Program-made: the position numbers and the translations under genes
Source of the DNA: Sulfurospirillaceae bacterium
Lineage (GTDB): Bacteria > Campylobacterota > Campylobacteria > Campylobacterales > Sulfurospirillaceae
Assembly (NCBI GenBank): GCA_033723415.1
Contig: JAWVXD010000001.1
Span: 384,001 to 448,000, forward strand
DNA length: 64,000 bases
Direction of reading: 5' to 3'
The notes under the pieces: model-generated
The model's database searches: none
Told to the model about the DNA's origin: nothing
What the model saw: the letters and a program-made list of their open reading frames with translations, nothing else
Part shown: positions 1 to 64,000 of the stretch, one piece after another
Layout of the letters: every line of letters begins with the position of its first letter
Position numbering within the stretch: the first letter of the stretch is position 1

Positions 1-2
1 CA

Positions 3-365
3 CATACGAAAACTCCAATCGCAGTTTTTGCTATTAATAAAAAACGAGATGTCAAGAAACTTTATAATGATTTAAAAGAGTTTAAGGAATATATGAAACT
101 CTTAATATTTGTTGATTCTGAAGATAATGACATAGAAAATCCTTATATGCTTATCTGGAGAGTTGTAAATAATATAGATGCAAAAAGAGACATTTTCTTA
201 AATAAAGAGTTTATCGGGATAGATGCAACAAGTAAAAATATAAAAGATGGCTATAAAAGAGATTGGCCTAAAGATACTGATTGCGATGCAAAAGTATTAG
301 AATCCCTAATAGAACGGGGATTAATTAAAAACAACAAGGAGTTATTTAAAAACTATCATGTCTGA
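3..365 (+). CDS. UbiD-family decarboxylase (menaquinone/futalosine pathway MqnL-like), C-terminal part, 5'-truncated by the window edge
   Basis: Frame is open from position 3; C-terminal motif YMLIWRVVNNIDAKRD...IGIDAT.K...WP is typical of UbiD proteins. Confidence 0.75.
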   Translation, partial: HTKTPIAVFAINKKRDVKKLYNDLKEFKEYMKLLIFVDSEDNDIENPYMLIWRVVNNIDAKRDIFLNKEFIGIDATSKNIKDGYKRDWPKDTDCDAKVLESLIERGLIKNNKELFKNYHV

Positions 366-422
366 TTCATCGTCGAACATGCAGTGCCGTACAAGACAAA
401 TCTTAATTTTGAGGTTTGCAAT

Positions 423-1544
423 ATGACACTGCTACTTATATATTTCAGCTTAGCTGTTGGCGTTTCCTTTCTTTGTTCAATGTTGGAGACTATTCTTCTT
501 TCTCTAAGTTTATCACATATTAATGTAATAAAAAAAGTAAATTTACCTGTCGGTGAGACTCTTGAAAAATTAAAAAAAGAGATAAACAGGTCACTTGCTT
601 CGATTTTAGTACTAAATACTGCAGCAAATACTCTAGGTGCTGCGGGAGTAGGGGCACAAGCCTCAAAAATTTTCGGTGCAGAGTATATGTTTTATGTTTC
701 TGCAATATTGACACTCGTCATCTTATTTATTTCAGAAATAATACCAAAAACCATAGGTGCCCTTTACTATAAAGAATTGGCTCCAATTGCTGCTAGATTA
801 ATAAGTTTTTTTATCTTTATAACTTATCCGCTGGTAGTGGTCTCTTTATTTATAACAAAAAAAATATCAAAATCCAAAGTTGCACACTCTATCACAAGAG
901 AAGAACTTTTAGAAAGTACTTTGATCAGTGAACATGGAGGAGTAATAGATGAAAAAGAATCTGACTATATTGAAAATATTTTAAGGATTAACAAAAGTAA
1001 AGTTGAACAAATCTTGACGCCAAGAAGTGTCATGTTTGCATTAAATAAAGATTTGCTGATAAAAGAAGTGTTGCAAAAACCTGGTATCAAGAAATTTTCA
1101 AGAGTACCGGTATATGATAATACTATTGACAATATAGTAGGTGTCGTACTAAGTAAACAAATCTTTGAAGAAGCGATACATAATCAAAGTACAAAATTAG
1201 AAGATTTAATGCAACCAATATTCTCTATAAATGAACATATCCCTGTTTCTTATACTTTGGATTTATTTATCAAAAGAAAAGAGCATATGTTTTTAGTAAC
1301 CGACAGCTATGGACAAACAGAGGGTATCGTTACTTTAGAAGACTGCATAGAGACATTATTGGGTATTGAGATCATGGATGAACGAGATACTACTGAGGAC
1401 ATGCAAAAACTTGCAAAAGATAGGATGAGGCGAAAAAAAAATAAAAAGCTAAAAAGAAAATTGGAAAAGCAAAAGCAACTGTTACAACAATTTCAAGAAG
1501 GAAAAAAGATCGATGAAAGTCGAATAGATTCACATAATACGTAG
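423..1544 (+). CDS. CNNM/DUF21-CBS domain membrane protein (hemolysin/CorC-like)
   Basis: VSFLCSMLE...SEIIPKTIG DUF21 motifs; tandem CBS domains (FSRVPVY, GIVTLED); ATG at 423 preferred over GTG at 384. Confidence 0.88.
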   Translation: MTLLLIYFSLAVGVSFLCSMLETILLSLSLSHINVIKKVNLPVGETLEKLKKEINRSLASILVLNTAANTLGAAGVGAQASKIFGAEYMFYVSAILTLVILFISEIIPKTIGALYYKELAPIAARLISFFIFITYPLVVVSLFITKKISKSKVAHSITREELLESTLISEHGGVIDEKESDYIENILRINKSKVEQILTPRSVMFALNKDLLIKEVLQKPGIKKFSRVPVYDNTIDNIVGVVLSKQIFEEAIHNQSTKLEDLMQPIFSINEHIPVSYTLDLFIKRKEHMFLVTDSYGQTEGIVTLEDCIETLLGIEIMDERDTTEDMQKLAKDRMRRKKNKKLKRKLEKQKQLLQQFQEGKKIDESRIDSHNT

Positions 1545-1664
1545 ATTAATAATAAAAACTTTTTGGATTTCATTATTACAATCATACTACTAATTCATCA
1601 TAAAAATAACTATTTTTTATTTGATTTGTGATAGAATTGTACCTTTACAACAATTGCAAAAGAT

Positions 1665-2267
1665 ATGGAGATTAAAGTGGACAAAAAACAGAAGAAAATC
1701 GAACAAATATTAGAAGCTTCATTGGTTTTATTTTCAAAAAAAGGCTTTTATTCTACAACCATACCAGATATTGCCGAAGCTATGAATATGAGCGTAGGGA
1801 ATCTTTATAATTATTTTTCTTCTAAAGAAGAATTAGCCAAAAGTGTTATTAGATATTCATCAGATATTTTAGGTGCAAAGATTAAAGAGATAAATGAATT
1901 AAAGATCAATTCAAAAGAAAAAATCAAAAAGATAGTTGAATTATATTTTAATATGGCCATTACTCAACCACAACATATTGATTTCTTTTTAAGAGTTTAT
2001 TTAGCCAATAAAGAAATCTTTAAAAATGGGTGTGAAGGTATGATCTGTGTGTCTGCATTTGTTACAGAACTTATGATATTTTTTGAAGAAGGTGTCAGGA
2101 ACAAAGAGCTCAGAAATCAAAATTTCTTTTCTGCCTTTGGCCTATTTATGGGATACTTAGGAGGTTTTGTATTTTTAAACGGTGAAGGAATTTTGGATGA
2201 CAAATTAGAGAATTATACTGAAGAAATATCCGAAAATATCTACAATGCTCTAAAAATACAAACATAG
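1665..2267 (+). CDS. TetR/AcrR-family transcriptional regulator of the hydrogenase cluster
   Basis: N-terminal HTH LFSKKGFYSTTIPDIAEAMNMSVGNLYNYFSSKEEL; lies directly upstream of hydrogenase genes. Confidence 0.92.
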   Translation: MEIKVDKKQKKIEQILEASLVLFSKKGFYSTTIPDIAEAMNMSVGNLYNYFSSKEELAKSVIRYSSDILGAKIKEINELKINSKEKIKKIVELYFNMAITQPQHIDFFLRVYLANKEIFKNGCEGMICVSAFVTELMIFFEEGVRNKELRNQNFFSAFGLFMGYLGGFVFLNGEGILDDKLENYTEEISENIYNALKIQT

Positions 2268-2270
2268 ATA

Positions 2271-3167
2271 ATGTCTACCTTTCATAATAAACAAACAATT
2301 GTGTGGATCCATGGAATTACTTGCAACGGTGATTCACACTCTTTTTTTAATTATGAAAATATGAAAAATTTTTCAAAAAATTTTGAAATCATATATCATC
2401 CTCTTCTAACAACTCAATATGATCTAAAATCTATACTAAATAGTACTAAAAATTTTGATTACCTTATTTTTGAAGGTTCTTTCTCTAAAAATAGAGATTT
2501 GATCGAAAGAGTAGGTTTCTCTTTAAATGAAATTTTCAATACTCTTAGCAGTAGAGTAAAACATATCATTTGTGCAGGGACTTGTGCAAGTTTTGGCGGA
2601 ATATTTAGTTTAAGAGATCCTGTTAACATAACTGGTGCGATCTTTTCAGGAGAGAGAAAAGGTGGTTTTTGGAATCAAAATAAAAAGATCATAAATATAC
2701 CTGGTTGTCCATTACACCCAAGATGGCTTGTAGATACGCTCTTTATGCTAAAAGACGGTAAAAGAGTAGCTTTGGACGAATTATCAAGACCAAAAGAAGT
2801 ATTTTCATATTTTGTTCATCATGGATGTCTTAGAAATGAATATTTTGAATGGAAGATAGATGCTAAACAATTTGGAGAAAAAGAAGGATGTTTATTTTAT
2901 GAACATGGCTGTAAAGGGCCGATGACACATGCCAACTGTAATAAGATCTTGTGGAATGAGGTCAGTTCTAAAACAAGAGCAGGATCACCTTGTCTTGGCT
3001 GTACTGAACCAACTTTTCCGACAGAAAATATATATGAAACAAAAAAACATATGTCTTTACCAATGACACCTACAGGAGTAAGTAAAAGAGCATATTTTAC
3101 TATGACTGGTATTGCAAAAAGTTTTAGAATAGATAGGCTAGAAAAAAGATTAATCGATGATAACTAA
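2271..3167 (+). CDS. hupS: Cytoplasmic [NiFe]-hydrogenase small subunit (group 2-type, no Tat signal)
   Basis: CNGDSHS, GTCASFGG, PGCP, GCKGP and CLGC FeS motifs; no twin-arginine leader. Confidence 0.85.
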   Translation: MSTFHNKQTIVWIHGITCNGDSHSFFNYENMKNFSKNFEIIYHPLLTTQYDLKSILNSTKNFDYLIFEGSFSKNRDLIERVGFSLNEIFNTLSSRVKHIICAGTCASFGGIFSLRDPVNITGAIFSGERKGGFWNQNKKIINIPGCPLHPRWLVDTLFMLKDGKRVALDELSRPKEVFSYFVHHGCLRNEYFEWKIDAKQFGEKEGCLFYEHGCKGPMTHANCNKILWNEVSSKTRAGSPCLGCTEPTFPTENIYETKKHMSLPMTPTGVSKRAYFTMTGIAKSFRIDRLEKRLIDDN

Positions 3168-4500
3168 AGAAATTATAGAAAGAATAGAAGGTGAAGCGCT
3201 ATTGGAGCTTGAATGGCAAAAAAATGAAATTTCATATGCAAAAATTAAATTTTTAAACTACAGAGCCATTGAAGAAATTTTAAAAAAAAGACATCTTTTA
3301 GATGCACTCATGATCACACCTAGAGTTTGCGGAATTTGTTCACACTCACATGCAAATGCAAGTATTTTAGCCATAGAAAATTGCTATAAGCACATAGGAA
3401 TCGACATAAAACTCACACAAAAAGCCAAATATCTTAGAGAATTAATCTTAAATGCTGAAAAAATTCAAAATCATATAAAATGGTTTTATTTTTTAATACT
3501 ACCTGAACTCTTTAAGATGAATAACGAAAAGTTTACACAGACTGAGCCTTTTAGAGATAAAGAATGGTTTGAAGCACAACAAACAATCAGTAATATTTTA
3601 AAAATGGGCGCAATTTTTTCGGGACAATGGCCGCATGGTTCATATCTTATGACCGGAGGTGTAACCTGCGATCCAACAAATAGCGACATAATCAATGCAA
3701 AGAATTACCTAATAAAAACCAAAGAATTTTGTGAAGAAAACTTATATGGATGCAAAATAGAAGATTTGTTTGAGATAGATTCAATGCAAGATATTATAAG
3801 TATTAAATCTACATTAGGAAGTGCTATTTGCTTTATGAAGGAGAAATGTTTTCATGAAGTAGGTAAAAGTTATGATAGATTTTTGGCACTTGGTGGTTAT
3901 AGCAATAACGAAGTAGGTCTAAAAGTGACTAAGACAAGAGTTATAAGAGCTCATAAAAAATTTGTCGAAGAAAATTTGGACAATAGCTTCTTTCAAAATA
4001 AAAATACCGGATACACATACTCAAAAAGTGCAGTATACAAAAAGATGTTTTATGAAGTAGGGCCGTTAGCAAGATTGATGGCATCAAAAGATATACTGAT
4101 CAGAGATTGTCATAGAAGATGTGCTGATTCAACTGTAACAAGAATTGTTGCTAGAGTTAAAGAAATAGCGATACTCATAAAAAGATCTGAAGAGATATTG
4201 AACAATATAGATATAAGAGAAAAATCCGTACAACTTCCCAATAAACTGCCAAAAAACATAACTTCTAGCGGAATAGGGGTTATTGAAGCTGCAAGAGGCT
4301 CTCTAATTCATAAGGTTGAAGTCAAAAATGGTTTAATAAATAGTTATGATATTATTCCTCCTACCGTTTGGAATCTTGGAAACGGCAGTATCGGCAATCC
4401 TTCTATTGCACAAAAGGCTATAATAGGGCTAGACAGCGTTGAAAAAGCCGATTTTGTCTTTAAAAGTTTTGATGTTTGTTCTGTCTGTACAACTCAATAA
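3157..4500 (+). CDS. hupL: Cytoplasmic [NiFe]-hydrogenase large subunit (group 2d-like)
   Basis: L1 RVCGIC and L2 DVCSVC motifs; no C-terminal extension. Confidence 0.85.
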   Translation: MITKEIIERIEGEALLELEWQKNEISYAKIKFLNYRAIEEILKKRHLLDALMITPRVCGICSHSHANASILAIENCYKHIGIDIKLTQKAKYLRELILNAEKIQNHIKWFYFLILPELFKMNNEKFTQTEPFRDKEWFEAQQTISNILKMGAIFSGQWPHGSYLMTGGVTCDPTNSDIINAKNYLIKTKEFCEENLYGCKIEDLFEIDSMQDIISIKSTLGSAICFMKEKCFHEVGKSYDRFLALGGYSNNEVGLKVTKTRVIRAHKKFVEENLDNSFFQNKNTGYTYSKSAVYKKMFYEVGPLARLMASKDILIRDCHRRCADSTVTRIVARVKEIAILIKRSEEILNNIDIREKSVQLPNKLPKNITSSGIGVIEAARGSLIHKVEVKNGLINSYDIIPPTVWNLGNGSIGNPSIAQKAIIGLDSVEKADFVFKSFDVCSVCTTQ

Positions 4501-4576
4501 AACACTTCTGTTTAATAAAACTTTAATTTAATACTAATTTTATCCCATTATTTTGTTACCATACTACACAATTAAT

Positions 4577-4659
4577 TGAATATTTATTCACTAAATGAGT
4601 ATTCATTTGTTTTTTTGTCATAATTATGATTTAATTGCTTCATAAATAAATATTCATTT
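4577..4659. promoter_or_regulatory. Repeated palindromic operator-like motifs upstream of hydA
   Basis: tgaata-tt-tattca (4577-4590), aaatga-gtat-tcattt (4593-4608) and a degenerate taaata-aa-tattca near 4643-4656. Confidence 0.5.
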
Positions 4660-4691
4660 ATAAAATGATGTATATAAAAAGGAGCGGTTTT

Positions 4692-5849
4692 ATGGAGCAA
4701 GATGAATTGTACCAGAATCTAAGGGCGAGACTAGGTAAACTTACACATTTCCCAAAATTGATTGATAACGGTAAGTCAATATCAACTTTATTGGAAGATA
4801 ATGGCATCTCCAGAAGAGATTTTATGAAGTGGGCTGCTGGTATGACGGCAATGTTGTCTTTGCCTGCAGCATTTACACCACTCGTTGCAAAAGCTGCTGA
4901 GCTGACTGACAGATTACCTGTAATATGGTTGCATATGGCAGAATGTACAGGATGCAGCGAGAGCTTACTTAGAAGTGATGCGCCTACTGTTGATAGTCTA
5001 ATTTTTGACTATATTTCACTAGAGTATCATGAAACACTTATGGTTGCTTGTGGATGGCAGGCTGAAGAAAACTTAGAAAATGCTATAAAAAAATATCATG
5101 GAAAATATATCCTTATGGTAGAGGGTGGAATTCCTGCCGGAAAAAGTAGTTTTTATCTTACAGTGGGTCCACAAGGACAAACAGGAGAATCTCACGCAAT
5201 AGAAGCAGCAAATGGGGCAGCAGCTATATTTGCAATAGGAAGCTGCTCAAGTTTTGGTGGTGTTCAAGCTGCATATCCAAATCCAACAAATGCACAACCT
5301 CTACACAAAATCACGGATAAACCTGTTATAAACGTTCCAGGTTGTCCACCTAGCGAAAAAAATATAGTAGGACAGGTTCTACATTATCTTCTTTTCGGAA
5401 CTCTTCCTGCATTAGATGCATACAATAGACCAAAATGGGCATACGGTCTAAGAATTCATGATCTATGTGAGAGAAGAGGTCACTTTGATGCAGGTGAGTT
5501 TGTTCAAGAATTTGGTGATGAAGGAGCAAAAAAAGGATATTGCCTCTACAAAGTTGGTTGTAAAGGTCCGTATACTTTTAATAATTGTTCTAGAGAAAGA
5601 TTCAATCAACATACTTCTTGGCCTGTTCAAGCAGGACATGGTTGTATAGGATGTTCTGAGCCTGATTTTTGGGATAAAATGGGGCCATTTGAATCTCCTC
5701 TTGCAGACAAACTTTATCATAGCGTTTTTGGCGGACTTGGTGCAGATGCAACAGCTGACAAAGTAGGTATCACTGTTCTTTCAGCTGCTGCCATCGGTAT
5801 TGCAGCACATGCAGCGATTTCTTTAATAAAAAATCCGAAGGAGAAATAG
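4692..5849 (+). CDS. hydA: Membrane-bound uptake [NiFe]-hydrogenase small subunit (group 1b)
   Basis: Tat motif SRRDFMK; ECTGCSES; C-terminal TM anchor; AGGAG SD before ATG at 4692. Confidence 0.95.
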   Translation: MEQDELYQNLRARLGKLTHFPKLIDNGKSISTLLEDNGISRRDFMKWAAGMTAMLSLPAAFTPLVAKAAELTDRLPVIWLHMAECTGCSESLLRSDAPTVDSLIFDYISLEYHETLMVACGWQAEENLENAIKKYHGKYILMVEGGIPAGKSSFYLTVGPQGQTGESHAIEAANGAAAIFAIGSCSSFGGVQAAYPNPTNAQPLHKITDKPVINVPGCPPSEKNIVGQVLHYLLFGTLPALDAYNRPKWAYGLRIHDLCERRGHFDAGEFVQEFGDEGAKKGYCLYKVGCKGPYTFNNCSRERFNQHTSWPVQAGHGCIGCSEPDFWDKMGPFESPLADKLYHSVFGGLGADATADKVGITVLSAAAIGIAAHAAISLIKNPKEK

Positions 5850-5850
5850 A

Positions 5851-7572
5851 ATGTCAAAAAGAATAGTTGTTGATCCTATAACTAGAATAGAGGGACATTT
5901 GAGAATAGAGGTAATGGTTGATGATAATAATGTTGTGACAGAAGCATACTCTTCATCTACGCTATGGAGAGGCATTGAAACAATTTTAAAAGGAAGAGAT
6001 CCAAGGGATGCAGGATTTTTCACACAAAGGATTTGTGGCGTTTGTACATATTCACATTATAAAGCAGGAATAGAGGCAGTAGAAGATGCTCTTGGTATAG
6101 AACCTCCTTTAAATGCAAAGCTGGTAAGAGATCTAATGAACGCAGCACTGTTTTTACATGATCATCCGGTACATTTTTATCATCTTCATGGTTTAGATTG
6201 GGTTGATGTAGTGTCGGCACTTAGTGCAAATCCTCACAAGGCAGCAGAGGAAGCATTTAAATATACGCCAAATCCTATTGCTTGTGGAGCTGACAGTTTG
6301 GTTGCAGCACAGAAAAAAGTTGCAGAATTTGTCAAAAAAGGTCATCTTGGACCATTTGCAAATGCTTATTGGGGAAATAAAACTTATAAATTAACTCCTG
6401 AACAAAATCTTATAGCACTTTCGCATTATCTAAAAGCTTTGGAAATGCAAAGAACTGCAGCACAAATGATGGCTATCTTTGGCGCAAAACAACCTCATCC
6501 TCAAAGCTTGAGTGTTGGCGGTGTTACTTGTATTATGGATTTAAAAGATCCTGCAAGACTTGGTGAATATCTGACAAAATTTCAAGAAATGGCAGATTTT
6601 GTAAATAGAGCTTATTATCCGGATATTGTTATGGCAGGAATTGCTTATGCAGGCGAGCCAAGTGTAAATGCAGGACTTGGAACTGCAAACCTAATAGCAG
6701 GTAAATCTTTCTTACTTGCAAAAGACAAGTACCTTTTTGAAGACGGTGTCATTTTAAACGGCGATATTTCAAAAGTATTTCCTATAGATGAAAGTAAAAT
6801 CACAGAAGAAGCAACTCACTCTTGGTACTCGGACAATGAAGCATTGCATCCATATAACGGAAAAACCAATCCAAATTATACCGGATTTAAAGATGCCAAG
6901 ACTGTAAATGGCAAAGGAGAAATGGAAACAACAAAAGTTCTAAAAGAAGAGGGCAAATATTCTTGGGTAAAATCTCCAAGATATGATGGAAATCCTATGC
7001 AAACAGGACCATTGGCAAATATAGTAGTAAACTATGCCAAAGGAAATCCAAAAGTTGTAAAAGTTGTCGATCAATTTTTAAAAGATACCGGACTACCTAT
7101 AACTGCTGTATTCTCAACACTTGGTAGAACTGCTGCACGTATGCTGGAAACTAAAATCATAGCTGATAATGCACTAGAGACTTTTAATTCTCTGATACAG
7201 AATTTTAAAGTAGATGAATCTACTTACACGACTTATAGCATAGACAAGAATAAAGAGTATAAAGGCAGGTATATAGGTGAAGTGCCTAGAGGTATGCTAA
7301 GTCATTGGGTAAGAATCAAAAACGGCGTCATAGAAAACTATCAAGCAGTTGTTCCAACCACTTGGAATGCTAGTCCAAAAGATGCAAAAAAAGTAAGAGG
7401 TCCATATGAGGAATCTCTGATTGGATTAAAAATATCTGATTTATCACAGCCTCTTGAGATAGTTAGAGTAATTCATTCTTTTGATCCTTGTCTCGCTTGC
7501 GCCGTACATGTCATGGACACGAAGGGTAATGAGTTAAGTGAGTACAAAGTTGATTTAAATTGCTTTTGCTAG
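5851..7572 (+). CDS. hydB: Uptake [NiFe]-hydrogenase large subunit
   Basis: DPITRIEGHL, RICGVC and DPCLACAVH with a cleavable C-terminal extension. Confidence 0.96.
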   Translation: MSKRIVVDPITRIEGHLRIEVMVDDNNVVTEAYSSSTLWRGIETILKGRDPRDAGFFTQRICGVCTYSHYKAGIEAVEDALGIEPPLNAKLVRDLMNAALFLHDHPVHFYHLHGLDWVDVVSALSANPHKAAEEAFKYTPNPIACGADSLVAAQKKVAEFVKKGHLGPFANAYWGNKTYKLTPEQNLIALSHYLKALEMQRTAAQMMAIFGAKQPHPQSLSVGGVTCIMDLKDPARLGEYLTKFQEMADFVNRAYYPDIVMAGIAYAGEPSVNAGLGTANLIAGKSFLLAKDKYLFEDGVILNGDISKVFPIDESKITEEATHSWYSDNEALHPYNGKTNPNYTGFKDAKTVNGKGEMETTKVLKEEGKYSWVKSPRYDGNPMQTGPLANIVVNYAKGNPKVVKVVDQFLKDTGLPITAVFSTLGRTAARMLETKIIADNALETFNSLIQNFKVDESTYTTYSIDKNKEYKGRYIGEVPRGMLSHWVRIKNGVIENYQAVVPTTWNASPKDAKKVRGPYEESLIGLKISDLSQPLEIVRVIHSFDPCLACAVHVMDTKGNELSEYKVDLNCFC

Positions 7573-7591
7573 CATATAAAGGGAGATTATC

Positions 7592-8266
7592 ATGTTAAAT
7601 AATAGAAAGAAAAAGTTTGAATTCTCATCCGGTCTTAGATGGACGCATTGGATTAGAGTTGTTACGATCATTGCTTTAACTGTTACAGGATTTTATATAG
7701 CTTTCGTATTTATATCACCTGAGCCATCTAGTTCGCCTACCGTCTTTTTAAATGCAAAATTTAGAATGTGGCATGAAGTAGCCGGTTTTGTACTGATTGC
7801 TGTGACTCTTTATAAAGCTTACCTGTTTATATTTACAAGATTGAGTAGAAATGAGAGAGTATCTATGTATGATATTTTAAGTCCTAAAATTTGGATACAG
7901 CAGATAAAATACTACCTTTTTATAGGTAAACATCCTAAACTCAAAGGTGTGTATAATCCATTGCAGTTTGCTGCATATGTATTTTTATATGCCCTTATCT
8001 TTTTGATTTCTATAACAGGACTTGTATTATATGTGAGAGGGTACCATCAAGGCTTAGGTGGATTTTTATTGCCTTATATGGAACCTGTAGAAGCATTTAT
8101 GGGAGGTTTAGCATCCGTTAGAGAAATTCATCATATAGCAATGTGGGGTATTTTGATCTTTATTCCTATACACATATATATGGCTGTTTTCAACTCTATC
8201 ATGAGCACAGAAGGTTCTATAGATGCTATAGTCAGTGGATATAAATTTACAAAACACCAAGATTAG
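7592..8266 (+). CDS. hydC: Hydrogenase cytochrome b subunit
   Basis: Heme-ligand histidines in TM helices; YNPLQ motif; operon position. Confidence 0.94.
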   Translation: MLNNRKKKFEFSSGLRWTHWIRVVTIIALTVTGFYIAFVFISPEPSSSPTVFLNAKFRMWHEVAGFVLIAVTLYKAYLFIFTRLSRNERVSMYDILSPKIWIQQIKYYLFIGKHPKLKGVYNPLQFAAYVFLYALIFLISITGLVLYVRGYHQGLGGFLLPYMEPVEAFMGGLASVREIHHIAMWGILIFIPIHIYMAVFNSIMSTEGSIDAIVSGYKFTKHQD

Positions 8267-8274
8267 GAAAAGAC

Positions 8275-8817
8275 GTGAAAGTCTTAGTACTTGGTATAGG
8301 CAATGTGATGTTCTCCGATGAAGGCGTCGGGGTTCATCTCTGCCGCCTTATGGAAGAAAAGTATCAGTTTTATTCTGATTCACACACAATTGATTTTGTA
8401 GACGGTGGTACGCTCGCTGAGAGATTGATACCTATAATCGCTGAATATGATCATGTGATTATATTCGATTGTGTTGATGCTAATAAAGCTGATATAGGAG
8501 ATGTTTATTTTTTTGACTTTGAGAATATACCGGATAGCATAACATTTCAAGGTAGTGTTCACGAAGTCGAAATGCTTCAGACACTCAGTATGATGGATAT
8601 GCTTGGTGATAGACCTACTACAAAGATTATCGGCATCATCCCAAAGGTGATAGAAGAAACTACTTTGAAATTAACTGACAAAGTTATTGCAGGTAGCTAT
8701 TATATGGAAAAAATATTTTTAAAACATATACAAAAGGATCTTGGATTTTCATGTGCTTTAAAAAATGACATAGATATACAAAGTGTGGCATATAGAGCTT
8801 GTACACAATTTGAATAA
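8275..8817 (+). CDS. hydD: Hydrogenase maturation protease
   Basis: VLGIGNVMFSDEGVG and VDGGT motifs. Confidence 0.94.
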   Translation: MKVLVLGIGNVMFSDEGVGVHLCRLMEEKYQFYSDSHTIDFVDGGTLAERLIPIIAEYDHVIIFDCVDANKADIGDVYFFDFENIPDSITFQGSVHEVEMLQTLSMMDMLGDRPTTKIIGIIPKVIEETTLKLTDKVIAGSYYMEKIFLKHIQKDLGFSCALKNDIDIQSVAYRACTQFE

Positions 8818-8841
8818 TAAAGGTAGAGAAAGGTAAAGGAA

Positions 8842-10530
8842 ATGACATTAGCTTATCAATTTGAATATATATCGATAAACATGGTATTAGAAAATTTTTT
8901 AAAAGTTATTTGTGATGACTTTAAAATCAAATATTCTATTAATAAACTAGATACTGTCGCTACATTGTTTGTAAGTGATACAGAAGAAAGACTACATAAG
9001 TTTGCTGATTATATCGCATACTATTTGCCATTGTCTATATTCTTAAAATCAACCAATGCAGAGGTTGTTGGAGATATATATGAAAAAAGCATTAGCCCAA
9101 AAGAGTGTACCATTGCTTTACCTTTCACAAAAAGAGCTATCACTTTAGCACAAGATCCTAGTTCTGTCTTTTTCAATAACCCTTTTACTCCAAATGAAGT
9201 AGGCAAAAACTGTGAGAATTGTGATGCCTCTCTTATTTTCAGTAAAGAAAACAATATATTAATAGCAAATAATTCACTTTCATATCAGCAAGTATATGAC
9301 GAAGTCGCAGATTTAATTGCCAGAAATAAATCTGTGACTATAAAAACTCCAACCGGAAATTTTGAATTTTCTAAAGTTTCAAAAAAACAATTGCGAAATA
9401 AAAATAATTTTGAAATAATACCTACTGATTTGTCAAACGTACAAAAAATGGTAATTTTAGATGAAAATGAGATCAGAAATCTAGCTTCAATAGAAAAACC
9501 CATAATAAGAGCTAAAATCAATTCTATATATGCCTCAACAAATATTTTATCACAAAAAACTGTCAAAATAAGGATGCCAAATACTCTACTGTTACAATTT
9601 ATCTGTGATAAATTATATAAAATCGGCGTAGATTTTATAGTAAAAACAAAAATAGATATAGAAGAACAATACTTTATAGACTATGATGCAAGAACACCTA
9701 AGATAGATGATATAGAGATTTGTGTTTTAGAGAACAATGAAGTTCTTATCTTAAAAGGTCATGATGATCTTCCTTCAGAACTGGTTAATGGACTAGAGAG
9801 TATAGAAGTCCCGGCTATAAAGCAATATGCTTCAATATTAAAAGAAAGAGATCTTTTTAACTACAAAAGCAGTTGTTTTTATTTTAGTAAAATTCATGAT
9901 GATGCAATAATGTTTTTTAATGAAAAAGAAGAAATTCTAGAATTTGTAAAATTTCATACTTTTACTTCTATAGAAGAGATTTTCAAAAAGATAGAAGAAG
10001 AGGGCAAAAGCGGACAAACTCTTGTAAAAAACTATAAAAATACATATCCTGATATATATGAAGCTGCACAAGATACTGAAATTCCGGAAACTTTAGCCCA
10101 AAATTTATTTAGTTTATTTGCCTTTGCATCCATTATTTTAGGATTTAGCTACGATTTTGAAGAAGCTGCAGAAATATTGATTGAGAATGCCGAAGCTTAT
10201 GGCGGTCAAAAAGGCCCTAGGATTGAATTTTCTCTAAGAGAAAACAACAAAATAAAGTCCGATTTTGATGCTATAAAAATGATAAGAAGTGCTATGAGCT
10301 TCAAGTTGGCAGGAACCGAAGATCTAACTCTCAGCTTTGGCTTTTTAGATAGTTTTTCATACTTTCTATCTGATATTGCAGATACACACAAAGCAACATT
10401 GCAAAGCTCAAAAATAACTTTAGGAGGCTCATTATTTGGCTATAAAAGACTTACTGAGATGACATGTAAAAATCTACTCTCAAGTCATAAAATTTACTTT
10501 AATAGAGAATTACCTATAGATGATCTTTGA
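8842..10530 (+). CDS. hydE: Campylobacterota hydrogenase accessory protein HydE (HypF-related)
   Basis: Follows hydD; LPLSIF, GQKGPRI and SFKLAG motifs. Confidence 0.8.
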   Translation: MTLAYQFEYISINMVLENFLKVICDDFKIKYSINKLDTVATLFVSDTEERLHKFADYIAYYLPLSIFLKSTNAEVVGDIYEKSISPKECTIALPFTKRAITLAQDPSSVFFNNPFTPNEVGKNCENCDASLIFSKENNILIANNSLSYQQVYDEVADLIARNKSVTIKTPTGNFEFSKVSKKQLRNKNNFEIIPTDLSNVQKMVILDENEIRNLASIEKPIIRAKINSIYASTNILSQKTVKIRMPNTLLLQFICDKLYKIGVDFIVKTKIDIEEQYFIDYDARTPKIDDIEICVLENNEVLILKGHDDLPSELVNGLESIEVPAIKQYASILKERDLFNYKSSCFYFSKIHDDAIMFFNEKEEILEFVKFHTFTSIEEIFKKIEEEGKSGQTLVKNYKNTYPDIYEAAQDTEIPETLAQNLFSLFAFASIILGFSYDFEEAAEILIENAEAYGGQKGPRIEFSLRENNKIKSDFDAIKMIRSAMSFKLAGTEDLTLSFGFLDSFSYFLSDIADTHKATLQSSKITLGGSLFGYKRLTEMTCKNLLSSHKIYFNRELPIDDL

Positions 10531-10540
10531 GACAAATAAT

Positions 10541-11764
10541 TTATTGATCTAATTTTCTTGCCGTGTTGTTCCAAAGTTTTGGCAAAAATATCAACATGAT
10601 CACAATAGATGAGACTCCTTGCAATGTTATAGTATACTGTGCTCCTATATAGTGAGACATAGTTCCTACAAGCAAAGCTCCCAAAGGCTGCATGCCAAAA
10701 AATGCCATAGCAAAGTAACTAATAACTCTTCCTCTCATCTCCACTGATGATGTTGTCTGCAACAAAGTATTGATTATTGCTATGAGCATCATCATGCCAA
10801 AGCCTGTGATTGAAGCAAATAATAAAGCTAGCACTAAAGTGTGAGTATTTGAAAACAATATCAAACCAATGCCAAATATTGCATTTGCAAATATAAGAAT
10901 CTTCCTTAGATCGGCACTTGATTTAAAAGAAGCCAAGGTAATCGCTCCACAAAATGCACCTATACCTATAAAGCTATTAAGATATCCATAAGTTGAGGCA
11001 TTGCCTCCTAGTGTAACTTTAGCTATAACAGGGAGTAAAGCAACATATGGCAAAACAAGAAGACTTACTAAAGACAATAATAAGATCAATATACCGATCC
11101 TTGGAGTAGTTACTATATAAGCCAAACCTTCTTTTAGATCCTCTAGCACTTTTTTGGAACTCACGGTAGGAATGTAATCAGGTAACCTCATCATGAGAAG
11201 AGAAATAATAACAGCTATAAAACTAAAAGAATTTAGTGCAAAACAAAAACCTGCTCCAAATTTATCTAACACTATACCTGATATCGCAGGACCAAAGAGT
11301 CTTGCCAAATTCACCATAGAAGAGTTTAGAGCTATGGCATTGCCAAGATGCTCTTTGTTATCAACCATATGATGAACCAAAGATTGTCTCGTTGGTACGT
11401 CAAAAGCATTTATAATCCCAAGTAAAATGCTTAGTGCCAATATCTCCCACACCGTATATGCGGTAAAAAATACGATCAATGTCATGAGTATTGCTTGAAT
11501 CATCGATGCGATCTGTGTTGCCAGCAACATCTTGTATCGATTGTGTCTATCGGCGATGGTACCGCCTAAAAGTGAAAATAAAAATGAAGGAAATTGTGTA
11601 GCAAAGACGGCAACTCCAAGCATAAAAGCAGACTGTGTTTTTGCATAGATTATCCAATAAACTGCTGTTCTTTGTATCCAAGTACCTGTCAGAGATATGG
11701 ATTGTCCAAAAAAGAACAGCCTGTAGTTGCGACTGCGAAATGCGTTAAAGGTGTTGATATTCAT
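10541..11764 (-). CDS. MFS transporter (MFS_3/DUF894 type)
   Basis: RNYRLFFFGQSISLTGTWIQ start; about 12 TM helices; GTIADR motif A. Confidence 0.9.
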   Translation of the reverse strand: MNINTFNAFRSRNYRLFFFGQSISLTGTWIQRTAVYWIIYAKTQSAFMLGVAVFATQFPSFLFSLLGGTIADRHNRYKMLLATQIASMIQAILMTLIVFFTAYTVWEILALSILLGIINAFDVPTRQSLVHHMVDNKEHLGNAIALNSSMVNLARLFGPAISGIVLDKFGAGFCFALNSFSFIAVIISLLMMRLPDYIPTVSSKKVLEDLKEGLAYIVTTPRIGILILLLSLVSLLVLPYVALLPVIAKVTLGGNASTYGYLNSFIGIGAFCGAITLASFKSSADLRKILIFANAIFGIGLILFSNTHTLVLALLFASITGFGMMMLIAIINTLLQTTSSVEMRGRVISYFAMAFFGMQPLGALLVGTMSHYIGAQYTITLQGVSSIVIMLIFLPKLWNNTARKLDQ

Positions 11765-11866
11765 GAGTTTTGGCTGCTTTGTTTTTATCTGTTTTTATCT
11801 TGAAATGCTATCACTTTTATACTTAATTTTTGTGTTATAATATCGAAATTTTAAAGAAGGCTACTT

Positions 11867-13381
11867 TTGAGCGACATTATATTATGTACATTTAACGCAA
11901 GATACACTCATACATCCATAGGACTCCGATATATCTATGCTAATCTAAAAGAACTAAGAGAAAATTCAAAGATCATAGAATTTGTTATAAATACAAGCAT
12001 AGAAGATGCGGTAGAAAAAGTTTTGAATGAAAGTCCAAAGATCATAGGCATAGGAGCTTATATCTGGAATGCCGTAGAAGTCAGTGATTTTATAGATCTA
12101 GTGAAAAAAATCTCACCTGATACGATTATTGTAGTAGGAGGGCCGGAAGCGAGTTATTTTCCTCACAGAGTCGATTTCAGCCAGGCCGATTACTTTATAC
12201 TAGGCGAGGGTGATGTTGCTTTTTATGACCTGTGTAAAGCTATATATGAAGATAGGGCACCAAAAGAGAAAAATATAAAAGCACCCATAGTAGATATGAG
12301 CCAGATTGAACTTCCGTATAAATATTATGACGACAATGATGTAGCCCATAGGTACGCATATGTAGAAGCAAGCAGGGGCTGTCCTTATAAGTGTGAATTT
12401 TGTCTCTCTTCACTTGATAAAAAAGTACGTCACATTGATGCCGCTAGATTTTTAGATGAGATTGAAATACTCTGGAATAGAGGAGTGAGAAGTTTCAAGT
12501 TTATAGACAGGACATTTAATCTTAGGATAGAAACGGCAAATAAATTGATGGATTTTTTCTTATCAAAAGAGGGAACTTATTTTGTGCATTTTGAAGTCAT
12601 ACCTGATCATTTTCCTGAGTCTTTAAAAGAGAGGATCGTGCAGTTTCCACCAGCTTCTTTACAGCTAGAAATAGGGATTCAGACACTCAATCCTGATATT
12701 TCCAAAAACATAAATAGAAAACTTAATATAAAGAAGATCCAAGAAAATCTTGCTTTTTTAGAAAATCAAACAAAAGCACATCTTCATGTAGATTTGATTG
12801 CGGGACTTCCAGGAGAGAGCTTGGAAGGCTTTGGAGAAAATCTTGACAAATTACATAAAATGACAAACTGTGAGATTCAACTGGGTATACTCAAAAAACT
12901 CTCAGGCACGACACTAAATAGACATGACAAAGAATACGGGATGGTATACTCAGACAAACCGCCATATGACATACTGCAAAATGATCTTATACCGTTTGAA
13001 AAAATGCAAGAAATGAAACGATTTGCAAGATTTTGGGATTTAGTATATAACAGTGGAAATTTTAAAAAATGTGTCGATTATATCTGGAGTGATGGAAAAG
13101 TTTACGACGGATTTTTGGCCTTTTCAAACTGGTTGTACAAGCAGACAGAATCTACATGGCAAATTTCTCTAGATAGACTGGCTAAGCTTTTATATGAGTA
13201 TTTAACTATAGAGTTAAATGTAGATATGATAGAGCTAAAAGATCGACTCATAGAAGACTTAAGTGTAGTAAGAGGACGTAAAATACCAAAATTTTTAAGG
13301 ATTGAAGATAACAAACAAAATAAAAAAGAAAACGATACTCCTACGTTCAACAAACGACAACTAAAACATTCCGGGATATAG
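11867..13381 (+). CDS. B12-binding radical SAM protein (DUF4080-type)
   Basis: N-terminal B12-binding domain (GGPEAS); SRGCPYKCEFC CxxxCxxC. Confidence 0.9.
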   Translation: MSDIILCTFNARYTHTSIGLRYIYANLKELRENSKIIEFVINTSIEDAVEKVLNESPKIIGIGAYIWNAVEVSDFIDLVKKISPDTIIVVGGPEASYFPHRVDFSQADYFILGEGDVAFYDLCKAIYEDRAPKEKNIKAPIVDMSQIELPYKYYDDNDVAHRYAYVEASRGCPYKCEFCLSSLDKKVRHIDAARFLDEIEILWNRGVRSFKFIDRTFNLRIETANKLMDFFLSKEGTYFVHFEVIPDHFPESLKERIVQFPPASLQLEIGIQTLNPDISKNINRKLNIKKIQENLAFLENQTKAHLHVDLIAGLPGESLEGFGENLDKLHKMTNCEIQLGILKKLSGTTLNRHDKEYGMVYSDKPPYDILQNDLIPFEKMQEMKRFARFWDLVYNSGNFKKCVDYIWSDGKVYDGFLAFSNWLYKQTESTWQISLDRLAKLLYEYLTIELNVDMIELKDRLIEDLSVVRGRKIPKFLRIEDNKQNKKENDTPTFNKRQLKHSGI

Positions 13382-13382
13382 A

Positions 13383-14114
13383 TTACTTCCAGATATCTTC
13401 TTCGTCTAAAGATGGATTATTTTGCAATATCTTGTATGGTTCGTAATTTGCTTTGTAATTTAGACTATTGCAGTCTTTTACATAATAGCCAAGATAAATC
13501 CAGTCTAAGTTAAAATTTTTAGCAAGTTGAATTTGAACATAGATTGAATATCTACCAAGCGAAAAGTCTGCATATTCTGGATCATAATAAAAATAAATGG
13601 AAGAAATTCCATTGTCCATAAAATCAATAAGATCAACTGCTACAAGTTTATTATCGATAAAGTAAAGCACCTCTTTACCAAATTTTCCTGCTCCTGACAT
13701 ATATAGATCAAAATAACTACTTGGTTTTATTTTATAGCTTTTCCAACCTTTTTTATATTCCATATGTGCATGATACTTTTCATAAATTTCAAGATGTTCA
13801 TTTGAAAGGGTTGGTTTTTGTATAGTATATACTGTTTTTTGATTTTTCCGGATGGTTCGTCTTGCACTTTTGCTAAAAGTATAATTTTTTGCATCTATTT
13901 TCAGACTTTTACATTCGTTGCAATTATCACAATTTGGTCGGGAGTAATAATTACCAAATCTTCTCCAGCCTCTTTTTACCAGTTTATCGTTTAAACTACT
14001 AGTACAGTTCTCTATATATTTATATTCCATTCTAGAGCGTTTATCACTAAGATAAGAACATTGATTCGCTAAAGTTGAAAACTCGATAATTTTGGTGGAT
14101 AGCTGCATATTCAT
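13383..14114 (-). CDS. Bacterial arginyl/leucyl-tRNA protein transferase (ATE/Bpt family)
   Basis: CSYL, GWRRFG, SSIYFYYDP, SLG and YLGYYV..C.SL.YK motifs. Confidence 0.9.
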   Translation of the reverse strand: MNMQLSTKIIEFSTLANQCSYLSDKRSRMEYKYIENCTSSLNDKLVKRGWRRFGNYYSRPNCDNCNECKSLKIDAKNYTFSKSARRTIRKNQKTVYTIQKPTLSNEHLEIYEKYHAHMEYKKGWKSYKIKPSSYFDLYMSGAGKFGKEVLYFIDNKLVAVDLIDFMDNGISSIYFYYDPEYADFSLGRYSIYVQIQLAKNFNLDWIYLGYYVKDCNSLNYKANYEPYKILQNNPSLDEEDIWK

Positions 14115-14118
14115 TGAG

Positions 14119-14289
14119 TTAGCCTATTTTTTTAATACCGCTATCTTTGACAAATTCTAAAAACTCGTCTTTTAATTTTTTTTCTTTTCTTGCTTTCTCT
14201 TCTTCAATTCTCTTATCATTCTCTATTTTTTCATTTTCTTTCATATTATTTTTTAAATTTTTTAAATCGTCAAATAACGAATTTTGCAT
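14119..14289 (-). CDS. Small charged hypothetical protein (56 aa, absent from the ORF track)
   Basis: MQNSLFDDLKNLK...KDSGIKKIG*; GGAG SD; co-oriented with both neighbours. Confidence 0.7.
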   Translation of the reverse strand: MQNSLFDDLKNLKNNMKENEKIENDKRIEEEKARKEKKLKDEFLEFVKDSGIKKIG

Positions 14290-14316
14290 TTTATCTCCAA
14301 GCTATATTTTTATTAA

Positions 14317-15114
14317 TTATATCAAAATAAATTCATTCTCCAATAAATTTGAAATCATAATATGATCACCTAGTGTTTTTCCCAATCCCAATATGATCTT
14401 TATAGCCTCGCTACATTGCACTGAAGCTGCAAATGTCACAGAGAATGAAGGATTTCCTATACTCTTTTCAATCCCGCTACTACCGGTCTTATAGAGATTT
14501 TCTAGTGTTAAGTTTGTACAGAACTGACCATTTAATCCGGCTATGGCACCATGTACGAAGTTTAATCCATTTTCCTTACACTCAATTGACAATTCAAGCT
14601 TTGTTCCAGGGTTGTCTAATGCATCTATTACAACATTTGCAGTCGAGATAAAATCAAGATCATTTTTTGGTTTAAACTTTTTTACATAAGCGTTTATCTG
14701 AATAGACGGATTGATCCTTTCTAGTTCCTCTTTTGCAACTAGGACTTTTTCTCTGCCAAGTGTTGCATAATTTGAAAAATTTTGCCTGTTAAGATTGTGC
14801 TCTTCAAAAATATCAAAATCAAATAAAGAGAGTTTTCCAACTCCGATTCTGGTCAAAATTTCTGCTATATGCCCACCGAGACCTCCACATCCTATAATAG
14901 CAATATGCGATTCCAAAAGTTTTAGCTGATCTTTTACACATATCGTTGATTGATTTCGCTTATATCTAAGAGGAGTTATATTATTTTTTAGTGCTATCTT
15001 CTCAACTTCTCGCAAAGTCGTTTGAAATTTTTGTGCAGCCTTCTTATGTAGGTCCATAGGCAAATAATTGTCATATAAGTTGTCTAACAAATAATTTAAT
15101 ATTTTTTGTTGCAT
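14317..15114 (-). CDS. ThiF/MoeB/HesA-family adenylyltransferase
   Basis: IIGCGGLG, DFD..EEHNLNRQ and DALDN motifs. Confidence 0.92.
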   Translation of the reverse strand: MQQKILNYLLDNLYDNYLPMDLHKKAAQKFQTTLREVEKIALKNNITPLRYKRNQSTICVKDQLKLLESHIAIIGCGGLGGHIAEILTRIGVGKLSLFDFDIFEEHNLNRQNFSNYATLGREKVLVAKEELERINPSIQINAYVKKFKPKNDLDFISTANVVIDALDNPGTKLELSIECKENGLNFVHGAIAGLNGQFCTNLTLENLYKTGSSGIEKSIGNPSFSVTFAASVQCSEAIKIILGLGKTLGDHIMISNLLENEFILI

Positions 15115-15177
15115 TCTAAATCCTATTAGTGTTATAATTGTTCATAAATACTTCAAATAAAGTCTGGAGGCAAACAA

Positions 15178-15465
15178 TTGATAAAAATCACTTTTAATGC
15201 TTTCTCATTTTTGAGAGAAAAGCTCAAAAAGCAAAATATCCCATATGTCAATGCCCTTATGGAATTTCCAGATAATTATACACCAAACCTTATAATAAAA
15301 AAGTTTGGCTACGATGATAGAGAAGTGGAAGCAGTATTTATAAACGGAAAAGTAATGCCAAAAGATACTGTTTTAAAAACTGGCGATAGACTAGCTCTAT
15401 TGCCTCCTGGAACTCCTGGATGTTATCGCCTGATACTCGGCATAAAACAAGAGGAGGGTGCTTGA
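15178..15465 (+). CDS. MoaD/ThiS-like ubiquitin-fold protein with non-canonical C-terminus
   Basis: VFINGK...LKTGDRLALLPPG beta-grasp pattern; lacks terminal GG. Confidence 0.7.
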   Translation: MIKITFNAFSFLREKLKKQNIPYVNALMEFPDNYTPNLIIKKFGYDDREVEAVFINGKVMPKDTVLKTGDRLALLPPGTPGCYRLILGIKQEEGA

Positions 15466-15711
15466 TCAGCCCCCTCCAACTTTAGGGAATATAGAAAAAA
15501 TATGTCCATCCTCTAGCACAAAATCTTCTTCTATGTGTCTTCCGTTTACCATTAAAACACCGATAGGAAGCCTTTCTTGATCAATACCAATATCTTCTAG
15601 AACAAATTTGGCAGTAGTCCCTTTTGGGTACTGCCTAGTATCTGCTTTAAATCTGCCTTCTCGATATTGTGCGAAAAGCTTCACGGTGATTGTAATCATC
15701 TCGGCCATCAA
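15466..15711 (-). CDS. MoaD/ThiS sulfur carrier protein
   Basis: ITVKLFA...VNGR...FPKVGGG with C-terminal GG. Confidence 0.9.
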   Translation of the reverse strand: MMAEMITITVKLFAQYREGRFKADTRQYPKGTTAKFVLEDIGIDQERLPIGVLMVNGRHIEEDFVLEDGHIFSIFPKVGGG

Positions 15712-17450
15712 AAATTCCAGAACTCATCAATCTCTTCATTTGTAAAGTCCCAAGTTACATTATGTGGTGGAAGAGCTTCGTATTTCATAAACTCAGGTAG
15801 TCTGTCGTCATGTTTAGTTAATCCTGCGTTTAGGTTAAACTCATGTTCTGTTTTGAGTATGTTTTTACCAAGATTCATAACATCATCAGTTGTTAAATTT
15901 ATACCAAATCTTGCATTTATCATATCTATCAAAGCAGGCAAACACTTCGGATCATCAAGCGCCGGGAATGCAACAAAGATACACATGCCAGTACTGTCAA
16001 CAGCGGCAGATGCTATCTGAAGATTACGCGCTAACTCTACTTGACCTTCTTTCTTTAATGGATCTACATGACCACCACTGTTTAATATATTTGTGGCAAC
16101 TGCATAACCTGCAGTATGATCAGCACCCATTGGAGTAGTTGCATAAGTGATACCTTGACCTTTTACGGCTCTTGGTTCATAAGCAGGAATACTTTGGTTC
16201 TTTACAACAGGTACACGAACTAATCCATACAATTTACCTAGATTACCGGCACCTGAACCTACGATTCTACCAAGATGAGTTCCTTCGCAAACTTCATACT
16301 TTAGTATCTCGTATGCTCTGTCTCCATCTCCAAATTCAATAAGCCCGGCATCAACTGCAAGTCCAAGAGTTACACCTGTTTCGATTGCATCGACTCCCAT
16401 ATCATCCATCAAAGCATCTATCTTTGCAATCTGATCCAAGTCTCTAATACCTAGATTTGCACCAAAAGCCCAAATCATCTCATATTCAAAACCGGAAGTT
16501 AGATATTTACCTTCTTTATCGTTATATGTTTGAGAACACTGAATAACGCAGCCTGCATGACAACCGTGAGTCGTGCTACCGCCTCTGGCTTTAATATTTT
16601 CAGCCATTGTCTCGCCACAGATATTTTCTGCATTATCAGAATAACCTGATCTGAAATTTCGAGTCGGTAAGCCTCCTGCCTCATTTATGATATTTACCAA
16701 AACATTTGTTCCAAACGCCGGTAATCCTTCACCGCTGATAGGATTGTCTTGAAGAGCTTTTGTAAAAATCTTACTCGCTTCTTTGAATTTTTCTACATCT
16801 ACGATACTTGCACTGGCTTCATTGAACTTTTCTGCATCTACGGTGATACACTTGATCTTTTTAGAACCCATAACAGCACCGAGTCCACCACGTCCGTGAC
16901 TTCTTAGTTTTCCTTTTGGATCTTTTACAGAAACATTGGATATGAGCATTTTCATCTCTCCCGGACGTCCTATACTCATCACTGCTACTTTTTTATCATA
17001 TTTTTCCATCATAGCATCTAAAACAAAATAGTTATCTTTTCCAACAAGTTCAGGAACTTTGTGTATTTCTATGTTTTCTTTTGTTACATGGATATGATAA
17101 AACGTACTATCATCTTTAGGCATACCTTCGATTATCAGTGCTTTTACACCGAGTTTTGCCATAATACCGGCAGATGTTCCGCCGACATTACTTTCTTTTA
17201 TACCGCCTGTCAATGGACTCTTTGCCCCAAGAGAGTTTCTTCCGCTGTTTGACGCACTTGTACCGGAAAGCAGTCCCGGAGCAAAAACAAGCTTGTTATT
17301 TGGCCCAAGAGGGTGACATTCCGGATCAACTTCCGCAGCAACGATTGTAGAGGTCAATCCTCTACCTCCTAATCCCATCCAAGCCTCAGGAACATTTTCA
17401 ATCTTAAAACTAAGATCTGACATATTCACTCTGTAAATTTTGTCTGACAT
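15708..17450 (-). CDS. aor: Tungsten-containing aldehyde:ferredoxin oxidoreductase
   Basis: AKSPLTGGIKESN, GRGGLGAVMGSK, CH.GC.IQC, EYE and MGADHT AOR-family motifs. Confidence 0.92.
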   Translation of the reverse strand: MSDKIYRVNMSDLSFKIENVPEAWMGLGGRGLTSTIVAAEVDPECHPLGPNNKLVFAPGLLSGTSASNSGRNSLGAKSPLTGGIKESNVGGTSAGIMAKLGVKALIIEGMPKDDSTFYHIHVTKENIEIHKVPELVGKDNYFVLDAMMEKYDKKVAVMSIGRPGEMKMLISNVSVKDPKGKLRSHGRGGLGAVMGSKKIKCITVDAEKFNEASASIVDVEKFKEASKIFTKALQDNPISGEGLPAFGTNVLVNIINEAGGLPTRNFRSGYSDNAENICGETMAENIKARGGSTTHGCHAGCVIQCSQTYNDKEGKYLTSGFEYEMIWAFGANLGIRDLDQIAKIDALMDDMGVDAIETGVTLGLAVDAGLIEFGDGDRAYEILKYEVCEGTHLGRIVGSGAGNLGKLYGLVRVPVVKNQSIPAYEPRAVKGQGITYATTPMGADHTAGYAVATNILNSGGHVDPLKKEGQVELARNLQIASAAVDSTGMCIFVAFPALDDPKCLPALIDMINARFGINLTTDDVMNLGKNILKTEHEFNLNAGLTKHDDRLPEFMKYEALPPHNVTWDFTNEEIDEFWNF

Positions 17451-17554
17451 TTTTTCTCCTTTTGAGACATCTGCTATGTATGCCTTATTGTCCCTATTTT
17501 ACGTCTTTTATAATTAAAATAGTATTAAATTTTTTGAATCATTAAATAAAGAAA

Positions 17555-17573
17555 ATATGCAAAATTTGCATAT
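17555..17573. promoter_or_regulatory. Palindromic operator candidate between divergent aor and MFS genes
   Basis: Perfect inverted repeat atatgcaaa-a-tttgcatat. Confidence 0.4.
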
Positions 17574-17687
17574 CTTTTTTTACACACTTTTTTAATTTAG
17601 ACAACATAAAAAGTGAATTTTTGCTATCATAACGGGGAAATTTTAAATCCGATAAAAAATCTTTGATTGTAGGGAACAGAGTAAAAT

Positions 17688-18848
17688 ATGATATCAAAAA
17701 AACAAATCTTGATCATGTCAGCAGCAGCCGGAGTAAATGCCGCAAATATTTATTATTCTCAGCCTATCTTGAATAATATTGCATTAAATCTAAATCTTAG
17801 TCATGGACAGGTTGGAAATCTTCCTGTATTCACACAGGTTGGTTATGGACTTGGATTGTTCTTTTTAACTCCGCTTGGAGATATGATAGATCGAAAAAAG
17901 TTGATAGTATTTTTACAGATCTCATTAGTATTTACTTTATTTGGTATGACGATCATAGATAATATAAATTCTCTATACATATTGAGCCTTATGACAGGAC
18001 TTTTTGCTGTTGCTCCACAAGTAATCATACCTATGGCAGTCTCTATGAGTCCAAACACAAAAGGCAAGGTTGTAGGTACCATATTTAGCGGCCTATTGAT
18101 AGGCATCTTGATAGCTAGGACTTTTAGTGGATATATGGCACATTGGTTCTCTTGGCATACGGTATATGGATTATCTGCTTTATTTGTTTTTCTCTGCATC
18201 GTCTTGGTTCAAAAGACTCTACCAAACATAGAACCAAATTATTCAAGCAGTTATATATCACTTTTAAGATCAACTTTTGTGCAGATGAAACGATTTGCTC
18301 TTTTGAGAAAAGTTTCACTTTTGGGAGTTTTTTCATTTGGTATTTTTTCATCTTTTTGGACTACACTGACGTTTAGATTAAGTGAGGGGCCATTTCATTA
18401 TAGTAGCGGCACTATAGGGTTATTTGGTATTTTAGCAGTAGGAGGTGCTCTTCTAGCTCCAAAACTTGGTAAACTTTCTGATAGGGTCAATCCTCAATTA
18501 ACAAAATTTTTGGCTGTTTTTACTATCATAATATCCATACTTATGATTAGATGGTTTGACACATATGTATTGGCTTTTGTTCTAGCTACTATTTTACTTG
18601 ACATAGGTGTTCAGGCTATCCAGATAAACAATTTTGCGCAAATTTATACCTTGGATGAAGAAGCTCACAGCAGGATAAATACAGCATACATGACAAGCAT
18701 GTTCCTGGGTGGATCTATCGGTACGTTTATAGGTGTAAAATGCTGGGAGTTTGGCGGATGGAACTTTGTCACTATACAACTTTTATCATGGTCGCTCATA
18801 GCCTTGATTATAGTATCTTCAAGCTATAAAAGTATAAAAAAAACTTAA
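17688..18848 (+). CDS. MFS transporter
   Basis: ANIYYSQP and PLGDMIDRKK motifs; about 12 TM helices. Confidence 0.9.
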   Translation: MISKKQILIMSAAAGVNAANIYYSQPILNNIALNLNLSHGQVGNLPVFTQVGYGLGLFFLTPLGDMIDRKKLIVFLQISLVFTLFGMTIIDNINSLYILSLMTGLFAVAPQVIIPMAVSMSPNTKGKVVGTIFSGLLIGILIARTFSGYMAHWFSWHTVYGLSALFVFLCIVLVQKTLPNIEPNYSSSYISLLRSTFVQMKRFALLRKVSLLGVFSFGIFSSFWTTLTFRLSEGPFHYSSGTIGLFGILAVGGALLAPKLGKLSDRVNPQLTKFLAVFTIIISILMIRWFDTYVLAFVLATILLDIGVQAIQINNFAQIYTLDEEAHSRINTAYMTSMFLGGSIGTFIGVKCWEFGGWNFVTIQLLSWSLIALIIVSSSYKSIKKT

Positions 18849-18982
18849 ATATTTTTCTTCCGACAAGAATCCAAACCTAAAAAATATAGTAAGTACCTTT
18901 TAAGCAAACGGTTCTTATAATGCACCTATAATTTAGGAATAACTTTGCCTAAAACAAGGCAAAAAACTTTATAAGGAAATCC

Positions 18983-19738
18983 ATGAAAAATCCAACTATT
19001 GCACAATTACAAAATAGAAAATCGATCCGACAATTTACAGGAGAAGAGGTTAGTGATTCTGACTTAGATCTTATATTTAGAACTGCTCAAAGAGCACCTA
19101 CTTCGATTAACGGGCAGCAAATAAGCCTTATCTACACAAAAGATAAAGCGATGCTTGAAACAATAGCTGATCTTTGTGGAGGACAAACTCACATAGCCAC
19201 AGCTTCTGTTTTTGTAGGAGTCGTCATCGACTTTAACAGAACCAGTACCATTGTAGAGAGTATAGGTAGGAAACATGTCATAGAACAAAGTGCTGAGGGT
19301 ATTATGGTCGGTGCCGTTGATGCAGGTATCATGTTAGATCACCTCCAAAGTGCCGCAGAGGCCTTAGGCTATGGCACAACTGCCATTGGTGCGGTGCGTG
19401 GTAGGGCAGATGAGATGATCAAGCTTTTTAAGTTGACACAAAAAACATTTTTAGCAGTAGGATGCACGATAGGTGTACCTACAGAAGCTGCAAAAAATGC
19501 CCCGCTGAAACCTCGGGTATCATTGGATAGTTTTGTTATGGAAGGTTCATATGATAGTGAGAAAGTAAAAGCCGGCGCATTAGAGTATGAAAATACTCTC
19601 AAAACTTTTAGAGATGAAACAGGCAGTGGTTCAATGCCGACTTATGCTGAAATGACATCAAAATATTATGCTGATATTTACTATCGAAAAACAGGTAAAA
19701 CCTTGGAAGCGCAAGGATTTGCTTTTAAAGACGAGTAG
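18983..19738 (+). CDS. NfsA/FRP-family nitroreductase
   Basis: RKSIRQF, APTS.NGQ, AAEALGYGT..IG and KPR motifs. Confidence 0.9.
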   Translation: MKNPTIAQLQNRKSIRQFTGEEVSDSDLDLIFRTAQRAPTSINGQQISLIYTKDKAMLETIADLCGGQTHIATASVFVGVVIDFNRTSTIVESIGRKHVIEQSAEGIMVGAVDAGIMLDHLQSAAEALGYGTTAIGAVRGRADEMIKLFKLTQKTFLAVGCTIGVPTEAAKNAPLKPRVSLDSFVMEGSYDSEKVKAGALEYENTLKTFRDETGSGSMPTYAEMTSKYYADIYYRKTGKTLEAQGFAFKDE

Positions 19739-19776
19739 TTATCTTTAAAAAAGGGATAGGCACAAGGGTGGACTAA

Positions 19777-20508
19777 ATGGCTAAAATATTTATCACGGGA
19801 TCAACAGACGGTTTGGGATTTTTGGCTGCACAGATGCTGCTAAAACAGGGGCATAAGGTTGTTCTGCATGCACGAAATAATGAGAGGGCAGAGCAAGTAC
19901 GGCACAAACTCCCGACTGCTGAGAAAGTATTGATTGCGGACCTCTCAAATATCGAAGAGACTAAAAGATTAGCAACTTCAGTCAATGCCTTGGGCCCTTT
20001 TGATGCTATTATACATAATGCGGGAGTTTATCAGGTTTCAAAACAGCTTATCTTTGCTGTCAATACGCTAGCGCCGTATATCTTGACTTGCTTGATACAA
20101 AAACCTAAACGCCTCATCTATATCGGTTCAGACTTGCATCTTCAGGGTGATCCAACTCTTCAAGACTTCTCTCTTGAAACGGGAGCAAGTTATTCTGATT
20201 CTAAATTTCATGTTTTGTTACTCTCCATGGCTGTAGCGCGTAAATGGCCAGATGTTTATGTCAATACCGTTAATCCAGGCTGGGTACCGACGAAAATGGG
20301 TGGTTCGAGTGCGACGGATGATCTGCAAAAAGGGGCTGAGTCACAAGTGTGGCTTGCTGTGAGCAGTGATATTAGAGCTCAAGTAAGTGGTCGTTATATT
20401 TTCCATCAACAAGAAGCGCATTATTTACCAGAAGCAGACGATATAGATACGCAAGAAAAATTGTTGACACTTTGTGAACAGATCAGCGGAATCCATTTTC
20501 CAGATTAG
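19777..20508 (+). CDS. Short-chain dehydrogenase/reductase
   Basis: TGSTDGLG, HNAG, YSDSK and PGWVPTKMGG motifs. Confidence 0.92.
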   Translation: MAKIFITGSTDGLGFLAAQMLLKQGHKVVLHARNNERAEQVRHKLPTAEKVLIADLSNIEETKRLATSVNALGPFDAIIHNAGVYQVSKQLIFAVNTLAPYILTCLIQKPKRLIYIGSDLHLQGDPTLQDFSLETGASYSDSKFHVLLLSMAVARKWPDVYVNTVNPGWVPTKMGGSSATDDLQKGAESQVWLAVSSDIRAQVSGRYIFHQQEAHYLPEADDIDTQEKLLTLCEQISGIHFPD

Positions 20509-20616
20509 AAGAAACCCGTAAATATTATGTTGATATCTACTACCATTTGCTAGTTTAGGATATAAAAAGTATAATTTTCATATAAAAATTAAAACAAGCA
20601 ACATATTGGAGTAAAA

Positions 20617-23478
20617 ATGTCCGAGACTTGCAATCGTAGACCAAAGTGTACACATCAAAAATATGGTGATTCTACGAAGTGTATCTTGCATTGTGATAAA
20701 TCAAATTTTAACGATGATGATATAAGATTTTTTTGGGAAAAAATACGGGAAGAATATATTCAGTACTCTTATCCTGATATTTCTAATGAGATTATCATAG
20801 AAGATGTAATCTTCCCTAAATTTGGAATTTTTAACAGGTATAACACATATTTTTTTCAAGGCAATTGTAGATTCCTTCATAATGTAAAATTTATAAAGTG
20901 TATTTTTACAGATAATTTTGATTTATCACAAGCCGAATCTAGCCAAAAGATAACATTTGATAATTGTACTTTCTATGGAGATATTCAGTTCAGCCAGTCA
21001 AATACAATAGAGATAATAAATAATTCTCAGTTTAAAAATGAAGTCTCATTTGGACATTCCTGCTGGAATAAATTAGAGATAAAAAGCACCAAGTTTTTTC
21101 AAGATACAAAAATATACATAAAAAATGATTTAAATATAGATGATTGTACTTTTAATAATGATGTCTTAATAGATGGTTTTACTACTTTGAACTTAGGTAT
21201 TAAAAACGGATCATATAAGAAACTAGTAACCATAAGTAATACCAAAAGTATAAAGCTTGAAGATGTTAAATTGAACTCAGATGTAAATTTCAGTGGGACT
21301 AATGATAATATCGATATAAAAAATATCGAATTTAAGAAAGATGTGACTTTTGATGCATTTAATAATTTACACTTAAACAACACCCAGTTTCATCAAAAAA
21401 GCAATTTTAGTCCAAACCCATATCATGACATCACTTTTGACAACACAAAAATGAATGATGTGGAATTACATTCTGGGAATACTTTGACTATCGTTAATTC
21501 TAGTGAAGTCAATGGAAATCTAAAGCTAAACGAAGTATATCAAAAGTTAAATATTGAAAATTGTAATATTAAGAAAAACTTGAATGTTGGCAATGTCAAG
21601 GAGATTATATTAAAGTGGAGTAGACTTGAAAAAAACTCAGTATTTAGCGGTGTATATAATGATGTAGATATCTTGGAATGCTCATTTAAAGACTTGACAA
21701 TAAATGCAACCAATACAATAAAAATAAGTGACAGTAAAATTACTGGTGACCTTGATTTGCTTGGACAAGACTATAAAGATATATCTGCCAGCCACACTGA
21801 GATTTCTGGTACGATACAAATAGGTAAAGCGACAAAAATAGAGTTAATTGATCTAAAACCAAATCCATCTCTAAAACTGATAAATGATGAATATGAAGAT
21901 GTCAATATAAAAGACTCAAGATTTACCGATGTTAAAATGAACTCTATAAAGGTATTAAATATTCAAAAGACTACAATAAATGGTATATTTAGTTTATTGG
22001 GAGAACAAAATCAAAATTTAACCTTTAATACGGTTAAATTTAAAAATAGATGTGATTTTCCTAATATTACTAAGTTGATTTTCAATAAAAGCAGTTTTGC
22101 AAAAGATGTGAATTTTAATACTTTAGGCAGGTTAGTTTCAAATCAAACTCAATTCAATGAAGACGTGAAATTTTTAGCAGAATGCACAACTATTGAACTT
22201 GAAAATTGCGAATTTCATCAAAAAATGCAACTCTCAAAAGTTACAAATTCGTTGGATTTCAAATCTTGTTGCTTTAAAGGGGAGGTCGATTTCAGGAATG
22301 GTGAATTTAAGGTAGTAAATATACTTTCTTCAACTTTTGAAGGTGATTTATTGTTATCCTCATCCATAATAGAAAAAATTCATCTAGATAAGATAACAGA
22401 AGAATTGGCTGAAAATAACTCATTTTCTTCCGTAGATTTTACTGAATCACAAATTAAGTATATTACTATAGCCAACTCTAATTTTAGTGGTACATTAAAA
22501 TTTACAAAGTTACAGCAAACACAATCTTTATTATCCTTAGATAATATTACAACGTCGACTATTGAATGTTTGATGATTGAACATAGTACGATAATGAACT
22601 TATTTAGGAGTTCCAAGCATCTAATAATTAACAATTTTACACTAGAAAATGTAAAATTAGACACAAATAGTTCAGAAATAGATTTAACAGATATAAAAAT
22701 AAGTGAACTAAAATTCAATAAAATAAGTATCTTAAAAAATATGAATTTTAGTGAAATGAAGATAAAAAAATTCATAATAGGCAATTCAAACATAGAACAT
22801 GTATTTAGAATAAAATACTCTGATATAGGTACTTTTACACTCATATCTAGTACTTTTGAAGACTTACAGATAATAGACAATAAATGTGAGCATTTTGATG
22901 AAGAAAAAAAATTAATATTGAGAAACACGACAATAAAAAATGCTGTATTAGACAAATTAAGATATAACAGTTTTATTATGAATGATGCTCATGTAAGTGA
23001 TGTTAAAATAGGTTATGTAAAGTTCAAAAAGGGGAGTAGAGAAACAAATAGATTTTTCAAAAATTATTATGATTCAATTAGTGATTATATTACAGCAAAT
23101 ACATATTATAAACAAGAGATGGAAGAACAACTCAAAGCTTCTTCTACTGATAACGGGGAGAAATTTGTTTTATGGATAGGGAAAACAGTTTCTAATTTTG
23201 GGCAAAGTTGGAGTCGACCTCTTTGCTTAATGATTTGTTTTTCAATTTTCTTTTTTATGTATATGCATTGGCAAATATTTTATAGCTACGGATGGCATTA
23301 TTTATGGCAAAGTAAATTAACTATTTGGAATGAATTTTGGGAATTTTTAAATCCATTTGTAAGAACAATTGATCCACAATACAAAGGAAGTTATAGTATT
23401 TGGATATTTCATAAAATATTGATGGCTATTCTCATGTATCATTTTATTGTAGCAGTAAAAAGAAAAACAAAAAGATAA
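20617..23478 (+). CDS. Large pentapeptide/beta-solenoid repeat protein with N-terminal Cys/His motif and C-terminal membrane domain
   Basis: C..C...CILHC N-terminus; many (I/L)x(F/I)xxxxFxxxxxF repeats; SNFGQSWSRPL followed by TM helices. Confidence 0.7.
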   Translation: MSETCNRRPKCTHQKYGDSTKCILHCDKSNFNDDDIRFFWEKIREEYIQYSYPDISNEIIIEDVIFPKFGIFNRYNTYFFQGNCRFLHNVKFIKCIFTDNFDLSQAESSQKITFDNCTFYGDIQFSQSNTIEIINNSQFKNEVSFGHSCWNKLEIKSTKFFQDTKIYIKNDLNIDDCTFNNDVLIDGFTTLNLGIKNGSYKKLVTISNTKSIKLEDVKLNSDVNFSGTNDNIDIKNIEFKKDVTFDAFNNLHLNNTQFHQKSNFSPNPYHDITFDNTKMNDVELHSGNTLTIVNSSEVNGNLKLNEVYQKLNIENCNIKKNLNVGNVKEIILKWSRLEKNSVFSGVYNDVDILECSFKDLTINATNTIKISDSKITGDLDLLGQDYKDISASHTEISGTIQIGKATKIELIDLKPNPSLKLINDEYEDVNIKDSRFTDVKMNSIKVLNIQKTTINGIFSLLGEQNQNLTFNTVKFKNRCDFPNITKLIFNKSSFAKDVNFNTLGRLVSNQTQFNEDVKFLAECTTIELENCEFHQKMQLSKVTNSLDFKSCCFKGEVDFRNGEFKVVNILSSTFEGDLLLSSSIIEKIHLDKITEELAENNSFSSVDFTESQIKYITIANSNFSGTLKFTKLQQTQSLLSLDNITTSTIECLMIEHSTIMNLFRSSKHLIINNFTLENVKLDTNSSEIDLTDIKISELKFNKISILKNMNFSEMKIKKFIIGNSNIEHVFRIKYSDIGTFTLISSTFEDLQIIDNKCEHFDEEKKLILRNTTIKNAVLDKLRYNSFIMNDAHVSDVKIGYVKFKKGSRETNRFFKNYYDSISDYITANTYYKQEMEEQLKASSTDNGEKFVLWIGKTVSNFGQSWSRPLCLMICFSIFFFMYMHWQIFYSYGWHYLWQSKLTIWNEFWEFLNPFVRTIDPQYKGSYSIWIFHKILMAILMYHFIVAVKRKTKR

Positions 23479-23504
23479 TAGAAACACAATATCAATTTCC
23501 CTTA

Positions 23505-24560
23505 TTAAAACAGATCCGTGGTTTTTTTCAATCTCTCTTGGTCAAAATGCGTATAAATTCTGGATGTATTGATATCTGCATGACCGAGGGATTCTTGAAC
23601 GAGTACCAAATCTCTGTTTTTTTGGTAGAGCAGGGTGGCAAACGTGTGTCTTAGCATATGGCAACCGTTTTTCTCTTTCCTTAAGCCCGCACTCATAAGT
23701 ATCTGCTCAACTAAGCGGCTTAGATAGGCTTGTGTTAATTTTGTGCCCTTTTGATTGCAGAACATCAGCCCGTCTTCACAATTTCTGATCTCAAGCCATG
23801 CAGCCAAGTCCTCTTTGATCACGCGCTCTCTTATCATGACGACTCTGGATTTATTTCCTTTTCCTGTTATCTTTATGATGTAATTATCTTCTTCTTTGAA
23901 AAAGTCCTTGATCTTGACACTGATCGCTTCTCCGACTCTGATGCCTGTATAAAGGATTAGTTTTATGACCAAGCGGTTCCTAGCGCCAAGTTCAGGAGTT
24001 TTGTAATCAAATGCATCGATTGCATTGATAAATCTAGAGGCTTCTTCTTTGTTAAGAAAAGAGGGCAGTTTGACACCGCTTTTCCCGCTCAAACCGCCCC
24101 AATTTTTAAGCTCTATACCATATCTGTAGGCGTTGCCGTTTTCATCTTCATTTTGTTTATCTATATAACCAAAAAAGCCAAGTAGGGCGATACGGTAGTT
24201 TTTTTTACTCGCATCTGACAAACTTGAAGTCTCACTCGCTAAAAAATCACTCAGAAGCTCTTCATCGATCTCTTTCATAGAACCTGCACCAAATCGCATA
24301 AGATACTCATATAGCTTTTCAAGTGGACGGTAATAGACATGAACGCCACTCATACCTATATTTCTCGCTTCTTTTAAAAGATTTGTTAGAGTTTTTATAT
24401 CACTGGTACCTTTTGCTAGATTTTGGATAATGATTGCCAGTTTGTCTTTGTCCGTTACTTGTCGATTTGAAAGAGTCGTAACCTTGTTGCGTATAAATCT
24501 ACTAAGCCAAAAAAGATACGTTTGACTAAAAGTCGACTCAAGATCAAGAGAATACCTCAT
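23505..24560 (-). CDS. xerH: XerH chromosome-dimer resolution tyrosine recombinase (host)
   Basis: Catalytic TGIR, GKGNK, HMLRH and LGH..INTSRIYTH; XerH-specific motifs SKKNYRIALLGFFGYIDKQN and LTQAYL..EKNG.H; difH site immediately upstream. Confidence 0.92.
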   Translation of the reverse strand: MRYSLDLESTFSQTYLFWLSRFIRNKVTTLSNRQVTDKDKLAIIIQNLAKGTSDIKTLTNLLKEARNIGMSGVHVYYRPLEKLYEYLMRFGAGSMKEIDEELLSDFLASETSSLSDASKKNYRIALLGFFGYIDKQNEDENGNAYRYGIELKNWGGLSGKSGVKLPSFLNKEEASRFINAIDAFDYKTPELGARNRLVIKLILYTGIRVGEAISVKIKDFFKEEDNYIIKITGKGNKSRVVMIRERVIKEDLAAWLEIRNCEDGLMFCNQKGTKLTQAYLSRLVEQILMSAGLRKEKNGCHMLRHTFATLLYQKNRDLVLVQESLGHADINTSRIYTHFDQERLKKTTDLF

Positions 24561-24586
24561 AATGTGCCTTTTTTTGATATTTTCAT

Positions 24587-24595
24587 ATTATAGCA
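24587..24595 (-). promoter_or_regulatory. Extended -10 promoter (TGCTATAAT) of xerH
   Basis: Reverse complement of attatagca, 26 bp upstream of the xerH ATG. Confidence 0.65.
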
Positions 24596-24608
24596 AAATT
24601 TAGCTTAA

Positions 24609-24642
24609 TTGTATTGGAAACTGTAATTTCCAAACTCTTATT
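24609..24642 (+). other. difH site / attL of the provirus
   Basis: ttgtaTTGGAAA-ctgtaa-TTTCCAAact: 7-bp inverted arms around a 6-bp core, matching the Campylobacter-type difH pattern, next to xerH. Confidence 0.88.
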
Positions 24643-24708
24643 TGGATTTATTGGCTTGAAACTTAAACGAGTGAGAAATTATGAGTTAAAACTTAAAAAG
24701 AGTATGTC

Positions 24709-25332
24709 ATGATAGACATAAAACTCATTGATAAGTTTAAAAATGGCCGTACAACGGTTGAGAATGATATTTTACTAGATAGTACCTTGACAGCAACTGA
24801 AAAGATAGTCTATATGTACATCGAAATGCTATCGCACAAAGATAACTACTGTTATGCGACAAATATACAGATATCGGATCTTACCGGACAAACAATAGAC
24901 TCATTGAAACAAGCATTTAAAAAACTCAAAAAGAAAAAATACATTGTAGTCGATACGCTACAAACGCGCACACCATACAAGCGCCGTATATTCACGGAAA
25001 CACGTTTTTTACGTGCTTGGAATCAAAACACCCTACCCCGTGACTGTACGGTAAAAGAGCCAATAAAACGGCCTGACGAGCTAGATAGACAAGCAATCAG
25101 CAAGTCATTTCCAAAGTTTAGGAAATTCATAAAATTATATCTTACAGAAAATCAATTTAACATCACTACACCGGGCGAACTTCAAAACAAAACTATCATG
25201 ATCAAAAAGAACGGCTACTACACAAGCATTTGGGATGCGCGAGATCTCACAAAAGATGAAAGCGTAACGTTTGAAATGCTGATGTTCGATAAACGCGAAA
25301 CATTGCTAGATAATTTTTTCAATAAGGAGTGA
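24709..25332 (+). CDS. Winged-helix replication initiator-like protein (proviral)
   Basis: ENDILLDSTLTATEKIVY...YCYATNIQISDLTG...FKKLKKKKYI is the HTH_36 / replisome-organiser N-terminal pattern. Confidence 0.65.
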   Translation: MIDIKLIDKFKNGRTTVENDILLDSTLTATEKIVYMYIEMLSHKDNYCYATNIQISDLTGQTIDSLKQAFKKLKKKKYIVVDTLQTRTPYKRRIFTETRFLRAWNQNTLPRDCTVKEPIKRPDELDRQAISKSFPKFRKFIKLYLTENQFNITTPGELQNKTIMIKKNGYYTSIWDARDLTKDESVTFEMLMFDKRETLLDNFFNKE

Positions 25333-25520
25333 AAATGCAAATCAAAAAAGGTGATATTATTGTCTATAAAGTCGGTAAGAATACAAAGCAAAGCAAAGTT
25401 AGAAAGATGAACTTTGATAATAGTGCTTCAATTTTTGCAAAAGAAAAGATCATACCTTGGGATAATATTTTAGGCGTATGCTCTACTATAAAGGATCATC
25501 ATGATAATCGAAATAAATGA
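25329..25520 (+). CDS. Proviral hypothetical protein (small, beta-rich)
   Basis: AAGGAG SD; overlaps the rep stop codon. Confidence 0.65.
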   Translation: MKMQIKKGDIIVYKVGKNTKQSKVRKMNFDNSASIFAKEKIIPWDNILGVCSTIKDHHDNRNK

Positions 25521-25716
25521 GGAAGATTATGACTTTATCATGTATCTTATCAGAGAGGAAATATATGATAAAAAAGACAGTTTAGAGATACTTAAAGGCA
25601 AAGATCATTTTTATGGTAACGAAGATCCATATAGGATAAAGAGGATCAAAGAGTTAAAAAGAGAGATTAGAAAGATTATTGAACTAAGGAGAGCTTTAAA
25701 ACGAGGAATAAAATAG
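25501..25716 (+). CDS. Proviral hypothetical protein (charged, coiled-coil)
   Basis: AAGGA SD; overlaps the previous gene. Confidence 0.65.
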   Translation: MIIEINEEDYDFIMYLIREEIYDKKDSLEILKGKDHFYGNEDPYRIKRIKELKREIRKIIELRRALKRGIK

Positions 25717-25726
25717 CTGTTTAACT

Positions 25727-25807
25727 CTCATATAGGGATACCGTAATTTCCCTATATGAGCGTTTTCATGTTACGGAATGAAAGCGCCTTTATATCAAAA
25801 TAAAGGC
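25727..25807 (+). promoter_or_regulatory. Three back-to-back hairpins with complementary loops; structured RNA/terminator between early and late genes
   Basis: 12-bp stem 25727-25760, 10-bp stem 25760-25787 and 8-bp stem 25786-25807; loop ccgtaa pairs with loop ttacgg. Confidence 0.6.
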
Positions 25808-25812
25808 ATAAA

Positions 25813-26262
25813 ATGGGAATAACAAATTTTTTCAGCGGTTTATTTAGCAGCGGAGCCGCAAAAGTAGTCGATGCGATCGGCAATGCAGCAGATAAACTCT
25901 TTACAAGCGATGCAGAGCGTTTACAATTCCGTAATGATCTACAAAAAGAGCTAGACGATCTCAAAGTCAAACTCAATGATGCACTTGCGGCATACGACAA
26001 AGAGATCACGACACGCTGGCAAAGCGATAACGAACACATCATCACGCGCTTAGTGCGCCCTCTTTCGTTTATATACGTTCTCGTCATATTTTCATTTATG
26101 GCGCTACTTGACGGAAATATCGGAACATTTCATATCAACACGGCTTATTTGCCTATATTTCAAGGGTTACTTGGAACTATGGTTGTCGCCTACTTTGGCA
26201 GTCGTGGTATCGAAAAAGTATCAAACATAATAAAAAAATCAAATCAAGGAGATAACCAATGA
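25813..26262 (+). CDS. Holin (GTA 3TM-holin-like family)
   Basis: DKLFTSDAER...RWQSD....RLVRPL, two TM helices, then YFGSRGIEK. Confidence 0.8.
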   Translation: MGITNFFSGLFSSGAAKVVDAIGNAADKLFTSDAERLQFRNDLQKELDDLKVKLNDALAAYDKEITTRWQSDNEHIITRLVRPLSFIYVLVIFSFMALLDGNIGTFHINTAYLPIFQGLLGTMVVAYFGSRGIEKVSNIIKKSNQGDNQ

Positions 26263-26594
26263 GTACAAAAAAGCAAATAGATCAGATCGAAGAGATAGAA
26301 GATCTACCCGATCAACTTGATCCACCAAATCCAGAGATTGAAAAGGAAAAGCCGGAAGTTGAGATAAAAGAAACTTTGACACCGGATCTCGAAAAAAAGA
26401 TTGATGAGATTGAACATAAATTAGATCAATATCATGTTCAATCTATCAAAAAAGAATTTGAAGATCATTCAAAAGAAAAACTACAAAGATCAAAATCTAA
26501 ATTTATTTGGTTATTTGGTAGTATTTGTGTTGCTAGTATTGGCTTAATACTTATAAAAAACGCTAAAAACAGCGAAACGGAGGCTAATGGATGA
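26259..26594 (+). CDS. Proviral membrane protein (acidic N-terminus, C-terminal TM)
   Basis: Overlapping ATGA start; one C-terminal hydrophobic helix. Confidence 0.7.
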   Translation: MSTKKQIDQIEEIEDLPDQLDPPNPEIEKEKPEVEIKETLTPDLEKKIDEIEHKLDQYHVQSIKKEFEDHSKEKLQRSKSKFIWLFGSICVASIGLILIKNAKNSETEANG

Positions 26595-27154
26595 GTAAAG
26601 AAGCGGTTGACGGAACGGATAATGGCGTAGAAAGGAATATTCCTTTTGAAGAAATGGGAAACAGTACGGAGGGCATTACCCGTACTGAGTTAATGGAAAA
26701 AACCGGCAAAGAACTAGCAAAAATGGCATTGCCTTATACAACTTGGAAAGAGAGTACATTATCAAAGTTATCTAAGCCAGAACTATGTGATATCATACTA
26801 ACAAAAGGAGCAAATAAAGAGCAGCAAGAGCCGAGAGCTAGAGCAGCAAGAGCCACGAGTGATAGTGAAGCAATTATCGAGACATTTCTTGCTATTGCAG
26901 AGAGTTTTAAGCTTAAAAGAGAAAAAGAGCCTTTAAATGCTACAGCCAAACAGATCTTTAAAAATAATGCCGTTAATTTAGTCGATAAAAAGGTTGAAGA
27001 GGAAACGTTAAGCAGCCACGGTGTAAATGTTACAGTGGCATTTATTGCCGGTACATTTTTAGCTATAGACGGGCTTATAGGCTTAGCAAACATCCCAACA
27101 TTCTTTTCAAAGATAAAGAGCAAACTAAATGTTAATAAAACAGAAGCAAAATAA
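26591..27154 (+). CDS. Proviral membrane protein upstream of the packaging ATPase
   Basis: Overlapping start; C-terminal TM and basic tail. Confidence 0.7.
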   Translation: MSKEAVDGTDNGVERNIPFEEMGNSTEGITRTELMEKTGKELAKMALPYTTWKESTLSKLSKPELCDIILTKGANKEQQEPRARAARATSDSEAIIETFLAIAESFKLKREKEPLNATAKQIFKNNAVNLVDKKVEEETLSSHGVNVTVAFIAGTFLAIDGLIGLANIPTFFSKIKSKLNVNKTEAK

Positions 27155-27785
27155 GATAATTACAGTTATCGGACATAAGGGCTATGGAAAAACAGCTTTA
27201 ACAGAAGCCCTTATGCTTATGTATGATAAACCGACAATTATCGCAGATCCACGATTTCAATACTCTACTTTTCAAAAGCGCCGTGTAAGCTTTAGATCTG
27301 TAGGTGATTTTAGAAAGTGGATCTATAACACGGCAAATTTCAAAGATTTTTATAAATACAAACTCGAACTCGTCGTAAATGCTTTTGATGATACATTTGA
27401 AGAGTTAGCACATATTGTGAGACAAATGAGATCTTTGATGTTTGTCGTCGATGAAGTAGATATGTTCTTAGATCCACGGGCTACAAAAAACAACTCCTTG
27501 AACAAAATTATTCAGTATGGTAGACACCACGAGATCGACATCATAACTACTTCTAGGAGACCGGCAAACATCTCGCGTAACTTAACATCTCAAACAGATA
27601 TATTTTATTTCTCTAAGTTACGCGAGCCAACTGATAAACTGTACATAAAACAAGCGATAGGTGCAGAATATGTCAGTACCGTTGAAAACTTAGAGAGATT
27701 TAGCTTTTTAGAGTTTGAAGACGAAGAACACCAAAAGATCATCACTACTTCTGAAAGAGATCTTGAACTATTACAAAGAGGGTGA
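27129..27785 (+). CDS. Genome-packaging ATPase, FtsK/HerA (A32-like) family
   Basis: Walker A GHKGYGKT, Walker B FVVDE, arginine finger GRH, TSRRP motif and REP.D; 218 aa, similar in size to STIV B204 and PM2 P9. Confidence 0.88.
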   Translation: MLIKQKQNKIITVIGHKGYGKTALTEALMLMYDKPTIIADPRFQYSTFQKRRVSFRSVGDFRKWIYNTANFKDFYKYKLELVVNAFDDTFEELAHIVRQMRSLMFVVDEVDMFLDPRATKNNSLNKIIQYGRHHEIDIITTSRRPANISRNLTSQTDIFYFSKLREPTDKLYIKQAIGAEYVSTVENLERFSFLEFEDEEHQKIITTSERDLELLQRG

Positions 27786-27810
27786 GGAAAAATCTTTGAA
27801 AGGAGGAAAA

Positions 27811-27906
27811 ATGCAAGCAAAATTGATGAAAGGCTTTGTCTTAGGTATCACCGTAGTTGTTATAAGTGGCGTTGTGGGTAAATGGATCCCATCCGTAAAA
27901 ATATAA
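27811..27906 (+). CDS. Small viral membrane protein (31 aa)
   Basis: AGGAGG SD; MQAKLMKGFVLGITVVVISGVVGKWIPSVKI. Confidence 0.75.
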   Translation: MQAKLMKGFVLGITVVVISGVVGKWIPSVKI

Positions 27907-27932
27907 AAAAATTTATCATATAAGGAAAAAAT

Positions 27933-28040
27933 ATGAATATCACAAAACTTGATGTTTATTTGGCAGCAGGTATCTTAGTTGGCATTGCAGCCGGGAAAAA
28001 ATTTGTTGATCCGATCTTAGTTTCGGTTTTGGGGGCATAG
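27933..28040 (+). CDS. Small viral membrane protein (35 aa, absent from the ORF track)
   Basis: AAGGA SD; MNITKLDVYLAAGILVGIAAGKKFVDPILVSVLGA; stop is 1 nt before the MCP start. Confidence 0.75.
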   Translation: MNITKLDVYLAAGILVGIAAGKKFVDPILVSVLGA

Positions 28041-28041
28041 T

Positions 28042-29001
28042 ATGGCGCAATCATTAAAAGTAAAAGAAAATTCCGCAACGTGGGCAGCTTCTACTCAATC
28101 CAGGATCCCTCTTAGTAGAAATTATCATGTGGAAAATTACCTTGTGAAAATAAAAGTAACACATGATAACGGGGCAACCCCTGTGTTTTATAATGAGGGC
28201 GTTTTTTCTTTAATTAACAATATACAGTTGATTGGAAATGGCAATGAAAATATTAAACAAATGCCAGCAAACAAATTATATATCGACAGTATTTTAAGAA
28301 GTGGGAAAAATGGCGGTAACTCTCTTGATACTACAGCAAACAAAACCGGACTTACAAGCTATGTTTGGGCCCGTATCAATCTAAGTATGCCAAATTCTGT
28401 TCGACCTTGGGACACTATCCTATGGACAAAACCATTCCAATCTCTCGATCTTATGATTGATTGGGCTTCAAGTGCAAATATCGGATCTAATATTACTGTA
28501 ACAGCAGCAGAAATGACAGTATTTTCAAATCAGTTAATCGGATATAGTAGAGCAAAAGGCGAAGTGATTAAATACTATGAAGAAACAGCACTTAAAGAAG
28601 AAGTGACTGGAACAAATGCTCAATTAACTTTCAATTTACCAGTAAATAAACTTTATAGAGCTATTTCTATAGTATCAACAATTAATGGCTTAAGAGCTGA
28701 TACTGTGATAAACTCTATTAAGCTAAAAAGCGGGCAAACAGTTTTTTGTGATTGGGATGCTGAAGCATTTAACGAACACAATAAAGAAACATATCGTATT
28801 GAATCATCAACAGATTTTAAAGGAATCTATGTAGTTGATTTTGCAGAGCGTGGAAGACTAAGCGATATGCTGAATACAATCGTAGCACAAGGTGGTTACA
28901 ATACTTTAGAACTTGTTTTAAACGTCACAAAACAAACGGGATCAAACTTTGTAGACGTCTATTTTGACACGGTAAAACAGACTACAGCAACGGAGGTTTA
29001 A
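28042..29001 (+). CDS. Double jelly-roll major capsid protein (STIV-like)
   Basis: 319 aa, beta-rich, in two halves; segments WAAST..RIPLSRN, FSLINNIQL..NG, LPVNKLYR, N.ETY and GIYVVDF recall STIV B345 (from memory); follows ATPase and small TM genes. Confidence 0.82.
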   Translation: MAQSLKVKENSATWAASTQSRIPLSRNYHVENYLVKIKVTHDNGATPVFYNEGVFSLINNIQLIGNGNENIKQMPANKLYIDSILRSGKNGGNSLDTTANKTGLTSYVWARINLSMPNSVRPWDTILWTKPFQSLDLMIDWASSANIGSNITVTAAEMTVFSNQLIGYSRAKGEVIKYYEETALKEEVTGTNAQLTFNLPVNKLYRAISIVSTINGLRADTVINSIKLKSGQTVFCDWDAEAFNEHNKETYRIESSTDFKGIYVVDFAERGRLSDMLNTIVAQGGYNTLELVLNVTKQTGSNFVDVYFDTVKQTTATEV

Positions 29002-29002
29002 T

Positions 29003-29308
29003 ATGCCTAATTATAACGGGGATGGCACAAACGGCGGTATTTCCACCGCCTCCACTCCAATTTCAGGAACGGTAAATGGTACTGATTGGTTATCAAATAT
29101 TTTAAAGCCTATTAGTAATGCCGTTGTTACAGTTGCACAAACACAAGCACAAGTTGACGCACTAAAATCACAGACCGCTACACAACAAAATTATCAAAAT
29201 ACACAAAACGCAATTGGATCTAAAAATATCATTGGCGGTGTGGATAACAATATCTTACTTTTGGGTTTAGTTGGTGTAGTCGGAATTTACATGTTTATGA
29301 AAGGGTAA
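29003..29308 (+). CDS. Virion membrane protein (Gln/Thr-rich, C-terminal TM)
   Basis: C-terminal ILLLGLVGVVGIYMFMK. Confidence 0.7.
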   Translation: MPNYNGDGTNGGISTASTPISGTVNGTDWLSNILKPISNAVVTVAQTQAQVDALKSQTATQQNYQNTQNAIGSKNIIGGVDNNILLLGLVGVVGIYMFMKG

Positions 29309-29311
29309 ATT

Positions 29312-29698
29312 ATGGGTTTCTTTGGTGGAAGTGCTAGTAGTAGCGGAATTGTAACAAGTAGCATTAATTTTAACCCGTCAATGCAGTTTGGCACAGATAA
29401 TACAGCAAAGCCCTCTCAATCAGTAAGTCAGACACCCAAATTGACACAAACTACAAAGGATCAAGGGCTAGCAGCCGCCGCAAGTGTTGGGCTTGGTTTT
29501 GGTGGGAGTGGATCTGCAGGGCCGGCAAGTTTGGCAGAAGCTCCTCTGGTTGGATCTGCACAAACTGGAAGCGCTGCACAGCCTTTAAGTACTTTGGCAT
29601 CTAATTACAAAAAATATTTGCCTTTACTTGGCTTAGCCGGAGTTGGTGGATATATGCTAATTGTAAATGATAAGTCTGGAAAAAAGGCTAAAAAATGA
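29312..29698 (+). CDS. Virion membrane protein (Gly/Ser/Ala-rich, C-terminal TM and basic tail)
   Basis: Low-complexity body; LPLLGLAGVGGYMLIV followed by a Lys-rich tail. Confidence 0.7.
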   Translation: MGFFGGSASSSGIVTSSINFNPSMQFGTDNTAKPSQSVSQTPKLTQTTKDQGLAAAASVGLGFGGSGSAGPASLAEAPLVGSAQTGSAAQPLSTLASNYKKYLPLLGLAGVGGYMLIVNDKSGKKAKK

Positions 29699-30009
29699 GT
29701 TGGTTAAGTAGTCTTTTAGGTGGTGGAGGCAGCACAAGCTCCACTACCTCAAACACAACGGTAAGTGTAAGTCCAACTACAATTATAAATACCGATAAAC
29801 TGGCTCAAGCTATAGCAGACGGAAATGCAACACAAGCACAACTTGCACAAGCAACAATCACAGCACAAGTAGCCGAACAAAACGCAAAATTGCAACAAAA
29901 CGCGCAGATCTTTGATACCTTAAGAGCAGGCGCAAAAAAATATGCTTTTTTAAGTTTGCTAGGCTTTGGAGTTTACAAGATTTTTAAAAACAAAAGAGGT
30001 AAAAAATGA
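29695..30009 (+). CDS. Virion membrane protein (C-terminal TM and basic tail)
   Basis: Overlapping start; Ala/Gln helix; YAFLSLLGFGVY then KNKRGKK. Confidence 0.7.
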   Translation: MSWLSSLLGGGGSTSSTTSNTTVSVSPTTIINTDKLAQAIADGNATQAQLAQATITAQVAEQNAKLQQNAQIFDTLRAGAKKYAFLSLLGFGVYKIFKNKRGKK

Positions 30010-30560
30010 ATTACAACGTAATTACAAAAGATATATCTAACGGGCTATCTCTTAGTCAAAGCAATACACTTGGAAAAGGAGATTATATTATCTTAAGATA
30101 TGCGCCGGATCTTGCGAATGTACGAGTGAGATTAAACAGCCCTGATGCTCCTGCAATAAGTATGATACAAGATGACAGCATCAATGCAAAAGGCATAAAT
30201 CTTGTATATATCGAGTGTGACCCAGTAGCAGCAGAAAAGATAATCTTTGCCCAGGGCAATACAGATCTAGACTTTCAAATCAATCCGGCTCCTGCTCTTA
30301 AAACTGTAAATGTAAACGGATCTTTTATGCCGCGTACGGATCAAAAACAAACGATAGCTGCAGGAGCAAATTTTATATTAGACACAACGACACTTAAAGC
30401 GATCAGGTTTCTAGCTACTGATTACGTTGATGTGTCACTCAATGGCAGTGCAATAAACTATCAAATGCTAGAAGATGAGATCTACACGGGTAATATCACG
30501 TCGTTAAAGTTTACAAACAACACGGCTTCAGCCATTGATCTTGTAATATGGGAGATGTAA
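30006..30560 (+). CDS. Beta-rich virion protein, penton/vertex candidate
   Basis: Alternating hydrophobic beta-strand pattern; lies between the membrane proteins and the spike. Confidence 0.5.
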   Translation: MNYNVITKDISNGLSLSQSNTLGKGDYIILRYAPDLANVRVRLNSPDAPAISMIQDDSINAKGINLVYIECDPVAAEKIIFAQGNTDLDFQINPAPALKTVNVNGSFMPRTDQKQTIAAGANFILDTTTLKAIRFLATDYVDVSLNGSAINYQMLEDEIYTGNITSLKFTNNTASAIDLVIWEM

Positions 30561-30561
30561 A

Positions 30562-30942
30562 ATGTTAGGTATTTCAAGAGCTTTGGTAGAAAAACTTTTC
30601 GCAAAAAAAAGCGACAAAAATCAGTGTACAGCTTGGGTTGTATTTGACGGAACAACAACTCCTCCAACAATAAAAGATAGTTATAATGTTATTTCTGTTA
30701 CTAAAATTGCAGTCGGTGTCTACGATATAAATTTTACAATACCTATGAAAAATATAAACTACCAAACAAGTGGATCTGTAACAGATGATAATTCTTCTAG
30801 TGGGTTTATCTATGAAAGAGGCACTTTTGCACAAAATAGAACCGTTAATAAATGCAGAATTGTAACTATTCAGATATCTGGAGGTAATACAAGTACAGTT
30901 GATCGTTCAGGGATAACATTCAGCGCAATTGGAGGTATCTAA
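30562..30942 (+). CDS. Receptor-binding spike / tail-fibre-like domain protein
   Basis: AWVVFDG....IKDSYNVISVTK..VGVY.INF resembles a widespread phage fibre-tip domain. Confidence 0.65.
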   Translation: MLGISRALVEKLFAKKSDKNQCTAWVVFDGTTTPPTIKDSYNVISVTKIAVGVYDINFTIPMKNINYQTSGSVTDDNSSSGFIYERGTFAQNRTVNKCRIVTIQISGGNTSTVDRSGITFSAIGGI

Positions 30943-31253
30943 TGGGATATTTTAAAGTAGTTAACGATTATGTTCAAACGTGTAGTAAAAAAATAGATGA
31001 TACTTGGTTTCCAATTACTAGAGATCAAAACGGAAATATCATCGGGCCGAGTGTTCTAGTCACGCAAATTGCAGATGAACAAAAAGCAACTTCAAACGCA
31101 AAAATAATGCAGCAGATAACAGCACTTGAAAGTGAACTGATAAGACCGATGCGAGAGCTTTTAAGCTCAATTGTAACAGACAAAACCTATGCTCAAACAA
31201 AGGTAAATGACATCGAAACAAAAATTGAAGCTTTGAGGGCTCAAATTGTCTAA
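30942..31253 (+). CDS. Putative fibre assembly chaperone-like protein
   Basis: C-terminal helix QITALESELIRPMRELL...IEALRAQI, as in proteins encoded after fibre genes. Confidence 0.5.
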   Translation: MGYFKVVNDYVQTCSKKIDDTWFPITRDQNGNIIGPSVLVTQIADEQKATSNAKIMQQITALESELIRPMRELLSSIVTDKTYAQTKVNDIETKIEALRAQIV

Positions 31254-31779
31254 GAAAAAAATAATAGCCTATGGCTCTTTTTTGGTGTCATTGGTATATT
31301 TTAGGAGTTTTTTTATGTACGGATTAATTTCAAAAAAACATTTGGACGAAATTATCGTCAATGTAGTTAATACACTAGGTGGAGGTCAAAATGCTATAGA
31401 TCTTTTAAGCGAAACGGCTATGTCGGAGACACACTACGGAGATACACCGGACCTACACTTACACAGCGGTTATGGAATTTTTCAATTTGATAAGCCAGGC
31501 TTTGATGATGTAGTTGCCAGAACACCGCAAAGTACAAAGGATCTCATCAAAAAAGTCTATGACATTGACATCGATCAAGTCAGCATATTGGCGCTGCAAT
31601 GGTCGCCGCTTTTAAGTACGATCTTTGCACGACTTTTTTACATGCTTCGCCCTGGTGCGATCCCTGATACAATTCAAGGACGGGCACAGTATTGGAAACA
31701 GTATTACAACACTTTTGCGGGAGCAGGAACGGTGCAACATTATCTTAATGCAAACCAAACCGAAAGGTTTAACGCATGA
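31246..31779 (+). CDS. Lysozyme-like / lytic transglycosylase (muralytic) protein
   Basis: ETAMSET..G, GYGIFQ and A.YWKQYYNT..GAGT motifs; alternative start ATG at 31315 with AGGAG SD. Confidence 0.65.
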   Translation: MSKKKIIAYGSFLVSLVYFRSFFMYGLISKKHLDEIIVNVVNTLGGGQNAIDLLSETAMSETHYGDTPDLHLHSGYGIFQFDKPGFDDVVARTPQSTKDLIKKVYDIDIDQVSILALQWSPLLSTIFARLFYMLRPGAIPDTIQGRAQYWKQYYNTFAGAGTVQHYLNANQTERFNA

Positions 31780-32156
31780 CACCAACTTTAAATAATAATT
31801 TAGCGGATATGTTTGTTGCGTCCACACCGGTTTTGCAGACGGCACCGATACAGTCAAGCAATTTAAGTACATTTGATAAGATATTATACGGTTATGATAA
31901 TATGATCTCAAATGCTAGTAATTCAGCAGATCAAACGCTTACAGATCAAGCGATTGCACAAGAAAAATTTAAACAAAATGCATCGAATATGTATACAAAT
32001 TTTAAAGCAAGTCTTGGCAGCGCATACGATACGATCAGCAAAGATCTAAATATCTCAAAAAATATTTTGATCTATGGCAGCATTGCCGCCGGATCTCTTT
32101 TTCTTTGGGATAAGATCGGGCGTGATATTTACTACATGACACAAAAGGGGAAATAA
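31776..32156 (+). CDS. Virion membrane protein
   Basis: Overlapping start; C-terminal TM ILIYGSIAAGSLFLW. Confidence 0.65.
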   Translation: MTPTLNNNLADMFVASTPVLQTAPIQSSNLSTFDKILYGYDNMISNASNSADQTLTDQAIAQEKFKQNASNMYTNFKASLGSAYDTISKDLNISKNILIYGSIAAGSLFLWDKIGRDIYYMTQKGK

Positions 32157-32278
32157 TGCACGAAATAGCAATGTGGATGCAAATTTTAACACCGGTAGTT
32201 ATTTTGCCACTAGCAAAGACTTTAAGCGATCTAAAAAGAGACGTTGCCGTTCTTATGGAACGTACAAAGGGAATGTAA
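32156..32278 (+). CDS. Small hydrophobic/coiled-coil viral protein (40 aa, absent from the ORF track)
   Basis: TAATG overlap with the previous gene; MHEIAMWMQILTPVVILPLAKTLSDLKRDVAVLMERTKGM. Confidence 0.65.
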   Translation: MHEIAMWMQILTPVVILPLAKTLSDLKRDVAVLMERTKGM

Positions 32279-32279
32279 T

Positions 32280-32414
32280 ATGGACTTAACACAAGCAAGC
32301 AACGCAGTCGGAGCACAAATAAAAGAAGGGATCATACAATCTGGTAAAGATATCGGTTTTAAGATTACACTTGGTTTATGTATTATTGCAATCGCAATTT
32401 ATGCTAAAAAGTAG
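32280..32414 (+). CDS. Small viral membrane protein (44 aa, absent from the ORF track)
   Basis: Starts 1 nt after the previous stop; C-terminal TM ITLGLCIIAIAIYAKK. Confidence 0.65.
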   Translation: MDLTQASNAVGAQIKEGIIQSGKDIGFKITLGLCIIAIAIYAKK

Positions 32415-32439
32415 TGACGAGATCTCGTCACACTTTTTT
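32414..32439 (+). terminator. Intrinsic terminator of the viral structural operon
   Basis: Palindrome gtgacgagatctcgtcac followed by a T-tract. Confidence 0.7.
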
Positions 32440-32658
32440 AATCTCTTTTTTGTCTTAAGTTTCAAATCAACCTTAAGCCTTTTTCTATCTCGGATCTCCT
32501 GGCGCTGCACAAATCAAAACTACTATAAAATCGACATTTCATTTTTTAAAAAATTTATAAAATCGTTTAAGTTTCAAAATAACCTTAAACGATTTTATTC
32601 ATATAGATCTTCTTCTTTATGATATACTTTTCTAAAAATTTATATCAAAAGGCTTTAT

Positions 32659-33057
32659 ATGACAAAAATTATACTCTCAAGCATAGCGATATCCGCCCTA
32701 TTCTTTGGATGTGCTAGTAAAGAGCCATTATCAACCGTTGAAGCAACTGACTACGCTATGAGCTGCAATGCTCTTATAAGTGAAATTAGCGACATAAGAT
32801 CACAACTACAAACGGAAGAAACTACAAATGAAGCTAAAAATATCATCGGTAAAACTTTAACATTCGGAATTTATAGCGCAGACAATGAAAAAGCCATACT
32901 TTTGCGCGAACGTGCAAAGAGTTTACAGCTTATATATACAATAAAACAAGCAAAAAATGAGTGCAAACAACTAACTGAAAAAGATCTACAAGTAAATAGC
33001 ACACCCGTGAGAGAAATAAAAAATCTAAAAGCACAAACAAAAGAGCTTAAAAATTAA
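32659..33057 (+). CDS. Proviral lipoprotein (moron / superinfection-exclusion candidate)
   Basis: Signal peptide with lipobox FFGC; own TGaTATACT extended -10 at about 32619-32627; flanked by hairpins. Confidence 0.7.
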   Translation: MTKIILSSIAISALFFGCASKEPLSTVEATDYAMSCNALISEISDIRSQLQTEETTNEAKNIIGKTLTFGIYSADNEKAILLRERAKSLQLIYTIKQAKNECKQLTEKDLQVNSTPVREIKNLKAQTKELKN

Positions 33058-33094
33058 TTTCGCGCCAGATCTTTACGTTCAAACTCAAAAACTA

Positions 33095-33136
33095 TAAATT
33101 TACCCTTTCAGGATTAATTCTTTGAGGGTAAATTTA
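33095..33136. terminator. Hairpin downstream of the lipoprotein gene
   Basis: 12-bp perfect inverted repeat taaatttaccct / agggtaaattta. Confidence 0.55.
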
Positions 33137-33454
33137 AACAATCTCAAAAATTATAGGTACTTGCCTATAAATAAAAAAAATTGATTGTAGAGCGTTTGAG
33201 AGCGTTTTTTTACTCAATAAAATCTCAACTTCAAAAATCTTTCACATATAAACAGCTTATGTACGGTGCTTTGATCCTAAATCAAAGCACTAAAAAGCAC
33301 GCGACAGCGTGTTTCATCCTAAGAGCAAAGAAAAACACAGCCGCGAGGCTGTTTCCTTATTGAGTCGCAGCGACGCGAAAATCAAATCAAGCCTAAATAA
33401 TATTATTTATCTAAGATATCTATCAAAAAAAGACTTTGTATATATATAGGAAAC

Positions 33455-33528
33455 CTAGTGTCTCATAGACACCAGAAAGTAATGACCTAGTGTTTCATAG
33501 ACACTAGCTGTTGTCTCACAGACACTAG
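33455..33528. repeat. Three 21-bp palindromic repeats (iteron/operator-like) followed by an AT-rich tract
   Basis: ctagtgtctcatagacaccag (33455), ctagtgtttcatagacactag (33487) and ctgttgtctcacagacactag (33508). Confidence 0.8.
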
Positions 33529-33683
33529 ATAATAAAAAATTTATTAATTTTTTAAAAAATTAAGCTTGGTTTAAAAAGTTTAGTATTAGAATGGTGCTTT
33601 AAGTTTCAAAGCTACGAAGAGTAGCCGTGCAATGCTTGCAACAAAACACGGCTTACAAATACAACCTATTACGGAGGTTATAA

Positions 33684-33866
33684 ATGTATTACAATCAAAT
33701 TATATCCACAAATCCTTTCAATATACTTAAATTTTCTTCAAAATCAAAATTAACCTTAAACAAAAAAAATGTTATAAAGTTTGAAAATAATATTTCAAAA
33801 TACCCTATTTATCGAAGTTTTGAAATGGTGTCAACTATAATTTCCAAACTTTTATTAATATGCTAG
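33684..33866 (+). CDS. Proviral ORF spanning attR; C-terminus replaced on integration (80 aa in the circular form)
   Basis: Strong GGAGG SD; the frame continues through the att core into 24623-24712. Confidence 0.6.
   Translation: MYYNQIISTNPFNILKFSSKSKLTLNKKNVIKFENNISKYPIYRSFEMVSTIISKLLLIC
33833..33856 (+). other. attR: partial difH (core and right arm)
   Basis: aactataatttccaaacttttatt versus attL aactgtaatttccaaactcttatt (22/24). Confidence 0.88.
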
Positions 33867-33871
33867 ATAAT

Positions 33872-33901
33872 AGAGAGTCCAAATAATATATTGGACTCTC
33901 T
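33872..33901. terminator. Intrinsic terminator hairpin downstream of the Sel1 gene
   Basis: 11-bp stem agagagtccaa / ttggactctct. Confidence 0.65.
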
Positions 33902-33919
33902 TCTTTGAATCTAAGTTTA

Positions 33920-35692
33920 TTATTTTTTATCACAAAGGTTTGAATATAGTTTGCACAAATAATTCAAACCTTTTACAGCAAACTTATTACCTTGTTTTGA
34001 TGCTCTCTCAAATTCTTCTTTTGCTTTATACACATCTTTATCCACTCCAAACCCTTTGAAATACATATAACCAAGCATGTATTGAGCTTTTGAATAATTC
34101 TGTTTTGCCGCTTTTTGATAAAATCTAAAAGCAACATCATATTTTTTAGGTACACCATGTCCCAAATAATACATATTTCCCATATTATACTGTGATGGTG
34201 CATAGTTTTTCATAGCAGCTTTTAAGTATAATTCTACTGCTTTTTTGTAGTTGATTGGGACACCCCTTCCCATTTGATATACAATACCAAGATTATTCTC
34301 TGCAAGAACATAATTATGATCAGCTGATCTAGTATACCAATACAAGGCTAGTTGATAATCAACTTTCACACCCAGCCCTTTTGTATACATATAACCTAAG
34401 TTATATTCCGCTTTTGGATAGTTTTTTGTTGCAGCCTTTTTATATAATTTTATAGCAAGTGGATAATTTTGTTTTACGCCTTTTCCTATCATGTATAGAT
34501 TGCCTAAATTATACTCTGCTTCCGGCATATTATATCTAGCTGCTTCTTCATATAATTGAGCTGCCTTCATATAATCTTGCTTTACACCATATCCGTATTG
34601 ATATAATACACCAAGATTATTTAGTGCTTTTGTATCATGTTGAGCTGCAGCCTTTTTATACCACTTAACAGCTTTGGTATAATCAGTCTTGACTCCTTGT
34701 CCGTATGCGTACATGTATCCTAGATTATATTGCGCCTGATGCATATTGTTTTTGGCAGCTTTTTTGTATAGCTCTATAGCCTTGGCATAATCAACATCAA
34801 CGCCATGTCCATACTGGTACATAACACCTAAATTGTTCTGCGCCAAGGGATAATTTTGATCAGCTGCCCTTTTGTACCATTTAAAAGCATTTTTGAAGTC
34901 CGCAACACCTTTATTATAGTGTTCATAAGCATAACCCAGATTGTACTGGGCTTGAGCCAAGTTTTGTTTAGCTGCTAGAGTATAAAGAGAAAGGGCTTTA
35001 TCTTCATCTTTCTCAACACCTCTTCCCAACTCATACATTATTCCTAGATTATTTTGAGCCAATGGGTAATGTTGTGCAGCAGCTTTTTTATACCAATACA
35101 CTGCCTTCTCATAATTTACTTTTACCCCTTGTCCGTATGCATACATATACCCTAGATTATACTGAGCTTCGGGCATATTACTTTGGGCCGCTTTTTTATA
35201 CAAGTCTAAAGCTTTAGCATAGTCTTGTGCGACTCCTTTACCTCGTTGATACATATTCCCTAAATTATTTTGAGCCTTATCAAAGTTTTGATCGGCTGCT
35301 TTTTTATACCATCTGAGAGCTTCTTGATAATCAACTGAAGTGCCATCACCTTTTTCATAAATATAAGCTAGATTATATTGTGCCTGAGGCATATTTTGTT
35401 CAGCTGCATGCTTATAGTATTCTATTGCTTTTGAATAGTCTATATCTACACCGTTGCCAAATTGATACATAGTACCTAGGATATACCAAGCATTTGCATT
35501 ATTATCTTGAATTGCTGCTTGTTTAAAGTACTTTAGGGCTTGTTCGTACTTGCCTTGGTCATAGTAGTTAATCGCAGTATTAAAAACTTTGCTATGTGTC
35601 ATGATTTGACCTGTTTTTGGCTGAGATGTAGCACACCCGCTAAATAAAACTATAGCAATTGTCATACTAATTTGAACAAGAATCTTTCTCAT
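33920..35692 (-). CDS. Sel1-like repeat lipoprotein
   Basis: Lipobox FSGC; about 15 36-aa repeats of A(Q/E)(Y/N)NLG.MY..G.GV..DY..A..WY.KAA. Confidence 0.93.
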   Translation of the reverse strand: MRKILVQISMTIAIVLFSGCATSQPKTGQIMTHSKVFNTAINYYDQGKYEQALKYFKQAAIQDNNANAWYILGTMYQFGNGVDIDYSKAIEYYKHAAEQNMPQAQYNLAYIYEKGDGTSVDYQEALRWYKKAADQNFDKAQNNLGNMYQRGKGVAQDYAKALDLYKKAAQSNMPEAQYNLGYMYAYGQGVKVNYEKAVYWYKKAAAQHYPLAQNNLGIMYELGRGVEKDEDKALSLYTLAAKQNLAQAQYNLGYAYEHYNKGVADFKNAFKWYKRAADQNYPLAQNNLGVMYQYGHGVDVDYAKAIELYKKAAKNNMHQAQYNLGYMYAYGQGVKTDYTKAVKWYKKAAAQHDTKALNNLGVLYQYGYGVKQDYMKAAQLYEEAARYNMPEAEYNLGNLYMIGKGVKQNYPLAIKLYKKAATKNYPKAEYNLGYMYTKGLGVKVDYQLALYWYTRSADHNYVLAENNLGIVYQMGRGVPINYKKAVELYLKAAMKNYAPSQYNMGNMYYLGHGVPKKYDVAFRFYQKAAKQNYSKAQYMLGYMYFKGFGVDKDVYKAKEEFERASKQGNKFAVKGLNYLCKLYSNLCDKK

Positions 35693-35741
35693 ATCTATTC
35701 CTTATAAGTTTAGTTTTTATTTTAGAATTTAAACAAAATCT

Positions 35742-36113
35742 CTACTCACCAAAGATGATAACCTCATAGCTGTCTCTTTTTACTATAGGATTTTCAACGG
35801 TATCGTTGCCTTTTTTATTAAATTTGTTCAATTGTTCTTTCAAATCATCTATAGTTTCTTCATACTCTTTAAGCTTATCTTTGAGTTGGATTATAATATC
35901 CACACCTGCCAAGTTGACTCCAAGATCACGAGTAAGTCGCTGTATCATTTTGATTTTATCAATATCCTTTTGAGAAAAGAGTCGCATCTTTCCATCTGTT
36001 CTAGAAGGACAGATCAAGCCTTCTCTTTCATATTGTCTTAGTGTTTGAGGATGGATAGTCAAAACTTTTGCAACCACACTTATAAGATATACCGGTTCGT
36101 CATATGCATGCAT
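35742..36113 (-). CDS. hspR: Heat-shock repressor HspR (MerR family)
   Basis: YDEPVYLISVVAKVLTIHPQTLRQYEREGL; downstream of cbpA. Confidence 0.95.
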   Translation of the reverse strand: MHAYDEPVYLISVVAKVLTIHPQTLRQYEREGLICPSRTDGKMRLFSQKDIDKIKMIQRLTRDLGVNLAGVDIIIQLKDKLKEYEETIDDLKEQLNKFNKKGNDTVENPIVKRDSYEVIIFGE

Positions 36114-36130
36114 TTTTAATGTCCCCTTTT

Positions 36131-37018
36131 CTACTCTGGTAATTTTTCTTTCATCATCTTTTGTAGATTTTCATCTAGAGCGTTTACATCAGGAAGCACG
36201 ATATTTGCTTTCAAATACAAATCGCCTTTTTCTTGTGTTTTTCTATTGATGACACCATAGCCTTTTACACGAAATTTTTGTGCATTTTTCGTATTTTCTT
36301 TGATTTTTAACGTAACTTCTTTATATGGAGTCTCAACAGTTACTTTTCCTCCAAATAATGCGGTTTTTAAGTTGATATCAACACTTCTTACAAGATCATC
36401 TCCGTCTCTTTCATATACTGGACTGTCTGCCACCTCTACACTTAAAAAGAGGTCGCCTCTTTGCCCCTGATAAGATTTACCTTTGCCTTTGAGACGCATT
36501 TTCTCACCATTTTTAATACCTGCTGGAATCTTGATATCAAAATTTTCATTATTAAAAGATATTGAATGTTTACCGCCAAGAATAGCAACATTGAAAGGTA
36601 TCGTTATTCTAGCTTCCACATCTAGATCCGGAGCTTGAAATCCTGAAAATCCTCCATTTGAAAATCCTCCGGAGAACCCTCCTCTGCTAAAACCGCCAAA
36701 TCCGGCACCACCCATGCCTCCGCCAAAAATATTTCTCAATATTTCATCTAAATCAGCATTTCCGCCTTGACTAGATGCGAAATCATGGAAATTTTGGCCA
36801 CCAAACATATTATCGCCGTATTGATCGTATTTTTTTCTTTTTTCACTATCTTTTAGTATTTCATATGCGGCATTGATCTCTTTAAATTTTTCTTCTGAGC
36901 CCTTTTCTTTATTTACATCAGGATGATATTTCCTTGCTAATCTGCGATATGCTTTTTTTATTTCATCTGCAGATGCATCACTTGAAACACCTAATGTGTC
37001 GTATAAACTTGCACTCAT
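36131..37018 (-). CDS. cbpA: DnaJ-class co-chaperone CbpA
   Basis: J-domain with HPD, G/F-rich region, no zinc finger. Confidence 0.92.
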   Translation of the reverse strand: MSASLYDTLGVSSDASADEIKKAYRRLARKYHPDVNKEKGSEEKFKEINAAYEILKDSEKRKKYDQYGDNMFGGQNFHDFASSQGGNADLDEILRNIFGGGMGGAGFGGFSRGGFSGGFSNGGFSGFQAPDLDVEARITIPFNVAILGGKHSISFNNENFDIKIPAGIKNGEKMRLKGKGKSYQGQRGDLFLSVEVADSPVYERDGDDLVRSVDINLKTALFGGKVTVETPYKEVTLKIKENTKNAQKFRVKGYGVINRKTQEKGDLYLKANIVLPDVNALDENLQKMMKEKLPE

Positions 37019-37064
37019 ACCTTTTTACCTCTTGTATTAATTTGATATGAATTCTACCATAAAA

Positions 37065-37085
37065 CTTTAGTCTATGTCAATCAAG
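37065..37085. promoter_or_regulatory. HAIR (HspR-associated inverted repeat) operator
   Basis: CTTTAGT-N7-AATCAAG versus consensus CTTGAGT-N7-ACTCAAG, upstream of cbpA-hspR. Confidence 0.75.
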
Positions 37086-37228
37086 GTTATAAATATTTGA
37101 TCGTTCTAGTCATTTATATTATACATAAAATTATACATAAAACTAAGAAAAATAGATTTTTTTTGCTTTATAAAAGATTGTCAGCTCTTCTATGGTAAAA
37201 TAATACAAACTCTATATGGGAATAGCTA

Positions 37229-37912
37229 ATGATGAAAATACTTATGATAGAAGATGATTTAGAATTGGCAGAGATCTTATCTGAATACTTAGAACAATTT
37301 GATATCCATACGACTACTGCAGAAGATCCGTATATAGGGCTATCTTATCTGGATAACCAAAAATTTGATCTTGTTATTTTAGATTTGACTTTACCAGGTC
37401 TTGATGGTTTGCTCGTATGCAAAGAGATAAGAAAAAAGCACTCTATTCCTATCATAATATCATCCGCAAGACACGATTTGACAGATAAAGTAACAGCTTT
37501 GGAAAACGGCGCAGATGATTATATCCCAAAACCATATGATCCACTTGAACTCAGAGCCAGGATCATGAGTTTGCTAAGAAGACATAACCAAGATTTTGCA
37601 ATAACAAAAGAATCCAAAAAAGAAGAACCGGATCTAGTGTTAGATGAAGACAAAATGATTATAAAACATATGGGAAAAGAACTCAATTTAACTGTTGGAG
37701 AGTATGAAATATTGGCATATCTCATTAAAAAAACAGGTGGCGTTGTATCTAGAGAAGAGCTTATATATAATGTTGATTCTATAGGAGAAGACACTACAAA
37801 TAAAAGCATAGATGTCATCATCGGGCGCATAAGAAATAAATTGAACGAAAATCCAAAAGAACCAAAATATATACACTCAATTCGAGGTATTGGCTATAAG
37901 TTGACACAATGA
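37229..37912 (+). CDS. cprR: OmpR-family response regulator (CprR-like)
   Basis: ILMIEDDLELAEI receiver domain plus wHTH; divergent from cbpA as in Campylobacter. Confidence 0.8.
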   Translation: MMKILMIEDDLELAEILSEYLEQFDIHTTTAEDPYIGLSYLDNQKFDLVILDLTLPGLDGLLVCKEIRKKHSIPIIISSARHDLTDKVTALENGADDYIPKPYDPLELRARIMSLLRRHNQDFAITKESKKEEPDLVLDEDKMIIKHMGKELNLTVGEYEILAYLIKKTGGVVSREELIYNVDSIGEDTTNKSIDVIIGRIRNKLNENPKEPKYIHSIRGIGYKLTQ

Positions 37913-39141
37913 ACAGAAATTCTATCTTTTACAGTATCACCTTTATCTTTATCATCTCTATAGCCAGTATCATCTTGGCTTTTATGTTTTTGATGGATTA
38001 TGATCAACAAAATTATACTGAGAAATTAAATAACAAATACACTATAATTGCCAGAGCTACCCTCTTCCATCTAAATAATTTCATAACAGAAAAAGAGTTG
38101 GAGAAGCAGGTAGAAGGCTATAATATGAAAGAAATGAACGATGCAAAAGAAAAGAATAGAATCATAAAACATGCTTTGGTTTTGCAAAAGATCACTAATA
38201 GAATAGGTACTAGCTCTATACTTGTATATGAAAAACAAAATTATTTGCTTATTGAGCATGGCAGTACGGTACTTCTATTGAAAGACAATGATTATCAACC
38301 TTACAGATATCATACGATAAGAAGTATTTTTGCATTGATATTACTTATAATCATAACTGCATATATTTTAACCATTAGAAAGATAAAACCTCTTAGGAGA
38401 TTAAAAAGAGAGATGAACAAATTTGCCAAGGGAGACCTGCAAATATCTTGTGCTACTGATGGTGAAGATGAGATATCTCAAGTAGCAAACTCATTTCAAA
38501 ATGCTGTTGATCAAATCAATAAACTTAACAAATCCAGACAATTATTTTTGAGAAATATTATGCATGAGCTAAAAACTCCTATTACAAAAGGAAGAATAAG
38601 TGTAGAAATGATAGGAAACAGCAAACAAAAACAAAGGCTTATAAATGTTTTTGAAAAGTTAGAATTACTTATAAATGAATTTGCCTCTATAGAACAAATA
38701 ACCTCTGGCGAGGGCATAAAAAACGTCAAACCTTATAGACTTAGTGACATTATAGACGAAGCAACAGATTTGGCTATGATTTCAGAAAATCAAATAACTA
38801 TTGATATCGAAAAGAATTATATAGTACATGTTGACTTTAGATTGTTTACAACTGCAATAAAAAATATTATCGACAATGGAATAAAACACTCAATAGATAA
38901 AAAAGTGATTATAAAAACAACTGAGAATCAAATCATATTTATATCTTTGGGAAATCCTCTTAAGTACGATCTTTCTCACTATATAGAGCCATTTACTCAA
39001 GAAGAGATCACACACAAAAGCTTTGGTTTAGGGATGTATATAGTATATAATATTTTAAAGGCACATAATCTAGAGTTCAAGTATGAACATAAAAGCAGTC
39101 AAAATTATTTTAGTTTTGAGAATCTAAATAAACTATTTTAG
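37909..39141 (+). CDS. cprS: ArsS/CprS-family sensor histidine kinase
   Basis: Two TM helices, HAMP, RNIMHELKTP H-box and GLG. Confidence 0.8.
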   Translation: MNRNSIFYSITFIFIISIASIILAFMFLMDYDQQNYTEKLNNKYTIIARATLFHLNNFITEKELEKQVEGYNMKEMNDAKEKNRIIKHALVLQKITNRIGTSSILVYEKQNYLLIEHGSTVLLLKDNDYQPYRYHTIRSIFALILLIIITAYILTIRKIKPLRRLKREMNKFAKGDLQISCATDGEDEISQVANSFQNAVDQINKLNKSRQLFLRNIMHELKTPITKGRISVEMIGNSKQKQRLINVFEKLELLINEFASIEQITSGEGIKNVKPYRLSDIIDEATDLAMISENQITIDIEKNYIVHVDFRLFTTAIKNIIDNGIKHSIDKKVIIKTTENQIIFISLGNPLKYDLSHYIEPFTQEEITHKSFGLGMYIVYNILKAHNLEFKYEHKSSQNYFSFENLNKLF

Positions 39142-39145
39142 AAAC

Positions 39146-40351
39146 TTATTCGTTTCTCAATGTATCTAAGACATTTATCTTAGTAGCTTTGTAAGATGGA
39201 TAATATGATGAGAATAAAACAATACAAACAGATCCTGCCAAAATCAAGAAGAAATCAGTTAGAGATAACTCAAGCGGCAACTTTGATGTTCCATAAACAT
39301 CTGCAGGCAGGGATACGATATCAAAAGTTCCAAGCAGATATATAGATAAAAGTCCCAGAACAGTACCTATGACGATACCTCCACCACCTATAATTGCACC
39401 TAAGTAAAAAAATGTATTTTTGATCTCTTTTTTGGTAGCACCCAGTGAAAATAAAAGCGCTATTTCTTTTCTTCTGCTCATGACCGTCATCAAAAGTGAA
39501 CTTATGATATTTAACGATGCTATTAAAATTATCAACATCAAAACTATAAAGAGAGACCTCTTCTCCAAGGCAAGTGCTGAGAAAAAATTACCATTCATCT
39601 GCCACCACCCTATAACCCCTAGATTTTCCGGCAAAACTTTTTTGATCTTGACTATATCAGAGAAAGGTGTTTTTGAATAAATATGTATACCGTCATACGT
39701 ACCGCTTTTATAATTTAAAATAGTTCTTATAGAATCTAAGGTCGTATACATATAAACTTTATCATAGGCTATCAGTCCTGATTCAAAATAACCTTTATAT
39801 GTAAACCTTTTCATTCTAGGAACCAAAGAAAATCCGCTTGGGTCATTTTGAGTAAAGATAAGGATCAATTTATCTCCGACATTTAAATAGTTGCTGTCTT
39901 TTATCTCTTTACCGACTATTAAGTCATATTTCTTTGGGTTTACGCCTTTGAGAGCTGAATTCAAAACAGAGTTTATTTTCTTTTCTTTGTTAAAATCAAC
40001 GCCAAAAAGCAATCCTCCTTCTAGCTTACTTCCTCTTTTAGTAATAACTTGTGAAGATATATAAGGACTAAACAACAGATTCGGAAATTTTTGTTTTAAA
40101 AAATCTAAATCATGAGTATTGACTTTATCAAATGTTTTTGAATATATACTAAGCGGATAATTCATAGTAAAAAGTTTTCTCTCAAACTCTTTATCAAAGC
40201 CATTCATGATGGCCATAGCAACAAGTAAAACAGTTACCCCTACACAAACACCTAGAAAAGCGAGAAAGGCACTGACTGTGATGAAAGGTTGTGCCTTATC
40301 AAATCTTAGATATTTTCTGACAAGGTAGCCGCTTATACTTTTTTTTGCCAT
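39146..40351 (-). CDS. Lipoprotein-releasing ABC transporter permease (LolC/E family)
   Basis: AIMNGF and ASLNIISSLLMTVMSRRKEIA motifs; FtsX-type domain. Confidence 0.9.
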   Translation of the reverse strand: MAKKSISGYLVRKYLRFDKAQPFITVSAFLAFLGVCVGVTVLLVAMAIMNGFDKEFERKLFTMNYPLSIYSKTFDKVNTHDLDFLKQKFPNLLFSPYISSQVITKRGSKLEGGLLFGVDFNKEKKINSVLNSALKGVNPKKYDLIVGKEIKDSNYLNVGDKLILIFTQNDPSGFSLVPRMKRFTYKGYFESGLIAYDKVYMYTTLDSIRTILNYKSGTYDGIHIYSKTPFSDIVKIKKVLPENLGVIGWWQMNGNFFSALALEKRSLFIVLMLIILIASLNIISSLLMTVMSRRKEIALLFSLGATKKEIKNTFFYLGAIIGGGGIVIGTVLGLLSIYLLGTFDIVSLPADVYGTSKLPLELSLTDFFLILAGSVCIVLFSSYYPSYKATKINVLDTLRNE

Positions 40352-40354
40352 AAA

Positions 40355-42946
40355 CTATACTAACGCGCCTTTTTTCGGTCCACTGACGCCGCAGCAATTT
40401 TTATATTTTTTGCCGCTTCCACATGGGCAAGGAGCATTTCTTGGGATTTTTTTCTCAGCAGAAAGAGTGTTTGAGCCTGATTGGAACATTGAACCGTCAT
40501 GTTCTAGCTTCATACCGCTTTTTGACTCTTCTTCCATAGCTCTTAACATCTCTTCCATAGCACGTTTTTGTGCATCTTCATTTTCATCTTTTAATTTTAC
40601 TACATAAAGTGTTTTAAAACTTTCAAATTTTATCAATTCTACCAATTCTATAAACAGGTTATAACTTTCCTTCTTGTATTCAACAAGTGGATCTTTTTGA
40701 TTATACCCACGAAGCCCAATACCTGTCTTTAGTATATCCATCTGATAAAGATGCTCTCTCCATGCATTGTCGAGGACTTGAAGATACAATATTCGCTCTA
40801 TCTCTCTTTTTTGTTCATCATCTACAACTGACATTTTCATTTTATAAGTTTCTGCCAAGCTCTCATCAATATAATTTTTCAAAGCATCGAAATCTTTGCC
40901 TGCAAAATCTTCTTCCTCAAAACCTTCTTGCAAATCAGAATTTATGATTGATGTCAGTCTATTTAAATTAAAATCAGCACTTGTAGCTCCATCAAAGATT
41001 TCTGCTCTCATTAGTAGATCTGCCACAAATTCTTTTCTAATTTCATCTACTTTTGAACTTATATCATAGTTTGCATCCAAAAGGTTATTTCTAAAGTTAT
41101 ATATAGTTTTTCTTTGTTCATTTGCAACATCATCATATTCTAGCAAATGTTTTCTTGACTCAAAGTTCATATTCTCAACTTTTTTCTGAGCATTTTCAAC
41201 AGCTCTTGTGACCATTTTAGATTCTATATGTTCACCCTCTTCTATACCTAATCTATTCATTATATTTTTGATTCTATCACTACCGAATATTCTCAATAAA
41301 TTATCTTCCAAACTAAGATAGAATCTACTTTTACCGGGATCTCCTTGACGTCCGGCACGACCTCTCAGCTGATTATCTATCCTTCTACTTTCGTGTCTCT
41401 CAGTACCTATAATATATAGGCCTCCCAGTGCTTTTATCTCATCTGAAATCTTTATATCAACACCACGTCCAGCCATATTTGTAGCAATAGTAACGGCGCC
41501 TTTTAAACCGGCATCTTTTATAATTTCAGCTTCTTTTGTATGGTTCTTAGCATTTAAAACAGTATGTGGTATATTTTTATTTTTCAAAAGAGCGTGCAAT
41601 GCTTCACTTTTTTCTATAGAAGCAGTTCCTACCAACACCGGTTGACCTTTTTTATGACAAGCTTCTATATCATCTATTGCTGCTTTAAACTTTTCTGCTT
41701 CACTTTTATATATAAAGTCATTGTTGTCTTCTCTTATCATCGGAAGATTTGTAGGAATAGTAACAACTTCTAGATTGTATATCTGTGCAAATTCTGTGGC
41801 TTCTGTTTGCGCAGTTCCTGTCATACCGGAGAGTTTGTTGTATTGTCTAAAATAATTTTGGAATGTGATATCTGCCAAGGTTTGAGACTCTTCTTTGATA
41901 TCTACTTGTTCTTTTGCTTCTAAAGCTTGATGCAATCCTTCTGAAAATCTTCTACCTTCACTAAGTCTGCCTGTAAACTCATCTACTATAACGATCTCGC
42001 CTTCTTTCACGACATAGTCAACGTCTTTTTCAAAAAGATAATGAGCTTTCAAAGCTTGATCTAAGTGATGAGCCAGTACAGCATTTTCAAGACTGTATAA
42101 ATTTCCCACTCCAAAGAGTTCTTCGGATTTTTCATTACCCTCTTCTGTGATCATGATAGTTCTATTTTTTTCATCTACAGTAAAATCCGTATCTCTTGTG
42201 AGTTTGAGCGCTATTTCATTTGCTTTTCTGTATCCATCCAAAGTTCTGTTCGTTGGACCTGAGATTATCAGTGGAGTTCTAGCTTCATCGATCAAAATCG
42301 AGTCAACTTCATCTACGATAACAAAGTTGTGTCCACGTTGGACTTTTTCATCTAATGAATAACGCATATTGTCTCTTAGATAATCAAAACCATATTCATT
42401 GTTCGTACCGTATGTTATATCTGCTGCATATTGCTCTTTTCTCACTGCTTCATCTTCAAGTTCTGCAGTAACTACTCCAACACTCAGACCTAAGAAATTA
42501 TATATAGGTTTCATATCATTTGCATCTCTGCTTGCTAGATAATCATTTACTGTCACAACATGAGCACCTTTACCGCTCATTGCATTTAAAGTTACGGGAA
42601 GTGTTGCAACAAGTGTCTTACCCTCACCTGTTTTCATCTCAGCTATATCACCGCCGTGAAGTACCAATCCACCTACCAACTGAACATCAAAATGACGAAG
42701 ACCTATAGTCCTTTTGCTAGCTTCTCTTGTTATAGCAAATACATCGTACAATATATCATCGGTTGTTTTACTTCCGTTTCTAATCTCTTCTTTAAACTTA
42801 TTAAATGCCTCTTTGACTTCATCGTCACTCATTTTTTCATAAAATTCTTCAAGTGCATTTATATTTTCAACTTTTTTTAGATAAGATTTGACCAATCTAT
42901 CGTTTTTTGTTCCGAATATTTTCTTTGCTATATTGTTTACGAGCAT
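40355..42946 (-). CDS. secA: Preprotein translocase ATPase SecA
   Basis: [22 protein letters not shown] and C-terminal SEC-C ([13 protein letters not shown]). Confidence 0.98.
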
Positions 42947-43043
42947 TAATCTACCTTTTATTTATTTCAAAGTGTGAATTTTATCATACTTTTACTATCT
43001 ATTTGCTAAAACTTCACTATAATATGTCAATGGAGTAAATTTT

Positions 43044-43559
43044 ATGAAATATTTTTTATGTGTAGCCATCATTTTTATTAATATTCAAGCTGGAGTTTTA
43101 GATTTTAAAAGTATTCAAAGTGATTTTATACAAACAATCACCAATGACCAAAATAGTTCAATCAACTACTCGGGAAGGTTTTATGCGACTGATTCAAACA
43201 AAGCACTTTGGATATATGATAAACCCATCAAGAAAAAAGTATATTTTAATGACAAAAAAGTAGCTATAGTTGAGCCTGAATTAGAACAAGTTATAGTAAC
43301 AACTCTACAAAACAGTCCAAACTTAACTCAAATAATAAAAGATGCAAAAAAGATCAAAGACAATACATACAAAGCGACATATCAAGATACCGATTATTTT
43401 GTTGAGATAAAAGATGGTGAAATAGCAGACATAATGTACAAAGACAAACTAGATAACAGAGTCATAATAAAGCTCAATAATCTGCAAAAAAACATCATAT
43501 TTGACGACTCTCTATTTAGAGTCAAAGTACCTAGTAATTACGATATAGTGGATCAATAA
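43044..43559 (+). CDS. lolA: Outer-membrane lipoprotein chaperone LolA
   Basis: FIQT...ALWIYDKP...EPELEQV; divergent from secA. Confidence 0.85.
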   Translation: MKYFLCVAIIFINIQAGVLDFKSIQSDFIQTITNDQNSSINYSGRFYATDSNKALWIYDKPIKKKVYFNDKKVAIVEPELEQVIVTTLQNSPNLTQIIKDAKKIKDNTYKATYQDTDYFVEIKDGEIADIMYKDKLDNRVIIKLNNLQKNIIFDDSLFRVKVPSNYDIVDQ

Positions 43560-43948
43560 TTCTTAACGCACATACCCTCTTTTTTAAGAGCTTCAATTAT
43601 CTCTTTGACACTTGGTTGGGAATTCATTTTTTGAATATAAATATTATCTATATCTACACCGTATTTCTTAGAACAATACGCTATAATTGCTTTTTTTAGG
43701 TTCTCTTTACCTTGAGATGTTATCAAATCTTCAAAATAAAAACTTCCGATCACGATGTTTAGAGAATCCACTATTTTATAGCTTTCATCTTCTACATATC
43801 TACCGTCAAAAACAAGACTAATACTTATAGGAACGGGCTTCTTGTGTAATTTTGAAAAGACTTCAGAGCTAAAATCTTCAACATGAAACATCTGCGCAAA
43901 AAGAGTGACCGTAGTAAACAGCATCAAAAATATAATCGACTTTTTCAA
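43553..43948 (-). CDS. Exported hypothetical protein (FliL-like C-terminal pattern)
   Basis: Signal peptide; EDLITSQGKENLK. Confidence 0.55.
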   Translation of the reverse strand: MKKSIIFLMLFTTVTLFAQMFHVEDFSSEVFSKLHKKPVPISISLVFDGRYVEDESYKIVDSLNIVIGSFYFEDLITSQGKENLKKAIIAYCSKKYGVDIDNIYIQKMNSQPSVKEIIEALKKEGMCVKNY

Positions 43949-43991
43949 GATATGACTCTCCTATTGTTTTATTGTTTTAAGTATAGCTAAT

Positions 43992-45314
43992 TTAATCAAA
44001 AAATGTTTTATATCTTACTTTTTCTTCTTCAATTTTTAAAACTTCATAATTGATATAAAAATCTTTGACTTTTGGCGAAACCGTTGTGATTTTTTGTATC
44101 CATCTATCAAAATCACCGTTACTTTGATGAATATATAGATTTTTTGGATTTTTTGCTCTAGATATTGCTACATAAAACTGACTTTTTTCAAAAATATGAT
44201 CTATATTGCAAACAAGTTCGTCTATGCTCATACCTTGTGATTTGTGTATCGTTATAGCATATGCCAATTTTATCGGAAATTGTTCTATAGATATCAAAGG
44301 CTTTTCTTCGATCTCTCCGTTTAAGACTATGTTTTCACTCATCACATACTCATGTCTATCAACTCGTATCAGAGAATCCTCTTTTTCAACTACTATATAA
44401 TCATCACCTATCTCTCTTACAATACCTCTTTCTCCATTGTAGAATTTACCCCATTTATTAGTGCAGAACAAAATCTTAGCACCGATTTTGAGCATCAGAT
44501 CGCAAGGAATAGGTAAAGAATTTTTCCAATTTTTTATCTTGTTTTCATGCAAGGTCTTTACATGTAGCTTTTCTTTAGCTTTTAACAAAATTGGATTGCC
44601 GTCCAATTCATTTAATTTTTTTAAATTCATATCGTCTGCTTCTCTGTTTCTAGCAAACAATACAGTGGCATCACTTTGAAGAACAGATGAATTCTCTCTC
44701 AAGCTTTTCAAATATTTTATAACATCTTCATCAATATCTGCCAATCTAATTTTACTAAGTATTGAAAAAAACTTTTTATCATTTGTTCTTTTTGTCTTTG
44801 TAAGCTCTATGATTAGAGGATCTATAAATTCCCAGGCACTACTCTCAAAAGCATATTGATTGTTTCCAAGGAGAGAATTATCTACACTTTTAAATACCGG
44901 AGGAAGTTGAAAGAAATCTCCTATAAATAGAATACGTCCCTTAAATCCCGCACTTCTAAGTCTATACTGGATCATATCCAGCAAATTTGCAGAAACCATA
45001 CTAATCTCGTCTATGATCAATAAATCACAACTTTTTAGTATTTTTTTTATCTCACTAAGTCGTCCTTTTGCATATCTGTCATGTTTACTAAGCTCTTCCA
45101 AAGTACTACATATCCCAAATGCAAAGAAGCTATGGATAGTTTGGCCGTTTATATTTACAGCACTGACTCCGGTACTTCCTAAAGTGACAACTTGCTGTGA
45201 ATTTTTTTTGGCTCTTTTAACTAACTCCATAGCGAGGTAGCTCTTTCCGACTCCTCCTCCTCCTGTTAGAAGTGCATCTCTGGTTTTTAATATCTCTTCT
45301 ATTTTTTCTATCAT
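43992..45314 (-). CDS. PIF1-family (SF1B) DNA helicase
   Basis: TGGGGVGKS, DEISMV, GDFFQLPPV, YAITIHKSQGMS and YVAISR motifs. Confidence 0.92.
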   Translation of the reverse strand: MIEKIEEILKTRDALLTGGGGVGKSYLAMELVKRAKKNSQQVVTLGSTGVSAVNINGQTIHSFFAFGICSTLEELSKHDRYAKGRLSEIKKILKSCDLLIIDEISMVSANLLDMIQYRLRSAGFKGRILFIGDFFQLPPVFKSVDNSLLGNNQYAFESSAWEFIDPLIIELTKTKRTNDKKFFSILSKIRLADIDEDVIKYLKSLRENSSVLQSDATVLFARNREADDMNLKKLNELDGNPILLKAKEKLHVKTLHENKIKNWKNSLPIPCDLMLKIGAKILFCTNKWGKFYNGERGIVREIGDDYIVVEKEDSLIRVDRHEYVMSENIVLNGEIEEKPLISIEQFPIKLAYAITIHKSQGMSIDELVCNIDHIFEKSQFYVAISRAKNPKNLYIHQSNGDFDRWIQKITTVSPKVKDFYINYEVLKIEEEKVRYKTFFD

Positions 45315-45432
45315 TCTTAATTATCCATAATATTCAGTATCAATTATTTTGCGTCATTATAGCATAGTTATTTTGATAGCAAATTTGGCTTTTTTAATAG
45401 CTTTTTAACAGCTCATTTGCTATGATTAGTAT

Positions 45433-46095
45433 ATGATTAACCTAGAAAAAGCAAAATTACTAAAACAACTATATCAATACAAATCATTTGGTTTTGAATA
45501 CTTTAAAGATTATAAACCATTGGTTATGCCACAAAACAAACCTTTTGCTCAAAGTTTACATGAACTGGAAGACAAAGTTATGCAATGTCATCTTTGTCAA
45601 CTTGCCAAGGGAAGAAAAAATATTGTTTTTGGTGAGGGGAACCAAAGAGCAAAACTTATGTTCATAGGCGAAGGTCCCGGAGCCAATGAAGACGAAACAG
45701 GAAAACCTTTTGTAGGGCGAGCAGGTATGCTTCTTACCAAGATTATTGAAAATGTTTTAGAATTAAAAAGAGAGGATGTCTACATCACAAATATAGTAAA
45801 ATGCAGACCACCAAACAACAGGGTTCCATCCATTGAAGAGTCTGAGTCATGTAAACCTTATCTATTAGAACAAATAGCGATCATAAAGCCTGAGATCATA
45901 GTGGCTTTAGGTTCTACAAGTTATCATTATCTGAGTGAAGATTATGATATGCCTATATCAAAAATAAGAGGTGAGATACTTGAATATGGTAATGCCAAGC
46001 TTATACCGACATACCATCCAAGTTTTCTTCTAAGAAATCCATCGGCAAAAAAAGAAGTATATGCCGACATGTTAAAGGTCAAAAGACTATTATGA
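45433..46095 (+). CDS. Family-4 uracil-DNA glycosylase
   Basis: CHLCQL, GEGPGANED, KCRPP.NR and YHPS motifs. Confidence 0.93.
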   Translation: MINLEKAKLLKQLYQYKSFGFEYFKDYKPLVMPQNKPFAQSLHELEDKVMQCHLCQLAKGRKNIVFGEGNQRAKLMFIGEGPGANEDETGKPFVGRAGMLLTKIIENVLELKREDVYITNIVKCRPPNNRVPSIEESESCKPYLLEQIAIIKPEIIVALGSTSYHYLSEDYDMPISKIRGEILEYGNAKLIPTYHPSFLLRNPSAKKEVYADMLKVKRLL

Positions 46096-47282
46096 AATCC
46101 ATTTTATTTATCCTAATGTTTACAAGTTTATTACTTTCAAAGAGTGAGATACCTTCGCCTATACCTCCTACAGAAAATGTATTTATGGATTTGAGTGTTG
46201 AAAAGTGTGGCACCGAATGTCTCAACAATATGATTGAGAACGGTAAAGTATTTTCATTTTTAAGTGTTTATAAAAATCACAGTGAATATGATGATATCCA
46301 AAATGCATATGATCAATATTCCAAAGTATTTAACATGACAAAACCTCAAGAAATAAGCATAAAAGTTGCTATGTTAGTACCTCAAAAGACGATTAGAAGA
46401 TATGCTGTCAGCACTGTCAATTCAGTACTCACTTATCTCATATACAAAAAGTTCAACTTTGATTTAAAGATTTATAATTGTGAGGATGAAAGGCAAGATT
46501 CTATCATAAATGCTCTACAAAATATAAAGAATGATGGTTTTACATATGTCATAGCCCCTTTAACAGAGGTAGGAGCAAGAATTCTAACACAAAATGCCGA
46601 TGGATTATTAGTTTATATACCTACGGTAAATATATCAAAGATTGAAAATCCAAGCCCAAATATAGTATTTGGCGGTATAAGTTATAAAGATCAGATCGAC
46701 AAGCTTTTAACATATGCCACCAATAAAGTTGCAATATTTTCAGATCAAAGCAGCATCGCAAATGAATTGGATAAAGATGTCGGTACAACAACAAAAGATA
46801 TCGTTTATCAAAAACAATTTAATAATGATAGGCTTGAATTTAGAAAAATATTAAAATGGAACAAAGCTCTTGATGATTCTTCTATATTTTTAAATTTACC
46901 GCTTGTAAAAACAAGTCTTTTGGCCTCTCAACTAAGAGTTTACAATAGAACACCATATAATCTATTGTCAACACAGATAAACTACAATCCTATGATCTTG
47001 ACATTAACTCAGTATGATGATAGAAAATCTTTACTTATTGCAAACTCCATAAGCAAGACAAATACAGAAATAACACGTGCAAATGAGATGCTTGGAGGCG
47101 ATATAGAGTTTGACTGGGTGAATTATTCAACAACTTTAGGTATAGATTATATATATGAAAAATACTTCTTGTCAAATGGAAAGAGAAACTTTCCTGAAGT
47201 TGTAGTCAATGGTCAAGTTGACTACAATACGACCATTGTATCGCCCAAAAGATATACTCTGGAGCCGATTACAACTCAATAG
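46092..47282 (+). CDS. Periplasmic hypothetical protein (periplasmic-binding/LppC-like fold)
   Basis: Signal peptide; VIAPLT, YIPT and LSTQINYNP. Confidence 0.6.
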   Translation: MKSILFILMFTSLLLSKSEIPSPIPPTENVFMDLSVEKCGTECLNNMIENGKVFSFLSVYKNHSEYDDIQNAYDQYSKVFNMTKPQEISIKVAMLVPQKTIRRYAVSTVNSVLTYLIYKKFNFDLKIYNCEDERQDSIINALQNIKNDGFTYVIAPLTEVGARILTQNADGLLVYIPTVNISKIENPSPNIVFGGISYKDQIDKLLTYATNKVAIFSDQSSIANELDKDVGTTTKDIVYQKQFNNDRLEFRKILKWNKALDDSSIFLNLPLVKTSLLASQLRVYNRTPYNLLSTQINYNPMILTLTQYDDRKSLLIANSISKTNTEITRANEMLGGDIEFDWVNYSTTLGIDYIYEKYFLSNGKRNFPEVVVNGQVDYNTTIVSPKRYTLEPITTQ

Positions 47283-47643
47283 AGTGTAAAAAGCTCCTGA
47301 TCTCATCATCAATTCTGATAGGCTTACCGTCTTTGGCAAAAACCAAAACAACAGTCATGTCAAAGAGTTTTTCTTCATCTCTATATACGCATTGATTTAA
47401 CTTCATAGAGCTATTTCTCAGCTCTATGATCTTATTTTTAACTTCTAACATATCACCTAATTTAGCTGATTTTGAGTACTCTGCATCTATATGTTTGATT
47501 ACAAAATGTCCTCCATCTAAAGTCGGAGTTTTCCCTTGTGCAAAAAACAGCTCACTGCGTGAACGCTCACAAAATTTTAGATAATTTGCATGATAGACGA
47601 TACCACCGGCATCGGTATCTTCATAATAGACTCGTATTTGCAT
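47269..47643 (-). CDS. ybgC: YbgC/FadM acyl-CoA thioesterase
   Basis: RVYYEDTDAGGIVYHANYL.FCER. Confidence 0.92.
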   Translation of the reverse strand: MQIRVYYEDTDAGGIVYHANYLKFCERSRSELFFAQGKTPTLDGGHFVIKHIDAEYSKSAKLGDMLEVKNKIIELRNSSMKLNQCVYRDEEKLFDMTVVLVFAKDGKPIRIDDEIRSFLHSIEL

Positions 47644-47960
47644 TAAAATCCCTTATTTTCGGTTTTTCTAAGCTTCTAAATTAAAAACTGGCACTAAATG
47701 TTTTAAAACTTAAAGCCTTTTTGATTATATTTTTGTGTATTGTACACAAAATAAAAGAAAATATTACTAAAGAGGCAGCTGATTTATTTTATTCTGTCTC
47801 TTCTTATTTTAAAAAATATTACTTACTTTTTTAGATATTGCTTTCTATGTCAGCTGATTGTTTCATCAAAATAATCAGCATAATCAAATGACTATTTTGT
47901 ATAGTGTCATGTCGTTAAGATGGTTACATATCAAAAAATACCTAAATCATATTTTAAAAG

Positions 47961-47996
47961 TTAATTTATTTTTAAAGATTAATTTATTTTTAAAGA
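47961..47996. repeat. Perfect 18-bp tandem duplication in a promoter region
   Basis: ttaatttatttttaaaga occurs twice in tandem. Confidence 0.7.
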
Positions 47997-48041
47997 TGTA
48001 TAATCAAAATATATGCTAGAGAAACTATAAGGAGCTCTATT

Positions 48042-49322
48042 ATGAAAACATTTCAATCAAGGAATAAGGTACTTGTATCAATGGTGGCCATGTTGTTTGT
48101 GGTCTTGTTTGGTATTATGGCTAGTGGCTGTGGCGGTGGTGGTGATTCTACGACACAGACTGTCGAGGCTCCTGGTATGCCGACGAATTTTACTGTTGTA
48201 GCGACACCGTCTGGTGGAGCATTATCTGCCACGCTGTCCTGGTCGGCACCGACAACAGGCGGTAATGTGACTTCCTATGAGATCTATCGCAGCACTACAG
48301 CCGCTAATATTTTTGATCCGGCAAACCACCTCATCTCCCTACCTGCTACAACCCATGAGTTTATAGATAATGCCGGTCTGGAAAGAGGTGTGACAACCTA
48401 TTGGATCGTCGCCGCCAAAAACGCCGGTGGAGAGACAACTACGCTTCCACAAAGCTATACTCCTCCTGGTGGAGGTGCTGGTGAAGTCGTAACATACGGA
48501 AACAACTTTGCCGCAGCGGTGATATTTGCCGACGGTTACGGTATCGGAGGGCTTCCTATTGATGGGAACTGGACGGAAAACAACCTTTCCCTCATCGATT
48601 ATAACACCAGCCTGAGACCGTCTGTAACAGAAGCGTCGACACTGACAGAATTTCCATACTTCGACGAGAACACGACATTTGTACTAGACGGTGTAACCTA
48701 CTACAAACAAAAGACTGCCAGCACGTGGCAAGGAGAATGGAAAAACGGAGCGGGCACGCCACAGCATGTTACGGCAACATGGGGTGACAACCTAATCAGC
48801 CAGACCCTGAACACACAATCCATCATCAGGATAGAAATGGTGCTTACAGAGACTCTGGACACTAACATGACCTCTTATAAGATGGTTTCACTCTACGGTA
48901 CTAAAGATGTTGAAATATACGGAACAGACAAAACGACCTATGAAACCAACACCTCGTTCGTATTTGCCACCAATGCTCACCTGAGGATAGAAGAAGTAGA
49001 TGCAAACGGTACTGTTGGAGCTACGGTAGTAGACCAGACGCTTTTTGACTCAACCATACCAGACGGTCCTGGTAAATTCGCAGCAGAAATCAATGTGGCC
49101 GGTAATCTGACATATGGATACGTATGGGATCTCAAGCAACATCCTGTCCCAGCGGGAACATATCGGATCACGTTCTTGTTGGATAACACATCAATGCCTA
49201 CAGGTACGTTTAACAATACCTATATCGATAATGTCACAGTGCCAGTTGAAGGAGATCCAACAACATTCCCTGTGCTCGATTCTACAACTTCGACGCATAT
49301 CGATATTACCATCCACCAATAG
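48042..49322 (+). CDS. Fibronectin type III domain surface lipoprotein
   Basis: Lipobox ASGC then GGGG; FN3 pattern PGMPTNF...LSWSAP...YEIYR...YWIVAAKNAGG. Confidence 0.8.
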   Translation: MKTFQSRNKVLVSMVAMLFVVLFGIMASGCGGGGDSTTQTVEAPGMPTNFTVVATPSGGALSATLSWSAPTTGGNVTSYEIYRSTTAANIFDPANHLISLPATTHEFIDNAGLERGVTTYWIVAAKNAGGETTTLPQSYTPPGGGAGEVVTYGNNFAAAVIFADGYGIGGLPIDGNWTENNLSLIDYNTSLRPSVTEASTLTEFPYFDENTTFVLDGVTYYKQKTASTWQGEWKNGAGTPQHVTATWGDNLISQTLNTQSIIRIEMVLTETLDTNMTSYKMVSLYGTKDVEIYGTDKTTYETNTSFVFATNAHLRIEEVDANGTVGATVVDQTLFDSTIPDGPGKFAAEINVAGNLTYGYVWDLKQHPVPAGTYRITFLLDNTSMPTGTFNNTYIDNVTVPVEGDPTTFPVLDSTTSTHIDITIHQ

Positions 49323-49345
49323 TGTTCATATAGGATGATCAATCA

Positions 49346-49374
49346 GCGGAAACGTATAGTATATGCGTTTCCGC
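49346..49374. terminator. Hairpin between convergent genes
   Basis: gcggaaacgtata / tatgcgtttccgc. Confidence 0.6.
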
Positions 49375-49447
49375 CTATTCTTCAGGCTGGAAGAGGCAGC
49401 ATGATACCTTCCCTTTACGAGAAATTATGTAAAAAGGAAAGTATTCT

Positions 49448-50458
49448 TTATATTAACTCAAACTCTTTTGCCAATAACTCGTAAGATTTTACTCTGTCCT
49501 TGAAACTATATGTTACATTGACTATCATGACTTCATCTACATCATATGAGGCAGCAAGTTTTTCTATCTTTTCTCGGCACTCTTTTGCATTTCCAAGGAT
49601 CATATGATTCATCGTTTCATCATAGTATTTTTTGTCTTCAGGAGATAGGTCTTCTATTATTTTGACCAATTCTTGCGGGCTTTTGAAGGCACCTCTTTGG
49701 TATTTTGTAAATGCTTGCAATTTCCAATAAACATGAGAACTGGCTATAAATTCTGCTTCTTCTTTTGAATCTGCGACGATACACGCAACGGCGATGATGA
49801 CCTTGGGCTTGGAAAAAGCAAGTGAAGGGACAAAAGCGCTCTTGTACTCTTTGATAATCGCAGGGGAGCGCTCATGATTTCCTATAAATAAAGCCAATAC
49901 AAAACCGGCACCCAAGATCCCTGCTAATTTGGAGCTTCCTTCGCTTGATCCCAGTAAATAAACAGGTGGCGCTTTAATATTTGCAGGACTCAAGGCAACA
50001 TCGAAATAAGGATGTCTTTTATCTAGATTTTGATTTAAGTAACCTATCAATTCATAAGCTTTCTGTGAATAATCGACTTCTCTATTGCCTTGCAAAGCCC
50101 TAGAGGTTAGAAAATCACTTCCTGGCGCACGACCGATACCTACATCGATTCTACCAGTATGTAAAGCTTCAAGCATATTAAACGTTTCCGCCACTTTAAA
50201 CGGGCTGTAATGATTTAGCATAACACCACCGCTTCCAACTCTCATATTTTTTGTAGCGGTTGCCACTGAATTTATCATGACTTCAGGAGCACAAGAGGCA
50301 TAGCCGTTTGTATTGTGATGCTCCGCTAACCAATATCTATGGTAACCTAGAGTATCACATATCTTGGCTAATTCTATCGTATCTAACAAACCAAATCTGT
50401 CTTCTTTCCCATCATGTATAGGAGATTGATCCAGTACGCTTAGCTTTAATTTGCTCAT
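49448..50458 (-). CDS. Luciferase-like (LLM class) flavin-dependent oxidoreductase
   Basis: LSVLDQSP, RYWLAEHH, GSGGVML.HYSP and GIGRAPG motifs. Confidence 0.92.
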   Translation of the reverse strand: MSKLKLSVLDQSPIHDGKEDRFGLLDTIELAKICDTLGYHRYWLAEHHNTNGYASCAPEVMINSVATATKNMRVGSGGVMLNHYSPFKVAETFNMLEALHTGRIDVGIGRAPGSDFLTSRALQGNREVDYSQKAYELIGYLNQNLDKRHPYFDVALSPANIKAPPVYLLGSSEGSSKLAGILGAGFVLALFIGNHERSPAIIKEYKSAFVPSLAFSKPKVIIAVACIVADSKEEAEFIASSHVYWKLQAFTKYQRGAFKSPQELVKIIEDLSPEDKKYYDETMNHMILGNAKECREKIEKLAASYDVDEVMIVNVTYSFKDRVKSYELLAKEFELI

Positions 50459-50466
50459 GTAAATCC

Positions 50467-50688
50467 TTAAGTGTATCTTCCTGCTTTTTCTAAAAGCTTG
50501 CTTGTGATAATCTTCCCAAGGATCAAAGAGATAGCGATATTAATAACAATCAATGTCATATCTCTATCGTCAAAATAGGAAAAGATGTCGCTTGGTGTAG
50601 TAGATTTATAAAGATGCAGGAAAGAAAAAATATGATCTATACAAAAATACAATGCCCATGTTACGATGTTGTAAATAATAAATTTCAT
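50467..50688 (-). CDS. Small membrane hypothetical protein
   Basis: Two hydrophobic segments; co-oriented with the LLM gene. Confidence 0.5.
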   Translation of the reverse strand: MKFIIYNIVTWALYFCIDHIFSFLHLYKSTTPSDIFSYFDDRDMTLIVINIAISLILGKIITSKLLEKAGRYT

Positions 50689-50776
50689 ATTGACTCTCTG
50701 TTTTCATACAAATCATAATCTGGGAAATGTTTAAAATAACACGACAGAGCGATGATTTTATATCTTTTGAGATTTG

Positions 50777-50812
50777 AAAACAATAACCCCTGAATATAGG
50801 GATTATTGTTTT
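50777..50812 (-). terminator. Terminator hairpin downstream of ribBA
   Basis: aaaacaataa.ccct / aggg.ttattgtttt stem. Confidence 0.55.
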
Positions 50813-50817
50813 AGAGA

Positions 50818-51840
50818 TTATATCTCAATATTCTCAACTATTTTTAAACCAAAACCACTGATTCCTACGAATTCTCGTCCTTTAACCATGGAAATCAATC
50901 TTATATTTTTGATTCCAAGCTTATTTAATATTTGTGCGCCAATACCATACTCTCTGATCTCTTTGCTATATGAATTTTCATCATCTATAAAAACTAACAA
51001 TCCACCATTTTTCTTTAAGTATTCTATCGCATTTAACATACCGTTTAATTTTGGAGCATCCGCAAAAAGCTCATCATCTCTAACTATATTGTGAAATTTT
51101 ACTGCCATAGTCTCTTTTGATTCACCAAATTGGTAAACTGTGTGATGATTTCCTTCATGGTCGACCATATCCACTCTTCTAGCATCTACATCCATGAATT
51201 TTGTCATAGATGAAGCCACTTCTCGAACCAAAGATTCACTTTTCATTCGATACTCTACTATGTCTGATATATAAACCATATGGATGTCATTTTCTTTACA
51301 AAAAATATCTAAATCCGGTCTTCTGGCCATAGTCCCGTCATCTTTCATGATCTCACATATCACAGCTACCTCATGAAGACCTGCAAGTCTGCACAGATCC
51401 ACTGAACCCTCAGTATGACCTGTACGAACTAAAGTACCGCCTTTTCTAGCTATGAGAGGGAAAATGTGTCCAGGTCTCACTAGATCAGTTGGCTTACTCG
51501 TATAATCGGCAAGTACCTTTATAGTCATGTCACGTTCATATGCCGATATTCCGGTAGTACAGTCTTTTGCATCTACTGTCACTGTAAAAGCTGTTTCATG
51601 CTGCGAATTATTATTTACCACCATTGGTGATAATTCTAATTTGTCCGATATTTTTTTAGAAAGTGCAACACAAATCAAGCCTTTTGCACGAGATGCCATA
51701 AAATTTACCATTTGTGGTGTAGAAAAAGTCCCCGCATAAACTAAATCGCCTTCATTCTCTCTATCTTCGTCATCTACCATCAAAACCATTTTACCTTGTT
51801 TGATGTCCTCTATAGCTCTTTTAACTCTGTTTTCCGACAT
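50818..51840 (-). CDS. ribB: DHBP synthase with a degenerate GTP cyclohydrolase II domain (RibB/RibBX)
   Basis: DDEDRENEGD, RPGHIFPL and GHTE motifs; true start is MSENRV at 51840. Confidence 0.92.
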   Translation of the reverse strand: MSENRVKRAIEDIKQGKMVLMVDDEDRENEGDLVYAGTFSTPQMVNFMASRAKGLICVALSKKISDKLELSPMVVNNNSQHETAFTVTVDAKDCTTGISAYERDMTIKVLADYTSKPTDLVRPGHIFPLIARKGGTLVRTGHTEGSVDLCRLAGLHEVAVICEIMKDDGTMARRPDLDIFCKENDIHMVYISDIVEYRMKSESLVREVASSMTKFMDVDARRVDMVDHEGNHHTVYQFGESKETMAVKFHNIVRDDELFADAPKLNGMLNAIEYLKKNGGLLVFIDDENSYSKEIREYGIGAQILNKLGIKNIRLISMVKGREFVGISGFGLKIVENIEI

Positions 51841-51948
51841 TAAAAAAATCCCGCCTATTTTAAATTTTTGAAATTGTACCATAATCCCTTGACAATTCAG
51901 ATAAAATTGATTATAATTCCACCTCACAAATTGAGTGAGGATTACCGT

Positions 51949-52023
51949 TGGGGTGTAGCCAAGCGGTAAGGCAACTGGTTTTGGTCCAGTCATTCAGGGG
52001 TTCGAATCCCTTCACCCCATCCA
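51949..52023 (+). tRNA. tRNA-Gln (TTG)
   Basis: Cloverleaf TGGGGTG...CACCCCA-T-CCA; anticodon arm actgg-tt-TTG-gt-ccagt. Confidence 0.96.
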
Positions 52024-52036
52024 TATCTTTCAATGT

Positions 52037-52113
<77 letters not shown>

Positions 52114-52180
52114 ATTTTACAACTAATTGATATAAATCACCCTTCTTTCAACTATAAATCTAATTTTTTTGAATAAATAA

Positions 52181-53104
52181 TTAAAATATTGACAAGCCCG
52201 TTTTCGTCGTAAATAATTCTAAGGCTTTTGTTCCTGCTAAAGAATTTCCTTTAGCATTGAGTCTTGGTGACCACACGCATATAGACATCAGATTTGGAAC
52301 AATTGCTACTATCCCACCGCCTACTCCGCTTTTTCCTGGAAGTCCAACCCTAAATGCAAAGTCGCCTGAAGCATCATAATGTCCACAAGTAAGCATTAAA
52401 GAATTTAATCTTTTTGCCTGTGATGAGGTAATATACTTTTTATGTGTGATAGGATCCACACCATGATTTGAGAGAAAAAGCATCGCCCTACTCAATTCGT
52501 TTGTATTCATAGAGATGGAACATTGTTTAAAATAGACTTCCATCACTTTTTCTATCTCATTTTCTATATTGCCAAAACTTTTCATCATGTTGATCAAAGA
52601 AAGATTCCGATATCCGTACTCTGCCTCGGAATCAGCAACTTCTATATCATACATAATTGTTTTATTGTCACTCACATCTCGTATAAATTCCATAATAGTT
52701 AAGAAAGTATTGTCTTTATACTTACTGTTGAGCATATCTGTAACTACGATAGCACCGGCATTGATAAATGGATTTCTTGGAATCCCTTTTTCGTATTCAA
52801 GTTGAACAAGAGAATTAAATGGATTACCTGAAGGTTCGATTCCGACTCTTTTGTGAAGTGTTTTTTCATATAAGCCCAGTGCTAGAGTAAACGTAAAAAC
52901 TTTGGAGATACTTTGAATTGAAAATTTTGTATCAACCCCGCCTACACCATAGGTCGTTCCGTCAAAAAGCTGCAAGCTCATGGCAAACTGGTTTGGGTTA
53001 ACACGCCCCAAAGCCGGTATATAATCAGCAACATTGCCATCATGCAAAAACGGCTTAATCTCCTCTTCTATCTCTTTCAAAACCAATCGATAATCCATGT
53101 CCAA
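52181..53104 (-). CDS. glsA: Glutaminase
   Basis: VADYIPAL, SIQSISK, NPFINAGA and PGKSGVGGG motifs. Confidence 0.95.
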   Translation of the reverse strand: MDMDYRLVLKEIEEEIKPFLHDGNVADYIPALGRVNPNQFAMSLQLFDGTTYGVGGVDTKFSIQSISKVFTFTLALGLYEKTLHKRVGIEPSGNPFNSLVQLEYEKGIPRNPFINAGAIVVTDMLNSKYKDNTFLTIMEFIRDVSDNKTIMYDIEVADSEAEYGYRNLSLINMMKSFGNIENEIEKVMEVYFKQCSISMNTNELSRAMLFLSNHGVDPITHKKYITSSQAKRLNSLMLTCGHYDASGDFAFRVGLPGKSGVGGGIVAIVPNLMSICVWSPRLNAKGNSLAGTKALELFTTKTGLSIF

Positions 53105-53247
53105 CCTCTATAAAAATATTTAATAATTGTATCGTAATATTGGAAATTTCAAATAGTAAAAAATAAAATACCGTTTCTATCAAAAAATTATCACTCTTAC
53201 AAACTTTTTTGAGAAAACTGAATGTTTTTTATGATACAATCTAATAC

Positions 53248-55521
53248 ATGAAAAGAAATATAGTCGTTTTACTTTTATTTGTACTTAATTTATATTCAAA
53301 TGACCACCTTATAAAGCTTAGTGTTCAACTTGACTGGAAATACCAGTTCCAGCATGCCGGACTTATCATGGCAAAAGAAAAAGGGTATTACAAAGATGTA
53401 GGTCTAGATGTTGATCTCAGAGAGTATAAAAAGGGCATAGATATTGCTCAAGATGTCTTAAGCGGCAAGGCTGACTTTGGACTTTCAAATACATCACTGA
53501 TATACGGCAATGATGGAAAACTACAGCCAACTGTTCTTCTGGCAACATATTTGCAAAAATCACCACTGGTATTTGTCACTCAGCCAAATATAACAAATCC
53601 TTCTATGCTAAACGGTAAAAAGATCATGATAACTAACTATGAAGCAAGAAACAGTTCTCTATCCTTGCTTTTGGATTATTTTTCTGTGGATTATACATTT
53701 GTTCCGCACTCATATACTATTTCTGCCTTTAAGAACAAGAAAGTTGACGCGCTCAGTGCATTTACGTCAAATGAGCTTTATGAATTAAATAAAGAAAAAA
53801 TACCATATAACATTATAGATCCAGCAGATTATGGGTTTGTCACAAATGCTATGAACTTATTTAGTTCATATAAATTTGCAAAAGAAAATCCAAACACAAT
53901 AAAAAAATTTTTATCTGCCACAAAAAAAGGCTGGGAATATTCACTGGAGCATATGAACAAAACTGTTGAAATAATTCATAGAAAATATCGACCTGATTCT
54001 GACGTACAAAAACTGCTCTATGAAGCAAAAGTAATAAAAAAGCTCATGCTCTTAGATTTTTTTAATTTGGGCGAGACGAATAAAGACCTTATGTACAGGG
54101 TATATAAACAACTTGTAAAAAGTGGAAAATTAAGATCAGGGCAATCTTCACATATCTTGACTTTTACTGATATTTTAAATGAAATCAAGAATCAACCGAT
54201 TTCATTTAATAAAAAAGAAAAAGCATTTTTGACAAAAAAAGGAAAAATAAAAGTTTGTGGAAACCCCGATATGATGCCATTTGAAGGTATAATAAATGGA
54301 AAGCATGTCGGTATCATTGGTGATATAGTAAAACTTATAAAGCAAAAAACAAATCTAAATATAATACTCTATCCCACAAAAAGCTGGGGTGAATGCATAA
54401 AGGCAATAAAAGATAAAAAATGTGACTTTGCTGCATCTATAACAAAAACTCCAAAAAGAAGTAAATACATAAACTTTACTGAAGATTATCTACACTTTCC
54501 TATTGTAATTGCAACCAAAAACGATAAACCATTTGTAGACGATATAAGCAAGATAAGAGATAAGAAGCTTGGTGTAAACAAAAATTTTGCGATCATAGAG
54601 ATACTTAAATTAAAAAATAACAACAATATCAATCTCGTAGAAGTCAACAGTACGATGGCGGGCTTGAAAAAAGTTGAAAATGGAGAGTTATACGGATATA
54701 TCAATGATTTGACTACAGTTGCTCCACTGATACAAAAACACTTTTCCGGGACTCTTAAAATTTCCGGTAGATTGCAGGAAAATGATGATATAAGCATAGG
54801 CGTCAGAAATGACGAACCGATACTTAGAGATATATTTCAAAAGATTATAATGCACATCACTCCAGCAGAAAAACAGGAGATTTTCAACAAGTGGATATCT
54901 GTCAAACAAGTTGTTGGCATAGATTACAAATTTATCTGGGAAATAGTCGGCCTATTTATATTTATATTTGCCATTCTTTTAGCTTACTTGCTTCAACTTA
55001 GAAAATATAACAAGAACTTAAAAAATCTCTCTAGAATTGATGCACTAACACAAATTGCGAATAGACTCAAAATAGACGAAATACTAAGAGAACAGCAACA
55101 ATTGGTAGATCGATATGACCTTGAGTGTTCTTTGGCTATTTTTGATATTGATGATTTTAAAATGATCAACGATACATATGGACATCTAGCGGGAGATCAA
55201 ATTCTAAAAGAAATCTCAAACCTAATAGGCTCTTCCATTAGAAAAACAGATCTTTTAGGAAGATGGGGCGGTGAAGAATTTATGCTAATATGCCCAAATA
55301 CAAATCTAGAAAATCTAGAAGTACTAGTACACAAGATAAAAGAGAATATTAACAAAACTATATTTTTTCAAGATTCCAGTATCACTGTCAGTATAGGAAT
55401 TGGATATCTAGCAAAAAATAAAAGCATAGATTACTCTTTAAATCTAACCGATAATGCACTCTATAAAGCCAAAAACAACGGTAAGAATAGAGTAGAACAT
55501 ATAGATGTAAATAAAAAATAA
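53248..55521 (+). CDS. Diguanylate cyclase with NMT1/THI5 and SBP family-3 periplasmic sensor domains
   Basis: [14 protein letters not shown]1 domain, PBPb domain, TM, then DIDDFK.INDTYGH and RWGGEEF. Confidence 0.9.
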
Positions 55522-55565
55522 ATATGATTTTTGATATAATCCAGAAAATTTTTAAAAGGAAGAAA

Positions 55566-56057
55566 ATGAGTTTAAAAAAATATGACTATTCAAAAGAAGA
55601 ATTAGCAAAATTTCAATATGCGATCATCAAAACAAAAAATGGCGAAATGAAAATAAAATTATATCCGGAAGAAGCACCAAATACTGTAGCAAATTTTGCA
55701 ACACTGATAAATGATGGTTTTTATAATGGTTTGAATTTTCATAGAGTAATTCCAGGTTTTGTCGCACAAGGCGGTTGTCCTCATGGAACAGGTACCGGAG
55801 GACCGGGTTGGCAAATAGAATGCGAATGTGATCAAAATACAAGTAAACATGAAAAAGGTAAACTCTCTATGGCACATGCAGGACCAAATACAGGAGGAAG
55901 TCAATTTTTTATATGCTATGATAACCTACCTCATTTAGATGGTGTGCATACAGTATTTGGAGGAATTGAAAGAGATGATGAAGAGAGTATGAAAGTGTTA
56001 GACAGTATACGACAGGGCGATGAAATAATAAGTGCTGAAATAAAAGAAAGTTTATAA
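55566..56057 (+). CDS. Cyclophilin-type peptidyl-prolyl isomerase
   Basis: [19 protein letters not shown] and GSQFFI; ATG at 55566 after AAGGA. Confidence 0.94.
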
Positions 56058-56080
56058 TTCTTAAAGATAAAAAAGAGTGA

Positions 56081-56647
56081 CTAGATCACTCTTTTTTTAG
56101 TTGCTACCTTTAAATAAAACCATAAAACCCCAACTAATACAACCAATATAAGAGGTGCAATCCAAGGATGTGATGATATATATGTACTTACTTTTATAAG
56201 TGTCTCTCCAGCCTTATAGCTGGCAATTCCTACTATCAAACTCCATAGTAAAGCAGAAATTGCATTTAATACATTGAATTTGAATGCAGAATACTTTGTA
56301 AATCCTATAACAATTGGGATAAGAGTCTTAATACCATATATAAATTTTTGAATAAATATGATCTTATCACCGTATTTTTTCATAAGAACATGACTCAGTG
56401 CCAATTTTCTTCTATGCTTTTTCAGATACGGCATCATTTGCGATTTATTGTATCTGCTCATATAAAAAAGTATTGAATCACCTAGCGTATTTGCGATAAA
56501 TGCAACCAAGATGGAGGTAGTTAAATCCATATGACCGCTATATGATAAAACTCCCGCAGCTATCAAAGCAACCATTCCCCCACCCAGTGAATATAAAAAT
56601 AAAATTATATAACCATACGTTGATAATGAATTTAATATATCTTGCAA
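56081..56647 (-). CDS. DedA family membrane protein
   Basis: TYGYIILFLYSLGGG; GDSILFY. Confidence 0.88.
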   Translation of the reverse strand: MQDILNSLSTYGYIILFLYSLGGGMVALIAAGVLSYSGHMDLTTSILVAFIANTLGDSILFYMSRYNKSQMMPYLKKHRRKLALSHVLMKKYGDKIIFIQKFIYGIKTLIPIVIGFTKYSAFKFNVLNAISALLWSLIVGIASYKAGETLIKVSTYISSHPWIAPLILVVLVGVLWFYLKVATKKRVI

Positions 56648-56656
56648 TTTGTTCCT

Positions 56657-57313
56657 TTATATCTCGTCTAATGCTTTACGAAATTCTTTTATGGCAAAAG
56701 TGTCTTCTCTTGTAGGCATACTTACTATGTCTTTTGCACCAAATCCATTGCCATAGTACTCAACATCTTTATTTTTTTCGTGGCTTACAACAGCACCTTT
56801 GAGCGATACTCCAACAAATAATCCTTTAGCTTTTCTATATGAAAATATCTCTGCACTTAGGTTGATCTTACTGTTTCTCTCAAATGATTTACTAAGAGGT
56901 CCAGCAGAAATTGATGCATCTACACCCATAGTCATGCTATTTTCTAAAAGAGAATCCGCGCTTTTTTGAGTATTGAAGATAAGTAGTATGGAATTCATTT
57001 CAAATCCGAACTGCCATCCAAAACTGCCGCCTTCAAGCTTTACGAAAAATGGGTTGCTCCAATTTCCGTCATTTTTTTTGATCGCAGCTACCCCACTACC
57101 AAATTCACCGCCCAAAAAGAATCCTATTTTCTTTGTACTAGGAAATATTACGACTGCTCTAGCCTTTGAAAGTACAAAAGGTGGAATTTTATTGTTTGTT
57201 CTAACCATATCTTTTATGATATTTGCCGAATCTAAGAGCTCTTCTTGAGGTCCCGCAAAAGAAACTGTTGCAAGAATTAAACTAACTGCAAAAATTAATA
57301 TTGACTTTTTCAT
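56657..57313 (-). CDS. SYLF/Ysc84 lipid-binding protein
   Basis: K.GF.LGG..GSG, GGSFGWQFG and KGLFVGVSL.G motifs. Confidence 0.88.
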   Translation of the reverse strand: MKKSILIFAVSLILATVSFAGPQEELLDSANIIKDMVRTNNKIPPFVLSKARAVVIFPSTKKIGFFLGGEFGSGVAAIKKNDGNWSNPFFVKLEGGSFGWQFGFEMNSILLIFNTQKSADSLLENSMTMGVDASISAGPLSKSFERNSKINLSAEIFSYRKAKGLFVGVSLKGAVVSHEKNKDVEYYGNGFGAKDIVSMPTREDTFAIKEFRKALDEI

Positions 57314-57314
57314 T

Positions 57315-59078
57315 TTATGCTCCTTTCGTATATCCGTAAAATACTCCTTCTAAGCTCATAAGCTTATCATGAGTTCCCTCTTCTTCTATTAGTCCATTGT
57401 CCAACACATATATATAATCTGCCTTTCTAATGGTGCTCAATCTATGTGCAATAATAATAGTAGTTTTATCTTTCAAAAATTCACTTAAATTTTCAAACAA
57501 TCTACTCTCGGTATGAACATCAAGAGCAGATGTAGATTCATCTAAAATCACAATATTGGAGTTTTGTATGATCATTCGAGCGATAGATAATCTCTGTCTT
57601 TGTCCACCGGATAATTTAATACCGTTTCTTCCTACTCTTGTGTCAAGTCCTTCTTCAAGTCCTTCAATAAAACCTTTCAATTGTGCAATATCTAACGCAT
57701 TATACAGCAAATCATCGCTGACATCTACTCCAAAAGTAAGATTTTCTCTAATTGTATCGTTAAACAATTGTGGATTTTGAAGTACAAGATAAACATGCTC
57801 CCGAACTACATCTAATCCTATCTCTCTGATTGAGTGATCATCATAAAGAATATCACCATTTTCAAAAGCATAAAGACCTACCAATAAATTTGCCAAAGTT
57901 GTCTTACCGCTTCCACTTGCTCCGACTATGGCTACTTTTGTACCTTTTTTTATCTCAAGATTGATATTTTTCAAAACATTTTTAGAATTACCGTAGGAAA
58001 AACTCAGATCTTTGACTTCTATTTTATTTGTATTATTTTCTTCAAAAGGATTGTATTTATGCACATACTTCGGCTCACATTTTAAGGCAAATATAGAATT
58101 TATTCTCTCTAATGCCTTTTTTGCATTTTGATATGTATATTGAATGCTTAAGATATCTTGTATTGGTGTCATCATCACCCAAAGATAACCAAATATACCA
58201 AACATAAGTCCGATACTAAGATTTGAATACGCAACAACCAAGATACTTGTAGCTCTAAACACTTCAAACCCGGACAAGAAAATCAGAAAAGAGAGTCTAT
58301 TTGCACCATCACTCTTATATGTAAATTCTATAGATTTTTCTTTTATCTCTCTGGCATTTTCAATCACTCTTGAGAAAAAGTTTTTATCTTGATTGGCTGC
58401 TCTTATTTGTACAAAAAGCTCCAACGTTTCACTTAAAGCTTCTTGAAAAACCTCAAAAGAAAGATTTTGATTTTTTTTAAGTATAGATACTCTTTTAGCT
58501 ATCTTTGTTGTAAATACAACAACTACAGGATTCAATATCAAGATAAAAAGTGCTAATTGCCAATATATCATCAACAATACTATAGCTACCCCTATCATAG
58601 TAAGTATAGATATGATCAATCTACTTACAAATATTCCAAGAAAATTTTCAATAGTCTCTATATCAACTACCATCAAAGAGGCACTTTTGCCAGAACCAAA
58701 ATATTCAAGTTCATTGATTGCAACTTTACTTAAGTGATTCAACAAGTCTTTTCTTATCTTAAAAGATATATTTTTTGATACGATAGTAAAAAGTTTTGTT
58801 TGAAAGAAATTGAATACGAAGAATAAAGCACGTAAAATAATAACAAGAAGAAGCATCAGTAACACATATGTATATGCTTGTGAAGGATGACCTAAGATTT
58901 TGTCAATTGTATGTACTACGACACCTGGTTTGTGCAATAAGACTTCATCAACCAAGACAGGCATGATAAGTGGCGTAGGAGTACTGACAACAACGGCTAA
59001 AAGAGCTAGTAGATTTGCATAAACCAGCTCTTTTTTATATTTTTTAGCCTCGGTTAAAAATATTTTAAAACTATACAT
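57315..59078 (-). CDS. ABC exporter, fused permease/ATPase
   Basis: TMD followed by GASGSGKT, LSGGQRQR and DESTSALD. Confidence 0.93.
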   Translation of the reverse strand: MYSFKIFLTEAKKYKKELVYANLLALLAVVVSTPTPLIMPVLVDEVLLHKPGVVVHTIDKILGHPSQAYTYVLLMLLLVIILRALFFVFNFFQTKLFTIVSKNISFKIRKDLLNHLSKVAINELEYFGSGKSASLMVVDIETIENFLGIFVSRLIISILTMIGVAIVLLMIYWQLALFILILNPVVVVFTTKIAKRVSILKKNQNLSFEVFQEALSETLELFVQIRAANQDKNFFSRVIENAREIKEKSIEFTYKSDGANRLSFLIFLSGFEVFRATSILVVAYSNLSIGLMFGIFGYLWVMMTPIQDILSIQYTYQNAKKALERINSIFALKCEPKYVHKYNPFEENNTNKIEVKDLSFSYGNSKNVLKNINLEIKKGTKVAIVGASGSGKTTLANLLVGLYAFENGDILYDDHSIREIGLDVVREHVYLVLQNPQLFNDTIRENLTFGVDVSDDLLYNALDIAQLKGFIEGLEEGLDTRVGRNGIKLSGGQRQRLSIARMIIQNSNIVILDESTSALDVHTESRLFENLSEFLKDKTTIIIAHRLSTIRKADYIYVLDNGLIEEEGTHDKLMSLEGVFYGYTKGA

Positions 59079-59110
59079 TTATCTTTTACTGTAAAGAAAA
59101 GAGAAAATCG

Positions 59111-60667
59111 TTATCTTGCAAAATCCACCGAACGAACTTCTCGTATAACGTTGACTTTGATCTCGCCTGGATACTGAACTTTTTCTTCTATTTCTTTTGC
59201 GATCTCTTTTGCTAAAAGAACAGCTTCATCATCATTTATCAGTTTTGCATTTGCTATGACTCTGATTTCACGACCTGCGTTGATTGCATAAGCATGTTTG
59301 ATGCCATCTTTACCTGTTGCTATCTCTTCTATGTCTTGAACTCTTTTCAAGAATGCTTCCAATACTTCACGTCTAGCACCAGGTCTTGCAGCTGAAAGCG
59401 TATCTGCTGCACAAACGGCTGCTGATTCGACAGAAAGAGGTTCTTCATGACCATGGTGAGCAAATATAGCATTGATGACTACAGGATGTTCTTTATATCT
59501 TCTACATACGTCAGCTCCCAAGTCCACATGACTTCCAGGGAAATCGTGTGTCAATGCTTTGCCTATATCATGTAGGATACCGGCTCGTCTTGCTAGGATT
59601 TCATCTCCGCCTGTTTCAGCTGCTATGATACCTGCCAAGTGAGCTACTTCCAAAGAGTGTCCAAGTGCGTTTTGTCCGTAACTTGCTCTAAATTTCAATC
59701 TTCCTATCAACTTGATTATCTCAGGGTGAATTCTGCTTAGGCCTAAATCCATAACAATATTTTGCCCCTCTTCTATCAATCCTTGATCAAAATCTTCTTT
59801 AACCTTTTCATAGATAGACTCTATTCTCGCAGGTTGTATTCTTCCGTCTTCAACAAGTAATTCTATTACTTTTGTAGCAACAGCTCTTCTATAGAGATTA
59901 AAGCTACTTAAAATGATAGCGTTTGGAGTATCGTCTATGATGATATCAACACCTAAAAGCATCTCAAGAGTTTTGATATTTCGTCCCTCTTTACCTATAA
60001 TTCTGCCTTTTAACTCATCATTTTTAATATTTACAACATTAATTAGTCGCTCTGCAGCAAATTCTCCCGCAAATCGCGTTGTTGCCTGAGCCAATATGTA
60101 ATCGGCCTTTCTTTTACCGTCTTGTTTTGCTTCTTCTTCATATTTTCTAACAATATGTGCTATCTCGCCGCGAGATTGTTCTTCGACTTTTTTAAGAACA
60201 ATGTCTTTAGCTTCTTCTTGAGTTAAACCTGAAGATTTTTCTAAAACCATCAGCGCCTCTTTTACTTTAGAGGCATACTCTTCTTTTAGACTTTTTCCTT
60301 CTGAATAAAGTTCTTTTGCTTCTTTTTGAAGATTGCCAAGTTCACTTTTATCTTTATTTATCTTCTTTAATTCTTCTTTGTAATGATCTTCTTTTTTATC
60401 CAATTCAAGCATTTTTTCAGAATGCTCTTTCTTAAAACTGATCAATTTATCTTCATATTGCTCTCTAGCTTCAAGTTCAGCTTCTCTTACCTTTATCTTG
60501 CTATTTTTCAAGATCAATTCTGCTTCATGCTCTATAGCTTTCGCTTTTGCTTTTGCTTGTTCTACTCGCACCTCATGCTTTGCTATCTCCATTTTTTTGG
60601 AGATCAAAAACCCAAAACTAGCTCCAACTATTGCACTAGCTCCAACTACTGCTGATTCTAATATCAT
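59111..60667 (-). CDS. rny: Ribonuclease Y
   Basis: N-terminal TM, coiled coil, KH (KGRIIGKEGRNI) and HD (LHDIGK). Confidence 0.96.
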   Translation of the reverse strand: MILESAVVGASAIVGASFGFLISKKMEIAKHEVRVEQAKAKAKAIEHEAELILKNSKIKVREAELEAREQYEDKLISFKKEHSEKMLELDKKEDHYKEELKKINKDKSELGNLQKEAKELYSEGKSLKEEYASKVKEALMVLEKSSGLTQEEAKDIVLKKVEEQSRGEIAHIVRKYEEEAKQDGKRKADYILAQATTRFAGEFAAERLINVVNIKNDELKGRIIGKEGRNIKTLEMLLGVDIIIDDTPNAIILSSFNLYRRAVATKVIELLVEDGRIQPARIESIYEKVKEDFDQGLIEEGQNIVMDLGLSRIHPEIIKLIGRLKFRASYGQNALGHSLEVAHLAGIIAAETGGDEILARRAGILHDIGKALTHDFPGSHVDLGADVCRRYKEHPVVINAIFAHHGHEEPLSVESAAVCAADTLSAARPGARREVLEAFLKRVQDIEEIATGKDGIKHAYAINAGREIRVIANAKLINDDEAVLLAKEIAKEIEEKVQYPGEIKVNVIREVRSVDFAR

Positions 60668-61247
60668 TTTTCCCTCTTCTCATTGTATTATAAGGGGTAA
60701 TATAAATATCTGCTTGTATATCGTGTTTTTCGCTTACTTTATTTTTAGTATGACAATCAACCAATTCAACAAACGCTATGTGTGGTTTATAAGACAGTGA
60801 TTCAAAAAATCTATCGTACATGCCTTTTCCAAACCCAACTCTTCTAAATGCTCCGTCTACCCCAAGAACCGGAACAATAGCTAAATCAATTTTTCTACAT
60901 TTTGCAAAAGAGTTATTTGGTTCTTTTATATTAAATCTTTTGCTTTTCAATGGCAATCTAAATTTTACCATTTTAAAACTGACACCTTCCATAAACGGTA
61001 CATAAATATTATAACCCCGTCTATTTCTGCTTTTATATAGTAACTCTCTCACATCAACTTCACTTTTTAGAGGTAAATATAAGAGGATATTTTTCGCCTT
61101 AATTGTATCTATAAAATCCCATAATTTTTTTAGTACTAGCATATTTCTTTTTCTATTATTTTTGTTTGAAACTTTGTCTAGTCTTTCTTTGCAATAGCAT
61201 CTAAATTCTTGCTTTGTATCAAAGGTTAGTTTTTCCATTATCTTCAC
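60636..61247 (-). CDS. 5-formyltetrahydrofolate cyclo-ligase
   Basis: SEVD, IVPVLG and RVGFGKGMYDRFF. Confidence 0.9.
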   Translation of the reverse strand: MKIMEKLTFDTKQEFRCYCKERLDKVSNKNNRKRNMLVLKKLWDFIDTIKAKNILLYLPLKSEVDVRELLYKSRNRRGYNIYVPFMEGVSFKMVKFRLPLKSKRFNIKEPNNSFAKCRKIDLAIVPVLGVDGAFRRVGFGKGMYDRFFESLSYKPHIAFVELVDCHTKNKVSEKHDIQADIYITPYNTMRRGKNDIRISSSWS

Positions 61248-61303
61248 TTTAAGGAGCTTTTTTCTATAATATTATCCTTATTTTGATAAAAAAGGTTTTT
61301 AAT

Positions 61304-61873
61304 ATGAGAAAATATTTATATATTTTATTAATTTTGGTTCCGATTATATTTACTGCATGTTCAAATGACAAAAAAGAAACTAAAGCAGCAGATCAAAATT
61401 CTTCGATACAAAAAACAGAAAATGGAACGGTTAATAAAAGTATAACTTTAAAAGATGTAAACGGTCAAACCATTATTGCGACAAAAACAAAAAATGGATT
61501 TACTTTTTCAAATGCCAAAGATCAAGTCGTGTTGATCTGTTTCTTTGCTACCTGGTGTCCTCCTTGTAAAGCAGAAATACCTCACTTGGTAAATCTGCAA
61601 GAGAAATACAAAGGCAAACTGAAAATTATAGGTATCTTGCTTGAAAAAAACAAAGATAATGACGAGATCAAAAACTTCATAAACTATCACGCCATAAACT
61701 ATACTATAACAAACGGTGAAGGCAACTATGAACTTACGGATATGGTCGGAGGCGTCAAAAGTATACCTTTTATGATCATGTATGATAAGAAAGGAAACTA
61801 TTCAACTCATTATTTAGGGGCAATTCCTGAAGAGATGATTGATACAGATATTGAGAACACTCTAAAAAAATGA
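61304..61873 (+). CDS. TlpA-family thiol:disulfide oxidoreductase lipoprotein
   Basis: Lipobox FTAC; WCPPC active site. Confidence 0.9.
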   Translation: MRKYLYILLILVPIIFTACSNDKKETKAADQNSSIQKTENGTVNKSITLKDVNGQTIIATKTKNGFTFSNAKDQVVLICFFATWCPPCKAEIPHLVNLQEKYKGKLKIIGILLEKNKDNDEIKNFINYHAINYTITNGEGNYELTDMVGGVKSIPFMIMYDKKGNYSTHYLGAIPEEMIDTDIENTLKK

Positions 61874-62760
61874 TAGGATTTATAAAAAAAGGGCTTGCCA
61901 AAACGGTAGGTGCCATAAAAGAAGTTCTTCCGGAAAAAGTAGAAAAGATTGATAAAGGTATCTTAGAAGAGATTCTTCTAGAATCTGATGTTCCTTATGA
62001 ATTGGTTGAAGAGATAATATACTATCTTCCTCCTCAAGAAAAGATCGAAGAAAAAGATCTAAAAAGAGTTCTGAGATCATATTTTGTTTATGATATAAAA
62101 GAACAAGAAGAGGTAGCAAAGCCTTTTGTTGATCTGATCATAGGGGTCAACGGAGCAGGAAAAACTACTACTATCGCTAAACTGGCAAATAATTATAAAA
62201 ATGAAGGTAAAAGTGTTATTTTAGGAGCTGCTGATACGTTTAGAGCTGCTGCGATAGAGCAACTCAGCCGATGGGCGGAGCGATTAAACATACCAATCAT
62301 CGCAACCAAACAAGGTCATGATCCCTCAGCTGTAGCCTATGATGCCATAAGCTCTGCCATTGCAAAAAAGATCGATCATGTCATCATTGATACTGCGGGA
62401 AGATTGCATAACCAAACAAATCTATCAAACGAACTCAAGAAAATAGTCAGGATTTGCGATAAAGCAAAATCCGGATCACCTAATAGAAAGATACTCATAC
62501 TTGACGGTACACAAGGCAACTCAGCAATTAATCAGGCAAAAGCCTTCAATGAACTTGTCGGTGTTGATGCCATTATCATCACCAAACTAGACGGTACGGC
62601 TAAAGGCGGAGCATTGTTTGCTATAGCAAAGGAGTTACAACTACCTATTATTTATATAGGTGTCGGCGAAGGAAAAGATGATTTGATCTCTTTTGACGCT
62701 GATGAGTATGTAGATACTATATTAGAAAATATATTTGTAAGAACCAATGGCAAAGACTAA
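61870..62760 (+). CDS. ftsY: SRP receptor FtsY
   Basis: GVNGAGKTTT, DTFRAAA, DTAGR and TKLDGTAKGG. Confidence 0.97.
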   Translation: MIGFIKKGLAKTVGAIKEVLPEKVEKIDKGILEEILLESDVPYELVEEIIYYLPPQEKIEEKDLKRVLRSYFVYDIKEQEEVAKPFVDLIIGVNGAGKTTTIAKLANNYKNEGKSVILGAADTFRAAAIEQLSRWAERLNIPIIATKQGHDPSAVAYDAISSAIAKKIDHVIIDTAGRLHNQTNLSNELKKIVRICDKAKSGSPNRKILILDGTQGNSAINQAKAFNELVGVDAIIITKLDGTAKGGALFAIAKELQLPIIYIGVGEGKDDLISFDADEYVDTILENIFVRTNGKD

Positions 62761-64000
62761 AACACTATTTGAATGTCAAGCTTGCGGTCAACAAAGCAGC
62801 AAATGGATGGGAAAATGTCCTAATTGTGGAGCTTGGGATCAATTTTTAGAATTAAATCAAAAACAGATTGAAATCTTAAAAGAGATAAGTCCGCACAAAG
62901 CAAGTTATGTCGGTGCCCTGCCTATAACACAAATCGAACATGAAAAAATAGATAAATTTTCTTCAGGCGACAAAGAGTTAGATTTGGTACTAGGCGGTGG
63001 TATTGTCAATGGAAGCCTAGTCTTAGTCGGTGGAAGTCCCGGAGTCGGGAAATCAACTCTTCTTTTAAAGATAGCAGGGAACATAGCAAAACAAAACGGT
63101 AAAGTACTTTATGTAAGCGCAGAAGAATCCACAAGCCAGATCAAACTTCGATCAGACAGATTGGATAGTAACGATGACAATCTATTTTTATTGTCGGAAA
63201 TCAGACTTGACATCATCTTTGATGAGCTAAAAAAGCAAGATTTCAATCTTCTTATCATAGATTCCATACAGACTATTTATAGTGATAAATTAACGGCGGC
63301 TCCAGGAAGCGTATCACAAGTAAGAGAGATCACTTTTGATCTTATGCGTTATGCAAAAGAGAGCAATGTTGCTATATTTATCATAGGACATATCACTAAA
63401 GAAGGTTCAATCGCAGGGCCTAGAGTCTTAGAACATATGGTTGATACTGTTTTATATTTTGAAGGTGATTCTTCAAGAGAATTACGACTTTTAAGAGGTT
63501 TTAAAAATCGTTTTGGACCGACTAGTGAAGTCGGCATATTTGAGATGACAAAAAAAGGCTTAGTGAGCGCAAAGGATATATCCAAGAAATTTTTCACAAG
63601 AGGCAACGCACAATCCGGATCTGCAACTACCGTTGTCATGGAAGGCTCTCGTCCAATCGTACTTGAAGTCCAAGCATTGGTGAGCGAAAGCGGATATCCT
63701 AACCCAAAAAGAAGCGCCACCGGGTATGAACTTAACAGACTTACGATGCTTTTGGCACTGCTGGAGAGAAAACTTGACTTGCCCTTTAATCAATATGACG
63801 TATTTATAAATATAGCCGGGGGCATAAAGATAAATGAGACAGCTGCCGATTTAGCTATTATAGCAGCTATTATAAGCAGTTTTAGAGATAGACCTATAAG
63901 TAAAGATACAGTATTTTTAGGAGAAGTCAGCTTGATTGGAGATATAAGAGACGTATATAGCTTGGATGTCAGACTCAAGGAAGCCAAATCTCAACATTTC
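62747..64000 (+). CDS. radA: DNA repair protein RadA/Sms, 3'-truncated by the window edge
   Basis: MAKTKTLFECQACG...KCPNC zinc finger, GSPGVGKS and KNRFG. Confidence 0.95.
   Translation, partial: MAKTKTLFECQACGQQSSKWMGKCPNCGAWDQFLELNQKQIEILKEISPHKASYVGALPITQIEHEKIDKFSSGDKELDLVLGGGIVNGSLVLVGGSPGVGKSTLLLKIAGNIAKQNGKVLYVSAEESTSQIKLRSDRLDSNDDNLFLLSEIRLDIIFDELKKQDFNLLIIDSIQTIYSDKLTAAPGSVSQVREITFDLMRYAKESNVAIFIIGHITKEGSIAGPRVLEHMVDTVLYFEGDSSRELRLLRGFKNRFGPTSEVGIFEMTKKGLVSAKDISKKFFTRGNAQSGSATTVVMEGSRPIVLEVQALVSESGYPNPKRSATGYELNRLTMLLALLERKLDLPFNQYDVFINIAGGIKINETAADLAIIAAIISSFRDRPISKDTVFLGEVSLIGDIRDVYSLDVRLKEAKSQHF

Follow-up and report, generated by a model that had tools for sequence, protein, structure and literature searches.

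A double jelly-roll virus genome at the XerH/difH site of a Sulfurospirillaceae bacterium, a probable IMEX of the single-recombinase system

The dif-type double jelly-roll (DJR) prophages of Vibrio are XerC/D IMEXs. They are small and tailless, they have a DJR capsid and no integrase, and one of their junctions regenerates dif; their dif-like attP can be full-length or one-armed, integrase-bearing sister lineages exist, and the system as reported involves two recombinases, gammaproteobacterial hosts, and the terminal genes rstR and xafT (PMC12715192). LME-1 of Legionella pneumophila is an IMEX of the single-recombinase XerL/dif system, as shown experimentally; once integrated it is stable, with two dif sites remaining, a wild-type and a modified one, and its dif lies far from the xer gene (PMC9765430). 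In TLC-phi of Vibrio cholerae and the gonococcal GGI, which are XerC/D systems, attP consists of one arm and the center, and the other, divergent arm is the one from which FtsK-activated recombination would normally begin; TLC-phi supplies an activator of its own, XafT (PMC5357621). The left arm of difH corresponds by analogy to the XerD arm (PMC5241119). Some prophages related to PM2 (circular dsDNA of about 10 kb with an ATPase gene beside the capsid gene) have no integrase, and the CTX-phi/XerCD route has been raised as a possibility for them (PMC1950889). Sulfurimonas-linked DJR-MCP contigs of 7.4 to 10.7 kb, which encode an ATPase and an HTH protein besides the DJR capsid protein, are known from Campylobacterota MAGs (PMC11531552).

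The element described here spans 9,214 bp, center to center (24621 to 33835), within the window, that is, the whole 64,000-nucleotide stretch of DNA analyzed. It probably represents a DJR virus with a small circular dsDNA genome, here in integrated form, and an IMEX of XerH/difH. The virus very probably borrows the single XerH of its host for integration, because it is integrase-less and sits exactly in difH, and because relatives are placed likewise in other hosts. With the Vibrio prophages it shares the small size, the tailless DJR build, and the missing integrase, and would share the single dif-regenerating junction, but its host belongs to the Campylobacterota and its system is a single XerH with difH. 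Like LME-1 it would have a dif mimic and use one host Xer; the enzyme of LME-1 is XerL rather than XerH, LME-1 is not a DJR virus of the present lineage, and the case for our element comes from sequence comparison. The predicted one-armed attP resembles those of TLC-phi and GGI. PM2 and its prophages are comparable in form, size, capsid type, and gene neighborhood; similarity to the corticovirus PM2 in sequence is marginal, and the capsid fold scores better against PRD1 P3 and STIV MCP than against PM2 P2. The Sulfurimonas-linked contigs share the capsid, ATPase, and HTH gene set and probably include relatives of two of our contigs (L035 and L036); their report does not discuss Xer/dif integration (0 occurrences of the term "xer"). 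No XerH-exploiting element was found in the published literature searched. The initial annotation had called the whole combination undescribed. This stands for XerH/difH, the sole new part, and not for the rest, since the available accounts already describe DJR IMEXs for XerCD (PMC12715192) and a single-recombinase IMEX for XerL (PMC9765430).

The product of the xerH gene that flanks the element (Table 1) matched H. pylori XerH (5jjv/5jk0) over residues 11-349 at E 1.6e-100 (phmmer, PDB), so that the XerH neighbor named in the initial annotation is real, and carried Pfam domains Phage_int_SAM_6 (PF18644, E 5.9e-56) and Phage_integrase (PF00589, E 1e-31). Phage_integrase domains were located at 3 places in the whole 2.43-Mb assembly and 0 within the element. 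The source genome (G000) has three tyrosine recombinases, 0 of XerC/D grade; the other two are a prophage integrase adjoining a terminase and a 426-aa integrase, and we regard XerH as its sole Xer recombinase. XerH orthologues (E ≤ 1e-40) were present in 24 of 40 relatives, with difH beside most, and a full difH core lay within 1.5 kb of xerH at 13 of 25 xerH loci, the present locus included.

Table 1. Coordinates of the element, its attachment sites, and the neighboring recombinase gene in the window
Feature	Position	Strand	Remarks
xerH, host single chromosome-dimer-resolution tyrosine recombinase, 351 aa	23505..24560	-	Outside element
attL, complete difH	24611..24636	+	Left arm GTATTGGAAA 24611-24620, center CTGTAA 24621-26, right arm TTTCCAAACT 24627-36
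Putative replication initiator or regulator, 207 aa, HTH_36	24709..25332	+	First gene past attachment site
Two small ORFs, 63 and 71 aa	25329..25716	+	No Pfam or PHROG family
Membrane protein resembling holins, 149 aa	25813..26262	+	phrog_3427 "holin" E 8.8e-14
Two ORFs, 111 and 187 aa	26259..27154	+	No Pfam or PHROG family
ATPase for genome packaging, 218 aa, with P-loop, FtsK/HerA-like	27129..27785	+	phrog_2666 E 5.6e-22; AAA_22 E 8.8e-7
Double jelly-roll (DJR) major capsid protein	28042..29001	+	AlphaFold2 model and Foldseek
Three small Gly/Ser/Ala/Thr-rich proteins, 101, 128, and 104 aa	29003..30009	+	Hydrophobic C-terminal ends
Three ORFs, 184, 126, and 103 aa	30006..31253	+	184-aa protein conserved in lineage
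177-aa protein and 126-aa ORF	31246..32156	+	177-aa protein: phrog_3108, E 3.6e-23
Predicted lipoprotein, 132 aa	32659..33057	+	Signal peptide ending in Cys; last clear gene
23-nt palindromic repeat, 3 copies	33453..33528	.	Non-coding right end; 100/91/78% identity, inverted repeats
attR, partial difH	33825..33850	+	Degenerate left arm ATGGTGTCAA, center CTATAA 33835-40, right arm TTTCCAAACT 33841-50

The intact difH-type site that had been claimed near xerH was confirmed as TTGGAAA CTGTAA TTTCCAA at 24614-24633; it is intergenic, and 53 nt separate it from the start codon (ATG) of xerH. It agrees with the difH sequences in print for A. butzleri, Campylobacter, Nitratiruptor, and Wolinella (PMC2731167, Table 2). 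Both arms differ symmetrically by G/C from the published difH consensus (GGAAA / TTTCC), a variant common to the genus. A difH is recognized by two inverted arms, a 6-bp center, a consensus match, an intergenic position, low G+C, proximity to the terminus, and linkage to xerH (PMC2731167); 24611-24636 shows these properties, and we take it to be a genuine difH. Cumulative GC skew of contig C1 peaked at 410-415 kb, close to difH at C1:408,614 (408.6 kb), in line with the skew switch predicted by the initial annotation; because the assembly consists of 17 contigs, this holds at the contig level only. The attL is the only complete difH in the source genome.

At the right end, 33833-33856 is identical to 24619-24642 at 22 of 24 positions, which bears out the boundary originally proposed, a core and right arm without a left arm. 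This repeat had just 2 matches in the window at ≤2 mismatches and a match in 0/100 dinucleotide shuffles. The 16-mer of center plus right arm occurs in exactly 2 copies in the 2.43-Mb assembly, one per element end, and the reversed pattern used as a control gave 0 hits in the full set of 61 family genomes. No left arm can be made out in the ten bases to the left of the right-hand center, and nucleotide homology to the element of a related genome (G013) stops at 33855, just beyond the right arm. The crossover between host and virus is in the center or at its edges. The two centers differ at one base, which could hinder excision. The two junctions show the pattern expected of an IMEX restoring a complete dif at one end, as had been suggested for integration here, and they fit a dif-mimicking attP exactly; circular relatives carry such a mimic, of the classical-dif kind.

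The gene content of the element is that of a DJR virus (Table 1). For the capsid protein, the AlphaFold2 model (mean pLDDT 91.4, pTM 0.86) was searched with Foldseek against the PDB and matched P3 of PR772/PRD1 (E 5.7e-23, TM 0.76), STIV MCP (E 1e-19), and PM2 P2 (E 4.7e-17), with PBCV-1 Vp54 also among the matches, which ranged from E 6e-23 to 2e-16. The match to Pfam P2_C (E 5.7e-5, 23.5 bits) fell under the 25-bit cutoff, and tblastn of the protein against 50,697 GenBank phage records gave no match. On this predicted fold we regard the element as a virus whose major capsid protein has a double jelly-roll; together with the packaging ATPase, encoded 256 nt upstream, the fold upholds the original assignment to DJR viruses. 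The ATPase had weak HerA matches, 54-90% identity in relatives, and a distant match (22%) with an ATP-binding protein of Marinomonas phage YY.

The 207-aa protein matched Pfam HTH_36 (E 2.8e-8) and PHROG replication-initiation families (best phrog_428, E 4e-9), and an HTH_36 gene also follows the dif-like site in L033, L042, L045, L040, and L050. Homologues of the holin-like protein were found in L032, L033, L035, L036, L040, and L050, and none in the G013 element. The 187-aa protein is kept across the virus lineage (tblastn identity of 40-74% in all related elements covering the region), as is the 177-aa protein (34-78%, in all relatives). The Gly/Ser/Ala/Thr-rich proteins, which gave only weak hits to PHROG families with no assigned function, are probably virion membrane proteins. 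The 126-aa ORF in 30006..31253 resembles tail-fiber or receptor-binding domains (phrog_11355 "tail fiber protein," E 2.5e-12). Compared with the G013 element, this ORF diverges fast (42% identical), versus 64% for the neighboring 184-aa ORF, 44-62% for the Gly/Ser/Ala/Thr-rich proteins, 63% for the 71-aa ORF, and 83% for the predicted lipoprotein. The palindromic repeats are a possible operator or origin. Integrase, resolvase, and transposase families numbered 0 among the 18 plus-strand ORFs of ≥60 aa inside the element (Pfam, PHROGs) and 0 among another 18 ORFs, 51-129 aa long and taken from both strands (Pfam), so the earlier claim that no recombinase is encoded inside held over 36 ORFs scanned. 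The element ORFs likewise showed no RstR- or XafT-like family in Pfam.

Related elements lie at xerH-difH in three further genomes or contigs. In G013 (XerH 79% identical) the element is collinear, with the full difH and the partial site 9,159 bp apart; L034 (XerH 53%, MCP 40%) has the order xerH, difH, element, partial site, with the unusual center CTACAC at both ends; and in L045 (XerH 61%) xerH, difH, and the element are followed by the contig end. The virus-derived right arm reads TTTCC where the host arms have GGAAA and TTTTC where they have GAAAA. A related virus is also found with a full classical dif on one side and a partial copy on the other in G244, which has XerC/D-like genes and in which no XerH domain was found, and in L042, the second XerC/D-type case; the G244 element is located at 50.7% of a complete chromosome. 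Circular relatives are represented by metagenomic contigs whose ends overlap, 8.6-9.0 kb in length (L035, L040, L043, and L050). In circular relatives a site resembling classical dif lies some 200 bp upstream of rep. Among the relatives, L043 and L038 encode a serine recombinase of their own. The same polarity at difH is seen with other cargo, namely an insert of 1.17 kb (G008) and an islet of 3.8 kb (G350). The dif mimic tracks the host arm variant, center, and dif type, and the attP mimic appears to follow the Xer type of the host.

Integration may be pictured as follows. The circular virus would carry attP just upstream of rep, composed of a degenerate left arm, the host 6-bp center, and a good right arm. 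Host XerH would synapse attP with the chromosomal difH and exchange strands at the center; both XerH as the catalyst and the order of strand exchange are what we infer for this route. The resulting attL, with host left arm and virus right arm, would again be a complete difH, remaining beside xerH and able to continue chromosome dimer resolution. The attR would combine the degenerate virus arm with the host right arm and would be a poor XerH substrate, so that the prophage should be stable, as proposed for GGI and LME-1. Against this route, XerH activity in H. pylori needs the left arm of difH, right-arm-only substrates are uncleaved and hardly recombined, and recombination requires FtsK (PMC5241119). 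Because the inferred attP is without exactly the left arm, a non-canonical pathway or an additional helper must be assumed. No XerH-type element yielded an excised circle, an attP, or an unoccupied attB. The only run holding the source DNA, kept as contigs, contains the integrated form only, and the closest relative likewise carries the element; the right-flank gene CbpA was found in 4 of 5 other genus members searched, there on a different contig from xerH.

These observations would also suit an element that entered by XerH at difH and is now a locked-in or domesticated prophage, the scar of a past IMEX event with neither excision nor virions. The degenerate attR arm, the centers one base apart, and the sighting of the integrated form alone favor such a history; between G000 and G013, synonymous divergence is saturated and similar for element genes and host genes, compatible with long residence, and stable, poorly excising IMEXs are known in GGI and LME-1 (PMC9765430). 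We nevertheless consider it unlikely, given that all element genes are intact, that the 7 element genes compared between G000 and G013 had dN/dS values of 0.06-0.20, and that metagenomes hold circular relatives. The G000 and G013 elements moreover differ by module replacement, at the holin-like gene and the receptor-like protein, so that two separate viruses fit better than one inherited relic.

The remaining alternatives concern the enzyme. For most of the 18 element ORFs no family could be assigned, and the serine recombinases of some relatives demonstrate that the lineage can encode recombinases; the virus might accordingly use one of its own from an unrecognized family (such as the HTH rep protein or a family-less ORF) and merely prefer dif-like DNA. 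This is improbable, as the target switches from difH to the unrelated classical dif with the host Xer type while core genes remain homologous, crossovers are at the Xer center, the mimic copies host arm and center variants, and non-viral inserts with other cargo have the same site polarity. The 16-23 bp of identity that flank the elements could instead point to RecA-dependent homologous recombination over a chance resemblance to difH, but identity so short is a poor RecA substrate, the event would need to have happened anew in no fewer than six hosts and at two dif types, and the mimic is already present in free circular relatives, which makes this route very improbable. Least credible is a reading in which "xerH" is the integrase of the element, with the true left boundary left of 23505. 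A tyrosine recombinase does directly adjoin the element, but it is the genome's only XerH-type gene and an orthologue of H. pylori XerH, the repeat bounding the element lies to its right, the xerH-difH pair exists in capsid-gene-less relatives (e.g., G003, G008, G017, and G020), and other DNA separates xerH from difH in G350 and G009.

Integration by the host XerH at difH is thus the reading that we prefer. More tentatively, and with slightly less than even confidence, we suggest that one Campylobacterota DJR virus lineage of about 9 kb has switched among XerH/difH, the non-homologous XerC/D/dif, and a serine-recombinase module by way of a cassette of ≤40 bp just upstream of rep, and that XerH may also integrate an attP without a strong first-cleaved left arm. 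If true, the action of XerH on a left-arm-less attP would imply either a route that begins at the right arm and does without FtsK, or a viral activator of XerH that is yet to be discovered.

The left boundary of the element is a complete difH (attL). A gap of 53 nt separates it from the start codon of the gene (23505-24560, minus strand) for a 351-aa recombinase. The whole length of this protein could be aligned with H. pylori XerH (PDB 5jjv/5jk0; E = 1.6e-100), and it carries the XerH-type N-terminal domain PF18644 together with PF00589. Besides XerH, the 2.43-Mb assembly (17 contigs) encodes only two tyrosine recombinases, and no XerC/D-grade recombinase was found in it. attL matched the difH sites of Arcobacter, Campylobacter, Nitratiruptor, and Wolinella tabulated by Carnoy and Roten (PMC2731167, Table 2) except for one symmetric change per arm (GGAAA / TTTCC), which is common to the whole genus. 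The arms also have a one-base asymmetry, as in H. pylori difH. A full difH core lay ≤1.5 kb from xerH in 13 of 25 xerH loci, this one counted. On contig C1 (JAWVXD010000001.1), cumulative GC skew climbs from the contig start, peaks at 410-415 kb, and drops beyond that point, with attL at 408,614; this signal, which is at contig level and has a noisy plateau from 345 kb, bears out the earlier proposal that skew should switch at difH. The host XerH/difH system is genuine.

Tight xerH-difH linkage is not universal in the genus because, in the related genome G009 (L067, G009:C20, 953-5110), two genes encoding periplasmic-binding-like and DUF389 proteins lie between xerH and a single difH, 3 kb apart. 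A perfect TTGGAAA-N6-TTTCCAA palindrome on another contig (C6:118222; L001, 8223-8242) was considered as the true difH and rejected: a 490-aa ORF contains it, neither its centre nor its outer arms match difH, C6 has no skew switch, and the recombinase nearby is the integrase of a tailed prophage, encoded next to a terminase. That tailed prophage has its 302-aa tyrosine integrase and large terminase genes ~450 bp downstream of the palindrome (L001 of G000:C6, 8695-11596). On the side of xerH away from difH, window positions 20617-23478 encode a 953-aa protein, most of which is made of pentapeptide-like repeats and whose C-terminal end is hydrophobic. Elsewhere in the window, at 48001-50000, G+C content reaches 0.47 and 0.41, compared with a background value of ~0.33.

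At the right end of the element, positions 33833-33856 were identical to 24619-24642 at 22 of 24 sites. At ≤2 mismatches, this 24-nt repeat matched the window at these two places alone, none of 100 shuffles matched, and the bases left of the right-hand centre, ATGGTGTCAA, form no left arm. The initial annotation had described an intact difH-type site about 50 bp from xerH at the left boundary, and a right boundary repeating the core and right arm without a left arm; both were found as described. Centre to centre, the element measures 9,214 bp. The 16-mer formed by the difH centre and right arm had just two occurrences in the genome, one at each element end, and the reversed pattern, used as a control, had 0 matches in any of 61 family genomes. 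The attL and attR centres differ by a single G/A, and CTATAA is the centre at difH in all nine of the other genus genomes having the 16-mer; the difference fits either a heteroduplex centre or a later mutation. At 33776-33795, 37 nt upstream of attR, lies an arm-like copy in inverted orientation (AAAGTTTGAAAA...), whose complementarity to the core and right arm is 85%.

The 319-aa protein of the element was predicted to adopt a double jelly-roll (DJR) fold (pLDDT 91.4), with best PDB matches to PR772/PRD1 P3 (E = 5.7e-23), STIV MCP, and PM2 P2, and a P-loop packaging ATPase is encoded directly upstream of this capsid gene. These results agree with the earlier identification of a DJR virus. The first gene encodes an HTH_36 replication-initiator-like protein; a holin-like protein is encoded too, as are several small hydrophobic proteins and a tail-fibre-like protein that diverges fast. 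As had been claimed, no recombinase was detected inside, with no integrase, resolvase, or transposase family among the 36 element ORFs scanned. IMG/VR scans with capsid and ATPase alignments returned no relative and one weak, irrelevant locus. Among GenBank phages, the capsid query had no match and the ATPase query matched Marinomonas phage YY only (22%). No Rfam family was found in window positions 23000-35000. The right end of the element is non-coding over 780 bp and, along its whole length, ~75% identical to its counterpart in the related genome G013. A 23-nt palindromic repeat (core CTAGTGTCTCATAGACAC) is present there in three copies (33453-33528), which could be an operator or origin.

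Attachment-site parts, recombinases, and related viruses (window positions unless a contig or locus is named; G, genomes, with G000 the present one; L, loci; C, contigs)
Feature	Position	Strand	Description
attL left arm	24611-24620	+	GTATTGGAAA
attL centre	24621-24626	+	CTGTAA
attL right arm	24627-24636	+	TTTCCAAACT
Other tyrosine recombinase	C6		302-aa integrase beside terminase
Other tyrosine recombinase	C3		426-aa integrase
difH type, integrated	G013		XerH 79% identical; collinear element, 72-79% nucleotide identity; flanked by full difH and partial site, 9,159 bp apart
difH type, integrated	L034		XerH 53%, capsid 40%; order xerH, full difH, element, partial site
difH type, integrated	L045		XerH 61%; order xerH, difH, HTH_36 gene, element, contig end
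difH type, probable	G024 (= L033/L064)		Element adjoins difH-like site with canonical centre, inverted orientation, not beside xerH
Classical dif type, integrated	G244		Complete 2.56-Mb chromosome; 9.5-kb relative at 50.7% of chromosome
Classical dif type, integrated	L042		Arrangement as G244, opposite arm conserved
Free circular	L035/L050 and L040		Terminal overlaps 55-127 nt
Free circular	L036/L052		Self-overlap after ~9.08 kb
Serine recombinase, Resolvase domain	L043 (circular), 1489-2190		E = 7e-36
Serine recombinase, Resolvase domain	L038, 2299-2967		E = 1e-31

A database search identified 34 capsid homologues, some sourced to Sulfurospirillum and Campylobacteraceae and several (P0008, P0009, P0018, and P0032) on contigs of 9.3-9.8 kb; the closest homologue, P0002, is ascribed to an isolate. 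Duplicates across collections were counted once (L032 = L037; L036 = L052; L035 and L050, the same virus; L033 within L064). The capsid family was present in 4 of 401 sampled genomes of the order, including the present one. The closest relative, G013, also carries the element; homology between its locus and the window stops at the right arm and is followed by unrelated DNA until hspR/cbpA. The right-flank gene, CbpA, was found in four of five other genus members, always on a contig different from that of xerH. L034 has the centre CTACAC, not CTATAA, in both of its sites; an attR candidate there at 15700 (3 mismatches) was dropped for a better site at 15813. The G024 virus, whose contig ends within the capsid gene, is probably a further difH-type case and was left out of the counts; its right-arm variant, TTTTCACAG, was found too in the xerH-adjacent site of another locus, L024.

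Other members of the lineage were associated with classical dif, the XerC/D site. G244 has two XerC/D-like genes and no PF18644 match, and its element is flanked by a full classical dif and a partial copy, which have a 23-nt exact repeat in common; the full site agrees with the published Sulfurimonas dif at 25 of 28 positions. The free circular relatives (L035/L050, L040, and L036/L052) each carry a classical-dif-like site ~200 bp upstream of the HTH_36 gene. Two further viruses, L043 and L038, encode a small serine recombinase where the other related viruses have the dif mimic, and the lysogeny module of this lineage appears exchangeable.

The structural genes are homologous throughout, and the viral attachment site is always a short distance upstream of rep. 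The site itself follows the host in its arm (TTTCC in GGAAA hosts, TTTTC in GAAAA hosts), in its centre (CTATAA or CTACAC), and in dif type (difH where the host has XerH, classical dif where it has XerC/D). If the conserved genes encoded a recombinase, it would not be expected to switch targets with the host like this. Sequence comparison thus supports the reading of the element as a probable integrative mobile element exploiting Xer (IMEX) of the XerH/difH system, in a DJR virus lineage that would also use classical dif in XerC/D hosts. For the original proposal of a DJR virus exploiting XerH/difH, the site, XerH, the virus identity, and the missing recombinase all stood, and it is this comparison that supports the exploitation.

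The junctions imply an attP whose left arm is degenerate and whose right arm is good, with the centre between them. On integration, the host left arm would be joined to the viral right arm, yielding a complete difH at attL, and the viral degenerate arm would be left with the host right arm at attR. The left arm of H. pylori difH is the right arm with one base pair inserted. XerH binds this left arm more tightly and cleaves it first, the arm is essential, and the reaction in vivo requires FtsK (PMC5241119). Given that stronger left arm and the same asymmetry in the window, the virus would therefore retain the weak arm, as TLC-phi and GGI retain the XerC arm (PMC5357621); such retention would explain stable lysogeny. 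Integration might start by right-arm-first exchange with resolution by replication, by cooperative XerH loading on the degenerate arm, or with a viral helper.

Between this genome and G013, the element genes were intact, with dN/dS of 0.06-0.20 and synonymous sites saturated, as in host genes; the two elements also differ by gene replacement. In the sequencing run containing this DNA (Logan contigs only), one 50-kb contig spans the integrated form and is uninformative on excision; two further runs from that study had no match to the stretch. A "joint" of 22749 to 26219 in the same contigs was disregarded (248-nt contig, depth 2.1, 22-nt sides).

Non-viral inserts with the polarity of the element (full site, cargo, site with degenerate left arm) were observed at difH in two further genomes. 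In G008 (L029, G008:C19, 2563-3752), the full difH beside xerH is followed by partial sites at 2813 (2 mismatches) and 3737, which flank a 1.17-kb insert where two small ORFs of 131 and 115 aa, with no Pfam family, overlap; the insert may be a mini-IMEX or remnant. In G350 (L066, G350:C13, 4154-7956), a 3.8-kb islet, with a complete difH at one end and a partial site adjoining xerH at the other, encodes a weak lysozyme-like ORF, a 340-aa ORF without assigned function, a radical-SAM protein, and a family-2 glycosyltransferase. The right arm faces xerH in that genus, and therefore the islet separates xerH from the working difH.

The initial annotation had regarded the combination as undescribed, which held for XerH/difH and did not hold for the other parts: DJR prophages that are XerC/D IMEXs have been described in Vibrio (PMC12715192), as has an IMEX of the single-recombinase XerL system in Legionella (PMC9765430). 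DJR contigs in Sulfurimonas MAGs have also been described, with no mention of Xer (PMC11531552). In the full-text literature, with subscription-only papers outside coverage, no element at difH or exploiting XerH was found. To our knowledge, XerH alone among Xer recombinases has synaptic-complex crystal structures, and we know of no natural element that exploits it. The IMEXs CTX-phi, TLC-phi, GGI, and LME-1 have been tools for dissecting Xer recombination, and a natural attP without the arm that proved necessary in the H. pylori assays would offer a direct test of XerH activation and strand-exchange order. Standard virus collections miss these viruses, with 0 relatives in IMG/VR and the capsid absent from GenBank phages. 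The terminus of these genomes appears to gather foreign DNA via difH, and, judged from the integrated sequences, small tailless viruses of sulfur-cycling Campylobacterota appear to be temperate.

Follow-up and report, generated by a model that had tools for sequence, protein, structure and literature searches.

An attachment core inside an open reading frame that ends on the replication gene: a tailless, integrase-less prophage at the XerH/difH site of a Sulfurospirillaceae bacterium

Small tailless and filamentous prophages are common at dif sites, and for those that have no repressor or integrase it is poorly understood how they remain quiescent and how they become active again. The window, i.e., the whole stretch of 64,000 nucleotides analyzed here (Sulfurospirillaceae bacterium, GCA_033723415.1, JAWVXD010000001.1:384001-448000), raises this question at one short open reading frame (ORF). 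It lies at the right end of a 9.2-kb element (about 24637-33834, between attL and attR) and leads straight out of the element through its attachment site. The first-pass annotation had read it as a gene that integration splits, that is translationally coupled to rep in the free form, and that forms part of a possible lysogeny switch without a repressor.

In the integrated sequence, the ORF begins on the + strand with the ATG at 33684, 6 nt behind a strong Shine-Dalgarno (SD) sequence (GGAGG, 33673-33677), and is read for 60 aa up to the TAG at 33864-33866. Re-reading of the coordinates confirmed that this frame with its GGAGG crosses attR. The att sites share a 24-nt direct repeat (left copy 24619-24642, right copy 33833-33856, 22 of 24 positions identical), and the ORF passes through the right copy and continues into host DNA as far as its TAG. 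The attP of the free form was rebuilt from the coordinates by a script that joins the sequence upstream of the attR core to the sequence from the attL core onward. This reproduced the proposed fusion, a single frame of 80 codons whose TGA (24710-24712) overlaps the ATG of rep (24709-24711) as ATGA (24709-24712), and in which the phage's dif mimic (attP) makes up codons 51-56. The SD of rep itself is weak, as had been claimed (AAGAG, 6 nt before the ATG), and the TAGAAT and the origin repeats are indeed found upstream of 33684 and are conserved in relatives. In the order of the free form, the region comprises:

33453..33564, + strand: putative origin (ori), three palindromic iterons followed by an AT-rich tract
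33587..33592, + strand: −10-like TAGAAT, candidate early promoter, pointing outward in the prophage
33593..33683, + strand: structured 5′ leader of 91 nt with the SD GGAGG
33684..33834, + strand: 5′ part of the leader ORF, about 50-52 codons kept at attR
33699..33704, − strand: TATAAT (ATTATA on the + strand) in codons 6-7 of the leader ORF, candidate antisense promoter
24621..24712, + strand: 3′ part of the leader ORF, the last 28 codons or so, left at attL
24709..25332, + strand: rep, winged-HTH initiator, lambda O/DnaD-like, 207 aa

At attL, a residual TTG frame of 32 codons without an SD can be read (24614-24712).

The rep product matches Pfam HTH_36 (2.8e-8) and eight PHROGs, of which six stand for replication initiation, one for a DnaD-like helicase loader and one for a DNA-binding protein. 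A homolog search returned 12 proteins, namely the window's own and 11 others with identities of 53-78%. As a single query, Rep found no relatives in viral contigs or genome contigs. Used as an alignment, it found only remote HTH matches (27-39%) in the viral contigs, and in the genome contigs only L056, which is the contig L016 described below again, plus one remote match. The iterons measure 21-23 nt (33453-33528) at spacings of 32 and 21. The same layout of three iterons followed by the AT-rich tract is present in the genome G075, and in L016 the spacings are 32 and 22. With an HTH initiator, palindromic iterons and an AT-rich tract, the module has the makings of a putative lambda O-type iteron origin. 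The TAGAAT at 33587-33592 is identical in G075, has a CATAAT at the equivalent place in L016, and was not detected by a consensus promoter scan.

The att assignment itself was borne out by the repeat copies and by the identity of the left copy with the host's difH. This identity of the site, and with it the role of XerH, had been missed in the earlier reading. The features of the host site are:

23505..24560, − strand: host xerH, tyrosine recombinase of chromosome-dimer resolution, not phage-borne
24610..24636, + strand: attL = difH, functional-looking, with left arm 24610-24620, centre CTGTAA 24621-24626 and right arm TTTCCAAACT 24627-24636
33824..33850, + strand: attR, with left arm 33824-33834, centre CTATAA 33835-33840 and right arm TTTCCAAACT 33841-33850
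33873..33900: host hairpin after the Sel1-repeat gene, which would also stop an outward phage transcript
33920-35692, − strand: Sel1-repeat host gene (Pfam Sel1, 2.1e-143)

Over residues 11-349, the xerH product aligns with XerH of H. pylori (PDB 5jjv, E 1.6e-100), and its Pfam matches are Phage_int_SAM_6, the XerH-type N-terminal domain (5.9e-56), and Phage_integrase (1e-31). Matches to xerH were found in 56 of the 61 genomes of the family. An assignment of xerH to the phage was rejected; xerH and dif occur together in relatives that have no rep at the dif flank. The difH is an imperfect palindrome with arms of about 10-11 bp around a 6-bp centre and lies 50 nt from the xerH start, and a difH near xerH is described for Campylobacterota in the accessible parts of two reports (PMC5357621, PMC9765430). 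Directly upstream of xerH, the same palindrome (11-nt arm, CTATAA, TTTCCAAACT) stands in eight relatives without a flanking rep. The right flanks of these eight sites are common between the genomes and resemble the host side of attR in the window and in G075. Within the genome of 2.43 Mb, attL is the sole near-perfect dif copy (1 mismatch), and its position at 408.6 kb is some 4 kb short of the point, at about 412.5 kb, where the cumulative GC skew peaks, as read on the single contig C1 of a 17-contig assembly. The four mismatches of attR to dif all fall into its left arm, which is degenerate and phage-derived and matches the host arm in 6 of 11 positions. Judged by these sequences, attL is the host difH and attR a hybrid with a degenerate phage arm, and recombination by XerH is predicted. 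As the site is the host's difH and the recombinase the host's XerH, integration and excision would both be host Xer reactions.

Several further observations concern this site. The centre reads CTGTAA at attL and CTATAA at attR and in all dif sites of the relatives; the odd base may mark the strand pair exchanged by XerH or may be a later mutation. A second dif-like palindrome exists in the window's genome (G000:C6:118220, − strand), with four mismatches to the 23-nt pattern and a different centre. The promoter of xerH (TATAAT, 24586-24591, − strand), which the consensus scan did not report, is 20 nt away from the left arm of dif, and XerH bound at dif could influence xerH transcription. Adjoining xerH, 20617-23478 encodes a protein of 953 aa whose repeats are of the pentapeptide type and whose C-terminus is hydrophobic. 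Upstream of xerH in another genome (L030, G417:C13), dif keeps its left arm and centre, but unrelated sequence stands in place of the right arm and no rep adjoins; rearrangement or decay of the dif may account for this, or it may be left over from another element.

Between the att sites, all convincing ORFs lie on the + strand, and searches of Pfam and PHROG assigned none of the 20 element ORFs to an integrase family. Flanked by dif and a dif-like site and lacking a recombinase gene, the element classifies as an IMEX (integrative mobile element exploiting Xer). Besides rep and the leader region, it consists of:

25329..25716, + strand: two small early ORFs of 63 and 71 aa, no family match
25760-25787: terminator-like hairpin after the two small early ORFs
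25813..33057, + strand: structural, packaging and lysis module, including the holin-like gene, the ATPase, the capsid and small membrane-like proteins
25813-26262, + strand: holin-like gene (phrog_3427)
27129-27785, + strand: packaging ATPase (phrog_2666, 5.6e-22; AAA_22; weak HerA matches)
28042-29001, + strand: major capsid protein of 319 aa, double jelly-roll by predicted fold
33298..33352: GC-rich terminator-like hairpins that close the long operon

The capsid protein has 34 matches in the protein databases including the window's own, and an AlphaFold model was built from an alignment of 33 of the matches with the window's protein first. With a pLDDT of 91.9 and a pTM of 0.87, this model retrieved P3 of PR772/PRD1, the major capsid protein of STIV and P2 of PM2 as top Foldseek matches (E 3e-21 to 2e-15, probability 1.00). 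An FtsK/HerA-type ATPase gene near the capsid gene is as expected of tailless phages with a double jelly-roll (DJR) capsid, and going by the modeled fold, the element is such a phage. At the sequence level, kinship of the capsid to PM2 P2 was not found: the Pfam match to P2_C (5.7e-5, 23.5 bits) stays under the cut-off of 25, tblastn gave no match among 50,697 phage records, and the capsid alignment found nothing in viral contigs. Because of the missing match in the phage records and the sub-cut-off P2_C score, the element was not filed in Corticoviridae. Family searches, those of Pfam and PHROG among them, matched no element ORF other than rep to a DNA-binding family, and in this sense the claim that no obvious repressor gene is present stands. 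Compared with the G075 prophage, the region of the 63-aa early ORF (25336-25527) has no counterpart, and three regions (29402-30162, 30580-31294 and 31770-32104) are too diverged for blastn; the latter may hold host-recognition genes.

Four elements carry this type of rep, namely those of the window, G075, L016 and L017, two of them being close kin. G075 (labeled Sulfurospirillum sp. in its source, a sister species) has a prophage at its xerH-difH with a rep that is 78% identical, and its in-silico attP again gives 80 codons with the same SD and the ATGA. The arrangement also occurs naturally: L016 is a metagenomic contig of 2089 nt in the attP arrangement, with a rep of 61% identity. Its sequence runs from the 3′ portion of a structural gene (homologous to 32244-32414) through the iterons, the AT-rich tract and CATAAT to the leader and GGAGG; then come an ORF of 73 codons that contains a dif-like core, the ATGA junction, and finally rep. 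In an ungapped alignment, its dif core occupies the same codon position as in the window, at a peptide identity of 27%. L016 was binned into a metagenome-assembled genome (MAG) whose difH is of another type and unoccupied, and L016 is therefore not an integrated copy there. In L017 (rep 56% identical), a full dif palindrome stands 90 nt before rep, and the half to the right of dif, as read from the sequence, is open in the same register and ends with ATGA. The ATGA junction on rep is thus common to all four. Whether homologs keep the attP-spanning frame was one of the checks proposed in the first-pass annotation, in which homologs lacking it were named as grounds for abandoning the idea, and the relatives do keep both frame and ATGA. 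For the window's own element, one DNA run, available as contigs and probably the source of the assembly, showed only the integrated form.

What is conserved in the leader ORF differs from what is conserved in rep. Between the window and G075, the differences in the leader ORF are spread over the codon positions (14/13/13), with 8 synonymous and 22 non-synonymous codons, whereas those in rep concentrate in third positions (42/26/88), with 68 synonymous and 43 non-synonymous codons. At the nucleotide level, 83 of 91 positions are identical in the 5′ leader, 124 of 157 in the codons before the core and 79 of 86 from the core to rep, i.e., 91-92% for the leader and the rep-proximal part versus 79% for the pre-core codons. 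The peptide of the small ORF has no homolog but the window's own among 5.8 billion proteins in a word search or 1.8 billion in an HMMER search, and nothing above 0.81 in the Atlas; a match of 448 aa (E 6.6e-4, eight stretches) was taken as low-complexity noise. Regarding the RNA, two base pairs in the consensus hairpin of the leader are compensatory in L016, and the SD is covered by a small stem. The weak SDs of rep across the four elements read AAGAG, AAGGA or AAGGT, and each of them falls into a predicted stem in single-sequence minimum-free-energy folds, the stems differing between the lineages. Rfam gave nothing at gathering score. Because the pre-core codons show no codon-position bias, these comparisons argue that the frame, the strong SD and the stop on the rep start are selected rather than the peptide. 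By analogy with plasmid R1 and the IncI plasmids, the conserved frame and the hairpin over the rep SD fit a leader ORF that is coupled to rep.

More distant relatives extend the pattern to other dif types. G253 (capsid E 1.5e-134) and G244, both of another family, carry capsid relatives of the element at classical XerCD-type dif sites, which means that the same phage group uses both Xer systems. The element of G253 (L065, G253:C1) spans 4231-13764 with the dif CATAA-TGTATA-TTCTCTTGAAA, and the dif of the G244 element (L078, G244:C7, reverse strand) is similar. Their HTH_36 rep is distantly related to the window's (pairwise E 1e-4). In the rebuilt attP sequences, iterons and promoter are followed by an RHH gene, the attP in a stop-free frame, and rep, so that attP appears here again between promoter and rep. 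The stop-free frames of 91 and 85 codons have ambiguous starts and end 17 and 48 nt before rep, and in the lax shuffle test described below they gave 318 and 140 of 5000, individually a weak result. Overall, an attP between promoter and rep, inside an open frame, recurs across three dif types, XerCD included. G325, G367 and G312 were set aside as tests of the rep layout; they hold distant capsid relatives with other integration modules. In one of these (L066, G325:C33, the whole 9219-nt contig), a serine recombinase was noted, and L067 has a 37-nt direct repeat at 5303/14113, 8.8 kb apart.

Integration then parts rep from its promoter and coupling ORF, which was confirmed as geometry at a distance of 9.2 kb, compared with the approximately 9 kb claimed. 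In the prophage, the ori, the promoter, the leader, the SD and about 52 codons remain at the right end and point outward, and the last 28 codons or so lie with rep 9.2 kb away, behind the divergently transcribed xerH. In 24400-25000, the consensus promoter scan, which is insensitive in this host, gave no + strand match. Across the element, it called 51 sites versus 34 expected in shuffles, and it misses the TATAAT before xerH. With a scan this weak, internal or host-side promoters may exist, and a TATTAT (5/6) does lie on the + strand to the left of dif (24585-24590). In L017, a 12/12 TTGACA-16-TATAAT stands directly left of the full dif and points at rep (L017:39-91, + strand), within a flank of 70 nt that is too short to assign the promoter to host or phage. 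Downstream of its rep, the genes of L017 include a type IV pilin-like ORF, and the module of rep, leader and attP may ride a different kind of element there.

With these elements in place, the following course of events can be proposed. The temperate phage would enter the chromosomal difH through the host's XerH. In the circular form, the order would be iterons and AT-rich ori, TAGAAT, the 91-nt leader, the strong SD, the 80-codon ORF, the ATGA and rep, and after rep the operon would continue with the two small ORFs up to the terminator. Ribosomes that reach the end of the leader ORF would melt the hairpin covering rep's weak SD and start again at the ATGA, in keeping with the logic of tap/repA in R1 and repY/repZ in IncI plasmids. 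A XerH crossover at the core would cut this operon inside the leader ORF and leave its upstream half facing the host terminator, so that rep and the genes downstream of it would be largely unexpressed until Xer excision rebuilds the operon. Of this, the geometry, the conservation and the dif/XerH identity are read from the sequences, and the translational coupling and the low expression of rep in the prophage are what we infer. The first-pass interpretation as a whole is in this sense partly supported, and its last step, a silencing of rep by the separation that would be enough for lysogeny, is a candidate mechanism. Taken as one model, a XerH-using DJR IMEX whose coupling leader ORF is split and whose rep is largely off when integrated, this reading is in our estimate slightly on the probable side.

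Other readings of the same frame were weighed against it. One is that the frame is open by chance in an untranslated spacer, with attP merely intergenic before rep. The region is AT-rich, yet some of its frames contain few words that form stops; the peptide is under no constraint, and neither gene callers nor databases provide a homolog. When the sequences were shuffled by dinucleotides (20,000 shuffles each), however, the frame stayed open in only 0.04% of cases for the window, 0.085% for G075 and 0.36% for L016, so that none of the three elements exceeded 0.36%. A laxer version, which counts any frame across the core within 330 nt, gave 46, 36 and 32 of 5000, respectively. In addition, at a peptide identity of 27%, the frame retains its length and the dif core its register, and both the strong SD at 6 nt from the ATG and the ATGA stop-start persist. 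We consider a chance frame very improbable. Alternatively, the 80-aa product could be a functional protein made only from the circular form, for instance one that aids XerH integration or stabilizes it. Integration would then destroy its gene, as happens to ORF12 of the inovirus XacF1 or int of SSV1. There are precedents for this in the accessible parts of the literature, where a 5′ deletion of ORF12 of phage XacF1 delays integration and destabilizes the prophage (PMC5666396) and the TLC phage encodes a small Xer activation factor (PMC9226527, PMC6744903), and the basic C-terminal third of the peptide differs by only two amino acids between the window and G075. The RNA hairpin that covers the start of rep offers another explanation for this conservation, though, and the missing codon-position bias, the 22 non-synonymous versus 8 synonymous codon changes, the 27% identity in L016 and the lack of homologs in 5.8 or 1.8 billion proteins and in the Atlas all speak against a protein function, which makes this reading quite unlikely.

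Somewhat different is the idea that a trans-acting regulator mainly holds lysogeny and that the operon split only adds a further layer to this control or results as a side effect. Foremost among the candidates is an antisense RNA of approximately 90 nt, started from the TATAAT at 33704-33699, which would pair with start codon, SD and leader and block translation of the leader ORF and hence of rep, in the manner of CopA in R1. Its gene is intact at the right end of the prophage, so that the RNA could still be made in the lysogen and give immunity. The window, G075 and L016 all have the opposite-strand TATAAT in matching codons despite the peptide identity of 27%, but selection for the peptide (Ile-Ile) might also preserve these ATT-ATA codons, or they might be a coincidence in AT-rich DNA. 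Conservation is higher in the leader than in the codons next to it, and the minus-strand fold places a CCUCC in a hairpin loop; a conserved −35 box and a clear terminator, on the other hand, were not found for the antisense RNA. The Rfam family PtaRNA1 matches 33620-33690 (− strand) with 25.7 bits (E 0.14), far under the gathering score of 47. Precedents come from plasmids, since antisense RNAs control rep genes coupled to leader peptides in R1, IncI1 and IncI2 (PMC8053102, accessible parts), and for a trans-acting regulator in general, the relatives in G253 and G244 carry their RHH gene by the promoter. We regard a regulator of this kind as the main keeper of lysogeny as unlikely, and if the antisense RNA is real, the term "repressor-free" may hold only for proteins. 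Returning to the split leader ORF, its furthest extension would be that Xer recombination acts as a lysis-lysogeny switch without a protein repressor, that the antisense RNA gives immunity, and that this is a general design of small Xer phages, which we put forward as a tentative and rather doubtful proposal.

Phages of the IMEX type, such as CTX-phi, VGJ-phi and TLC-phi, are well known. The present element resembles them in lacking an integrase, in carrying a dif mimic and in leaving one good and one degenerate dif upon insertion, and it differs in that its host system is the single recombinase XerH with difH of Campylobacterota, not XerCD. Tailless phages at dif via XerCD, including NO16, have been reported in Vibrio (PMC9966536, PMC11630473, accessible parts). 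According to these parts, NO16 has two divergently transcribed DNA-binding genes that were proposed as repressors, whereas no minus-strand gene with a family match was found here. The closest likeness concerning attP is the inovirus XacF1/Cf of Xanthomonas, in which, as far as the available text of the report goes, the Xer attP also lies inside a phage ORF (ORF12) that is split on integration (PMC5666396). For ORF12, however, a role as regulator or immunity determinant is considered possible there, and it is not presented as a leader ORF fused to rep by an ATGA; XacF1 is a filamentous ssDNA phage of an XerCD host. With PM2, the PM2-like prophages and the PRD1 tectiviruses, our element shares the DJR fold, the small packaging ATPase and a genome of about 9-10 kb. 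As is reported in the accessible part of PMC1950889, replication modules are swapped between relatives among the PM2-like prophages, too. P12 of PM2 is a rolling-circle protein, whereas rep is an O-like HTH protein here.

The regulatory principle has relatives in quite different settings. In lambda int/sib retroregulation, a 3′ RNA-decay site becomes separated from int, and in SSV1, integration splits the phage's own integrase. As in these two cases, the position of attP would make the expression of the integrated and the free form differ; in contrast to them, promoter, leader and coupling ORF are parted from the replication initiator here, and recombination is left to a host enzyme. In plasmids, coupling of rep to a leader ORF is classical. 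Examples are tap/repA with CopA in R1, repY/repZ with Inc RNA in IncI1/IncB, and repR/repA in IncI2 (PMC8053102, in its available portion). Shared features are, to the extent that this source describes them, the stop of a short upstream ORF overlapping the rep start and a plausible antisense target, together with an initiation region of rep that is structured in the plasmids and predicted to be so here. The plasmid leader peptides given there measure 19-29 aa, compared with 73-80 codons here, where the ORF also carries the recombination site. Unlike in the plasmids, the antisense RNA is hypothetical in the present case, and there is no sequence relationship.

A search of the openly accessible articles, which covered main texts outside subscription journals, found neither an IMEX that uses XerH nor a dif mimic inside an ORF coupled to rep. 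As far as this literature reaches, the element would be the first mobile one seen to use XerH, the single-recombinase system of Campylobacterota, and difH and attP form a natural substrate pair for studying XerH. With the recombination site inside the coupling ORF, expression of rep would have to differ between prophage and free phage. If the model is true, it would be Xer activity at cell division that determines when the prophage is induced, and not a repressor.
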